A DNA stretch of 64,000 nucleotides from Lytechinus pictus (GCF_037042905.1 NC_087250.1:23872001-23936000), one strand, 5' to 3'. Positions 1 through 64,000 are shown, counted from the first letter of the stretch. Notes: generated by a model from the letters alone, not told the origin. Numbers and translations: made by a program.

Positions 1-95
1 AAATTATGATCGGTACTAATTGTTTGACTTTGAAGTCTTTGTCTTTGGAAATTGAATCGGTTAAAATTAATTAGTCTTAATATTTTATTTTTCAG

Positions 96-158
96 ATATG
101 GTGTCAAGATTCGTGCCCCTCATGCACTGGTGATGACATTTTTGTTCGGATCTGGAAG
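96..158 (+). CDS. PXMP4: Peroxisomal membrane protein 4, internal exon (gene starts upstream of window)
   Basis: ttcag|...|gtaaag boundaries; encodes YGVKIRAPHALVMTFLFGSG, matching the conserved PXMP4/PMP24 motif. Confidence 0.93.
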
Positions 159-431
159 GTAAAGATTGAGAGTAAAGAACCAAGGATCATATTTTAAGAA
201 ATAAACTTACCACCCCCCTTGTTTCTTCAAAATTCTCTTTGCCTTTGGTTAGCCTTGAAATTATTCATGTCATTCATTTTTTTAAATGCATAATTTTTTG
301 TGATTATCAGTTACAATGTAGGTCATGCCTAATATTAGATGTGCAGTCTAATGTTGTACAGGTTAGTAAAATGGCATTCATTTTGTTTTCATCACCATCA
401 TTGATTATCGTTATATCGTCATTATCATTAT

Positions 432-599
432 CAGGGGCCGCGGAACCGGGGGGGGGGGGGGGGGCTGGGGGGGGGGGGGGGCTTCAGCCCCCCACTTTTT
501 TCCAAAATCGTGTACAAAAAAGTAAAAATGACCATATGATTGTGATTTTTAGCATGGTCAGCCCCCCCCCCCACTTTGAAAACTGTTCCGTGGCCCCTG
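432..599. mobile_element. Short hAT-like MITE with G/C runs
   Basis: Inverted termini CAGGGGCCGCGGAAC / GTTCCGTGGCCCCTG; TSD unclear in low-complexity (CAT/TAT)n flank. Confidence 0.6.
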
Positions 600-776
600 A
601 TTATCACATCATCATCACCATAATGATGACATCATTATCCTCCTTCTCATTCTCATCCTCCTTTTCCTCATCCTTATTTTAAATATCATAATCACCATCA
701 CCACCACCATCACTATCATCATCATCATTATTGATTTCATCTTTGTCTGATTAATCTAAACCTTTTTATTTCCCAG

Positions 777-975
777 TTTACGTGACAAGGTACGAGTCAT
801 TCTCAAAGCAACCTACACTCATTCCAAGAATCTTGCATCGTTTGTCTTCCTCTATAAAACAATGCTCGTCATCATGAGAAGAATAGAAGGCAAACAACAG
901 GGGGCGCACTCTCTACTAGCGGGCTTCTTAGGAGGTTATATCATTTTTGGAGAGAATAACAAAGTTAATAGCCAG
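777..975 (+). CDS. PXMP4: PXMP4 internal exon
   Basis: cccag|...|gtaaa; LRDKVRVILKATYTHSKNLASFVFLYK...HSLLAGFLGGYIIFGENNKVNSQ; phase matches flanking exons. Confidence 0.93.
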
Positions 976-1399
976 GTAAAGTTTTGTTTTGTTTTGTTCG
1001 AGTTAATTCCTATTTTAATGTCTCCTTTATTCCCTCTTCTTTATCTTCCCGGCTGCATCCTCTGGCTGTAATATTTCCCCTCCTTTCTCTCTTTTTCTCA
1101 TGACCAATCTCTTTAACCGACTCTTTATCAGTCTCACATTCTCTCTCCCTCTCTCTTACACATACTTGAGACAGTCTGCTGGTTGGGAGACTTATTTCCT
1201 TTGTTCGCATTTGTTGAAAGGGATTACCTAGGCACTAAATTAGAAAGTGATAAGCAAATTTCTCATGACCTTTTTATCATCTTATTCTGTTTTTGTAATA
1301 TTTTGTGCTATCATCTACACACAAAACCAATGGGCATCTCACCTCAGGGGGACAGAATCATTGTTGGGAGAATTGCTGTTGTCAATGTTGATTCTTTTG

Positions 1400-1745
1400 A
1401 TAATAATAATATATAGTATATCTGAAGCGCCAAATCTACATTGATTATGTGCTCAAGGCGCTGAGAAAAATTACATGGGGCAGGATAAAAGAAACACAAT
1501 CATGACAATGAGAGGAAACTATTTGAAGGCAATATTAAACAAATTGGTTTTTAGAGCAATGTTGAAACAATCGATTATTGAAATATTACGGATGGAATCA
1601 ATCTGGCAACGATTCCACAAGGATGGCCCAGCATGTGCAAATGACCGATACCCCATGATTTTTTGGATTTAGGAACTGTAAGTAATTTTGAATCAGAAGA
1701 TCTTAAACGTTTACTTTAGGTGGATTGTATGCCATCAACAAATTA
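1400..1745 (-). mobile_element. Decayed L2/CR1-clade LINE 3' end in PXMP4 intron
   Basis: Minus-strand frameshifted translation KRLRSSDSKLLTVPK..G/DRSFAHAGPSLWN..LP..IR..LKTNLF followed by a short tail. Confidence 0.7.
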
Positions 1746-1877
1746 ACATTATATTCATAATCAGCTTTAATCCATATTTGAATAGCAAGTCTCCAAAAAC
1801 TCTCCATCATTGGAACACACTCTATCTCTCAGCCTCCTTCCATGATTATTGATGATTTGTATTTCCTTTCTATCCAG

Positions 1878-2138
1878 ATTAACATGTACCTACTATCCCG
1901 CATCTTATTCGGGGCTGCCCGGATGGCTCGCGACAAGGGCTTGATCCCGGACCCAAAATTTGACGTCTTCCCCATCTTTGCTGCCATCGTGTGGGCAATT
2001 GTCATGTGGCAGTTCGAAACCCACCAGCCTGTACTGCAGCAATCGCTTCAGAACTCCATGACGTATCTCTATCATGATTCCAACGTGTGGCACAGTATAT
2101 CTGACTTCTTGTGGAGAAATAAACCTGGACAGATATGA
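1878..2138 (+). CDS. PXMP4: PXMP4 last coding exon
   Basis: tatccag acceptor; INMYLLSRILF...LQQSLQNSMTYLYHDSNVW...TGA, the typical PXMP4 C-terminus. Confidence 0.93.
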   Translation: MNMYLLSRILFGAARMARDKGLIPDPKFDVFPIFAAIVWAIVMWQFETHQPVLQQSLQNSMTYLYHDSNVWHSISDFLWRNKPGQI

Positions 2139-4236
2139 TAAGATGGGGCCCGGTTTCACAAAGCTCAGTGATTAAACATTTGTTTTAATTTTACAACTGA
2201 TTCTACATTGTGGTTATTGCTATCAATGGTAATGATTTGTTCTGCAATCATTGCTATGCTTTGTGTCACATGTCTCAGTTTTGATATTAGCAAATTTATA
2301 TGGACCTTTCTAAAATGTATGTTGAAACTAATGTACACGTATGGGAGATTTCTAATGTATGTAAGCATATAGGGACAAATATTTTGAGGGAGCTTGATTT
2401 GGATTACGACTCACTTTTTTAGAAAAAATTGAAATCAATTGAAGTAAGGGAGCCAAAGGTTAACTGATATTCTATTATGACTTTGGCATGTGAAAATTGA
2501 AATCAGCCAGATATTCAGACATTTATATTGTAATTATGATGCTGAGAAATGTGATACAATTAATTATCTAAAAAAAGGAATATTTTTTGTGGGGATGGGA
2601 GTGAAAAGTGTTGGGGCGTTTAGCCGAACCCCCACAAGTACTCTATTCCAATGTATATATTGAAGTGTTATAGGGAAAATGATTAAAGTTCAGGGATGGC
2701 AACAAGGCAATGGGGGCCAATTGCCCCTTATGATTTTTAATTAGCCCCCCCCCAAAAAAAAAAAAAAAATAATAATACTAATAATTTAATAAAAAGAAAG
2801 AAATAGAATAAACAAGAAAGATGAGATTTGAAGAGGGTGAGTATGGTCATATGAACTCAGCCCCTCTCCCTAATACTTCCAGGCTTGGGAATGATAATCA
2901 GCTCTCCATATCATAGTCTGAATGCAACACAAAGATACTTATGCATATTATTCTATGTTTACTTGCAATTGAGAGCATGAAAAAAAAATTATTTGAAAAT
3001 GTTTGAAATAATCTTGAGGTCTATCAGACCAGCTTGCCAAACAGTATGTTCAAGTTAACTGTTGAACCAAAACTTTTATTTCAAGCCTTTTAAAACAATT
3101 TTGTAAGAAATGATTGCGAACCCCACCAGAAAATGAACATATTTAAAGTGTTCAAGTTGTGCCATGTTTTAGATATTTAATTGTGAAGTCAGGTGATAAA
3201 ATATTTTGTTAAAAATGTTCTCTGGGCTCAAAAAATATTATAGTGTCATTGTCTACATTCAACTCTCAGCATGAATGGGTGCATTTTGGTGGGGTTCACT
3301 AACTTTTGAGCACAACTGTAAGTAAAGTTTGACTGAACAATGCAAATTTGCAATAATTGTTCATTGAATGTGAATTTCAAGTAAACTAAGTTTATAATTG
3401 TTATTTTTACATCTCAGGAAAATTTGTAGGTATAAGTTATTTTTTAATTGTCTTTAACCTTCCATTGACCAGGGTTTGCCAAGAAAATTATTAGAACAGG
3501 GTAGGGGAGTCCATGTATTAAAAGTCAATCTTTTCATGGGATGGATAAGCTCTTTTAAGTCCAAAGAAAATATTCAGGGGGCACAAGGGTCATATGCCCC
3601 CTTTTTTGTACCCAAATTTGTACATGGTAATTATCCTACACCAAACTTTTCAGTTTTGAGAACCTTTTAATATGGAGCTCATGAAACGATTGCATGTATT
3701 GTCTGTTGAATGAAAATATTTTTTAAAACTAAAAAGTTAAGGGATGAGTATTATTGTAATATGAAACTTGTTTACCTTCTCTGTTTCTCCCTATTTTTGT
3801 CTCTTTCTGCCCCCAGCCCTGCTCTCTTTCTCTCTCACTCTCACAGTGTATCTGATGTTGTTTCTCCCTTACCATCAACTTTTTTTAAAATATTGTGAAA
3901 GGGTCTCTATCTGTCTTCTCGCTCTTTCTTTCTCTCTCTCTCACTATACCACTATTCATTTCTCAAACTTTGTATTTTTTTTTAAAGACTGGTTCCCTTT
4001 TTCCTTTGTCACCAATTTCTCCCTCTCTTTCCCCCTTCCCATCCCTATCTAATCTTATATGACTTGTATATAATTAATATGGATTTTATATAAAAGAAAA
4101 TGTGTAACATATATATATATATTTCTATCACTGCTGCCTAAATTAAACATATAATGCAAATTACATGAATATTAATTTACTTGCGAATGTTGCATTTATT
4201 CCTCTTGTGATATTCTCACAATATCCCCATCTTTAA

Positions 4237-4999
4237 CCCTAACTAGGCCGGGCTTTTTTGGCTGTTCTGTGGCCGGGGGGGGGTTGATTCAACCCCCCCC
4301 TGAGATCTCAGCCGCCGATCGCGCTAGCGCCGCAAAAATTTGCACGCTCGTAGTGTGCGATATAATCTACAAGGCTGTATGGTAAAATTTTCCAAAATAA
4401 TGAGATTTTATTTTATATGAATTAATTATGCTAATTTATGCATAAATCATACTTATTGCTCTAATTCACTAAATAAAGCTCCTAGAATGCTAATTTTTGG
4501 TAAAAATATTCTTTGTAGCATTCTTAACAATGGCAATTGAAAAAAACTTCGGTTTGGAAATCGATTTCTTATGTATTTTATTGTTTTATGAATTTCTTAT
4601 GTATTTCTTTGTTTTTCAACCTTTTGTTTTTCTTTGTTTTTTTCACCAGATTTATTGCACAACCTTTTTGAAGCATAATTATGCTAAAATCAATTGCTTT
4701 CAGCTGTTTAAAGTAAAAATAATCATATCTTTATGAATAAGATGAGAAAACTCAATTTGCATTGACTTTGTACACAAAATCACGTTTTGGAACAATTTTT
4801 GGTCTGACATGCACTTACAAAATGTTGCGTAATTTCGGAACCGCGTACCCGGGTGTCGTAAATTTGGTGTCAAAAGATGCGTGAGACTTGATAGTATAAA
4901 CTCTACGAGTGGCACGGTCAAAAAATTTCGCGCGGCGGAATGATCGCAGAAAATGTTGAGGGGGGGGTTGATTCAACCCCCCCCCCGGCCATTTTAGGG
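4237..4999. mobile_element. piggyBac-like non-autonomous element
   Basis: TTAA at 4233-4236 and 5000-5003; CCCTAA...TTAGGG termini; palindromic GGGGGGTTGATTCAACCCCCC motif near both ends. Confidence 0.8.
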
Positions 5000-7900
5000 T
5001 TAATGGTTTAACATAATATTCACAATCCATAGATTGTGTTCGTGTTTTTAAATCAGTGTTGAATTGTCTAGACAAACCATTGCAAACATGTTACATGTAT
5101 GGAAGCACGAGAATGTCCAAAACAAGTACCTAGTGTATGCATGTGTCATGTCATAACTCAAATATGGTACAAACTACATAGTCATGATAATTTATGTCAT
5201 GCCTTAATTTGAATAAATAATCAAGACATGATATAATGATTTTGCAACTCATTATAAATGTCATGTCTAAAATGGAATCAATGCATGTTTTGTTTTGTAA
5301 TGATTTTGCATGACAGGATTGTGTCAGATCTTAATCTGAATTAAGAGATGAAGTAAAATAATTGACATGTACCAGTTCAAATTACGACATTACAAATATT
5401 CCTATCTCATGCTTCTATATATATCAAGGTTTAAAAACATGGACAGGCGCGCATCCAGCATCAGCTCCTACAAAGCATTTCATGTGCCCAATTGTTTGGG
5501 GACAATAGTGACTCTATTTTGCTTGTGCATGGGGCCCCATACATTTCTTTATCATAATTGATGCTGGATACGCTAGTCATGGGTACACACAGTTCTGCAA
5601 CAGATCTCAGCAATGTCTGATGTACAGTCAATGGAAAGAGTATGAGCTGTCAAAATGACTATTTTTATTGCCCAATTACAGACAATATTTCCTTGGACAG
5701 TGGCCCATCTGATAAAAATGTACAAATATGGCAAATCTACCATTACTGTAACTACCATGGAAACATGGTATTGATTGGCTTCTGAGTTCTATTACTATGG
5801 TACATATAGTTGCCATAGTGGCAAAATTACCATAATCATAAGTCCTTTATTTTATGAAGTGAACCTCTGACACATACAATGTGTGTCTATCAAAATAAGA
5901 TGTCTCCTTATTAAAGTATACTCCATAATTTGTTGCTGTGTTTGGTCGCAACATATTTGAATGGGGCTTTAGCCGTCTGTACCACAAATGTGAAAAATTT
6001 GAGCCTCTTTTGGAATAACTGTCAACATAAATAAAGAAAAGATAGAAGTTGTACATTTACACACATTTATTATAAGAATATACATGTATATACAAAAATA
6101 AATATTTTATATTCTTTAAGTTGGATGATAAATTATAAAAGAAGATTAAATTCAGAATGTGATGATGCAAGGAGTACAGACATAGAATTCATGTGGATTT
6201 TTAGGAGTCAGGATTTTTATCTGACAAGGGTCTGAACATGCAGGCCAAAAGTAATTCATTATTACACGAGTGGTAGTGTGGAACGTTGAATAATAGTTTG
6301 CACTCCACCTGAGCAACTGATGTAAAGTTAAATCGCAATAGTGGTTAACCGCAGTTAACATAAAACACTATCATGGTAGCTAATACAATGCAAACCTTCT
6401 AACATCATTTGATTTATTTGTTGCAGAAGAGTCTTAAAGATAAAGTTTAATATGTAAATGTATAGTATGACCTCAAATGACCTTTGCATGTGGTCTCCAA
6501 CACAACCATGACATCTTGAAATCCCTTCTTCCTCATTTCCAGTGCATCTTAGAAAAAGAGAAAGAAAAAAAATTACTTAAGATTTGGGGTATAATTTAAC
6601 ACCACATGTGGAAAAGCTACATACAGCTTAAATGAATGCATTAGAATCCAAAATATCAAGAATAATTTAAAAACTTCCAACACCTACTTAGCTTTTTGTA
6701 CGCAAGCAAATTAGAAGATGAATGTGAGACAGTTGTACCGTTGCACACATACCATCCAAAATGGACCATTGCACAGATAGGCTATGCAGACTGTGCAATA
6801 CGCGTAGGGCCTACTGTGTGCTGCCGCTACAGATATGATGCGCCCTTGAATATCAGAGAACTTACTCTTTGCTTTCTATAATTATGGATTTACATCTGAT
6901 AGGGAAGAATTTTGTTCCTCATTTCGCTAACTTCTGAGGCATTTTACAGCACAAACAGCAATTATTCTTATTCATGCAACATAGCCTCATTTAATAGAGC
7001 ATCTTTCTTCCACCTCATGCAAAATCTTGTACCATCGCACCATTCGCTATTTGGATTGATTTTGGTCATATTCTATTAAAGTAAAACTACAAATGTATAT
7101 TGCACAAAAAGAAACTAAAATATAATACATGTTCATTAATAATACTGAAATAATAATGACTAACATAAAGCCATTCCCGGGATAAGATTTAAAATAGAGA
7201 TGATTGAACTGTGATAAGGTCTAAGGAGCACATTTCCCATTTTCAGATCTATAGTTGAAAACATCTTAAACACTATACACTTGAAGTGAATAGGAACAAG
7301 AACTGAATTATAAAATCAATATAATAAACATGAAATAAACACACATACATATTTTGTTTATGGCACAATATCAAAATTGGTTTCAATGACGTACATGTAC
7401 AACGTAACTTTTAACCAATGTAAACCACATATGTACATGTACTTAAAATTTCACTATACACGTTTCATGCAAATGTATGGAATTTGAACTACAGTAAGTT
7501 CAAATTCTACACCATACATTTATTTCAAATGCAAGGCAAGAGAATGCGTTCTTATATAACCCTGCTCAATTCTAAATATGCCCATGATACTGTAATATTA
7601 CAAATTATCAACGGCAAAGTACATTTAAAATATTTTACAAATGAAAGATAAAATAATTCATATTTACCCTTGGAATGCCGGGAGTAGAAAAGGTTAACAA
7701 AACAAGTATGACAATTTCCCATTATCACAGTTCCAATTAATTATAATGATAATAAACACAGCATCTACTGTATGCGCCATCTATCTTGTAAACTATTCCA
7801 AGGCGCAGAGGGATGGGGGGGGGGGAGGGGAATTGACATCAGTATACACTTCCCAAGCCCCCTTCCATATTCTGAGAACTGATACCTAAATAAATTAGAG

Positions 7901-8086
7901 GTCAGTCTGAACGCGATCATCAAAGTAGAGCAATATTCAGCCAATGCACGATGTACATCTATGTACATACATGTATATAATATAGTATTACTCATCCTTA
8001 TTGGAATGAAAAGTTATGACAATAATGGATTCCCACATACTATAGTTGAGGTTGACTGGATCAATCACAACTCTTTGTAAGACCTG

Positions 8087-8254
8087 GGGGCCGTTTCATA
8101 AAGCTGTTCGGAAGTTAAGAGCAACTTTAAGAACGACTGGTGATCCTTTCTTACGCGCTAAACCATCACCAATGAATATAACATTTACCACAAGAAAGGA
8201 TCACCAGTTCTTAAAGTCGCTCTTAACTTACGAACAGCTTTATGAAACACCCAC
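8087..8254. mobile_element. PIF/Harbinger-like MITE (same family as 61495-61664)
   Basis: Long imperfect TIR GTTTCATAAAGCTGTTCG..AAGTTAAGAGC / GCTCTTAACTT..CGAACAGCTTTATGAAAC; flanks CTG / CAG. Confidence 0.75.
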
Positions 8255-8261
8255 CAGACCC

Positions 8262-9300
8262 TGCTCTTTTCTCATATGCTTTGTACACTGACCAACACAT
8301 TCCAGTGGTAAACCATTTCAGATCAAGAGTGACCAGTTCCATGATCTTCCCTTCGCTCTTAATGACTGCTTTCCATATAACTTCAGGATCACTGCTGAAT
8401 TCTCTTTTCCTCATACGCTTTCTACAATGATCATTGTGTTCCTTTAGGCAACAATTTAACCGATCAAGGGTGTCTAGTTCAAGGTCGTCACTTCCCTATC
8501 AATGAAGGATTTTCAAGCAACTTCAGGAACAGTAACAGTTTGGCGAAATTCTGTTCTTCTCATGCGCATGGCACACTGATCATCGTATTCCTATAGCTAT
8601 AGGCAACAATTTAATTGATCAAGGGCTACAGGTGTTTGATCTTCACTTTGCTCTCCATGAATGCTTTTCACACAACTTGGGAAGCGCTATCCTGTACCAA
8701 CAGTACGACCCCCCTGCTGCTGAGTACAGATTTCCTCCTATAAAGCTATGTGCACAGCTGACCATCCTGGGACACTAGGTGACTTTTCAATCTATCAAGG
8801 ATGACCGATTGAAGTCCTTGACATTGCCTTCTTTCTTCTTGGTTCTCTCCCTCTGCTGATATCGGAGATCAGCCCTATGAAGGCAGTAGTGTAATTTCGA
8901 TGTCACATCACTGAAGGATTTTCACGCAACTTCAGGAACACAGTCCAGTACCTTAACCCTCTCCCTGCTGTACCGTGTTCTTCCCGTACGCTTCACCCAA
9001 TAACCGCGGAACTCTGTTTTTCTCAGACGCTTTGTGCACCTGACAGACCTTATCCAGCAGGAGCACCATCACTGAAGGATTTTCACGCAACTTCGAGAAC
9101 ACTTTCAATTACCTTAACCCTCTTCCTGCCGTGTTCTTCCCATACGCTTCACCCAATAATCGCGGAACTCTGTTTTTCTCACCTGACAGACCCGATCCAG
9201 CAGGCAACAATCTATCAAATAGATCAGGGTGGGAAGTTCAAGATCATCAATCGTCTCATTCCTAGTTCGCACTGTCATGATTCACGCCACGGTGGTCTTA
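8262..9300 (-). repeat. Degenerate tandem array (~150-250 bp units) resembling the VHL last exon
   Basis: Recurrent plus-strand GAAGGATTTTCA(C/A)GCAACTTC at ~8504, ~8913, ~9074 and weaker copies at ~8365 and ~8660; close duplication ~8906-9065 / ~9067-9205. Confidence 0.7.
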
Positions 9301-9463
9301 CTCATGGAGCAATCCTTGTGATCGTATCAGATCATCGCGGCAATCGTATTGACCATAAAAAAATTTGATGGTTCCCAAATTTTCGTGATTACTTACGAAG
9401 TGCCAACCGTGGCATTTTGATGGATCGCAAAACGGCGGGAACGAGGTAGTACGATGATGGTTT

Positions 9464-9603
9464 TCACGGAGCTTGCGGAATGATGTCCCGCACGTGACAG
9501 AGATCATACTTGACTTGTTTAGGGATCTCAAGTTCGTCGACATTGTCTTGGTTGTGGATTAGCTGTCTGACGATTTGTAACGATCTCTCGTATAGGCTGT
9601 AGA
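9464..9603 (-). CDS. VHL: von Hippel-Lindau protein, last exon (alpha domain / BC-box)
   Basis: ttttcctcag acceptor; (I)YSLYERSLQIVRQLIHNQDNVDELEIPKQVKYDL...P*, homologous to the VHL 'VYTLKERCLQVVR' box. Confidence 0.88.
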
Positions 9604-10651
9604 CTGAGGAAAAGACAACAAATAACAAACTATCAATAGGTGCAATAGGTGTGAAGTAGAAATAATGTAATAGGTGGAAAGAAAATCATTAATTTTCTTG
9701 GTATCGCATTGCAATTTGCTCCATATTCTTTCAAGACTGCTACAGAAAAGTTATTTTTTAGGACTGTATGGAGTAGTTGAGAGCTTTAAGGAACAGCAAA
9801 TAACAAAATATCAATATGTGCTATAGGTGGGAAATAGAAGAGCTACAATAGAAGGCAAGAAGGTTGATTGATTGAGGTTTAACAACACTACATGTATACT
9901 AACACAACATATCAAACAAGCATTTGATTATTAATCTGTAAATTTATGTTTCATGGTAGGATTTGTTTTCTTAATATCATTTATATGATCTATTGATTGA
10001 AATGCAAAGTAAATGGAGTTAAAATAAACAATATTGTCTATTATACCGGGAAAAGGTTCCCTACTCTTCTCAATCAGAGAAGTAGGTACTTAAACTTGCA
10101 AATGGTCTGATTCTACCTTAAAATGCTGCAATCAATTGTATATTTTTGAGTACTTCATGACCATCAAGCTATAAGAATTGATTATGTCTTTGCCTTATAT
10201 AAGCCCTTTATAAGCCCTTATAGCTTTTTATTTGCACTGTAGTAATAAAAGTCAGAATTTGGAATTGTCAAGAGTTAAGTTATTGTATTGTTAGATATGT
10301 TTTACCATGAATTGCATGGTTTAAGCCATGTTGTATACTTATTGAATATTTAATCCTATTGTAATCTATTCTTTTCAATGACAATATTGTATTAGTTGAG
10401 ATATCTAATTCATGTATGTGAAGCGCATAGAGACTTTGTGTATTATGCGCTATAGAAATGTAACTTTATTATTATTATGATTATTTAAGTACGAATAAAG
10501 ATTTTGGTATTGGTAAAGAGTCAATAATGTAAATTATACTTGGGTACGACTGACTCGGGGACCCTAAGACTGAATTGAAAGCATGGTGCTCACGTCACAT
10601 ATATGCGAACACGTTGCAAATCTAGCGAATAAGAGGGCAGCACATACTTAC

Positions 10652-10841
10652 TTGGAACTCTTATCTTGATGATTGGAGCCCTATAAAACCTTTCTCCGTC
10701 CCACCGCTCTGGCATGTAGATCAGCCTTCCGACACCATGATCAACAAACTCCAACGTGTCTCCTGTGACCTTGTCTCGTACAATCCATGGGTGCCCCTCG
10801 AAGGTGTGCATGTTCAGCTGACGCCCTGGTGCAAGACCGTT
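10652..10841 (-). CDS. VHL: VHL middle coding exon (beta domain)
   Basis: ctcctag|...|gtaagt; NGLAPGRQLNMHTFEGHPWIVRDKVTGD...IKIRVP; 190 bp, phase 0 to 1 fits neighbours. Confidence 0.9.
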
Positions 10842-11893
10842 CTAGGAGAGTAAATAACATGAATTTTGATTGGTCAATGGATGGTTGCGTGGACAAAATG
10901 CACATGCAACAATGGACCTGATTAGCTAGTAATTTTTATACAGCATATCTTCAGTAAACTGATAATAGAGTCTCATTATGTTACATAAATGTATATCACA
11001 AGAAAAAAGAATATCAAAGTTATTCCCAACTTCTGGTTTGTTTCCTATAAATTTGCACAAAATCAGTACACATCACCCTAACAGGCGAACATAGAAATTC
11101 TTAAATTTCTAACATATTAAAATAAACTCTACTGCAACTTGTAAACAATAACTTTGTTTTAGATTTCTTTCATCTACACAAGACAAACAAAACTAGGCAG
11201 ACTGTCTATAGGCTACATGTGGAGTAGCAAACTAATATCTTATTCTCAACTTCTGGTTTGTTTCCCATATTTGCACAAAATCAGTCATTCAGACATACAG
11301 TGCTGTCTAATTCTGTTCCTAGAGGCAACTCTACTTTTTTTATTCCAGCTTTAGCCAGAATTCTATTCCTGTTTCCAGTGCTCAGTGCATCCTGATACTC
11401 ATCCTACTAGCTTACCTTCCGATACACTTTAACCCTAAAAGGCGAACTGCACGGGGAGCTGTGAGGCAGGCAAAACATTTTTTCTTTTTCGGGGTCTACT
11501 TTTCATGAATACTGCCCAAATCTGTGCAACATTGAATTATAACCTTTAACTTCACATTACAATGAATGGGGATTTTCCAGGGATCCTGTTTTTTTGTTTC
11601 TAGGGCTCTTTTTGAGTAATTTGCGGGCAAAATAGCCCGAGCCCTCGTGTGGCTTTTTCCCTGCTGGGAGGCATAGGACAACAAATATTGAGTCGGACTA
11701 AATTCTGTAGTGTGTGGTATAACGCAATATAACATTAGTCAGATCATGCTCATGGGAGTAATCCTACTGTGTATTAATAAATGAACTCAAGTTTTAGTCA
11801 GACTCTATGGATTTTTATGAGGGAACAAGAGATTTGCCCCTGTGAAGATTGCTTCTCCACTAATTTTTATGAAGATATATGAAGGTTATATGT

Positions 11894-12175
11894 GGGTGCG
11901 TCGTTGTCTAGTGGTTCTGGCTCTCGCCTTTCAAACAGAGGGTCATGGGTTTGAATCCTAGCCAAGGCGTGTTTTCCTTCCGCAAGAAATTTATCCACAC
12001 TGTGCTGCACTCGACCCAGGTGAGGTGAATGGATACCCGGCAAGATTAATTCCTTTAATGCACGAGCGCTGAAAGGCAGCTCGAGCTAAAACCGGGGTAA
12101 TAATAATAATAAAAATGTGCCTCGGAATAGATTGTTTCTAGATAGATGGCTCTATACAAATGCCTATTATTATTT
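11894..12175 (+). mobile_element. tRNA-derived SINE
   Basis: A-box-like GTCTAGTGGTT, B-box-like GGTTTGAATCC, core GCACTCGACCCAGGTGAGGTGAATGG, (TAT)n tail; homologous copies at 54715-54987 and 61380-61775. Confidence 0.8.
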
Positions 12176-12870
12176 ATTAAGGTTAGAATTACTATAGGCT
12201 ATAGGTTGTTGTCTTTTTTTTCTCAGAATCAGGAAGGATTAGGATTAAAATCAGTTTGGGTTTAGGTTTTGCTTCATGTGTGAATGTTCTGTACAGTAGG
12301 AGCAACTGTTATAGGAGCAGCATAGGCAATACATGAGACTAAGCCTACTCATGACAGCCCAAACTGCCCCTAAAATTTTCCCAAAATGCATGCTTTGGGG
12401 CAACCATTCTTTCTAGAGTCACCCCAAGATCTGTTCCAAACAATACTCAAGATCATTTAGAAAATCAATATTCTAACTGTGGCAGAAGAATAGTTTTTTC
12501 TTTTAACTGCACTTGCCCCTAAAAAGTAACCCTTCCAATAAAATAAAAAAAGCCCCCAAAATTCCGCAATAGCCTCAATGTGGAAAAAAGATAGCCCCTA
12601 AAAATAAATATTACTGCTTACCCTGCGCACAGGAGCAAAAATCATGGAACAAGCAAATATCATGGAACCTTTCAAGAAGCACCCTCCCCCCTTCCAGATC
12701 TCATTTCTACCAGGGGAACAATTACACGGGGACTCAAGCAAAATGCTCAGAGCCATGGAAAATTCCCATTCACTATAATGTCAAAGCTTAATACGCATTA
12801 GGTCGTGATTAAAGCAGCCTCCAAAAATATAAAATAAAAAAGAATTTGCCTTATTCCTATTTTTCCATAC

Positions 12871-13032
12871 CTCTGTGTACGTCTGTCTCTGCCCAGCAAA
12901 GTTCATCCATATCACATCAACGATTCTGTCCGTGCTGTTCTTGAACGACACAAAAGCTTTTACGTTTGATCTTCTTGATTTGAGTGGATTCGGCGGAGCC
13001 CTGCTCTGATCATCGTTGTTGTGATCCCCCAT
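12871..13032 (-). CDS. VHL: VHL first coding exon
   Basis: MGDH...PLKSRRSNVKAFVSFKNSTDRIVDVIWMNFAGQRQTYTE|gtatg; VHL beta-domain F-x-N...V..W.NF.G..Y pattern; exon acceptor (ttatccag) at 13178. Confidence 0.9.
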
Positions 13033-13283
13033 CTTGACGTCCTACGGGTTCTGATTCAACGTTAACTCGTTGCTGGAGAATTTATTTTGCTAGAACACAG
13101 CTTTTCCAGAGATGCTAGTCCGAGAAAGCTTGGCATTTGTAATCAATGTGTTACATCAACCTGACATGGTTCTTAACCTGGATAATGAAGAGAAAGAAAT
13201 ACATTCATGTCACATGATGCACTACTCATAGAATTTATTTCAGAGGTTAGGTCAATTTGAAACCCAGCAATGTTCATCATTAA

Positions 13284-13866
13284 AGGAGAATGAAAACCTT
13301 GAAACCAGCTGAATCCATATCAAAGAGAAAAATCAAAGAAACATATTGTTGAAAGTTTGAGGAAGATTGAATTAATAATAAGAAAGTTATGAGCATTTGA
13401 ATATTGAGATCACTAATGCCATGTAGTTCCTCCAATTGGCAATGCGACCAAGATCTGTGATGTCACACACGTACAACTCCCTCATTACTTTAGTACTTAT
13501 TTCACTTATATCCTCACTTTTATAGAGTCTATCACAAGGTGAGGTGTTCTCTTTATGAGAGGACAAGTACAGAGGTTTCACAACATTATATCATTGATGA
13601 ATCATTTGCCATATGATTAGAATGAGCAAAAAGAGATGTTTTGGGGTATATTTTCAGTGTCCAAATGGGAGAGTTGTTCATCTGTGACATCATAGATCTT
13701 GGTCGCATTGCCAATGGGAGGATCTCCATAGCATTAGTGATCTCGACATTCAAATGCTCATAACTCTTCTATTGCTAGTCCTATTTTACTCAAACTTTTG
13801 TTGATCTTATTCTTTGATTTTTCTGCTCTCACAAAAGCTAACTTGCTCCAAGAGTTTCATTCTCCT
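13284..13866. mobile_element. Kolobok-like MITE (TTAA TSD)
   Basis: TTAA|AGGAGAATGAAA ... TTTCATTCTCCT|TTAA; largely self-complementary body. Confidence 0.8.
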
Positions 13867-14295
13867 TTAAATTTCTTTAACCATCATTTTGGGTGGCCCA
13901 ACATTGACGTTGGAGGCCAGAAAAAAAAGGAAATCCTTAAATTTCTAACATATTAAAATAAACTCTACTGCAACTTGTAAACAATAACTTTGTTTTAGAT
14001 TTCTTTCATCGACACACGACAAACAAAAATAGGCAGACTGTCTAGAGGCTACACGTGGAGTAGCAAACTAATATCTTTGGGTGAATGTCCGGCATTGCTG
14101 TAGGTAAACCGTGAGCTCTGCTATTAGGCCGTGGGCCGAACGATCAAAAGTGCTTTAGTTTTTAACTTTTGCTTCAGTTGACCTTGAGGTATTTTTGATA
14201 TATTGAAAAAACAAAGAAAACTACATTGATTGGGAAATGGCTTGTTCCCTCAGTCAACTCGCTGCAGTTAGCGAAATATGTAATTTAGAACTCTG

Positions 14296-15323
14296 GGGCC
14301 CGTTTCTCAACACCGTCATAAGTCTAACTTCTTGACTAAATCGGAGATAGTGAGCTACTTGTCCACTAACCGTTTCACGAAGCCCTCTTTACCAAGATCG
14401 GGTACAACAACCTCACTAAATATTTATGACACCTCCGATCCTGTCATAACTTCTTTCTTAATGACGTAGTGGCATCACGTGGGTAGACTATGACAAGCAA
14501 AAGTGCCTAGAGATTTGAAAATAATAATCTTAGGTAATCAATCATAGAGTTTGAAATTACATCACAAAAACGAGTGGGATAATGCATTCAATGATAATTC
14601 TAATAAAAACAAACTATAAAAACTGTTTGTAAAACGCCACAAAACCATTCAGTTTGAAATAGTAAAATGATTTGATCGATAAAGATTCTACAACGTCAGG
14701 CCATCCATAACTGGACTCGTATTTGTCATTTTCAGACCCCTATTAACATTTGGATAAATTCTATCTCTAATTTATGCATAGAATATGTCAATCGTATGTT
14801 TCAGTTTCAAAGATTTATTTTTGTTTTTGTTAAACTATATTTTGATGATGTTTGGAATCGTAGAAGGGCGTATAATTATCATCATTTTACAAAGAAAACC
14901 GTTATAGTTTACTTTCGTAAACTATCAAAATTCGATGTCCCGGGGGTACCCATCTCAACGTCCACATGTGATTTTCTAGTCATGAAATGATTTATTCATA
15001 ATTTAATTTTCTCAGCAATTGAGTGCTCCAATATTCATGGTCTATGTATGTATGATGCATAATTTACATGTGCTATTATTTTAAAAAGATGTATTTCCCA
15101 ATTCATCACAATATTTGCAAATTTGTCATAATTTTTCTTTTTTAATATTATGCTATTTTGTGACTAAGGCTACGTCTCGTCTGCTCTTTTTACCGATAGT
15201 ATCGATATCAAGGTATTCTAGTTAGGAAGCCTTTCGAGAAGCAGGTTTAGTAAGATTGGAACTATCTCCGTGGTTGGTGGATAAAGATATGACTAACTTG
15301 TCCAGGTGTTGAGAAACGGGCCC
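14296..15323. mobile_element. PIF/Harbinger-like non-autonomous element
   Basis: Perfect TIR GGGCCCGTTTCTCAACACC / GGTGTTGAGAAACGGGCCC; flanks CTG / CAG. Confidence 0.8.
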
Positions 15324-16905
15324 CAGGTTTCATCATGCAGCCCAATTATTGTATGAGCTGCACATCTAGCTGTACGCACTGCAATAGCAAGTGGGGAAAT
15401 GCAAGCGGCACAGTCGAACTACGAGTCGAGTTTGGTCAGTATTAAACAGTATTGTTATTTTTACACCCACTATAACATATTTCTGAAGATCTCTGTGGAT
15501 GTCAATCACCTACCTTTAGTTGTAAAAAAAAAAGGGGGGGCTCAGGCCACTGGCCAGCTTTGCCCCCCCCCCCCCCCTGGATCCACCAGTGAGTTCAATG
15601 TTTTGAATTCAAATTTGACAAGCCCCCAAAAAAGGTCTTTAACACAAAATTGGAGGTCGTTTCATACTAATTTTTTTTAGAGGGAGAGGGGTAGGGTTGA
15701 GGGGTTGGTTAAAAAAATTAAGGGGGGTTGAACCACCTGTAATCCCCCCCCCCCTCCCTGTGTACGCGACTGCCATGCGGTGAATTAAACAACAAATGGT
15801 GATTAGAGCGTATCGAAGCGGCAGAAAAAATAATCGCCCGGCATTCACCGCGTGACAGAAAGCTTCTTTTTTTTAATCAGAATTAAACTGAATTATTTAT
15901 TCGTTAAAATTATCTTGATATTTCTTTTTAAAGCAGGTAAAATTGTTTTTAAGTATTTCTTTTTGTTTTAAAATCATATTCATTCCTTCCTCATTATATG
16001 TAACATGTGAAAAAGATGAATAACATGAAATCATTTACATTATTGAATCAGAATTCAAAATAAAAAAATTGTAAATTTATAATTCTAAGTATAAAATTAG
16101 AATCCATCTGTAAATATTTAGTCGATAATTCATAATCACAAGGGGAACAATAATACAGACTAAAATTATAATATATTGATAAATATGATTTTGTTCATTT
16201 TTAGTATTAAATCAAAATAATTTGAGAAAGTTATATGAAAAAAACACTCTCAGTCTCAGTCATGTTTTACCCCCCCCCCTCCAATAAACAAAGCATACAA
16301 AAATGAAAAGAAGGAGAAAGAGAGAATATATATATATAACACACGACAAAATAAAAATAGATATGAAATAAATATTTTTTTCATAAATAAAGATCTATTT
16401 TTTTCCAAATTAAAATGAAAAAATTGTTTTGAATTATATGCCTAAATCACAATTCAATTCAATCAACTCGACTTGCGAAAGTTTTCATCTCTACTTGCTA
16501 TGTCATGATCATGGCTATGCATATTCATTAAACTATGTTGTGAAGGCAGTGACGACATCTTATAAATATTCATATGCGCAAAACTTTCTTTCACATTACC
16601 TCAAACATGGCAATCTCGCGATTGGGACAAAACACCGAAAACTGACGCTCTTTTGAACTTTGTCTTTGAAAAAAATTGAAGGATTCCATGAATTTCTCAT
16701 CATTTCAAAGATAACCTTGTTCTGGGACAGTTTGTTTAGGTAAGATTGATTATGACCATCGGTTTTTATATCACATAATGCCAAACATAGCAAAGTTTTG
16801 TACTATATAATGAGTGGTTGCATTCAGGACCTCGACACAGTCTGATTACTTGTCGAGGTCCCCGGGGCCGGGGCAAGTGTTCGGTATTATTAATACTACT
16901 ATTAA

Positions 16906-17500
16906 AGGGGAATCCAACCCAAATAAAAACTTGTTTTTATAATGAAAAGAAAAATCAGACAAGTTGATAGGTGAAAGTTTGTACAATATTGGACAAACAA
17001 CAAGAAAGTTATGAATTTTTAAAAGTTGTAAATATTGGTAATCACTATACCCATGGAGACTTCAAATTGGCCGCATATGGGATGTCATAGTGATGTAAGG
17101 CAAGGACTACTCTTCCATGTACTCCAATACATATTATGGCTAAAATGTCAGTTTTCCCAAAAGTTTTATTTCAAATTATATTTTTCTTTCATGAAGACAT
17201 AAAACAATATACTATCTGGGTTATATTTAGATTACTGCCCCAGGGGAATTGGTACTTAGGAGAAAACCACAAATCCCTGATAATAAAGTACATGGCCTAT
17301 GGGAAAGTTGTCCTTGCCCCTTGTCATAATTTACTGACCCAGTTGCCAATTTGAAATCTACATAGTATTAGTGATCTCAATTTTAAAGCAGCTATAACTT
17401 TTTTATTGCTGATCCGATTTCTTTCAAACTTTCACCATTTTGTTTAATTTATTTTTCTCCTTCCCAACACAACATGTTATGGCCAAGGCTGGATTCCCCT
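16906..17500. mobile_element. Kolobok-like MITE (TTAA TSD)
   Basis: TTAA|AGGGGAATCCA ... TGGATTCCCCT|TTAA. Confidence 0.8.
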
Positions 17501-17729
17501 TTAATACGGTACGTGACTGTGGTGAAGTGCAGTGCAGTGCGTGCAGCAGTGACCAGTGTGCAAGTGTATGATGATCATGATCATCCGATAATAAATTGCT
17601 TACAGCGTAAAAACAAAAATCTACATCTCAGGCCCACATCTCATTGAACTTCCGCCAGGCACCTGATATTTCATCAATTCATTATCAATTTACATGCATA
17701 TAAACTGGAATAAACACATAAAAACTCAC

Positions 17730-17809
17730 TTTTCGCGACGTCGACGCCGTAGCGTACTCTCGCCTCGATGATGTTTTCGGTTGTTTTCCCAGAATATGAG
17801 CTGCAGTAA
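17730..17809 (-). promoter_or_regulatory. Putative VHL non-coding first exon / TSS region
   Basis: CpG-rich patch ending in a minus-strand donor AAAA|GTGAGT at 17729; the VHL ATG exon begins at an acceptor, so an upstream exon is needed. Linkage is inferred. Confidence 0.5.
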
Positions 17810-18399
17810 ATGGACGACAACGAACGTAGAGGGCAGCAACACACAAGCGTCAGAGTTATCAATAGACAGAGTGGCGACACGCGCACTGAAAACAGGATAC
17901 GCGCGGTCAAAGGTCAGCCATGGGGGCTGATTAGTTCCCTCTGCGCGCACATGCAATGATTTGGCAATCATCGCTATTATCATAATTGATTTTCGACAAA
18001 CTAGCCTATAGGTTCGGAAGAAATGATAATGAATCAAATGTAATTTCTTCTCTTTGGTTTAAACTTTAGAGCTTCATGATAGATCCCCCATTTCGGTTTG
18101 TCTGGCATTTGCATTATCATTAATATTATTCAAGATGAATTCCACTTTTTTATTGAAAATTAATGTGATGAATTATAGAGACTTGATTTACTCGATGAAT
18201 GAAAAATGGAAATAAAGAGGAAAATAAGGAATATGGGAACACGAAAAATTAACAAGGTGATGCTGAAGACATAATGGACTGGAATACTCGGGGGAAGGGG
18301 GCAGCAGGGTGACCAGATTTCACAAAATGAAATACGGGACAATCGACAAAAAATCAACATAGAAGGCTACACAGTGTTACAGACTTGTGAAAAATATAA

Positions 18400-19155
18400 A
18401 GAATGGGAAGGAAGGGTGAACGAAAGAATGAAGGAGAGAAAGAAAAGATATTGAGAATAAAGAAATAAAAAATGAAGGGGAAAATGAACTAAGGAAAAAA
18501 TAAAAAAGTTAGAATAAAAGGATAAAAAAGAATAAAAGAGAATAAAAGAGAGAAAAGGGTTTCCGTCATTCTTTTAAATGAATATAGAAAGAAAGAAAAA
18601 GAAGGGAAGGGAAGATGAACAAATGTGTGAAAGACGAAATAAAGGAGAGAAAGGAAAAAGAAAGTAAGAAAAAAGAGCGGAAAGAAAGATTGAAGGAAAG
18701 ATAATTTTTTCCTTCATTCTTTGAAAGAAAGAAACAATAAAAGAAAAACAGGAATGGATCGGCAAGCTAGGGAAGGAAGGAAGAAGGATGGAAGGGAAAG
18801 AAAGAATAAGGGAAAGGAATTAGAAGGGGAAAAATAAAGAATGAAACAATTAGAGATAAAAGAGAGGGAGGAAAGAATAAAAAAAGAGAAAATAATGGAA
18901 GGAGAAAAAAAGAACGAAAAGAAAAAAGGAGAGAAATGGAGAAGGAAGCAAAGAACAGTTTAAAGAAAGAAAGAAGGAAATGATAAAAAGGAAATTTGAT
19001 AAAGAATGCAAATAAGAGAAAGAAGGAACGAAAGAAAAATAAACACACAGCGAGAGAAAGGATCATGAAAGAAAGATATAGATGGAACAAAAGTGTCAGC
19101 AGCGCGAAGGATAGAATAATGAAGAAGGATATAAAAGAAAGAAAGAGGAAAAAAT
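18400..19155 (+). repeat. Purine (GA/A)-rich low-complexity tract
   Basis: Almost exclusively A/G on the + strand. Confidence 0.85.
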
Positions 19156-19689
19156 TCAGGACTTCAATATTGTCACTCTTAATTATTATCATTGAAATCA
19201 ATATTTTTTGTTATGATCATTGTTATCGTTATAATTACCATCATCAGGGTGGCGAATATCCTGCTTTCTTTCTCTCTCTTCTTTTTTAACTAAAAAAAGT
19301 TGAGGCAGTTGTTGCCCCCCCCCTAATCATCACTATCAAAAGTATTATTTGTAATATTGAGAATGATCCAATATGTGTGGATTCTAATCAATAAATTTTG
19401 AAACTTGAAACTTTCTTTTTTTTAATAGGGGACAAAGGACCCAAGCGTTATATCAACTTTTTATCAATCGAAAAATAAGGGGTACAATTACTTAATTTCT
19501 CTTCTTTGTTTGAACTATTTTAATAAAAAGTAGGGGCGATCAACCAGTGGCGCCCGATCATCATTATCATAATATCTTGTAAATATCTGAAGAAATGTAA
19601 TCCATAGTTGTTCATATCCTATGTTTTTATTCTAAGTGAAATCATCTTGGCTCATTCTGAAATTATTATCTATATAATAAACTCTTACA

Positions 19690-19962
19690 CTCTAACACTC
19701 TATAGAAAAATTTGGTGACAAGTAAGCCATATGGGAGGGTAATTATGTGTCCATCTAACATCTGGCATTTCTTTGGGGCATTTTTATTTATCCAGTGTGA
19801 TGATTTTTTTTGCCCATTCTAAAGTAATTGCTGATTATTTTTTAACTTCACTGGACAATATGCTTCCCGCATTGGGTAAACATGGTAAAATACTTTCCAA
19901 AATAGGTTGGACACATAATTACCATCATAATGGTAAAATTTTACTCATTATTTTTTACAGTG
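19690..19962. mobile_element. Short CACT/CACTG-terminal (EnSpm-like) MITE
   Basis: (TA)CACTCTA..AGAAAAA ... TTTTTTACAGTG(TA) termini; left end degenerate. Confidence 0.45.
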
Positions 19963-22344
19963 TATTTTCGGCACTTTTTTATTTTCCTATAGTAATCGTG
20001 ATTTCACTTGATTATGAATTTGCTGATTGGCAATAGTTGTCTCATAACAAAAACGTTCTTTCCATTTCCTCTGATTGATTTAATCTGACAATTCTGGCAA
20101 ATGGTGGAAACTGTCAATAATCTTTTAGTTGTGAATACACCCCTCCCTTTATCTATCACTCTCTTTGCCCCTCTCATCTCTGGGTCTCTCTCTCTTCTGT
20201 TCTCCGATTTCCCTCTTCCTTTCTATTGTGTGGTGTAACACTGTGTAATGGAAAAAAGGAAAAAAAAGAAAAACAGAGTCTCAACTAATTAAACGCTTGT
20301 AATGTAAATTTAAGATGGAAAGCTTATAGATTTTAACAAAATCAAGGACGAATATTGAAAATGAGAGACAAAATAACTAGACTGCATAACCTCATAGGAT
20401 TTATCTGAAAGATAAAACAATAAGATATCATAAGTGATTTCCATGTAAGAAATACATTTCTCTATGCACAAGAAGGTGGATCCAAACAATACTTTGTTTG
20501 TAATATTGTGTTATGCCACTCCCTCCTTCACATCCACTAAAGCTCAACTGATTATAATCATAAATAACTTTGATTTGCGCGTGCACATCCTATATATAAG
20601 CCTATTTAGAATGACAATAAAAATGAAAATAAATTTCAATTGGAAAATCACATCTTGGTGAAAAGAATAAGGGTGAACAATTTATTTTTTCAATTTTCCC
20701 ATTTACATTATCACATGCAGTGAATTAGACATTCAGGCTGTTGAATCGATTTTAAATAAACTATATTTTGTATTAATGAATTTAAAATTTGAATAACAGA
20801 CACTATATGGAAATGCATTTTGATATAACCTAAAAAAGATGGGTATATGAAAATAAAAATGTACATCCTGCAACATAAGGTGATGACAAGGAAATTTTAT
20901 TGAAAATGTAATACAATAGTCCCAATGACATGATGCATTTGTGGAAAAAAAGGAAAATACCATAACGACAAATTTAAGAAAATAAAAAAACAATTATACA
21001 TAAAATTGATTTCAATATAAAGTTGTTCATTCTTTCAAAATTGCACAATTATTACAAAAGGGGAATGAACATATATTTTACTTAAGTTCGATCTTGCATT
21101 AGGTTCTGATTGTGTTAACATTCATTCCTTGATAAATTGTTTTAAAACATTATCAGCTGAGATATTTCATTTCATTTATTGGTTTCTGCAACACTTTTTC
21201 ATAAACACATTAACAAAGAAAACACAATAATAATATACAAATAACTGACAAGCAAAACATTGAACAAATTGCATGTTATATTAATACATATTTATATTTT
21301 TCATTTCATTTATTTCATTTCATTTATTCATTTGTCCAAAAAATTCATAATACAATAATTACAATAAATAAAACATAACATCAGAAAATACAAATGACAT
21401 AAATCTTCAAATAAACCAAATATGATTATTAGGTTGCAGGGGTTGCCCCTTTAAGCTAAGCTTGAACGCGTGGCAACCCCAAAAAACAATGATAATTATT
21501 TATTACAGTCTATGACTTATCAGAAACCACTTTTAAATGAATAAACTCTGTTCCAGGGACTCTGTTCAGCTAGTCGTTTCCAAAGTTGATGCTTAAAACT
21601 TGTAGCCACTGAAGTCATTACCTTAATTGCATGACCTTTGAAAGCACATGCAATTATGATAACAAAATTAGTGAGCAAGTACAATTACCAGCAGATAATC
21701 CATAATGTGACTATTAGACCTGTGCCATATTCGTCATCAGTCCAAGCAAGTGTTGTTGTCATAGTTATAAGGTCAAAGCATATATGTACGTTAACACATA
21801 TTGAATTAATCACACAAAGCTAACGTACTCTATGAGTGAATAAAGGTACGATCGTGAGTACTGTCAGTATAGGCCCTGAACTTGAACATAGTAATAGCTA
21901 GATGAACTCATGAAAATCACCACACACCAAACACAGGTGGGTTACATGCAGCATGGACCTACTAGGTCCATGCATGCAGCAAATCTGATATTTGTACATG
22001 TAGATGTAGATCCATTATTGCTTGTGAGGACACAGGTCAAAGCACTTTGAATCATCATTTCTTCTGTTTGCATTTATAAAGTAATCTTAATTGAATCACT
22101 GGCTGTCTTGATAGGTAAGCTCTGGACTTGGACTTTGATTTTTTTTATCTACTACGCCTAGACTAGGTCTACATCTACTATAGATCTTCACTAGACCTAG
22201 TCCAGAGTAAATAGACTCGAGCACTGCAGTTCCTTTGTTAGATTAAAAACTTTAATGTAACAACTCAACTGCATTGCATGCAGTGCTGCCTTCAGTCTTA
22301 ATATTATCTCTAGTCTTTGGGTCTAAATTAGACCTACCCAGGTA

Positions 22345-23580
22345 AAAAAACCAGTTGAAACCAGTTGAAATTTTAACTGGTTTCAACTGGAGTCAACTGG
22401 TACCAGTTGAAACCAATTGGCACAACTGGTAAACTCCCACCATGCCAGTATATTCCAGTTGAAACCCATTGTCCCAACTGGACATGCTGAAAACATACAA
22501 GTTTATTCCAGTTGAAACCAATTAACTATACTGGTATAAATTAGTACACCAGTTAATACCAGTTAAAACCAATAGGCCTTTCTGGTTTATCTACCAATAG
22601 ATTCCAGTTTAAAACCCATTAGCCAAACTGGACCATTTGATGCCAGTTGGAACCCATAGAAACCCAATAGGTGTATATACCAGTTAATGCCACCTTAAAC
22701 CCATAAACCATACTGGTATATCATTAAACCAATTGATACCAGTTAGAACCAACATGCATTACTGGTATACCTACCAGTTGATTCCAGTTAAAACCCATAA
22801 ACCAAACTGGATCAGAGTGTTCCAGTTGGAATCCATAGACCTCCCATAACCCCACTTGAAACCCATTAACCATACTGGAATATCAAACCAATGGATACCA
22901 GTTAGAACCAATATAGGCATTACTGGCATATCTACCAGCTGATTCCAGTTAAAAGCCATAAACCATACTGGAGCAGATTATACCAGTTGGAACCCATAGA
23001 CCTCCCATAACCCACTTGAAACCCATTAACCATACTGGAATTTCAAACCAATTGATACCAGTTAAACCAGCATACATTACTGGTATACTACCAGTTGATT
23101 CCAGTTAAAACCCATAAACCAAACTGGAACATATTTTACCAGTTGGAACCCATAGACCTCCCATAACCCACTTGAAACCCATTAACCATACTGGAATATC
23201 AAACCAATTGATACCAGTTAAAATCAACATATATTACTGGTATACTACCAGTTGATTCCAGTTAAAACCCATAAATCAATTAAATTGGGACATATTTTAC
23301 CAGTTGGAACCCATAGACCTCCCATAACCCACTTGAAACCCATTTACCATACTGGAATATCAAACCAATTGATACCAGTTAGAACCAATAGGCATTACCA
23401 GTATATATCTACCAGCTGATTTCAGTTAAAACCCATAAACCAAACTGGAACAGATTATACTAGTTGAAACCCATAGGCCACCCATAACCCACTTGAAACC
23501 CATTAACCATACTGGAATATCAAACCAAATGATACCAGTTAGAACCAATAGGACTTACCAGTTGATTCTAGTAAGAACCC
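22345..23580. repeat. Left subterminal array of D (~120-bp higher-order units of CCAGTT/ACTGG motifs)
   Basis: Repeated CCCATAGACCTCCCATAACCCACTTGAAACCCATTAACCATACTGGAATATCAAACCAATTGATACCAGTT blocks. Confidence 0.9.
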
Positions 23581-23657
23581 GTATATATATAATATATACA
23601 TATATATATATGTATATAAGAGGCATAGTGGTAATGCATTGTACTTATTTCCAACAG

Positions 23658-23696
<39 letters not shown>

Positions 23697-25039
23697 AGAA
23701 CTATGTTTTCATACCTTTGTTGTTTTATTTGTCGCTTCTCTTAAACTGTAACTGACTTTTGAAATATTTTTGTAATTGTTGATATCTGCAGTAATCATTC
23801 AAATTTCTTATCCGACAAGTCACTGGCTCAATATAGCTGTAACCCACTTTACATTAATATTTATATTTTTTGTACAGATCATATTACTTCAAAGTCCTCT
23901 TATCTTTGTTTTTAATTCCTTTTGAGATAATTCTTTATGATTATCATTCATGAATGTGTTTCCTATAACTATTATTATTGTTACCATCAACAAAGCGTTA
24001 CTTTTCTTTAAAAAAAGCAAGTATTATTTCATACAATCCACTCTTTAATCTACATGTATTGTTATTCATTCAACATTGGTTAAATATATATTTATGTGAA
24101 AATGTTCATTATGTTAAAGGTATATACATTTAGCCTACTCCCAACATTTGTCCGTTCCTGCTTTTGACATTACTCCCCCCCCCCTCCCTGTATACTTTTC
24201 TTTTTGTATCCCCTTTCCAATATATACATTAGTATACTTTGTTATTTTTTTGTTGCTTATTTGTTTACTGAAATTTTGCTCTGTACAAATTCATGTAATT
24301 CAGCCTTTTACCACAATAAATGCCATGCATTTATCCATCCTATACACAGCTCGATTGAGGATAAGAGGAAAAAATATCTACATAATAACTAACTTAATTA
24401 TTCTTTATGTTAATTTTAATATTTCCACCTTGAAAAGTTTCATTAAAGTATGTGGTTCGATATTACCATATAACTTAAATCGAAACATGTTATTCTCAGT
24501 GAAATTTTCTAGTTTACATTAAAAAAATTGTTATCCTAGATATTTGTTGCGAGAAAAAAATTTCTTCCTATTTAATCTCTTTTTTCTAATTTAAGTTAAA
24601 GAGGACTATTTTACACTATTTTTACAAATCATATAAAAATTAATGTATTTTTCTTTTTTTAACTCACTGATATTTTAAAAATATTTTTGAAGGTGAATAG
24701 AATAGCTATTTTTTTCTATTTATAACGCGCATATTTATTGCTAGTTTACAACCTTGCCATATTAAGCAAGGCTATCTTTATCTTTCAAAGAAAAAGAAAA
24801 TAAATAAAATAGAAATAAAGAACAAATATTAAGCTAATTCATTCTTAAACTTTCAAAGAAAAAAAAAAGCTCCAAAAGCAGAGGCAAAAATCGTCATTTC
24901 TTGACTGGTTGCCAACCAAAACCAAACAAGAAGAAATGTTTATGTTAAGAAGTTCGTATATCTATTTTAAAACCTCTTTCTTGCTTTAGACCCCCCCCCC
25001 CCCCTTCATTATTCCTGACTCAGCAGATCTTCCTTCAAT

Positions 25040-25326
25040 CACCGGGCGCGGGCGGGCCTGCGCATGCGCACTGAGTGCCACTGATCGCTATCGTCCGTAT
25101 AATTATGCAAATTAACCAGCGCCGCCAAACGCAAACCGCCAATCTAATTTGAATTTGAAAGAGCCATCTTCGCCGCGCCGTTATTTTGCACCGCACTTTT
25201 ATCGAGTGCTAGTGCGATAAAGAAGGATAAAGAAGGCCGTTTTAATAATAATTCAACCGCTGAAATCACACGGACCAGATTTGGACAATGACTTGAAAGC
25301 TAAGACATTCGCAGTAGGCTCTACAG
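25040..25326 (+). promoter_or_regulatory. CpG-rich promoter-like region and first exon inside D
   Basis: GCGCATGCGCA (NRF1-type), ATGCAAAT octamer, CCAAT, then donor CAG|GTAAGT at 25327. Confidence 0.5.
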
Positions 25327-25889
25327 GTAAGTTAACATTTTTCTATGATTTTCTTTTCGTAGTTTGTTAAATGGCGCGGCTCGCAGCTAGCTGCGGGGCT
25401 AGCTGTAACGTTAGAGTTCGTCAGGACATCCTGTTACTGCCCCTCAGCGCTGCCTGCCGGCCGCGACTAGCCGGGCGTGGATGTGTGGCTGCCATGCCGG
25501 TGCAAGTCTGCGCACATACATCATATTGACCTTACGATTTGTGTTAAGATTTAACATGAATTTCTTTTTATTTCACAAAATCTTTCAGTTGATATTGTTC
25601 CATATATTGTTATAAGTAAATGAGAGAGATATGTGATCGAATGTGAAACTGATTTTCTTGGTCTTGGAAAAAATCTGAGACTCGGCCAGTTATGATTTTC
25701 AATTTCAGATTTAACATTATGATAGTGGCCAGCGCCTCGTGTCTGCGCACCAATCACTTTACACACGATTTGAGGATTTTGATGAGATTTTGAAATGCCG
25801 AAAATCGAAATTCATTATTTTTTCCACCATTTTAAGAGTCTGATTTGTTCATGAATAGCTGTTTATCACTTTTTGACTGTGTATTTCAG

Positions 25890-26044
25890 GAGAGAGGGAG
25901 ACCCAAAACTACTGAGCCTCGAGGAGGAGATGAAGTCAGTGAACATGACCTGGGGTACCGGTAGTTTCCAGAAGAAGGCCCAGCTCAGAACCGCCAGGAG
26001 TAGAGATCCGAATACTTCGTTGCTGCCCTCCATATGAGGAGGCT
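25890..26044 (+). pseudogene. RTE-like LINE ORF C-terminal fragment bounded by splice sites
   Basis: Frameshifted RGRPKTT / EEEMKSVNMTWG..KKAQLR / FVAALH; tatttcag acceptor and GTAAGT donor. Confidence 0.55.
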
Positions 26045-26526
26045 GTAAGTTAGGTAATTCAGATGTCAAGTTTTCTTTTGGGGTCTTTGTGTATCTTCTA
26101 TTATGAGAATTATGGAAAAGAGATGGTGATTTAATGGTTTTAAAGATGTAAAATATGAAATTCTAGCACTTTTTTTAGGCCTAATATGAGTTCGGACACC
26201 CTACTTATAATTTTTTTTTGAGGAGCGCGATATTTTTGTACATGACCCAAGCCTAGTTTCACCACAGATTAATTAATAGCTACACAGCTGTTGCATTTAC
26301 AATTTTAATAACAATCTACAACAATTGAGCATTTTATAAAATTGAGTGTGTCTAGGAAAGCAAATTCGGAGGCATAAGGAGAGCCATTTATTGAGCTCCA
26401 TGGAATTATAAACATGAAGGACTGATCTCTGCGACATCGATTTCAGAAGTATTCCCAAGACCAAGTGAACTTACTCATTTTTTAAATAAATATGATGATG
26501 TGCTGTTTATCATTATAGTTGAATCA

Positions 26527-27582
26527 TTGATTCACAATCCCATGTATTTTTCTTAATGTGCAAATGGAATTTTACAACACTCTGTAGTAACCCTTGCCCG
26601 CCTTAGGTGTAGACATGTATTGCTATTCACTGTAATATAGACGTATTTTTATTCACTGTTCACTGTACTGATTATTTTTCTCTCCATTGTTTAAAAAAAA
26701 ATTCTTCAGATACATCGCATCTACCAGCAAAGAACGTGTGCCAGTACAGGGAAGGAATGTACCTGTCGCACGTGAACTCTTCAGAGGCAGTGAGGACAAC
26801 AAGATCTGCAAGCAAGTGATCCTTTTTGTAAGAAAATTTCCAATTTGTACATTTCACAATTAATTTTTTTTAAAGCCTTTGTACACATTTAGAGTATCAA
26901 GGCTTACAAAATGTAAAAATTAAATGTTTGCCCAAAAATCATTATGGGAAAGGTGGATTTCCGAGGAAAAATCAAATCTATCTTTGTTTACACAGTTGTA
27001 CGAGCAACCTTATAGGAGGCTTGTCTAGGCTCCGTGATGAAAATACAATGTAAAAATTGATTCACAATCCCATGTATTTTTCTTAAAGTGCAAATGGAAT
27101 TTTACAACACTCTGTAGTAACCCTTGCCCGCCTAAGGTGTAGACATGTATTGCTATTCACTGTAATATATACGTATTTGTTATTCGCTGTTGTTCACTGT
27201 ACTGATTATTTTTCTCTCCATTGTTTTTGAAAAAAATTCCTCAGATACATCGCATCTACCAGCAAAGAATGTGTGCCAGTAGAGGAAAGGAATGTACCTG
27301 TCGCACGTGAACTCTTCAGAGGCAGTGAGGACTAGATCTGCAAGCAAGTTATCCTTTTTGTAAGAAAATTTCCAATTTGTACATTTTACAATTAATTTTT
27401 TTTAAAGCCTTTGTACACATTTAGAGTATCAAGGCTTACAAAATGTAAAAATTTAATGTTTGCCCAAAAATCATTATGGGAAAGGTGGATTTCCGAGGGA
27501 AATCTATCTTTGTTTACACAGTTGTACGAGCAACCTTATAGGAGGCTTGTCTAGGCTCCGTGATGAAAATACAATGTAAAAA
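26527..27582 (+). repeat. ~530-bp tandem duplication (third diverged partial copy ~28805-29150)
   Basis: TTGATTCACAATCCCATGTATTTTTCTT at 26527 and 27057; near-identical bodies. Confidence 0.92.
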
Positions 27583-27881
27583 TGATAAAATTATCTTCAT
27601 GGAGTCCTCTAGGCTAGCCAGTGACATGGGCCCATGCCCATCAATTTTAATTCATGCTTTTGCATAACCAAATGGCGTGAATTTAAAACTGGAAGTATAA
27701 TTTCAGATTGACCTCCGAAATGAAACGTGCACAATTAGTCTGAACTAAAATAACATTTCCTGAATTTTTTCTTAAATCTGAAGGCTGAAGTATTTTTTTA
27801 TCTTTGAAATTAAATTGGTTCTCGTTGTTTATTACCTCTGACTTACCAGTATGTGTGGGGGTACCGTAGAAGTAGAATTAA

Positions 27882-28468
27882 AGGGATGGTCCAGGCTGGA
27901 AACATATCTCAATAAATAGAGTAAAATTCACATAGCAAAATGCTGAAAACTTGATCAAAATTTGATAACTAATTAAGGTTTTGAATTTTAAAGATTTGCA
28001 TTATTCCGGTGAAATAGTTCTAGGCATGTCTTTATGAATATTCATTAGGTTGGCTGATGATGTCATATCCCAATTGCCCTTTTGTATTTTATTATATGAG
28101 ATTAGGTTTATTAAGATATTTTTAACCAAGAACTATTGACAATTGGATTGACAACTGATTAGGTGCATTAGTTATTGACGCAACTTATTTCATTACAATG
28201 GAGACGCATCATTTACACGTGTATGAAAAAATCAAACATTTATGATTTCATCTAGTAACATAAAAAAAAGGAAAGTGGAGATGTGACATCAGCCCACCTA
28301 ATGAATATTCATGACAAAGTGCATACAACTGTTTTCACAAAATATTGATAAACTTTAAAATTCAATAACTTCTTGTTATCCTATTTTGATGAAATTTTCA
28401 TCATTTTGCTCTGTGAATTTTACTCAAGTATTATTTAGATGTAAATATTTTCGGCCCGGACCATCCCT
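27882..28468. mobile_element. Kolobok-like MITE nested in D
   Basis: TTAA|AGGGATGGTCC ... GGACCATCCCT|TTAA. Confidence 0.8.
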
Positions 28469-29834
28469 TTAATCCTCTGATAAAATTTTGTATTTCATTT
28501 TTTTTTTTGCTTTGTCTTGCATTTTTAAACATGTTCTGGGAACTGCTTTTTGAAAGTTGTCAGCATTAACAAGTTGTCTTTTTCCGACAGTTACCATAGT
28601 AACAGTCAGAGGCCAGTGCTTCTCAGCCAATCAAAAGCAATGATTTCACTGAAATAGTCGGCACTGACAATCATGAAATACCCATCAGATGTTAGCAGAT
28701 AATGTGCAACATAGACTCCTAGATACATATCTATATGCAAACATACATAGTCTAAGTCTTTATTATTAAAATAAATGTATAGGTATAAGGTCGAGGCAAT
28801 TTCATCTCTGCGATGTCAATTTCAGAAGTATTCCCAAGACCATGTGAACTTACTATACATGTTGTAATAAAAATGATGATGTGCTGTCTATCATTTATAA
28901 TTGAATCATTGAAATATGGAACTTAGAGAAGTTTCACTATCCCATGTATTTTCTTTATGTGCAGATATAATTTTACACCACTGAAATTTTGTATTACGGT
29001 ATTCACTGTACTTATTATTTTTCATTCCATTGGTTTTTTTCTTCTAATCTTCAGATACATCGCATCTACCAGCAAAGATCAAGTGCCACTACAGGAAAGG
29101 AAGGTACCTGTTTCACGTTTCCTCTTCAGAGCCAGTGAGGGCCCCAAGATCTCAATAAATAATAATTAAAAAAAGACTCCTTTATAATTCCTTTAAAAAT
29201 AGTACATATTATTTATTGAAGGTAAATGCTTAGATGCATTATATTCAAATTTTGTCTCCAAGCTAGCATGTAAAAATTGGATTGACTACATATTTACTGT
29301 GTAAGTTAATGATCTTTGTTGACACATAATACAAGAATTATACACAGCATGTTACAGTTTGTAACATAATTTTCTTTCATTAAATTCCTAGTTTAAATAC
29401 CATATAGATGTTTTTTGTGACTTTTGTCATTCTCTGATGTTTTTTGGTACAGATTTCAAGAGACTGAGGGATTGATTTACCAGAGCAAGTTTACAGTCCA
29501 ATCCTGTTATATTGTGCATGTGGAAATTAACAAGGTTTCAATACAATGCTACAAATTTACCTTGATTCATTTCATCAGTCCTATGTGCAAGGATAATTAT
29601 TTCACTTGTCCTTGCACATTGTTATAACAGGAGTGGACATTCAATGTAAAGATAATTGAAGATAATTTATAATTGAAATAACCGCCTGAGAGGGGGGGGG
29701 GGTGTTGGTACCAATATTCTAATGTGTGTGTGTGCAAGGAAAACGAAGGAGTGATTATACGAGAAGAGTAAAAGATTGGGAATGTACATATCCACATGAT
29801 TCATTTTTGTTTATGCTATACATTGCAGGGTGTT

Positions 29835-30450
29835 TCTAACTGGTACCACTTGACAATTTATGTTTCCAACTGGTCCTAACTGGTGCTTCCAACTTGTTCT
29901 AACTGGCACCAGTTGACAACTGGTGTTTCCAACTGGTTTTAACTGGCACCAGTTGACAACTCATGTTTCCAACTGGTCCTAACTGGCACCAGTTGACAAT
30001 TGGTGTTTCCAACTGGTTTTAACTGGCACCAGTTGACACCTCATGTTTCAAAATGGTCCTAACTGGCACCAGTTGACAATTTGTGTTTCCAACTGGTTTT
30101 AACTGGCACCAGTTGACAACTCATGTTTCCAACTGGTCCTAACTGGCACCAGTTTACAATTGGTGTTTCCAACTGGTTTTAACTGGCACCAGTTGACAAC
30201 TCATGTTTCCAACTGGTCCTAACTGGTACCAGTTAGGACCAGTTGTCAACTGGTACCAGTTGCTAACTGGTACCAGTTAGGACCAGTTGCCAACTGGTAT
30301 TTCCAACTGGTACCAGTTACAATTTGTCAACTGGATTCCAGTTGATTCCAGTTGATTCCAGTATTCCAATTTCCATATTGAATCCAGTTCGCTAACTGGA
30401 ATCAACTGGTACCAGTACCAGTTGGATGAACTGGTCCTTAACTGGTTTTT
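29835..30450. repeat. Right subterminal array of D (30-bp units / 60-bp dimers)
   Basis: AACTGGCACCAGTTGACAAC..TGTTTCCAACTGGT(TT/CC)T repeated. Confidence 0.92.
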
Positions 30451-31447
30451 TGACCTGGGTAGGCATACAGGTTTTCTAAAATCAGGAGTTTTAACACTTT
30501 GGCCTTAATAACAAAATAGTCTAAATATATATAGGGATACTTTCCTCTCAAATGGGATATTTCCATCTATATAATAGTAAAATTCAGATTAAGACTAGTA
30601 CAGTAGTAGGCCTAGATCTAACTTTAGTTTAGACCAAAAGCTTCAGTCTCTGTATTTTGGTTGTTCCGCTGAACTGTGTTGGCTCACTCACCAATACATA
30701 AATGGGGATTATAGTAAAATGTCAGGAATTGTTGAATAAAATCCCAGAAACGACGGTTATTCCTGTCTAATATAACTTAGACTAAGTTGAAAAGTTCCTT
30801 CACCCGTTGAGTTGGTGGCGCCATCCCTGCAACTAACCGCCTACGGTCTATAGATTGGGCTAAGGTTTCCGCCGCCGAAAGCTCCGGCGGCGCAGCTCCT
30901 TATCTTTGGCTAGGGTCTTAAGAAGGGTAGTCCCATATGCTAGATTTTATGAACTGTTTTTGGTAGAAAATAAATGGATTTCCCCCAAAATAACATGAAA
31001 CAACTTGTTAAAAGATCATTCAACCTTGACAGTCATTGTAAAACACTATTTTCAACACGTTGAGGTAATTTGTGCAAAACATGATTTCACAAAACTTGAA
31101 AAAATTCAATTTTTCTCTCTTACCAAACACTTTTTTCGACATTATTTTGGAAGCCGATTTATGCAAAATAACACCAGATGTATCTACAAAAGGGTAACTT
31201 TATATGTTAAAATACTCACATTGGCATCTAGAAAATATATCCATGAGTTGAAAGTGTCGAGGTATTTAATCACTAAATGTGAGAAAACGTGTAGTTTATT
31301 GAAATTTCCGGAGGCATGCACCAAGCAGAAGATCACAAGCGCAGAAAATATGCCAGAGGGAACTAATTGGGGCTCCATGAAATGTCGGACCAATCAGAGC
31401 ACACTTCCGGTTTCGCCACTCTGTCTATTGATAACTCTGACAAGCGT

Positions 31448-34400
31448 CAAGGCCCTATATAAACAAGGTTGCGACAACAGGGGTCAAAGGTCAAATTTGA
31501 AGGATCTCGAATAGTTCCAACCGGGCCTTTTTGTCGACTGCTACCATTGGAAATGCGTGTAAAATTTTGAATCATTTTTTATAATTATATCGGAAATCGA
31601 CGTTAGAAATTTATTTTCACACTGCACATCCATATCAATATATTAGCGGCCACCTAAATTTATCAAATTTGTACAATCTTATAACAAAAATCGTGAAATA
31701 TCGTTGATTTGAAAAATGGCAACCGAGTTCGTCGCAAGCCGCAAATGCTCACTGCTGCTGGTAGCGAGCGGGACGCTGCACTAATTTTCCCCGGAACTGT
31801 CGGGCTGGATGTAAGGTTCTGCTGGCGCGGCCCCCACGGGTCGTTTGGAGAGCGAGAGGTGAGTATGTACCGGAATGTCATATGGTGCCATAAATACTAG
31901 TTTCATGTCCTAAATTCTTATTGTAGATTTTTTGCCGTAGTAAATTTAGCTGAATTTGATTTTTTTTACCAGAGCACTCAAAAACATGAATGATTTGAGC
32001 ATATCTTTGTGCCTGTCTTTAGTTTGAGTTTGACTGAGTGGGCCCTTAATCATTAATTAATTATTTATTTATTTTTGATTTCTGATATTTAAATAGGCCA
32101 CAGGGCCAGGGCGGCACATATCATCAACTTGGTGGTTTTCCATGTGGCCCTATTAACAAAAAAGTACAGCAAAAAATGTTACTAGATCTATTAATACCAA
32201 ATAGATCTAACGTTAGATCTACGTTAGATCTACATGCAGCTGCAGTGAGTTAAAATAAACATGACAAAATGTAGGCAAAAAATGTATGCGAACATGTTAT
32301 AGGAAAGATGATTGGTATCCTTAATTGGGAATTATGTTCATTTAATATTAAAATCAACTATGACCATTTGAATCAAACCTGTGAATTTAGATATTGAAGA
32401 TGAAACATATATTGCCTATTAATTGATGGAAAGAGAGATAAGTGCTGTGCAGAATGCAGATATTCAATTCTACTAACCTTATTTTTATTAAGAACAAAAT
32501 TAATTTCAAGAATTCAATTTATTTTGGGGGCTTGGGGCCAATGCATAAAGTGAATTTACAACCAGGACTGTACCAAATAGTGAAGTGCTTTATCCAGTTT
32601 AGATCAAAAGAACATAAAAAAAAAAAAGTAAATAAATATTTATTCATTTCAATCACCACACAGCACAAGGTTTACTAAATGAGGATAACGTTAGGTTACT
32701 TATATCATAAAATTTTACATTGGATAAGTGGTCTTGTCAGTTGTCACCAGTTTCCCCTTATATTCCTATCGCTACAGAATTTTTCATAGCGTTCTTAATA
32801 TTTCTACCCTTTATGCCCTGTAAAAACATACCATGGTGTTCTTTGGATTTTATACCATTTCAATGCCTTACATACATGTACCTCGTTGCTCTCGAGATCA
32901 ACATGCTTTATTTTATTTTCATATATGATACAGGCCAGGGTTATCCTTATAGTTGCCACCGTGATGTAAAACTATTCCGAAGGAAAGTGAAATACCCAAG
33001 TAGGCCTAGTACAGTACTAGACCAAAAGCTTTAGTATCTGTATTTGGTTGTTTTGCTGAACTGTGTTGGCTTCTCTCACTTAGTGAAATGTCAGAAATTG
33101 TTAAAGAAATCCCTAGAAATGGTTATTCCTGTCTAGCCTAGTACCAATTTGGCTATAAACTCTTTGTTGTGTACTGGGTGAGTTCAATTCTCACGAGGCA
33201 TATTCGAACATCATTGACCACCAAGTCTATAACCCTAAATGCTTTCATGGTGTCAGTACATGGACAAATGAGTTTAGTAATCCAGTTGGTTTGCATGTAG
33301 CTTCCTTTTTTTTAAAATATTACTTTCATTTCTGCACTGCCAATACTTTGCACATTTTCTAGACCAAAAATCTTCAATCTCTGTACCATCTCAGATGTTG
33401 TTCTGGAAGTTTCCATGGCAAAAAAGAATAGTGTAGCAAAAAACATCTGAGATAGTGTAGTAGGTTTCATGGTCATCATGTATCTTTCTTGGGCAAATGT
33501 TGGTCCTGAAAAGGACCACCCAATCTTGACGTTGCGACAAGTGTGTTCTTGTCGTCCTACTCATGCCTTGTTACTGAAAGCCCTCTCGCTCAGACAGCAA
33601 GTATTGTATGTGCTAGTCCTTACGTGGAGCCACACTTAGAACAAGTTTCATTCGGTCTGTGCCTGCAGACTAAACTAATGTGGCCATGGCACCTCCTCAC
33701 CCATCCAATGCCATATAAAGTTCATATTGGCATTAAAATGTATTTGCTTAATAAAACAACCTCTTTACAACTATCTAAATTAACGCATGATCCAACTATA
33801 TTATCATTACATGTACACTAAATATGAAATAAAAGAAACAATAGGTAGAGAGTGATAGATTGACCCTCATTTTATGCTGTTGCCGCCAATGAAAGTTCTT
33901 AATTTACATTTGGAACTTCATGAGAGTCGAACTCATCCAACATTGCACAAAATGCGGTCAGAAGACAGGCGGAATGATACATGATGAAAGATTTAAAGGA
34001 GAACATTTCAAGGAAATAAGAAAGATTGACTGCACAATGTAGCCCTACATGTATGTAATATAATCACATCTTATTACAATCATGATGAAAATCAAACAAT
34101 CATACTTACACAGCTTACTGGCTTATCCAGTAGTTCCTCTCATCCAAAACAGATCAATCGGCAGCAATTACATGTAGGGCCTATTTTATTTTCCACAATC
34201 AAATTGAAAAAAAAATCTACATTTAGATCTAACTTAGATAAGTTTGGTGCATCAATGATTATCTTGTCAACTAAGCACGTATTATCATTGGCTTTTGTAA
34301 TTACTTAGTTATCACACCATACATATCAACAGAGTAGAGGTCTACATGTGCATGTATGCTTAATTAGGCCTTTAAAGTTTCTTTGAAAAACTACAAAGAA

Positions 34401-36314
34401 TTGATTTTAATTCCAAACCATTTCAAATTACTTGGCCTAGTCGAAGAAATTTTTGGTCTAGATACCCAACCTGTCCAGACATGCAACTAGTGGTATGATA
34501 GGGGCACTTGTCCAATACTACAAGGTTGTGATAACATCCATGTGGTCTTAAACCACTTTTAAAAAATGCAGTGCTAAGCTAACACCACTTTTATCACAAG
34601 GTTGTGATAACCTTGTCCACAGTTAGTAACCTGTGTGGTGAACAAGATTGTCAACAAGATTGTCAATTTTCTCTTGATCTAGACTGGATGAATACTTGAT
34701 ATTTTGGAACAGTCAATTTTGACCATACAGTGAATTCATCATCATAAAAAAATGCCTTGGCACAAAACTAAATTGAATTCTTGAAATTTATAATCTTTTT
34801 CTAATTAAAAAGAGATTAAAAAGAGAGTCTGTGGAGATGAAGATCTGCATCAGTCACAGAGGGCCTCACAAAAATATGCTCAAAATTAAAAGTTTTTGAG
34901 CGCTCTTGTGAATAAAAAAAAAAGATTTCTAAGTCTAGAATGAAAACAAATAACTGAATGGATCTGTCTTTTTGAGTGTGCATTGTACATGAATGTTGCG
35001 TAGACAGAAAGAGTGGTTGGAGAGTGCAAGAGGATGGGGTGCTTCCACTCTTCCCGCAATTCAAGAAACTTTTACTTTTTCCAGGAAAGGTTCCAGAAAT
35101 GAAAAAAATTTCCAGGAAATTCAGGGAAATCCAAAAATTACAAGGGGGGCTCCTTGAGAAGCAAAATTTAAAATTGTAATGTAGAAATGCAGAAGTGTGC
35201 CCCCCCCCCTTTGAACGTGAAGTCCCTTTTATTTTTGCATGTCAATTTTTTCCTCAGGAAAATGTGCCTCCCCTTTTGGAAAATCCTGGATCCGCCCATG
35301 ATTACAATTAAATGACAATTTACCGTAGCAACTTTAAAATATTCATGTAATATTTTACAAAGATTTAGATCTAACATTAGATCTTCCTCCGGATCCAGAC
35401 ATAGGCTCCGTCGTCGGAGCTCAAAATTTTCTGCCCTCGTCATTTCGTAATTTTGTTCCTATTTTTCAAGAGGACATGACGAACAAAAATGTTTTATTTC
35501 TTGATTTTGGTCACTTCTTGGACCAAATTTAGGCTCACTGTATTAATTATTATTGCCAGATTTGAAAAATCAAAATGGAAAATTCCAGGAATTGTCTATG
35601 AATTTCAGAAAATTTGGGATTCATTTTCAGGAAATTTGTTTTGGATCTGTGGAACATCGATGAGGGGTTTGGTGTCCGGACACTGAAAAATGAAGCCTTG
35701 TATTTGTAGAAGTTTAGGCTTGCTGTTGTTTATCTCACTGACTTTTTTTCATTTTTTTTTATTTTATCTCACTTCTCAGCAAAATAAAGCAAAAAATATA
35801 GCTTGGATAATGCTTATCACCATCATTATTTGTTCTTTATAATATTTTCTTACATTCTGAGCTAAAAAAAAAATCAAAGACATTGCTTGTATTTTTTGTA
35901 AACTTTTCAAAATTAAAGGAGATGTCGTGAGTCCGGACCCAACCCGTCAGGAAACACAACCACAGCGTATATCGGGCTACTGAGCCAGCCGCACTGCCGG
36001 CTACAGTTGCCAGTCCCATACCGTATCTTTACTGTCATGTTTACGCCTTGGAACTATTAAAAATTAGTAAAAAAGCATGTTAAAATTCAAAATTATTGCA
36101 AACCAATCATATCAAAATGAAGCACATAAAATTCTCTTTAAAAACTATCATTTTGTTTTTCTTAATAACAATTTTTATTACCTGAAATTTGCTGTCGAAA
36201 AATCTCCCCCATTGACTTTGTACACAAACTTCGGTGAGTTTGGAACTATTCAAAAGCTCCATGAGCAAATGACGGCAACTTCCGGTGTCGCAACCTTGTT
36301 TATATAGGGCCTTG
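31448..36314. mobile_element. Element B: P-like non-autonomous TIR transposon (4.9 kb)
   Basis: Perfect 29-bp TIR CAAGGCCCTATATAAACAAGGTTGCGACA (31448-31476; 36286-36314); TSD ACAAGCGT at 31440-31447 and 36315-36322. Confidence 0.9.
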
Positions 36315-38298
36315 ACAAGCGTGTTGCTCTAAGGAAGGTCAACTCCGCTCGAATTTTGTGACCACTTTAAAAAATAAGGTGGGGTTTTGGGAAATTTGTC
36401 GAGTTGATTTTTTTTCATTTGTTAATTTCAAATATTTTTTAATGAACAATTATTAGATCGGTTATTCTGGGTATAAATATTACAAATATTACTTACATTT
36501 TTAAAGAAAAATATTTAGCTTAAATAATCATGATTTTGACATTTTTCCTAATTTTGGAATATTAAGTCTGTGACGAGGATACCTCATATCTCTTATTTTC
36601 TTCTGCTGAATTTCGCTGCACCACTAATAAATGCATAGACAACCACCTTAATAATCGAGGTCATTTTTCTGGCCTGGGTGCGCTGAGTCTGGGCCGGTCG
36701 CGCAGCTAGCTAGTGACGTTGATGATGCGCTGGGGCTTCAGGCGACTCGTCATAGATCTAGCAACTTATCCCAATGACGTCTAATTTGCCTGGCCTGATT
36801 TGAAGTGTAATGGCTTCAGGGCTGATGTTTATCAACGATGATTGTTCAAGGTTAGATTTCAAATGTTAAATGTCATTTGACTTTTAAGTGTATAAATCTG
36901 AAATAAAGGCGCTGTATCCCCGAAATCCGGGTCTAAATTTCAACTCTGAGTCCGAGACCATGGCATGGACGGCGAAAAAACAACCCATGCATCGGATGCA
37001 TTGCATTGGCTGCGCGCTGCGCTGCAGCTGCACTGTGATGATGGGTTCAGCGAAGAGCTCAGAGAAAATAAGGTGGTTATATTCAATCCCGAAATGCTTT
37101 GCGAGTGGTCACAAAATCGTCTCGACGCAAATCACCTAATACAGCCGTCTGGTGAAATCGCTGATAACAACAATCATCGATTTGGTAATGATTTTAGTTT
37201 CCTGAAACTTATATTTGTAAAGTTTTAAATATCAAAGTATGTTTTTATATGTATGTATATTTCTCAACATATTTTTAAAGTTATCTTTGATAATGTTGTA
37301 GTCATATTCTTTCATATACGTTTTTTGATCGCTACTAATTTGTTGTTGTATTGGATCGGCATTTGATTTCGTTGGCATGAACAATAAAATACGCGCGCAG
37401 CTCAGCTGCATGCGCGTATCGAGTTGACCTTCCTTAGAGCAACACGCTTGTGTGTTGCTGCCCTCTACGTTCGTTGATGGACGATAGAGGGCCCATGGCG
37501 CGGCGACGTAATGTTTGTTTGGCATAAAAGAGAAATTGGGCAGTTATAACTTCATTTGTAATAATTCTGAAAATTTGTAATCTCATTGATATTGATATAT
37601 TTCTTTTTTTCCTGTACAATGTACAAAATCTTGATTTATATGCATTTGGATTGTAAACTTATTGATTTGAAAGAGGAAGAAAATGAAATATTATTCAAAA
37701 CAAAAAACTAAAAGGCTGACGAAAAAAAAAATCTTTAAAAAATATATACCGGTATATATTTTCAAAATTTTTCAATTATTTTCACATATTATAGAGGTGT
37801 TGTACTAAGTTGATATTAAAGCCCCAAGACTTCAGGGGGGCTGAAGCCCACCCTGCCCCCCCCCCGCTTCCGTGGCCCCTACTTTGAACCACAAGTTCAG
37901 GGATCCGAATGCAGCACTCTTTGGCAATTATAAGACATTTATCTACATTTTGCCAATCTCAACCCAGGTGTAGTAAATGGGTACCCGGTATATGTTGCAT
38001 TACTCTTGATATCATTATTATCATTATAGTTATTACTATTATATTATTATTATTGTTATTATCATTATTATTCGTATTTTTATTATTATTATCATCATTT
38101 TATTATAATTACCGTTATTATTATTTTTATCATCATCATCATTATTATTAGATAAAAATAAAGAATGATCATGGCTTATATACTTTCATGTGTAGGCCTA
38201 CATTATTAGTAAAAAAAATCACAATGATAATATATTTTAGGGGCAGGTACACATAAATTATACATGGGCCGAACGGAAACGGATGGGGTTGGCGGCCG

Positions 38299-38609
38299 CA
38301 TGGGCAGAAATCCCAGGGGGGACGCGTCCCCTACCCAAAATAGTAGGGGGGACACAATATCAAATGTCCCCCCTACTATTTGTGGTCTTTTATCAAATGG
38401 AAAGAAATACATCATTCAAAATCGAAATAAATCATCTGTGACGAGTTGACCTTACTTTTGTGTGATAAACCTTTTTTTTTTCTTTTTTCTTTTGCTTGTC
38501 GAATTCATTTTTGTCCAAATTACCTTACATTTTGGGTGATAAACTTTTTTTTGGTCAAATTTTCAAGCCCCTGGTCCCCCTACCTTTTGGGGGAAGATTT
38601 CCGCCCTTG
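38299..38609. mobile_element. Short hAT-like MITE
   Basis: CATGGGCAGAAATC ... GATTTCCGCCCTTG imperfect inverted termini with G/C runs. Confidence 0.5.
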
Positions 38610-38841
38610 GGCGGCCGGGCTTCGGTAGTCCATACCATTTGGCCTAATTAGACTAATTAAGTGTTATTGGGTAAAATGAATGAAAATAATTTTAGTAAAA
38701 TTATATTAATTAGACCAAATGGTATAAGACGAAATGTTGATGGACGGAATGACAATAGACTAAATGAAGGAGACCATGTAATGAGTGGATGAGTTGGCAA
38801 TAGACGAATTTGGCAATTTACCCTAAGTATACACGTTATGG

Positions 38842-38877
<36 letters not shown>

Positions 38878-39189
38878 TATATGAACCCTTTTTTACATTT
38901 CAATCAACATTAACTGTTACAAAATAATAAGGCCTATACTACAGATACAAAATTACAAATCATGAAGAAAAAAAAGAAAAAGAAAGAAAAGGAAAATTGT
39001 AAAGGCCTACACCAAGCAACCTGCAGTGAAACATTGAAACATTTATATTTAAAATTTCGGCCATATTTTCCCAATCGACCGCTCGAAGTTGATTTTTTTT
39101 TGTTTTGAAGGGCTAGTCCTAACAGTCACTTTTTAGCTTTATTCTTAAAAATAAACATAAATATATAATAATCTCATAAGCCTTATTTA

Positions 39190-40830
39190 AATAGTGCGAG
39201 CGTGAGCTATTTTGTTTTTTGTTGTTGAAATTTTAGGTATTTTGTCCTAAATTTTGAACATCCTGGGCAATGTTTGTGATCCTGAACAAGATGTGTATAC
39301 TTATGCAACTATATAAATTATTACTGCTAGCGCGAAGCGCGAGCCGAAATTTTTATTATACGAATTTGATCTGATCGCCGAAAAGGGACCTGTTAAGAAC
39401 TGCTTGCAATTAGCCATGAAGACGATACATAATTTCAACAGTCAAATAATGTGGGCGCGAAGCGCGAGCTAGATTTTTTTGAGTTTTTGTAACTAATTAA
39501 AGAATTGGAAATTCTAAGCACTTTTTGTAATCATGTACAGGATAGGTATTTAACTAAACAATTGATGGGAGTGCGAAGCGCGAGCGGAAAAAAATCGAGA
39601 TTTAATTAGACCTGAAATGGGACACTGCATGGTATTCATGTTTTGTAAATTATGAAAAGGATGGGTAATTGTGGATCTTAATTCCCACGTTAATAATGCG
39701 AACACAAAGTGCGAGCAGAAAAATTTTGATATTCTGAATTGAAACTATTAAATGATTTAAATAGAGAACAAGTTGCGTATCTGAAAAAAACATGTGCCCG
39801 CGTGTTTCGGATTTAGACCTAGAATCAGGGCATTATGATTTTTTATCATGAAAATCAATAAAGCGAACGCGAAGTGCGAGCTAAGAATATTTGATATTCC
39901 CATCTGAAAAAAGGGTCAATTTAAGCTCTATATAGCTTTCGTATTTGTATTTTATTCATTCAATCACGGTTAAAAAGCCTGCTTTCAGCTTGAAGCTGCT
40001 TTTCAGCAAAGCCGTGGAGTTCAAGCACTTTGTATATACTATATAGGAGATCTGTGAGGTGGATATGGATCACACTTAATAAAGAGGTGATATTTTTTCA
40101 TTATTACTTTGAGTTTTTAGATTGGACCGGGACATTCTAAGGACATTTTGTCACCATATGAAAATGATGGCTATCTTCCTAAGCGCGAGATTAAACTTTT
40201 TCGATATATTATTCTAAAAAAGGGACAATTTAAATTATCAAATTAATATCTTATTTTATTAATCAATCTAATAAGCTATAATGAGAGCGCGAAATCTGTT
40301 AATATTATGGCCTGAAAACTGGATCTATTTTCAAGCACTTTTGCAATTATGTATGAATAGGATGCATAAGTTAATATAATTTTAACATTCATGCGAGCGC
40401 AAATCGCGAGCCGCCTGTTTGATACACTGACATTAAATTGGGGTTTTAAGTAGTTTGTTATATAATTAATATTGAGATATAAAAAAACTCACCAATCAAA
40501 ATGCGAGCATGCAGACCCGAATAGGGATATTTTGAGAACTTTATGGAATACACGAAAATAATAGGTACTTGACAAATCAATTTTTGCGAGCGCGCAGCGC
40601 GAGTAGAATATTTTGGTATCAGACCATAAAACGGACATTTTTACAGTGAGAGCACTTTTTAAAAATCAATTTGTAAATCAAACAAAATCAATAAAAGTTA
40701 AATTTCCAAGCTGAAATATATTCTGTATATTGACTTCAAAATTTGATATTTTAAGCTCCAGCATATCAGCCTCTTGAGCAAGATATGTAAATAACCTCAC
40801 TAGGCAATGCGAGCGCGAAGCGCGAGCGCA
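39190..40830 (+). repeat. Degenerate array of GCGAGCGCGAAGCGCGAGC motifs in AT-rich spacers
   Basis: Motif variants at ~39196, 39326, 39452, 39568, 39698, 39863, 40393, 40586, 40808, usually 100-200 bp apart. Confidence 0.8.
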
Positions 40831-41109
40831 AACGTCATAGTGACATGAAATATATATATATATTTTTAATTTTCCAAGTCTTCCCCTCATCTCATTTTAT
40901 TCACTCGTCGTCCTTTTATTTTTCCTTTTCTTTTTTTCCCTCTCTTTTCCCTTCTGCTTCTTTTTTTTCTTTCCCCTTTTCCCCTCTTTTCCTCTGCCAA
41001 TAGGGGGGGGGGGGCTCGCCCTCTTGGATTCGCCTATGAGCTTTGAATGGGAGTGAAACATTGAACGGGTCATGTGGCCCAGTGGCCTGGTTAGAGCATT
41101 AGACTCATA

Positions 41110-44100
41110 CCCAGGTAACAATACAGCGTTGGACCAACGTTGGATCAACGTTGGGAAATTTTTTCCCAACGTTGCCTCAACGTTGGCAGGCCAACGTTGC
41201 ATCATCGATAGAAGTGCACGCGCATACATCGTCAGACCAACAACATTTCCAACGTCAGTTCAACGTTGTCCAGCAACAATGTTTCAACGTTGTCTGGCAA
41301 CGTTGATCCAATGTTGGCTAAATAGTCAAATACAACATTGCTACAACGTTGGTAAGCAACGTTGCATCATCGATAGAAGTGCACGTCCATACATCGTCAG
41401 ACCAACAACATTTCCAACGTCAGTTCAACGTTGTCCACCATCAATGCTCCAACGTTGGTATAATGTCGGCTGAGTCATCAATAACAGCATTGCTGCAACG
41501 TTAATGGGCAACGTTGAAGCAGCGATGGACGTGCACTTGCATACATCGTCAGTCCAACTATGTTTACAACGTTGGTTCAACGCTGTCCAGCAACAATGCT
41601 CCAACGTTGTCTGGCAACATTGCTCCAACATCGTTACAACGTTGCTCCAACATTGCTCCAACGTATGGCAGTAATTAACAAAACATTAATTGGTTTCAAG
41701 GTGAAGTCCACCATTACAACTCTTCACTCTAATCTTTATCATCATGTCTTATCCTATCCTAAAATCCTACATCCTAATCCTATATCCTATTCCTATCATC
41801 CTACACCTATCCACTGTATCCTGTCATTGACTCCTATATATAGAGCAACTTTGCTATACTTGGCAGAATACAGTTAATATCATTTTCCACACTTAACCTT
41901 GAATATTTCACTTAGAATAATATGTTTTGATTATAAATGATATGGTAATGGAGCCACATACTTTTCTGAAACTTTTCATGGTGGAAATATTGAATAAACA
42001 TAAATACTCTAATTATTATAGCAATATTACCTAAAATTTTGGTCATTTACTGATGTAATGAATATTCATGAGTGCATAATCATTGTCCAGATGAGGCAGG
42101 TTTGGCAGCGTTGGTCCAATGTTGGTCCAACGTTGGGTGACGTTGATCCAACGTTGGTATAATGTTGGTCCAATGTTGATGGAAAGTTGATTCAACTTTA
42201 GTCCAATGTTAGCGTAAACGTTGATTCAATGTTTGTCTAATATCGGTTAAATGTTGTTGTAACGTTGATTCTTTGTTGGTCTAATTTTAAACAAATCCAA
42301 CGATGCACCATCTCCATCAAACAGTTTTCAACACTGTGCCATCATCATCTGTAACCTGTTCATGATTCTATCAAAAAACATTACAACTATTATTACAGCT
42401 ATTTATTTCTTTTCATTCTTTCTGTTACAAGTCTCTTCACATAATTAAGAGGAATCAAGAGAATTACGTGTGATATTTATTTATCACAAAAACTCACATG
42501 TGTAATTGCAGTCTCTCAGTATTTACAAAATCTAAAAGGGAGGTCGCGTAACTTGGCCTCACTCAGAGTAACGTAACTACTGCCTACTGTAACTAAAGAG
42601 TGCCTCTTTTTTATTAAGATAGAAGTCAACTGATATCTCAATATGCATGGCCATGGCCCAGTCTCGCTCGTGCCATAACTATTAAATGATATTTCAGCGT
42701 CAAGTGTAGCATGCCTCACATAGCAACTACAGGTTTGACTGCAGCTGGAAAACACTCGGTCCAGGCTAGGCCAGGCAGGACCGACCAGGTCAATTCAAGG
42801 CAGCGTATAATAAATAAGGCAGGAATGCCAGGTAGCAAGTCATTGGGTGATTTCAAGTACGGTGTACGGTGTTGAGAGCGTGAAAGGGCTGCTGAACTGA
42901 GCTCCAACACCAAGCGTAATATTATTTTTCATTGAAATGTATTAAAACTCTAATGATTTGCTCTCATCTTAAATGTAAAAGATAATTTTACGGAGATGGT
43001 TCGTCGTGTTCGCCCCCTGTTCGTGAGCTACAGTTCATCAACACCAACACTGAACTTTAAATCACGATTCTCCCAATCCCTGGGGGCCGGTGTTGCTGAA
43101 TGGGGAAATTGCTTGTAGATCATCAACACCATGCAGCCACAGTGCAGCGTTGGGTTCAGCAGATGACAATCAACACCAGCCTTCAACACAAACTGCCGGA
43201 AATACACCATATTTTCCAAGGTCAATCTCAACACCAGCCTGATTCAAGTACGGTGTTGTCACAACTCCAACACCAGATTTCAACACTGTACTTGAAATTA
43301 TTGAAATCACCCAATGACTGTTGCCTTGCCCTTGGTATCGCATACTCGTTCCCACTCACACGTATTGCGAGGTTAGTATTATATTAGTCACTCACACAAG
43401 CTAATTACGAGGTTAGTTAGTATGTTATACTGTGCAGTGACTGGTGTTAAGTACTACTTTACTACTACTTACACGAATATAGTAGCGTCGGACTGTACGT
43501 GCACAGAAGCTGACTCCGGGATCTTTCGGAGGGGATCAATGGTTGCAGTTACCGATTATCTGCAAGTGCAAAGAAAATTCCACTGTAGATTGTAGGTCCT
43601 AAATATGCAGCTTATAAGTACTGTTCCAGATCACTAGATATTCTGGAATTCAATTGTCTATATCCACTATCCAGTCCAAATTCTACCAGATTCTTCAAGT
43701 TCAAAATTGAAGGAAGCAGACTACACAGACATGACAGAAGGAGTCCGACGTCGAGACTAATTCTGCGCATCAGAATAGTATGGTATTTTTAAATAGGCAC
43801 ATTTGATGCTTGTATTTCCTTCTTCAATTTCTTCTAGTTATGTGACGGTAGGCCTATGAATTATCTCGTACTTACTGTGAAAGGCCGAGCCAGCTGCAAA
43901 GGACGAGGGCGTTTCTGGAAATTCTGGTCTTGAACTACATTTTTTTTTCTTGTTTTTCTCCTTTATTTTCTATTATAATATTAATCGACAAATTTGCATC
44001 CCCCGGTGCATGCAGCCTCTCTATTCTACCCCATCTTTATTTTTGTTTTCCCCTTAGACTTAGTTTTAGTTCCTCTTTCCCTTCCCATTATTTTCTTTCT

Positions 44101-45654
44101 CTCTCGATTTCTTTTCCCCTTATTGCTGGGGGATACCAAGGCCAGGGTGACATGGATAGACAAGCAAACTTACTTGATCGACCCCCCCCCCCCCTTGGCC
44201 CCATTAATAATTATGCGAGTAGTCGTCTGTATATCATTATCAATTCTCCAATGAACCAGTTTCTAACGTTCTCAACACTGTGTATATTATGCCGGGATAT
44301 TATGTTGATGTCAAACAAATATCCAACAAACTATAGTTTCCAACATTGTGTCAATGTTAACTGTCAACAACTCTCCAATAAACTATTCCAATTACGCTGT
44401 CCACGTTGTGCCATTGTCCGTTGTTCAACAACTCTCCGTCAAACTAGTTTCCACTCATTTGTCAACGTTGTGCCATTGTCGACTGTCCAACAAATCTCCA
44501 AGAAAATAGTTTCCAACGTTGTTCCTTTGTCGGTTGTTCAGCAACTCTCCATCGAACTAGTTTCCGACGTAGTCAACGCTGTGCCTTTGTTGGCTGTTCA
44601 ACACCTATCCAATCAAACACACGTTTCCAACGTTGTGACGTTGTTGGCTGTCCAGCAAATCTCCAACACACTAGTTTCCAATGTTGTGCCATTGTCTGTT
44701 GTTCAACAACTTTCCAACGTTGCCAACGTTGTGTCATCGTCGACTATCCTACTGATCTCCAATCTACCAGTTTCCAACGTTGTGCCAGTGTCAGTTGTTC
44801 AACAACCTCCCATCTAACTAGTTTCCAGTTTTATCAACGTTGTGTCATTGTATACTATCTAACTAATCTCCAATCTACCAGTTTCCAACGTTGTGCCATC
44901 GTCGACTATCCAACAAATCTCCATCGAACTAGTTTCTAGCTTTGACAACGTTGTGCCAAAGTTGGTTGTTCAACAACTTTCCATCGAACTAGTTTCCAAC
45001 GTTGCCAACCTTGTGTCATCGTCGACTATCCAACTAATCTCCAACCTACTAGTTTCCATCGTTGTGCAATTGTCGACTGTCCAACAACTCTCCAACTAAC
45101 AAGTTTCCAACGTTGCCAACGTCGTGTCATTGTTGATTGTTCAACAACTTTCCAGCGAACTAGTTTCCAACGTTGCCAACGTTGTGCCTTTGCTGGCTGT
45201 CAACAACTATCCAATCAAACGTGTCTCCAACGTTGTGACATTGTCGACTGTCCAACAACTCTCCAACTTACTAGTCTCCAACGTTGTGCCATTGTCGACC
45301 GTCCAACAAATCTCCAACAAACTAGTTTCCAACTTTGTCAACGTTGTGCCATTGTCGGTTGTTCAACAACTTTCCAGCGAACTAGTTTCCAACGTTGCCA
45401 ACGTTGTGCCTTTGCTGGCTGTTCAACAACTATCCAATCAAACGTGTTTCCAACGTTGTGACATTGTCGACTGTCCAACAACTCTCCAACTAACAAGTTT
45501 CCAACGTTGCCAACGTCGTGTCATTGTTGATTGTCCATCATCTTTCCATCAAACTAGTTTCCAACGTCGATTCAACGTTAATCCATCAAGTTTTTCCAAC
45601 GTCCAACGACTTTCAAGTTTCCAACGTGGAGCCAACGTTGGCTTGTTACCTGGG
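41110..45654. mobile_element. Element E: EnSpm/CMC-like element with CAACGTTG subterminal arrays, inserted into a tRNA-derived SINE
   Basis: TA|CCCAGGTAACA ... TGTTACCTGGG|TA; flanks rejoin into a SINE matching the intact copy at ~60805-60912. Confidence 0.88.
44260..45640. repeat. Right subterminal array of E
   Basis: Repeated CTAGTTTCCAACGTTGTGCCATTGTCG..TGT(T/C)CAACAAC units; gives spurious SNVV/QQLS ORFs. Confidence 0.9.
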
Positions 45655-47189
45655 TAATCACAAGGTTGTGAGTTAGATAGAATCCCCACTCTGCCATTGT
45701 CTCTAAAGGCCCGAGAGTAATATCTGCCTGTCGTAAGTTCAACCAGCACCATGACTGATAAATAGACGTAAAATGTTTCCTATGTAATTGGTTATACCAA
45801 TTTTGCGTTTACCCGAAAAACGCTGTCCCCACCGATCTTCCTATAACGGGAGTTATCGGAAACAGAAACTGTCATCCATAGCATTGTCTGTCTTAGAATG
45901 CACCCTCTGATTATGATTGATCTGAAATTGTAATTGATGAAGACGTACGTCGAAAATTTGAATAACTTGGAATAAACATTTAAATGATTATATATAGCAA
46001 TAAAAAAAAACCCACACAAAAAAAACACGAACTTTCGGAGTTGTTTGGTTGACTTCATCTCTCTATATTGAGTGGAGAGACAAAAGTTATTTCATTGTCT
46101 CATTAATTAATTATTAACACTTTACTATATCGATAGTGCCATATTATCAACACAATCCCTTGCAAGATTTTGGGGACTCTTCACTTTGTTAAAAAAATGT
46201 TCCTTGTCGATCAAAAAAGTCGACAATGGACGTGGAATGCAAAACTTCGATCGCTTATTGCGACTTCTTAAAAAAAGCGATCGAAATAAAGAAGTTTTTA
46301 TAACTCCATCAATAAACAATTGACAATGCCTTCTTTAAAATTGCGACTAATATATATATTAATGAGTGAAACAAAATTTAAATATTAAACAATTGATAAA
46401 CACGTTCCTTTCATATCAAGGGTACAAGGATTGGCACGCTTCCCTTGTATAGTTAATTTTTATGTCCAAACACGAACATTGGCTTGCATAGTCAGATTTT
46501 ACCGCCTCTCATCATTTTAACTGGCTAAATTTTAGACATATAATACCCATTATTTTTTGGTGGGAGAAGTAGCCTACGGCATCATTATGGGAGTGACGGT
46601 AGATATATTATGATTAACCTACCGCCCCCAGAAGCGTGGAAATTTTGTGTCTCCTCTATTTCAAAAGGAAAAAAAGATGAATTTTACCCCTAGTGCATAT
46701 ATACTTCGGCCTCATTCTACTGTTTTTACTTACTTGCTGGCAAAATGTCAATTTAGCGGAGCAGTGGTGTAACGAGCCAACATATTTGAGGGGGCTAGAG
46801 TAGACGATGTATATTTGGCCACTAGCTAATTTCTTAATAGCCCCCCCCCCCCGGCCCCCCCCCCCTCGGACCCCCTCTCGTCTGTAAAAACTGTGTAGCG
46901 GCAACTGTATCCAGAAATTTCTTGAAAACGACTGGTAATACACGACTACACCAAAAACATCGTAAAACAATAAGATTTCGCGTCATCTCGCCTAGCAAAC
47001 GTATGACTATGACTCACCAAGCATCAAAAGGTGACATTTATTTATATCATTGTGGCATTCCAGAGCATAAATCATTGGTAATATGTTTATAGTTTATTCT
47101 AATTGTTTAATTTCATGCTTTGAGCTAGTTACAGCAAACCAATTCGTGCATTTAACGACTAAAAGTGTTTACTTTACTTGTCTTAGTTG

Positions 47190-47480
47190 AACCCACTCGA
47201 TCGGAGTCGGACTCGGGTAGTCGGACTCTCAGTGGCGGCGCGGCGGCCAACAGCTAACGTTAAACCCGTTGATGACGCTGGGCCGACCCCGCCCCGTCCG
47301 TCCGATTATAACTTGGTTACACTTAACGTTACAGGTTAGGTACGTATAGTCACGTATTGTATTACCGGACACTATTATGATTCCGGACGCGCATATTATT
47401 ATTACTGCGTTCGAAAACATTTTCGTACCGTAAGACTTCCGCAATTCAATTTCACAGAGCAATACATAGAAGTTTAGAAC
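47190..47480 (+). promoter_or_regulatory. CpG-rich patch, candidate KIF27 promoter / non-coding first exon
   Basis: CpG-dense, GC-box-like CCCCGCCCC, candidate donor CAG|GTTAGG near 47335; the ATG exon starts at an acceptor (49720). Confidence 0.45.
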
Positions 47481-49763
47481 AGGATTGAAAAAACAAGGCG
47501 AAAAAATTCATCTTTCACCTTATTTATCTCTAAAATGACAGAAAATGCTTAAAATATCAAATAACATAGTTTTGCATTAACAATTGATATATTTTTTAAC
47601 GGAAATATGGGTCTGATCTGCCGAATTTCAATCTCGTCCGCTCCTTCGATCGAATGATGAGGTGTGGTGTATTGTGGGTGATCGTCGACGGCTAGTTCTC
47701 AAGGTACCCGTGCGCGAGGTTTACCGTGAGTATAGAGCCGTCGACGATCGGCAGCGCATCGATAGAACTTGATGAGTGTCACGATACGAACGAGCATAAT
47801 ATTGGAAAGTTCCATGAAACATGCAGCTAACAAGAAAAAATAAAGTAAGTTATCAAACACGAATTTATTACCAACATCTGCTCAGAATCGATATAAAAAC
47901 AGCAAACAAAAACTTAGAATTTACTCATGATATGATATAAGAAGAAAAAATCACACAAATTTGTTCTTAAATCATTATAATCAAGAATATCTTTACCCGT
48001 CCGGCGCGCGTCCGGAATCATAATGTAATTTGCCACGCACAAAAATAACTGTTTTTCGTGGAGGGGTATGCGGCAAGTGCGATGCAAAGAAAATGGTTGG
48101 TAAATATAAAATAATTTTACCATATTCATAATTTTCATAATATTTGGAATAGCAAGTGCGAATTTTTCTTGATTGTATTTCCTCTAGTTGTCATTTTTAA
48201 AGCACTGAAATAAAGGTGTCCGGCAATAGGATACACTGCCATACGGTACCGGGCCGGGCCGTTAGCCCTCCGCCTCCGGAACTGAGCTGGCCTGGACCAC
48301 TCCTAGTACCAATGAGGTCCAAACATTAGCATGTATGGACCTGGTGGTAGCTGGTCGCGAGGTTCAACAAGAGTCAAGAAAAATAATCATCTGTCATGTC
48401 TGTGCACTGATAAAAAGATTCAGTGGTTACAAACTGAGCTGGCAGCTACCATTTTTTTATTTAATTGAATGGATGCTTTTGATTTTGAAGCACGCCGTCT
48501 CGAGACTCGACGTCTCACTCTCAGTCATTTTGAGTCAAGACTCTGTCTCTATCTCTGTATTCAGCTCCAAATTATGTCTCTTTGACTTTAGGTTGGCCGG
48601 ATCATGTCCTGGTGGGTCAGCGTTAGCATTGAGGACTCCTTCCTTGATGATATTTAGAAATATTTTTACATAGGCCTAGGCCTATACTTAATTTTACTTT
48701 TTCATCCCGGAGCCTTGAAATGCTTGCCATATGCAAACATAACATGACAATTGGCATAAATAATCGAGACTTTTCAACAAGGTCAAGGATGGATTTCCCT
48801 AGGAAATTCATATTTAGAGGGTGAAATTGGTTTGTTTCTCTTGATTGTATTTATCTATGAACCTTCATACGCATTAGGGTTTATTGGGGGGTTAAAAATA
48901 TGTTAGTATAAATAGAAAAAACGAGAGGTTGCTTACCAGACCGATCTCATGTAGATCCCTCAATCCATTTGTAAACACTGCAAATTATACAATAGGCTTG
49001 ACCCTTGAACTGCTTCGTTATGACGTAGCTTCGATAAGCGGTTTTACAAAATGCCGTTTTGAATAACAATTTATAGATAAAGATTATTATTTAACAAATA
49101 ATAAAAATTGAAACTTGATTATAAATAATTATTTAGTTGGATAAATATCTCGTTTTGGAGATCACAAACATTGCCCAGATTTTGGCCAGAATGTTGAAAT
49201 TTTAGGACAAAATGCATGAAATAAAAAGATAGTTGTGCTTTGCGCTCACATTATTTAATTAAGTCTCAGATTATTATATATTCATGTTGATTTATAAGAA
49301 TAAAGCTTAAAAGTGACTATTAGGACTACCCTTTCAAAGAAACAAACAAAAATCAAGCGGCCGATCAGGGAAAATGTAGCTGAAAAAACTTCCGGGCCCC
49401 CCTATTGGCGAAGGCTGGATCCGCCCCTGCAATGTAATAAGATTTGCATTCAAATAAGTTCCCTCGCCTGAGTTAGCTACAGGCCTCCCTCCACAACTAA
49501 TTTGTAAGAGGCTGGCAACCTAATTTAGTCAAACTTGTACAAATGCAAGAGTGCTTTTTGACTAACAACCATTTGTGTCTAATTGTTTAAGTTTGACCTT
49601 GTAATTTATGTTTCTAATAAATTCTTGTTTGAACCTTGAGTTGTGTATAAATAAGATGTTAAGTGTGCTTGATTGTTATTATTATCAATATTAATATCAA
49701 TAAATTAATATTATTTTCAGGTGTGGGTGATCTATTCATAGATATGACTAAGGATTGAGGAAA

Positions 49764-49796
49764 ATGCAGGAGTGTCCAGTTAAAGTAGCAGTCAGG
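49764..49796 (+). CDS. KIF27: Kinesin KIF27/KIF7-like, coding exon 1
   Basis: MQECPVKVAVR|gtaagt, similar to the KIF27 N-terminus. Confidence 0.85.
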
Positions 49797-49833
49797 GTAA
49801 GTACTACGGACCGTCCCACAAAAAGGAAGCCGG

Positions 49834-50144
49834 GGGCCGATTGCACGAAAGGGTCTTTCCAAGGACCGTCTTTCGTGTCGCCCATCTTTTATGATACGCC
49901 ATGTGAAACGCATTTCAAATAAATTATCTGCAAATATATTTTATTTGTCCGTTAAAATAAACAAAATATTTGTTTATAAAATGATATGATATCTCATGAA
50001 ATTGTATAAAATTTGATTTAAAAGCAAGCTTACGAATTTTATTTGTTTATCATAAATTTCAGAAACACCCCGCTTATAGCGCATCATAAAAGATGGGCGA
50101 CACGAAAGACGGTCCTTGGAAAGACCCTTTCGTGCAATCGGCCC
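49834..50144. mobile_element. Harbinger-like MITE with ~60-bp TIRs
   Basis: GGGCCGATTGCACGAAAGGGTCTTTCCAAGGACCGTCTTTCGTGTCGCCCATCTTTTATGAT and its reverse complement; CGG on both flanks. Confidence 0.85.
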
Positions 50145-50484
50145 CGGGATTCCAAGTTATTTTTGTCTACAGGGCCAAATGATTTATGGTCTTTCATTTA
50201 CATAATCATGAAATTACATACAAATTGAAGCATTTCTTCTATATTTTAATACCAAATGTGATATGAATAGGGTGAGCTTAAAGTTCATGGGGGGGGGGGG
50301 CGCTCACATATAATGGTGGTACATGTATGGGGACGTGCCACTTTGATGACCCCCTTTTTCAGACCTTATTTTCAGTTCTCTAGATACCCGAATCAATGAC
50401 AAAATTTCCATTCAGAAGCCGCCCCGCACGCAAGACCCCCGTTATGAAACGTCTCAGTTCCTTTGCCCTCCCAAAATTGTCCAG

Positions 50485-50655
50485 CATCATCATCAATCAT
50501 CACCATCATCAATCATCATCACCACCATCATCATCATCATCGTCATCATCAATCATCAATCAACATCATCGTCATCATCAATCAACATCAATCATCATCA
50601 TCGTCATCATCATCATCAATCATCAACCATCATCATCACCATCATCATCAGTCAT
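50485..50655 (+). repeat. (CAT)n microsatellite
   Basis: Imperfect CAT/CAAT repeats. Confidence 0.9.
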
Positions 50656-50708
50656 CTTGTCTTTATTATCATAATCTTTTACTTTGTATTTTTGTAAAAT
50701 GCGTTTAG

Positions 50709-50846
50709 GTTCGCCCTCTGCTAGCCCAAGAGCGTCTTCATCACCATGAGTTATGTGTGAAGGTCAACTCCAAGGCTAATCAGATAGTGGTTGGCAAGGA
50801 CAGGGCTTTCACCTTTGATCATGTGATGTCATCAAAGACTTCTCAG
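50709..50846 (+). CDS. KIF27: KIF27 coding exon 2
   Basis: VRPLLAQERLHHHELCVKV...GKDRAFTFDHV; AG/GT, phase 0. Confidence 0.92.
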
Positions 50847-50863
50847 GTACGATGATCGGTTTC

Positions 50864-51058
50864 ATGACATTTCCTCTGGCGACAATTGCTCCGCTCAAAA
50901 TTCAAAACACTCATCAAATGACCAACTTCAACCCTGGGTTTAAAACCATACCCTACCCTAAACCTAACATAAACTCCTAATGCAATTCTTACCCTAAACC
51001 TACATCTTAGATGAAATTAAGCCCGCAGCAATTGTCGCAGGAACAAATGTCCTGTCAC
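50864..51058. mobile_element. Short element with subterminal IRs and CCTAACC repeats (second copy 58371-58560)
   Basis: GACATTT(G/C)CTC..GCGACAATTGCT ... AGCAAT(T/C)GTCGCAGGA.CAAATGT; two copies in window. Confidence 0.7.
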
Positions 51059-52263
51059 ATTGGTTCTATTTCAGTTCAGTTCAATTCATTTATTTCCATT
51101 TCAAAATCACAGGATAAACAACATTTTATAAAGTCTGTCACATAAACATACCTGTATATATACACGTGTTTCCCATTATAAAGGAAATACAGAAGTTAAA
51201 CCCCAAAGTTGAGTTTGTCAAGATATCTTCCCCTAAATCAATTCAACAAACATTTAATTGAAATAGTTAAGGAATTTGAAAATTCTTTACAATAAGTCAT
51301 TTTGAAAGTTGCTGTAGAGCAACTTTTCACAGATAATGACATTTCCTTTGCTCAAAATGGATAGTACTCTATTAAACATTATTTTTAAAAAGAAGATGTT
51401 TGAGTTAAGTTTGATAGACGTGTATGAATCAGGTAAGAATTATTTACATCCAGGACCGACCTTTTACATCACCATCCGAAAGACATGACCAGGGCTCAAA
51501 CCTCAAACGTCTGCATCAATTTGTAACTTCCCCAATGTAGCTTGAATTACAGGCGCACGCCACAACACCCAGTTTGCCTGGTATAGCAATAAAGAGTCAA
51601 ACTCGATATTTTTCTTTTATAGTTCCCTTTATTGAAACACTAAATCATTATTTATTTATTAAAACATCTTTCAACAGGATAAAACATTAATCAGCTCGCA
51701 GGCTGTTTGACATAATGGTCCTGCATAAAGAGAGAAATACATACATTAAAAGGAAAGATTACAAATAATTATGAATAATTATATACAGCAAAACTAAAAT
51801 TCAAATAATGCTAAAAGTGAAACATCAGAAAGAAAAAACAACAAACAGTGAGATTTGTCTTATAGTAAGATAAAGAAGTGAAGGAAAAAGAAAGAGGTTT
51901 TATACATCGATATGAAATCATGTTAAAACAGAAATAGGCCTCAATATAAAGAATAAATAAAGAACAAATAAAGAATATTAATACTGATAAGCAGTGCCAT
52001 AATTATGATAATTGATAAAAATTAGATGTGTATTCGTGGGTAATCATGCTAAAAATGACAATACTATAAGTATATACGAACGAAAATAGAAAAGTAAAAA
52101 AAAATTCTTATTGATCCATGTAAGAAGTAATTCAAGCTTCTTTTAAAATATCACTCTTTATCTTACGTAAACTGCATTTGCATATCTCCTTGAATTATTA
52201 CATTGTAGTTTGTACTTATTTTACACAAATAATAAAATGTTTTTGTTTATTTCTGCTTTATAG

Positions 52264-52350
52264 GAATTAATCTATCAAACCTGTGTCGACAACCTCATCT
52301 CCAGTTTCTTTGAGGGCTACAATGCAACAGTATTTGCATATGGCCAAACG
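52264..52350 (+). CDS. KIF27: KIF27 coding exon 3
   Basis: [29 protein letters not shown] (first half of P-loop). Confidence 0.95.
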
Positions 52351-53260
52351 GTATGTACCCTATCATCGTGTATCTAATTTTATGTATGAAATAGTTTGTA
52401 GTTAGCAACCTCTGCTCCAGGATTGTATGTGGTACTGTTTGATAATGCTAGCGATTCTAAAGGGGAAGAAAATGCTTTTATTTTATCTTCAGTATTTCCA
52501 GGCAAATCATTTCACACCTGCTCCTGAAAAAAAAAAATTGTCATCGTGGACCAGTAAAACTTGAATTTTATGCATTAAAAAAAAAATTATATTAGCTTTC
52601 TTAATCTTTGATGGATTTTCCTCAAAACTTCATCAATATTTGTATAATACAATTTTTGTCAGGGTGAACTTCCCACTTTAAGTGGGTGACTTGGGTAATA
52701 TTTTGCAAAGTACTTGTCAGTGATTTGCACTAATTAATTTGCTCTGTGTCATCAGATAGCTTTCAGTAGCTTCTATCCATTGTTAGTGAAAATCACTGAC
52801 TATTTTAAAATGTTTTTTTTTTGTTTCATGAAATATCCCCACATCGTTAGCTTTGGCTAGAATTGGATGCAGACCTGTCTAAAACACTTGTGCAACTATG
52901 AGAATAAAGAGTTTCAAACTCTACACATTCTGAGCATATTTTTATTACATTGGTGACTTTTCTTTGATTCTATAAAGTTTATGGTTCTAATTCATGAGCA
53001 ATTTCTCTCTGTCCCTCTCTTACTGTTTGTATGTTTCTCTCTCTTTCTGTCTGTCTTTCTCTCTCTCTGCCCCCTTCATTCTCTATCTCTTTATTTTAAA
53101 ATGATACTGGCTCACATTCCCAGATATGGTTAGCCAACTGTACCATAATTGATTATATTCATTTCAATTCATTTTCACTATGATCTAAGTTTGCTGTAAT
53201 GTTCGTTTCTAATTCATGATAAATAATTTCCAAGATAACATATGCCCATGAAAGAAAATA

Positions 53261-53571
53261 GGCCCGTATTCTGAAGTTGGGTTTAACTTAGACCATGGTC
53301 TAACTCTGTGCTAGAATTATGGCTAGCCAAATGTTTCAAAATTTTGTTTACGGTGAATGCTTCTCATGTTTACTGTGCTCTTTACTAATTCTTTAATGGT
53401 GAAGACAACTTTTTTACTTATCCTTCCCAGGCAGTTAATAATGTTTTGGGAGTCAAATGAGCTGATACATTGACCTCTACTGTTATAGATTTATGTAACA
53501 ACTGGCTTTCCATAGTTAAACCACAACTTAAAACCAGAGTTCGAATTAAACCTGACTTCAGAATACGGGCC
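53261..53571. mobile_element. Harbinger-like MITE
   Basis: GGCCCGTATTCTGAAGT ... ACTTCAGAATACGGGCC; 3-bp TSD ATA. Confidence 0.85.
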
Positions 53572-53667
53572 ATAGTGTACTGTGAAACCACTGCACTCTT
53601 ATTCTTTGCCATGGAAACCTTCAGAAGTTATAAATAGTTTTCAATCGTGTATTTTCTTCACTTCAAG

Positions 53668-53775
53668 GGATCTGGTAAAACATTCACCATCGGTGGCGCT
53701 GATGTCATCAACATCCCTGAGAATGAGCAAGGCATTATACCGAGGGCCGTAGGTCACATCTTCGATAATATCAGG
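53668..53775 (+). CDS. KIF27: KIF27 coding exon 4
   Basis: GSGKTFTIGG...GIIPRAVGHIF (P-loop). Confidence 0.95.
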
Positions 53776-54525
53776 GTAAGGACTTAACTTATTTAGATGG
53801 AGCCAGAGGCATTATGTTCGTGGGTCGTCTGTCTGTCCGTCCCATTTTTGTTTTTGTGAAAACTCAAGAACCCTTCAACAGATTGATTCCATATTTAGAT
53901 TATATATGTATATGACCATAAACTGATTAGTGTGTGTGTGGGGGGTATGGAGTATAAAGTCATTTGTAAGTCATTAGGTATGCTTGTATACTGCTAATCG
54001 CAGTCCTCCCAATAATAAATAAATAAATATTGAATTTAAAAGCATTAATTTCATTGTTTTCTGCATCCTTCTGTTATGAAATCCTAAATCCTCCTCAGCA
54101 GAGAAAACAGGGTTCGGACTATTTTGCCCCTAAAAGGGCCCTGGAAATTGAAAGAAGAACCCCAGAAAATTCCCAATCACTGCAACGCTAAAGTTTATCC
54201 AATGTTGCATATTTATACAGTAGGTTGTGAAAAGTAGCCCATGAAAATGATATCATTTTTTTTAAAGCCTGCTTCACCGTATCATCTATTACAGAGCTAC
54301 CAAGTAGTAAAGATTTTCCATATTTTGTACTGAAAAATTAGAATACTGATGGTTTCATGCAAAATACTGATTTCTATAAAAGTTCTAGCTTTATGTGTTA
54401 TCCTATGGTATTTCTTAGAAAAGTCTGATTTCCTAACCAAAATAATGATTTTTCAGCTTTTAAAATGGTGGAATGTTCTTATTCAGGTCTTTGTACTTAG
54501 TTTCTTTCTGTCTATTTCTCTGCAG

Positions 54526-54658
54526 AATAACCACAACCGTGATTTCACAATCCATGTGTCTTACATCGAGGTTTATAAAGAAGATTTGAGAGATCTATTG
54601 GACATGGAGACTAGCAGTAAAGATATGCATATCAGAGAAGATGACCAGGGAAATACAG
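54526..54658 (+). CDS. KIF27: KIF27 coding exon 5
   Basis: VSYIEVYKEDLRDLL...IREDDQGNT. Confidence 0.95.
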
Positions 54659-54714
54659 GTTAGAGAGAGAGAGAGAGACAGAGAGATATACAGAGAGCAT
54701 CAGAGCGTGCAAAT

Positions 54715-54987
54715 AATAATAATAATATAGGGTATTTATATTGCGCACATATCCACCTTGTTAGGTGCTCAAGGCGCTCCTATATTGCCCGGCTAAGCTA
54801 GGCTTTCACAGCGCACACAGCTTTTTGAGGAATTACTTCCTACCGCTACTCATTTACCTCACCTTGGTTGAGTGCAGCGCACTGTGGGTCAGTTTCTTGC
54901 TGAAGGAAATTATGCCATGGCTGGGATTTGAACCCACGACCCTCTGTTTCAAAGTCCGGAGACTAATCCACTGGGCCACAATGCTCC
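54715..54987 (-). mobile_element. tRNA-derived SINE
   Basis: Reverse complement of the 11894 family: GTGGCCCAGTGGATTAG, GGTTCAAATCC, core, (ATT)n tail. Confidence 0.8.
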
Positions 54988-55237
54988 AAAAGATTGAGAT
55001 AGAAACACCATAAGAGAAAGGAATAGAGAAAATGATAGAAACAGATAGAGGAAGAGAGAAAGAAAGTGCAAAAGAAAGGGAATTTGAGAGTGAATGGGTG
55101 GGCAAGATTTAGAAAGATGATTAATAAAACCAACTGGATATGTAAATCTTTCTAGAAATAAAGTGAAAAACTTTATTTTTTTCTCATAGTTTTTCATAAT
55201 CGATTTTCATCATCATTTTGTTAAATTTGATTCCTAG

Positions 55238-55384
55238 TTATCCTTGGTGCGTCGGAGGTCCCATGTAGTTGTTTAGATGATGTCCTACGTTGCCTGGAGA
55301 TAGGCTCCGCCCACAGACACACAGGAGCTACTAACATGAACGAGCATTCCAGTCGATCACATTCCATCTTTACTATCCTCATGG
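55238..55384 (+). CDS. KIF27: KIF27 coding exon 6
   Basis: [21 protein letters not shown] (switch I). Confidence 0.95.
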
Positions 55385-56326
55385 GTGAGTTTGTGCAATA
55401 CTCTCTTTTTGACCTTGTTGCATGTGATTACAACAATTTCCTAGTCAGTAAAACTAAAAGAAGATATACATTGTTTAGGTGATAGAATTCAACTGCTCTC
55501 ATTTGAATTGAATTTAATTGAATGTATTTATTGTCCTGTGTAGAAAATTCCTTTCACATCGGGTTTACAAAATAACAAATACATATGCACATACACAGAA
55601 TGAATAGACTTACAATACCGTGGGATTGCATACACATACAAAATGCCTTATACGTTATTTCAAGTATAATTGCAGATATATAAATTAATTGATTATTCAA
55701 GTATTAATTGATTTGTGATTCCATCTCCAGCCAGAATACGCGGGTGGGGGGAGGGGGGGGGGTGGAACGAGTATTGCGAGGAAGGTAAATTAAAGGTGAA
55801 GGAGTATTCAAAAGGGGCGGGGTTAATTACCTCATAGTAAGCTAAGTACAATTCCCCGTTCTATCTGATAACTGTATATTAAAGACATGTTGAGAATTGG
55901 GGACGAATGACTGCCTAAAACGTCCTCTGTTAGTACGGGAGACACAGAGGCGAACACCAGACCTATTGAAGTTATTGTGACCTGAGCAAGACATTTCTGT
56001 AGACTAAAGATAAAACCTTCCAGTGTAAGATATTCCATTATCAAGCTATTGAAGGTATCATTCAGACCAGAGATGATAATCCTTCCCTCTCTCAGTGCAA
56101 AATCTTCAGTATAAGGCTATTATTTTTTTTTTGCTGTTGCACGCCACGTGGTTTCATTCAGAACAGAGATATAAAAAAAAAATCCTCCCATAATAACCCT
56201 ATTATTTTCCAATAGTGTATATATGGTTTCAATCAGATAAGTGATAAATAAGAGAAGGCCACTTCTAGTGTGAAATGCCCCTTTATAATCAATTATAACT
56301 CTACTGCTTTACATGGTATCATTCAG

Positions 56327-56515
56327 ACCAGAGATGGAGGGCTAGTGCAAACTCACCCTCCTCCTCTCCTGTCATCTCCCCTCGTGGCGAGGATGAACTC
56401 TCCGACGATGATGACAGCCACGACTACCATTTCATGTCAGCAAAGTTCCATTTCGTTGACCTTGCTGGATCCGAGAGGGCCCATCGTACCGGCAATGCAG
56501 GGGAGAGGTTCAAAG
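56327..56515 (+). CDS. KIF27: KIF27 coding exon 7
   Basis: SAKFHFVDLAGSERAHRTGNAGERFK (switch II). Confidence 0.93.
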
Positions 56516-56923
56516 GTTAGTACGCGATGTAGTTCATGCGTAGAAGAATAATTATCTATTAACCAAGGATATACTCGAGGCCAAAGTTTGCATAGAAAAT
56601 AAGTATGTCTGTTAATTTGGTCAAGTTCAATGGGTGATTTCAGGTTCAGTGTTGATCTTTTTGGTGTTGGTGTTAGGTCATTTATTTATATAACCATAAC
56701 ACCAAACATAAAATGAATTTGGTCCCGAAAAGTCACTCATTAGGTGTTGAGCCGTAAATATTGTGATTCGTATCATGTTTGTAAACTTAGAATAGGTTTT
56801 GGAGCAAGGAAACACGATCCAAAACGTGCTTCCAAATTCAACAGCATCACCAACATAAACACCGGACCTGATATCACCCATTAACTCATCATAACCTCTG
56901 ACTTTCTTTCCTTAATCCATCAG

Positions 56924-57147
56924 AGTCTGTGTACATCAACAGTGGTCTGCTGTCATTGGGCAACGTGATCAGCGCCCTCAGTGACCCAAAGAGGAAAGCC
57001 ACGCACATTCCGTACCGTGATTCTAAGATCACGCGACTCCTGAAGGACTCGTTGGGCGGGAATGCCAAGACGTGCATGATCACCTGTATCAGTCCTTCAG
57101 CCGTTAATTTTGACGAGACGCTGAATTCGCTGAAGTATGCAAATAGG
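56924..57147 (+). CDS. KIF27: KIF27 coding exon 8
   Basis: [15 protein letters not shown]...[20 protein letters not shown]...[11 protein letters not shown]. Confidence 0.96.
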
Positions 57148-57267
57148 GTGAGTTCATGTGGAAAGAAATGATACGAATAGCATTATTCAGCTCTCTTATA
57201 GCACTTAAATCATCAACGACATTCCTGAGCATTTTACAGGTATATTATTACATTTCCCCAGTAATGC

Positions 57268-58081
57268 GGCGTGTTTCTACAGAGAATCGTTAAACAGTAT
57301 TACCCGCTTTAAGTATCCAGAATTCTGTAAATCTTCCCTGTTGAAACAGACGCAATGCGGTTTATCGGTAAGCTGCATTGCGCAAAATAGAGTGAAAAAA
57401 TATATAAGGCTTTGAGAAAGTACAGTGGAATTATTTATCCGAGGTTGGTCTGGCAATTACTATTTTTCTCGATTCGCCCCAAGGGAAATATAGTAATTTT
57501 GCCAGTCCAACCAAGATTGATAATTCCCACTATGCTTTCGAATGAAACGCCTGATATATTTGTTTTATATCCTACTTTTAATAATTTATAACCAAAATCT
57601 ATGCGCTGAGCTTGCAAAGTTCGGTTACTTGTGTTGAATTACCTACTTTTCTCCGAGCCACCGCGCTCAGCGGAACGCAGATTATTGCCTGCGCCGACGC
57701 ATCACAGGACTTGCCCGGGAGAGAGAGAGCTCGCTGGCCGGTGCGCCCGAGAGTTTAGCTAAATATCCAGTTTTCTGAAATAATGATGTCAAAATATTGG
57801 TATAGCAAAAAATATATCGAGGTCTGACGTCATGCAACATCATAGTTTAAATATATTTGGTCACATGATGCTATTTGAACCAATCAGTATACAGGATTCA
57901 ATCAAGGTAGGATATAATTTGTCATAACCACCTCTGGGAGGTGGTTATTACCATGTTCCGCGACGCGGAATGTGAGTTAATCTGATTATTCGCTCTGTAG
58001 ACACAGGTTAAAAGGGAGATACGGTTTTTCGATTCCGGAAAAGATAAACAGTTTTTTAACGATTCTCTCTAGAAACACACC
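57268..58081. mobile_element. TIR element, possibly with a nested insertion (~57430-57918)
   Basis: GG(C/T)GTGTTTCTA(C/G)AGAGAATCGTTAAA inverted at both ends; TSD not clear. Confidence 0.6.
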
Positions 58082-58165
58082 AAATAATTTCTGGCTTGCC
58101 CACCCACCCACTCCCTTGGGGGCATTCCCACAAGAGTTCTAAGACTCAATTGCTAGGCATACTAC

Positions 58166-58290
58166 TTAGGGTAACCATTCAACACCTGGGTGGAGAATTG
58201 CAAATTGTGGATTGATGCCTTGCCGAAGGATGCTATGCCGTGGTGGGATTCGAACACGCAACCCTCTTATTACAAGGCAAGGGTCAGAAC
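58166..58290 (-). mobile_element. tRNA-derived SINE fragment
   Basis: Minus strand GTTCGAATCCC B-box and CACCCAGGTGTTGAATGG core. Confidence 0.65.
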
Positions 58291-58587
58291 CGATAAAACA
58301 CGACTTTCCCGCGGTGACATGCAGTGAACCCTTTGTATATAAAGACCAGCCAAGGAAGACAAGACAGTTCCATGACATTTGCTCCGGCGACAATTGCTCT
58401 GCTCTAAATTTTGCACACTAATCGAATAGCCATCTTCAAATCTGGGTTTAAAAATATACTATACCATAAACCTAACCCTATTGCGACCCTTACCCTAACC
58501 CTACATCTTAGACGAAATTAAGCCCAGAGCAATCGTCGCAGGAGCAAATGTTGTGTCACCGACATGACAAATGGTCTTTGAGAGCAG

Positions 58588-58743
58588 GGGCCCGTTTCAT
58601 CAAGGACTTGCAACTGTTGTAACTTTGCCAATATGGCAACTACCATGGTAACCTTGATTCTGATTGGCTGCTTAGCCCTGTTACCATGGTAGTTGCCAGT
58701 ATGGCAAAGTTACAACAGTTGTTAATCCTTTATGAAACGGCCC
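58588..58743. mobile_element. Harbinger-like MITE (related partial copies ~58850-58985 and ~5740-5860)
   Basis: GGGCCCGTTTCATCAAGGA ... TCCTTTATGAAACGGCCC; CAG on both flanks. Confidence 0.75.
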
Positions 58744-59017
58744 CAGGTCGACTTTAAGGACATGTTCCTGTAATACATGTTGTGATTGGGAACATTTTTT
58801 TTTGTTTTCAAAGCCGTCAGTTGAAAAAAAAAGATGCCCTTTGATCAGTCTTTATAAAGCGATGTGTTTTGGCATCCTGTATTGTAACTACCTTGGTAAC
58901 CTTGATTGTGATTGGCTGTTGAGTCCTGTTACCATGGTAGTTGCCATAATTACAAAGATACCAAAGTCTTTACGAATGGGGCCCCTGAACTTGACTTTTC
59001 TCTCTTTTTCAATTCAG

Positions 59018-59152
59018 GCTCGGAATATCAAGAACAAACCAATCGTGAACAAGGACAAGCAGGCGACCCGAATAGCTGAAATGCAGACCGAGATACAGGC
59101 TTTAAGGGATGAACTACAAAGGCATAGACTGTCGACAGCTAACACTGAATCG
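59018..59152 (+). CDS. KIF27: KIF27 coding exon 9 (neck)
   Basis: ARNIKNKPIVNKD...EIQALRDELQ. Confidence 0.93.
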
Positions 59153-59634
59153 GTGAGTGGATAAAGACACATGGTTTTAGAGACGAGCTACAAATTCATA
59201 ATCTCACTACAGCTAGTACTGAATTAAAGAAAATGAACTTGTTGGTTTTATTTTCTAAATCTTCTGTATGAAGACAAAGTTTTCTATTCACATTTTTCTG
59301 AGGATTCATGAAGGTCCTTGGAAGAAGGATATCTTATCTTTGAATGTTACACATTAGTCTTCAAGTACAGACTCATATTTGACACTTAAACCAATATTAT
59401 ACCATGTCTCAAGGGAAGACTAGATGCTGAAGGCTCTGTTTGTAGCCAGCCACAGTACATAGTGAATCTAGTCTCACTTCTTCAGACTCTGCATTATGCA
59501 CTTTGCTTTAAATATTGTGAAAACCAAAGGTCTGTACCTGCAGACAAGTTACACACCTCCACGAGAAGTGCTTTTAATTGTTCTTAACTCATTATTATTA
59601 ACTCATGTTCATTATTTTTGTTTTCTTTTAACAG

Positions 59635-59681
59635 GGACTAGATACAGTACGAGTGCAAGATCTGGAAGAGCAAATTGCTAG
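59635..59681 (+). CDS. KIF27: KIF27 coding exon 10
   Basis: GLDTVRVQDLEEQIA; AG/GT; phase 0 to 2 fits next exon. Confidence 0.85.
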
Positions 59682-59722
59682 GTAAGATGGGCTATATAGC
59701 TCCGGATTGGAATGAAACTTAA

Positions 59723-60322
59723 AGGTCAAGTCCACCTCAGAAAATAGTTGATTTGAATCAATAGAGAAAAATCAGACAAGCATTATGCTGAAATTTCATC
59801 AAAATTGGATGTAAAATAAGAAAGTTATGACATTTTAAAGTTTCACTTATTTTTTACAAAATGTTATATGCACAATTTAGTCACATGCAAACGAGAGAAT
59901 CGATGATGTCCCACACTCTCTATTTCTTTTGTTTTTTATTGTTCGAATTATACATTATTTCAATTTTTGCAGATTTGACAATGAGGACCAACTTGACTGA
60001 ATCATAAAATGTTAAGCAATGGTAATTCAACATGTTCAGGGAGAAATAAAACTTTGTTTCACAGGACAATGAGGAGAGAATTAGAATATTTCATATATCA
60101 TTTAATAAAATACAAAAGAAATAGTGAGTGAGTGATGTCATCAGTTCCCTCATTTGCATACCGACCAGGATGTGCATATAACTGTTTTGTGAAATTAAGC
60201 GAAACTTTGAAATGTCATAACTTTCTTATTTTACATCCAATTTTGATGAAATTTTCAGTGTTATGCTCGTTGGATTTTTCTCTTTTTATTCAAATCAACT
60301 TTATTTTGGGGTGGACTTGTCC
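59723..60322. mobile_element. Kolobok-like MITE
   Basis: TTAA|AGGTCAAGTCCACC ... GGTGGACTTGTCC|TTAA. Confidence 0.78.
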
Positions 60323-60804
60323 TTAATAAAAAAGGATGATTGTAACTATTTGCTACCTTTTTAAACACATCTTTATCACGTTAATTCATGAAAGAGTGTG
60401 ATCCGATTCCATTCAGCTTTCATTCTCAAGTCCAGCCCCCCACCTGCCCCTTCCCCCTTAAAAGATTCCAAGAGCTATGAGTGATAAGTCTCTCTGCTTA
60501 AAAACATAGGTTCACTTTTCAAGTTTAACTTACTTATTTAAAAACCTCCAGAACTTTGATATGTGTCTTATATGATATTTTTCGTATGGATGACAAAATA
60601 CTCCCAGAAAGAAGAAGAAAAAAAATCAAATTTGTGCAGACACTTCCCAAGATTTGTGTGAGTGAAATATCATTTTATTTTGGTTTATGGTTACTCTCGT
60701 AGGAACTTAGCATGACAGCGTTTTGCTGGTAAACGCCAAGCTGGTATATAACCAATTACATAGGAAACGTTAATCAGTCATAGTGGAGACCTTATAGATG
60801 ATAG

Positions 60805-60912
60805 ATATTACTCTCGGGCCTTTTTACCAAAGTGGAGACAATGGCAGAGTGGGGATTCGAACCCACAACCTTGTGATTATGAGTCCAATGCTGTATCACC
60901 GCTAGACTACAT
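60805..60912 (-). mobile_element. tRNA(Met)-like SINE fragment (intact counterpart of E's target)
   Basis: Minus strand GGACTCATAATCACAAGGTTGTGGGTTCGAATCCCCACTCTGCC. Confidence 0.7.
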
Positions 60913-61138
60913 CTCCTGGGGACTGTAACATAGTATATGAAATAATATTGTAACAGTGTTTCTGGTCACTTAATTTTTATCTTTTTTGAATGACTAAATA
61001 ATGATATTCGGGAGAATTTTTTTTTTCAGGGCTTCGTTTTTATAACATATCACAGACACAGGTGACAAGGGGGACCTTGCAGCTCAGTTTTTTTTAAAAG
61101 TCGAATCGTTTTTAATTAATGCCTTTTTAATCGCACAG

Positions 61139-61376
61139 ATATCGGAATGAGCTGTCTCACTTCCGTGTCTGCACAGACGAGGCCTCCAAGATCTTCTCTG
61201 GCTTCCAGGACAGCGATCGTCTGACCAAAGCCCAGCAGACCGCGGTCAATAACTGGATGGACCTGGCCAATGAGATGAAAGATGCCTTACGGTCGGCCAC
61301 GCCCCTTGACCCCGCCCAGTTTGGACCGGTAGAAGGACAGGAGAAGATCTGGGAGTTAGAAAGCAAACTCAAACAG
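61139..61376 (+). CDS. KIF27: KIF27 coding exon 11
   Basis: YRNELSHFRVCTDEASKIF...WELESKLKQ; open frame, phases fit. Confidence 0.88.
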
Positions 61377-61379
61377 GTG

Positions 61380-61775
61380 AGAGCCTTGTGGCCCAGTGGA
61401 TTAGTCTCCAGACTTTGAAACAGGGGTTTTGGGTTCAAATCCCAGCCATGGCGTAGTTTCCTTCAGCACCCCCATTGTGCAGCACTCAACCCAGGTGGGT
61501 GTTTTATAAAGCTGTTCGTAAGATACGAATGACTTTACGCACGACTGGTGATCCTTTCTTGTTCTATGTGATATCCCTAGGTAAGTGAGTTATGACCTAA
61601 GAACGTGTTCCAGTCGTGCGTAAAGTCGTGCGTAACTATACAAACAGCTTTATGAAACACCCACCTGGTGAGGTGAATGAGTACCTGGCCGTTAATTGCT
61701 TGTGTGCAATAAGGCCACCTGGCTAAAGCAGGGGTAATAATATCCTCGTCCTTTGGAAGTGCATAGAGATGTTAT
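61380..61775 (+). mobile_element. tRNA-derived SINE interrupted by a Harbinger-like MITE (61495-61664)
   Basis: SINE core CAACCCAG|GTGAGG split by GTGGGTGTTTTATAAAGCTGTT...AACAGCTTTATGAAACACCCAC. Confidence 0.8.
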
Positions 61776-61827
61776 ATCATTGGAAGATAAAGGTGAAACA
61801 AGAACTGTTTGAGCAATGTATTTTCAG

Positions 61828-62096
61828 GGCCCCGTCGTTTAAAGAGTTGTGATTGATCTGATCAACCACAACTATGGAAAGCCTGCAACATCAACATCTA
61901 AAATGCATGGTTATTTAAATTATTTTTTAAGATATGATGTGTATTCATACATTCATTATTTTCTTGACAATTCAGTGTACTTCTCTTTGTTCACAGAGTA
62001 CATTGAGGAAATTTTCTGAAGAAAAAATGATGACATTGATGGATTTCCATATAGTTGACGTTGATTGGAACAATCATAACTTTGTAAGACGGGGTC
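61828..62096. mobile_element. Harbinger-like MITE
   Basis: GGCCCCGTC ... GACGGGGTC termini; flanks CAG / CTG. Confidence 0.65.
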
Positions 62097-62149
62097 CTGA
62101 TTGATGGCATGCTCTTGTCTGATAATCTATTTTTTATTTTTTTCCCCAG

Positions 62150-62236
62150 GCATTGGCTGATCTAGCGAGTGATGAACAGATATTTGCTGATAAGAGAAGA
62201 GAAAATGAAGATCTTTTAGCCAGACTCCAAGATATG
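62150..62236 (+). CDS. KIF27: KIF27 coding exon 12
   Basis: ALADLASDEQIFADKRRENEDLLARLQDM. Confidence 0.88.
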
Positions 62237-62287
62237 GTATGAGAAAATAGACGTACGGGGGTGAAAAATACATGATATTTATTCCAG

Positions 62288-62489
62288 GGGGGTGTTTCAC
62301 AAAGATTTAAGTATGACTTAAGTCACACTTAAATGCCTACGCGTACATGATATGGAAAGCGGGATCTTATTGATAGATACGCAGTAGTGCGTGCCTTTTC
62401 ACTACGGTATGAAAGAGCCTTTCATACCGTACGAAACTCGGTATTTAAATGCGACTCTAAGTCATACTTAAATCTTTGTGAAACACCCC
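62288..62489. mobile_element. Harbinger-like MITE
   Basis: GGGGTGTTTCACAAAGATTTAAGTATGACTTA perfect inverted repeat; flanks CAG / CTG. Confidence 0.8.
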
Positions 62490-63189
62490 CTGGATCTTTT
62501 AAAATTTAATTTATTCAAATGCATGTGAAAGTGTTAACACTGAAATTTAAAAGAAAATGATTACATAATGAATGAAGGTAAAAAGAAAGACAGAATGAAA
62601 AAAAAAGAGGAGTAAAAAATGAATACTTTTCAAAACATAAATATGTAATGTTTCTTTGTTCTTTTACTGAGGTACATGTATCTTGTACTTATATTTATTT
62701 TTTCCCTTCTTTCTTAGCGCTTTGAAAGTTATGAATAAAGTGCTTTATAAAATTTGTATATTATTATTATTATTATTAATGAACATTAAATGAAAAATAT
62801 AATAGACTGAAAAGTGCAAGTTTGTATTGTTCCTGAGCTATAATTAGATTCATTCATTAAATGGGCATCATTCCAGTTAAATCCAAATACTAAACAAAAT
62901 TTGAATCATGTTCCTTTTACACGAGTGTAGCACAATTTGACCATCCTGTTATTTTCTAAAAACATTTGGCTATTTTTCAAATTTCAGACTGGAACTACTT
63001 CAAAATGATTCTCTGTTGTGTTTTCTTTTTCCAACTAAATAGAACAAAGGCATAAACAATTATTCCAAATTTTGTCGCTATTTTCTATCTCGTTTGGAGT
63101 AGTTCTGCTCTTGTTTGATTGAGTGTAATGACACAGTGTTTTATTAACAATGGTTTTGTTTAAAAAATGTAATAATAATTTTTTTGCAG

Positions 63190-63315
63190 GAATCTGAAAG
63201 AGATCGTTGCTCCAATGAACTAGAGAGGGCGCTAGATAATGTCCATCGTCTAGAGGGCGCCCTCATTGAACAGCAGACTAAAATCACAGAGCTTCAGTCC
63301 CAGTTAGGTCATGAG
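63190..63315 (+). CDS. KIF27: KIF27 coding exon 13 (coiled coil)
   Basis: ESERDRCSNELERALDNVHRLEGALIEQQTKITELQSQLGHE; AG/GT. Confidence 0.85.
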
Positions 63316-63717
63316 GTAAGGCTCCTGTCTTTATCTCATTCTGAAAGAAATGTGTGTTTCATGAAAGGACTTGTCAGACGTTTTATCAAGTCTCATTTTA
63401 TCCGATAAGTCCCATTTTATCAGACAGTAACCATAGTAACAATCAGTCTCATGGAAAATAGTTCTGTCTTGTGTTATGTGTCCTTAAATCTTTGTTAGAC
63501 AACTTAATAATGATGTACATGTAGCTATTGATAATAATAATAATAATAATATCCAAGTCCTTTGGAAGCACATAGAGACATTATTCATAATGTGATATGC
63601 GCTATACAAGAACTGTATATTATTATTATTATCATGTAGCTATTTATTGTATTTATTTATGATTGTCATTGTAATTCATTTTCTTAATGTGATAATTTAA
63701 TCTTGTTTTCCCCACAG

Positions 63718-63876
63718 AGTGTTGGTGGTGGAGTTTTCGAGCTGCCATTGGCTACCAGTAGAAGAGCTATGTCAGTACCTCCTCATGCAATGAGGACCAA
63801 ATCGGCCTCGGGGAGTAACACAGCGAGAGATAAAGTTAGACCAGAGTCTAGGAGACTACATACCAGTCCACCTTTG
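63718..63876 (+). CDS. KIF27: KIF27 coding exon 14 (gene continues beyond window)
   Basis: SVGGG...RRAMSVPP...SRRLHTSPPL|gtatg. Confidence 0.8.
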
Positions 63877-64000
63877 GTATGGAGGTTTATTTTGTAGATT
63901 TGTCATCTTTTATTCTTATGGTTTGGAATGAAAATGAACAATTTTTACTAAGGTAGTGGTGATGATTTTGAGGAGGAAGATGGTGATGGTGATGGTGATG

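Follow-up and report, generated by a model that had tools for sequence, protein, structure and literature searches.

Apparent motif-anchored insertion and target reuse by two related, P-like transposon families in Lytechinus pictus

Introduction

Only loose target preferences are generally assumed for animal cut-and-paste DNA transposons. In the window analysed here, a 64-kb stretch of Lytechinus pictus DNA, two elements (A and B) lie back to back at one and the same 8 bp inside the terminal inverted repeat (TIR) of a third element (C), which raises the question of what brought both of them to this position. In the present study, we re-examined the window, carried out a census of A, B and C ends over the whole 811-Mb genome, and tabulated the flanks of all 156 A and B ends (62 and 94, respectively), with 124 outer flanks and 75 A/B loci; the census also returned 1,489 C-TIR ends.

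Results

The window reads, in order, ATGGACGA, nt 1-33 of the C TIR, A, ACAAGCGT, B, ACAAGCGT, the rest of C and ATGGACGA; the C TIR is interrupted after nt 33, and ACAAGCGT is present three times at the locus. A preliminary description had given this structure, and on re-examination it held base for base with all its coordinates. The features are as follows (TSD, target-site duplication).

17810-17817 and 37477-37484, no strand: left and right copies of the 8-bp TSD of C, ATGGACGA
17818-17850, plus strand: left TIR of C, nt 1-33, severed from the remaining TIR by A and B; 100% complementary to 37444-37476
17828-17837, plus strand: target motif AGAGGGCAGC within the C TIR, of the 10-mer class found 5 nt before the TSD at 50/124 outer flanks
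17838-17842: spacer AACAC, 5 nt, after the AGAGGGCAGC motif
17843-17850, no strand: ACAAGCGT copy 1 (nt 26-33 of the C TIR); among the copies of the duplicated target, the one nearest the motif
17851-31439, plus strand: element A, non-autonomous, 13,589 bp; TIR CAGAGTTATCAATAGACAGAGTGGCGA(C/A)AC
17929-17943, minus strand: left subterminal repeat of A, reading CAGAGGGAACTAATC on the minus strand, oriented to the element end
22337-30459, no strand: 8.1-kb element lying inside A, flanked by a TA duplication (22335-6 and 30460-1); TIR CCCAGGT(A/C)AAAAAACCAG
31354-31368, plus strand: right subterminal repeat of A (CAGAGGGAACTAATT)
31440-31447, no strand: ACAAGCGT copy 2, at the A/B junction
31448-36314, plus strand: element B, non-autonomous, 4,867 bp; TIR CAAGGCCCTATATAAACAAGGTTGCGACA
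31509-31520 and 36240-36251: subterminal repeats of B, GAATAGTTCCAA
36315-36322, no strand: ACAAGCGT copy 3
36323-37420, plus strand: remainder of C, comprising left TIR nt 34-56 (36323-36345) and the body
37421-37476, minus strand: intact 56-bp right TIR of C, with empty motif, spacer and ACAAGCGT target; minus-strand motif from 37466

The right TIR of C (37421-37476) thus offers a view of the uninterrupted target. Element A is twice its usual 6-7 kb in the window because the 8.1-kb element is nested inside it; other full copies measure 5.1-9.1 kb, and the nested element is missing from the other A copies. The A copy at G000:C9:5852537 shares 99.4% identity with that of the window. The nested element, overlooked in the preliminary description, is unrelated to A and holds 40-bp and approximately 160-bp tandem arrays.

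A and B had been regarded as independent, distinct families, and this view was not upheld by the comparison of their ends. The TIRs of A (30 nt with 1 mismatch) and B (29 nt, perfect) match at 17/30 positions, and a GGAACTA subterminal repeat is common to the two, lying 63-95 nt inside at both ends of each. In A the repeat reads CAGAGGGAACTAAT and lies 73-95 nt from the tip at both ends, its core TTAGTTCC being present in 41/42 A ends examined; in B it reads TTGGAACTATTC and lies 63-76 nt from the tip at both ends (20/22 ends). These repeats of A and B may serve as transposase sites. The excision footprints of both families, described below, also share the same ceiling. On the grounds of TIR match, common repeat and equal footprint ceiling, A and B are sister families, both non-autonomous, and what they have in common is compatible with one transposase for both.

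The tabulation of flanks and TSDs that had been proposed earlier revealed enrichment at a fixed place. With 40 nt scanned per flank and a 10-mer called at no more than 2 mismatches from AGATGGCGCT, AGAGGGCAGC or AGAGGGCGCT, references that were picked post hoc with the data already seen, a motif-class 10-mer (type AGAKGGCRSY) preceded the TSD by exactly 5 nt in 50/124 outer flanks, against a background of 63/88,562 positions. The best match was within the threshold in 53 flanks, and its offset was 5 in 50 of them. Both outer flanks were available at 47 loci; the 8-mers on the two sides were identical at 36 of these, and the motif was found on one side at 33, on both sides at 2 (each really two sites) and on neither at 12. 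The loci lacking a motif at this threshold included five that represent one B insertion copied within another repeat, three with a 3-4-mismatch version and one shifted by 1 nt, as well as C17:19691036 and C21:1733459, which were without any motif.

A logo made from 29 sites outside C-classified TIRs gave the consensus C-N3-A-G-A-K-G-G-C-G/A-C/G-T/C-a, which is asymmetric and about 15 bp long. Position -19, which was unused for selection, was C in 18/29 sites, and the TSD columns held no information. The orientation of the elements relative to the motif was random (11:8 for A, 18:13 for B), and eight different 8-mers were duplicated at the C-TIR position. Insertion follows the motif and its offset, independently of the 8-mer and of orientation. 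From the flanking sequence, A and B appear to recognise an asymmetric motif of about 15 bp that ends 5 nt before the duplicated 8-mer, and such nucleotide-precise, motif-anchored targeting appears to be new. Since the motif at the 2-mismatch threshold would have about a million occurrences genome-wide, the true determinant must be more specific, or accessibility must be involved. The earlier argument that the coincident target was not random proved right, as the architecture recurs genome-wide, either with an A or B that begins after the first 33 nt of a C-family TIR or with A and B ends exactly 8 bp apart.

C has 56-bp TIRs and about 740 copies, with one motif per TIR; its own TSDs fit (G/A)TNNNNAC (24 flanks). 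A count of copies in C-family TIRs, another step proposed in the preliminary description, placed a C-family TIR flank at 24/75 A/B loci and ACAAGCGT at 14/24 C-side flanks. Per site, we roughly estimate that C TIRs are occupied about 5 times more often than exact AGATGGCGCT sites and, of the 35 footprints with a motif, our reading places about 20 within C-type TIRs. These figures would suit the strict version of the earlier proposal, which makes A and B dedicated hyperparasites of C, recognising its TIR or ACAAGCGT as such. However, of the 50 motif flanks, 24 are in C TIRs; the other 26 are without C-family TIR classification (a few of them resemble degenerate C-type ends) and have the same motif at the same offset. 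Moreover, two of the three non-C flanks tested were unique at the motif (the flank at C3:5028925 is single-copy), and C-family TIRs themselves contain the eight different 8-mers. We consider dedicated hyperparasitism quite improbable, and as the sole explanation it is contradicted by the sites outside C TIRs; recognition of ACAAGCGT or of C as such did not withstand these counts. C owes its place as the most frequent landing pad to being a motif carrier of about 740 copies, and is not a dedicated host.

At 17/75 loci there were at least two A/B units with the same 8 bp between them, up to a maximum of five units. Usually one 8-mer was found per array, with exceptions at C3:5029125, where one junction has TCCGATAC, and at the C3:79434514 cluster, a mixture of ACAAGCGT, ACGCTTGT and ATCTGGTA that we read as more than one site. 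Were the C-TIR sites, at least 1,489 in number, used uniformly, multi-occupancy would be lower than the 17/75 observed; insertion would favour sites already occupied or else a hot subset, which goes beyond what the simple model explains. These arrays with a shared 8-mer agree with the earlier suggestion that the target is regenerated and reused. In the overall interpretation of the preliminary description, then, systematic coincidence, target reuse and the P-like label survived, and recognition of ACAAGCGT or C and the independence of the two families did not.

Integrase systems likewise produce tandem stacks of different elements with one short identical separator, and the arrays might be ascribed to site-specific recombination into an att-like 8-bp core (by a tyrosine or serine recombinase, Crypton-like) or to an assembly or haplotype-collapse artefact. 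Both are extremely improbable. They are contradicted by the 8-mer, a locus-variable duplication derived from the target; element orientation is random, and excision footprints are located between duplicated 8-mers. Architecture of this kind at 17 loci, on many contigs and with different 8-mers, is not expected of assembly error. Crypton/integrase-like membership, characterised by a conserved crossover core and a recombinase gene, was rejected, as the 8-mer varies and no recombinase domain was found in the A/B ORFs.

In addition to occupied sites, 52 vacated sites (excision footprints) were found, 19 A-type and 33 B-type. They retained at most 18 nt of the TIR tip, with a sharp ceiling at 17-18 nt in a search that permitted 24; by our reading, 17-18 nt was reached on at least one side in 7/19 A-type and 16/33 B-type footprints. 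The full-size footprint was 36 bp in both families, composed of 18+18 or 17+AT+17. As an independent replication, the motif rule held at 35/52 vacated sites, where AG..GG stood at the exact offset in 14/19 A-type and 21/33 B-type footprints against a chance expectation that we estimate at about 0.2, and the 10-mers at those sites were all judged to be motif-class words.

The superfamily can be considered in the light of these footprints. Elements of the hAT superfamily also have 8-bp TSDs and a TIR start consensus of YARNG, which is fitted by the CA-R-N-G starts of A (CAGAG), B (CAAGG) and C (CAACG). Furthermore, the genome has 62 hAT dimerisation-domain matches, and the pattern of the C TSDs, (G/A)TNNNNAC, is known for hAT and P elements alike. 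However, hAT elements excise through hairpins that form on the flanks, and nothing of the transposon remains at the site, in contrast to the 52 footprints, in which both TIR tips are kept up to 17-18 nt; in addition, no hAT remnant was found in A or B. Membership of hAT instead of the P superfamily is improbable. A stop at 17-18 nt of each TIR is the signature of P-element staggered cleavage (PMC7776569, section 6) and, read from repaired sites only, supports the earlier label P-like over hAT. In their 8-bp TSDs, in TIRs accompanied by subterminal repeats and, by indirect evidence, in long staggered donor cleavage, A and B agree with the P superfamily.

A and B lack coding capacity: among their 94 ORFs of at least 45 aa, no Pfam match was over threshold, and tblastn of a P-type frame against A and B gave no match. 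An autonomous A/B-type element or a linked transposase was looked for in the genome and none was found. The genome does encode open THAP9/P-type transposase frames, and its 41 PF21787 matches include open frames of 817 and 959 aa with RNase H, GTP-binding and HTH domains; no A/B/C-like ends were seen at either of these two loci. Mobilisation of A and B by a P-type enzyme is suggested by the footprints and the end architecture.

Discussion

Our results make it probable that A and B are mobilised in trans, that their integration is anchored by the motif, and that the site is regenerated and reused to give stacks. Under this model, both would be non-coding, non-autonomous cut-and-paste families with 8-bp TSDs, moved in trans by a P-element-type transposase. 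The asymmetric motif would anchor integration, with the 8-bp staggered cut beginning at the sixth base past the 10-mer core, and targeting would depend neither on the 8-mer itself or the DNA past it nor on how the incoming element is oriented. The commonest landing site would be nt 26-33 of the C TIR, because the abundant C (about 740 copies) has the motif in each 56-bp TIR. Integration would duplicate the 8-mer and preserve the motif, the spacer and one 8-mer copy; the site would therefore still be a valid target, and the next A or B could enter at the same 8 bp. The resulting array would read motif, TSD, element, TSD, element, TSD. Of the two elements in the window, A is the one that adjoins the motif, and A would accordingly have arrived later than B.

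A and B are like the P element in the length of the TSD (8 bp) and of the TIRs (about 30 bp, with CA at the start), in conserved subterminal inverted repeats, in donor remnants that fit a 17-nt staggered cut and, probably, in internally deleted or non-coding derivatives being moved in trans. Tandem P-element dimers with one 8-bp TSD between them, from double insertion into a regenerated TSD that preserves the target, are already documented in Drosophila (McGurk and Barbash 2018, PMC5932611). P transposition 'is not site-specific', showing a weak palindromic consensus and a preference for promoters and replication origins (PMC7776569). A and B depart from the P element in a site that is base-fixed by an asymmetric motif beyond the TSD, in stacks of up to five units drawn from two families, and in a full footprint of 18+18 (or 17+AT+17); a transposase-bearing copy was not found in the genome.

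In Tn7 insertion at attTn7, a protein reads the sequence beside the insertion point, the distance is fixed and different elements can stack, and in these respects Tn7 and Tn7-like elements resemble A and B. Tn7 is prokaryotic, with heteromeric TnsABC+D, a single fixed orientation and target immunity; unlike Tn7, A and B insert in both orientations and reuse occupied sites. The Dada elements have TSDs of 6-7 bp and target small RNA genes. They are eukaryotic cut-and-paste DNA transposons with strict specificity for a multicopy sequence (Kojima and Jurka 2013, PMC3706591). A and B differ from Dada in the 8-bp TSD and in their target, a short motif of protein-binding type, some of whose copies sit in another transposon. 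Dada-type membership was rejected on the TSD length, on the single-copy flank at C3:5028925, and on the four A/B target loci searched with their flanks, where no Rfam family was found.

Ty3, which is directed to Pol III starts via TFIIIB, and other tethered integrations are near base-precise relative to a DNA-bound host factor. Ty3-type systems are retroelements with integrases, unlike A and B, and to our knowledge no animal cut-and-paste DNA transposon is positioned in this manner. Base-fixed P-type insertion by a motif of about 15 bp would be a natural case of a eukaryotic DDE transposon whose targeting looks programmable, with a clean genomic record that consists of occupied sites, vacated sites and stacks. 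It would explain the origin of mixed transposon tandem arrays (a possible satellite DNA seed) at defined positions, and the C family would shape the insertion landscape of other transposons.

As to what reads the motif, one tentative possibility, which we put well short of an even chance, is that the DNA-binding domain of the transposase, bound to the A/B subterminal repeats, also binds look-alikes in the target, so that a spare subunit docks at a fixed distance. The repeats are found at both ends of the elements, and that of A agrees with the target consensus AGAKGGCGCTA at 9/11 positions, differing only in CG vs AA (7/11 for B), a resemblance that was noticed post hoc; at the background rate, a scan of 1,600 positions, as made here, would by itself give about one match with 2 mismatches. 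Moreover, the cut lies at greatly different distances, about 75 nt in the element vs 5 nt in the target, and the CG core, the most conserved part of the target, is absent from the element repeats.

The other possibility, modelled on Ty3 and in our opinion rather doubtful, is that a host protein on the motif, such as a CTCF-like zinc-finger insulator protein, would position the transpososome, with the cut at the edge of its footprint. The logo form C-N3-AGAKGGCGCTa matches the strongest core positions of the CTCF consensus CCASYAGRKGGCRSY, a likeness at the level of sequence. Outside A, B and C, AGATGGCGCT-N13-CA has 462 matches (about half of them outside one repeat family) vs 14 for the reversed control, an enrichment that is inflated because the control has one CpG more than the motif. 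Those genomic 10-mer sites share the next bases of the target logo (A[TG]ACC-like). The two unique flanks and the random orientation of the elements would also suit an external landmark; against this, the upstream C of the C-TIR version of the motif is at -18 instead of -19. If the motif were a real insulator-protein site, transposon targeting would be tied, testably, to chromatin-architecture proteins. The fuller proposal, in which CTCF or a CTCF-like insulator protein is the molecular ruler for a P-type transpososome and the approximately 1,500 scattered sites of C are stacking pads, we regard as unlikely; if true, a host factor would guide an animal cut-and-paste transposon to its site with base precision, and the spread of insulator-like sites would be directly coupled to secondary transposon accumulation. 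The logo also matches three high-occupancy mouse CTCF sites given in 10.1101/407031, and the target CCACAAGGGGGCGCT at C19:581820 is one base off a site quoted there.

Structure of the insertion locus

In the window, the small transposon C has perfect 56-bp terminal inverted repeats (TIRs) with a copy of ATGGACGA on either side (17810-17817 and 37477-37484). Two other transposons, A and B, stand back-to-back and interrupt the left TIR of C after nt 33. The features of the locus are as follows:

17851-31439: A, TIR of 30 nt with a single mismatch, followed by ACAAGCGT
31448-36314: B, perfect 29-nt TIR, then ACAAGCGT
36323-36345: remainder of the left TIR of C, behind B and its ACAAGCGT
37421-37476: intact right TIR of C, with the uninterrupted target ...GGCAGCAACAC-ACAAGCGT-GTTGCTC...
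17879-17920, 31399-31412; 31476-31497, 36276-36288: words common to A and B beside their TIRs

The architecture reported in the preliminary description, a C TIR split by A and then by B, was found as described in every part. Its further claim that the back-to-back insertion is not due to chance also holds, since many A and B ends throughout the genome lie exactly 8 bp apart or exactly 33 nt inside a C TIR. The observation in the window is real and highly non-random. In the Logan contigs of public sequencing runs, which are broken at repeat borders, the unique left flank was matched without differences to ~17807 (one run), and none of the contigs joined the flank, the C TIR and A with at least 31 letters on each side.

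The A copy of the window is about twice the usual length because an unrelated 8.1-kb element is nested within it (22337-30459, with a TA duplication). This element has the TIR CCCAGGT(A/C)AAAAAACCAG, and its interior consists mostly of 40-bp and ~160-bp tandem arrays with the building words CCAGTT/AACTGG. A very high-copy repeat occupies 17300-17504, just left of the locus; in public contig sets from three organisms its words reach depths of tens of thousands.

Families A, B and C

The 811-Mb assembly was searched by TIR pattern. The A TIR gave 62 ends, or ~31 copies of mainly 5-9 kb; the B TIR gave 94 ends, or ~47 copies of mainly 4.8-5 kb; and nt 1-25 of the C TIR gave 1,489 ends, or ~740 copies of mainly ~1.16 kb. 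A and B are sister families: an ungapped comparison of their TIRs shows 17 identities in 30 positions. A degenerate consensus search matched A and B ends only, with no third family carrying the A/B TIR consensus. Divergence between copies is ~8% for A and 1-15% for B; nonetheless, the TIRs are exact at 56 of 62 and 91 of 94 ends, respectively. A subterminal repeat is present at both ends of each family, CAGAGGGAACTAAT at 73-95 nt from the tip in A (41/42 ends) and TTGGAACTATTC at 63-76 nt from the tip in B (20/22 ends). In addition, A and B have two words in common beside the TIR: GGTCAAAGGTCA at the left end, in which AGGTCA half-sites are directly repeated, and CCGGAAGT at the right end. These may be promoter sites, factor sites or additional transposase sites. 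Both families are without coding capacity: long ORFs are absent, none of 94 ORFs of at least 45 aa had a Pfam match over threshold, and there was no similarity to P-type transposase.

Target site selection

A flank table was made from all 156 A and B ends, of which 32 abut another A- or B-type end and 124 are outer flanks. In 50 of these outer flanks, the duplicated 8-mer is preceded, after a gap of exactly 5 nt, by a 10-mer with at most two mismatches to AGATGGCGCT, AGAGGGCAGC or AGAGGGCGCT. Within the 40 nt scanned, 53 flanks had a best match that reached this threshold, and in 50 of them it stood at this offset; elsewhere in the window the background was 63 in 88,562 positions. The proposal that A and B are tied to C is correct for 24 of the motif flanks, which are C-family TIRs (the motif being TIR nt 11-20), and fails for the other 26, which are different sequences with the same offset; a dedicated hyperparasite of C is therefore too narrow a description.

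Among the 47 loci with both outer flanks known, the motif was on exactly one side in 33 and on both sides in two, each of which represents two separate sites. The remaining 12 had no motif at the two-mismatch threshold. They comprise five examples of a single B insertion multiplied inside another repeat, three with a weaker version of the motif, one shifted by one extra base, one (C8:16278497) with the inner half of the C TIR on one side, and two that show nothing. The five B copies (G000:C3:65878709, C4:30257168, C14:3087590, C17:10649890 and C18:14057854) have common flanks and a common target site duplication (TSD), CTATCTGY, and are apparently one B insertion passively multiplied in another repeat or segmental duplication.

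For the 29 sites that lie outside C-classified TIRs, the logo is C(-19)-N3-A-G-A-K-G-G-C-G-C-T-a(-5). Position -19 was outside the selection criterion, and C was present there in 18 of the 29; the eight TSD columns have zero information. Of the 24 flanks in C-family TIRs, 14 have ACAAGCGT as the duplicated 8-mer, and TTTGCAGT, ACAACCGT, ACGGCAGT and others occur in C subfamilies; as the 8-mer varies at a fixed site, it is the position that is conserved and not the 8-mer. Either element end may face the motif (A 11:8, B 18:13) and insertions were found in either end of C, thus the insertion events are independent. Of three non-C motif-side flanks tested, one was single-copy, one was unique at the motif itself and one lay in a 7.46-kb tandem unit.

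Vacated sites, which played no part in the definition of the motif, gave the same result. Remnants of only the two TIR tips, left behind by excision, were found at 19 A-type and 33 B-type places, between duplicated 8-mers where the flanks were seen. AG..GG was present at the exact offset in 14 of the A-type and 21 of the B-type remnants, with ~0.2 matches expected by chance (an estimate from base composition), and every 10-mer printed for these sites read as a motif-class word.

The palindrome AGCAACAC/ACAAGC/GTGTTGCT that surrounds the C target was rejected as a candidate determinant, because conservation at the non-C sites does not extend beyond the motif. No Rfam family was found at four target loci, including the 200-bp flank of L031, a retrieved stretch in which an A copy adjoins a perfect CCACAAGGGGGCGCT site (L031 1-208, G000:C19:581620-581827). 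This flank is a copy of the ~7.46-kb unit, which is tandem on several unplaced contigs (357 candidates). In the window, a motif-like word (TAGAGGGCCC, 37485-37500) directed away from C immediately follows its right TSD, and two motif copies in direct orientation lie 28 bp apart at 63224 and 63252 (63216-63270); both of these copies are without an inserted element.

Reuse of occupied sites

At 17 of 75 loci, two or more A/B units or remnants stand 8 bp apart. Nearly every array has one 8-mer throughout, and this 8-mer is specific to the array (ACTTTTAT, ATTTCTCT, AAATACTA, CAACGAAC, GCGCTGGC, ACAGCAGT and others). In the simplest mechanism, integration would duplicate the 8-mer without disturbing the motif, the spacer or one of the 8-mer copies; the target would therefore survive, and the next insertion could occur at the same 8 bp. 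Sequence past the 8-mer would be irrelevant to targeting, which agrees with the flat downstream logo. The suggestion that the target is regenerated and reused to build tandem arrays was right. Double insertion is already known for the Drosophila P element, and the stacking of A and B corresponds to the mechanism that McGurk and Barbash document for P-element dimers at strong hot spots (PMC5932611). Multiple occupancy exceeds the expectation from uniform use of at least 1,489 C-TIR sites, which points to a preference either for a hot subset of sites or for sites already occupied.

Gene conversion or composite transposition, as a means of spreading C::A or C::B alleles, was rejected as the main source of identical TSDs, because both orientations, both C ends and non-C sites are used. 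Furthermore, the A copy at C9:5852537, which is 99.4% identical to that of the window, is likewise motif-proximal to B within a C TIR, but it is inverted and in the opposite C end.

The largest array (C3:5029125-5059704) has five units. Two of them, of A type (G000:C3:5040708-5053263; L014, L015), are joined by a deviant 8-mer, TCCGATAC, and flanked as a whole by ACTTTTAT; this pair looks like a composite transposed as one piece. The cluster at C3:79434514, in which several 8-mers are mixed, was read as more than one site.

Recognition of the motif

A host protein of the CTCF type might read the motif, which is a tentative possibility. At its strongest positions the CTCF core agrees with the target logo. 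The 10-mer is also common in the genome apart from A, B and C, with 462 matches against 14 for a reversed control of unequal CpG count. Moreover, the logo matches three high-occupancy mouse CTCF sites quoted in a preprint (10.1101/407031). Alternatively, the transposase itself could read the motif, a similarly tentative possibility suggested by the subterminal repeats, which share 9 (A) and 7 (B) of the 11 positions of the target consensus. However, this resemblance is post hoc, the geometry of the element repeats differs from that of the target, and the repeats have no counterpart of the target's CG core.

Excision footprints and superfamily

The 8-bp TSD and the CA-R-N-G start of the TIR are compatible with both P and hAT elements. 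The footprints retain at most 18 nt of TIR on either side in a search that could have shown up to 24, and, by reading, 7 of the 19 footprints of A type and 16 of the 33 of B type reach 17-18 nt on at least one side. Complete footprints measure 36 bp in A and B alike (18+18 or 17+AT+17). Excision of hAT elements is not known to leave transposon bases behind. Because of these footprints A and B are P-like rather than hAT-like, and we infer their place in the P superfamily from the mechanism signature and end architecture, not from a transposase.

C appears to be a separate system. It is without the GGAACTA repeat (window sequence, by eye), (G/A)TNNNNAC describes its own TSDs, which are not accompanied by the motif, and its small remnants are rare (8) and without the 17-18-nt ceiling. 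Those at G000:C10:34162681, C16:5945218 and C2:7945881 consist of TIR nt 1-25 plus the reverse complement of nt 1-8 (or nt 1-25), and their break coincides with the A/B insertion position.

An autonomous partner of A and B was not found by pattern and domain-scan searches of the genome or by tblastn in the stretches retrieved. A 7.4-kb C-variant (L125) had no transposase. The Pfam domain scan of the genome gave 62 hAT and 41 P-type (RNase H domain) matches, none visibly beside A or B ends. Open P-type frames of 817 and 959 aa have HTH, RNase H and GTP-binding domains; the two retrieved (L126, L127) are without A-, B- or C-like TIRs, L127 having only a 14-nt inverted repeat of doubtful significance. 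A tblastn search with a P-type frame gave no match in the genome stretches retrieved, and no link between these frames and A/B was found at the loci retrieved. The P-type loci G000:C4:26170661 (L126) and C21:9248440 have identical match scores and identical 959-aa frame lengths, and may represent a THAP9-like gene that has recently been duplicated or domesticated. The C4 copy, which was the one retrieved, has a long Glu/Lys-rich N-terminal part, and TIRs are absent from the 5.2 kb retrieved.

Among the literature matches listed, there was no motif-anchored P-like or hAT-like targeting system and no CTCF-linked DNA-transposon insertion. Asymmetric, motif-anchored and base-precise target choice by a P-type system appears to be new, as do mixed-family stacks and the carriage of landing sites mainly by a small, high-copy transposon.

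In addition, a 39-bp palindromic mini-element (CATAGAGATGTATAC...GTATACATCTCTATG) flanked by the 8-bp duplication GTTGCTGC was seen in the C-variant TIR (L125, about 7380-7440; G000:C2:2273200-2273260). At several loci (C20:8109187, C3:79443470 and C2:42100377) the tip of this mini-element is fused to the 17-nt tip of A, which suggests at least one further family of the A/B guild.
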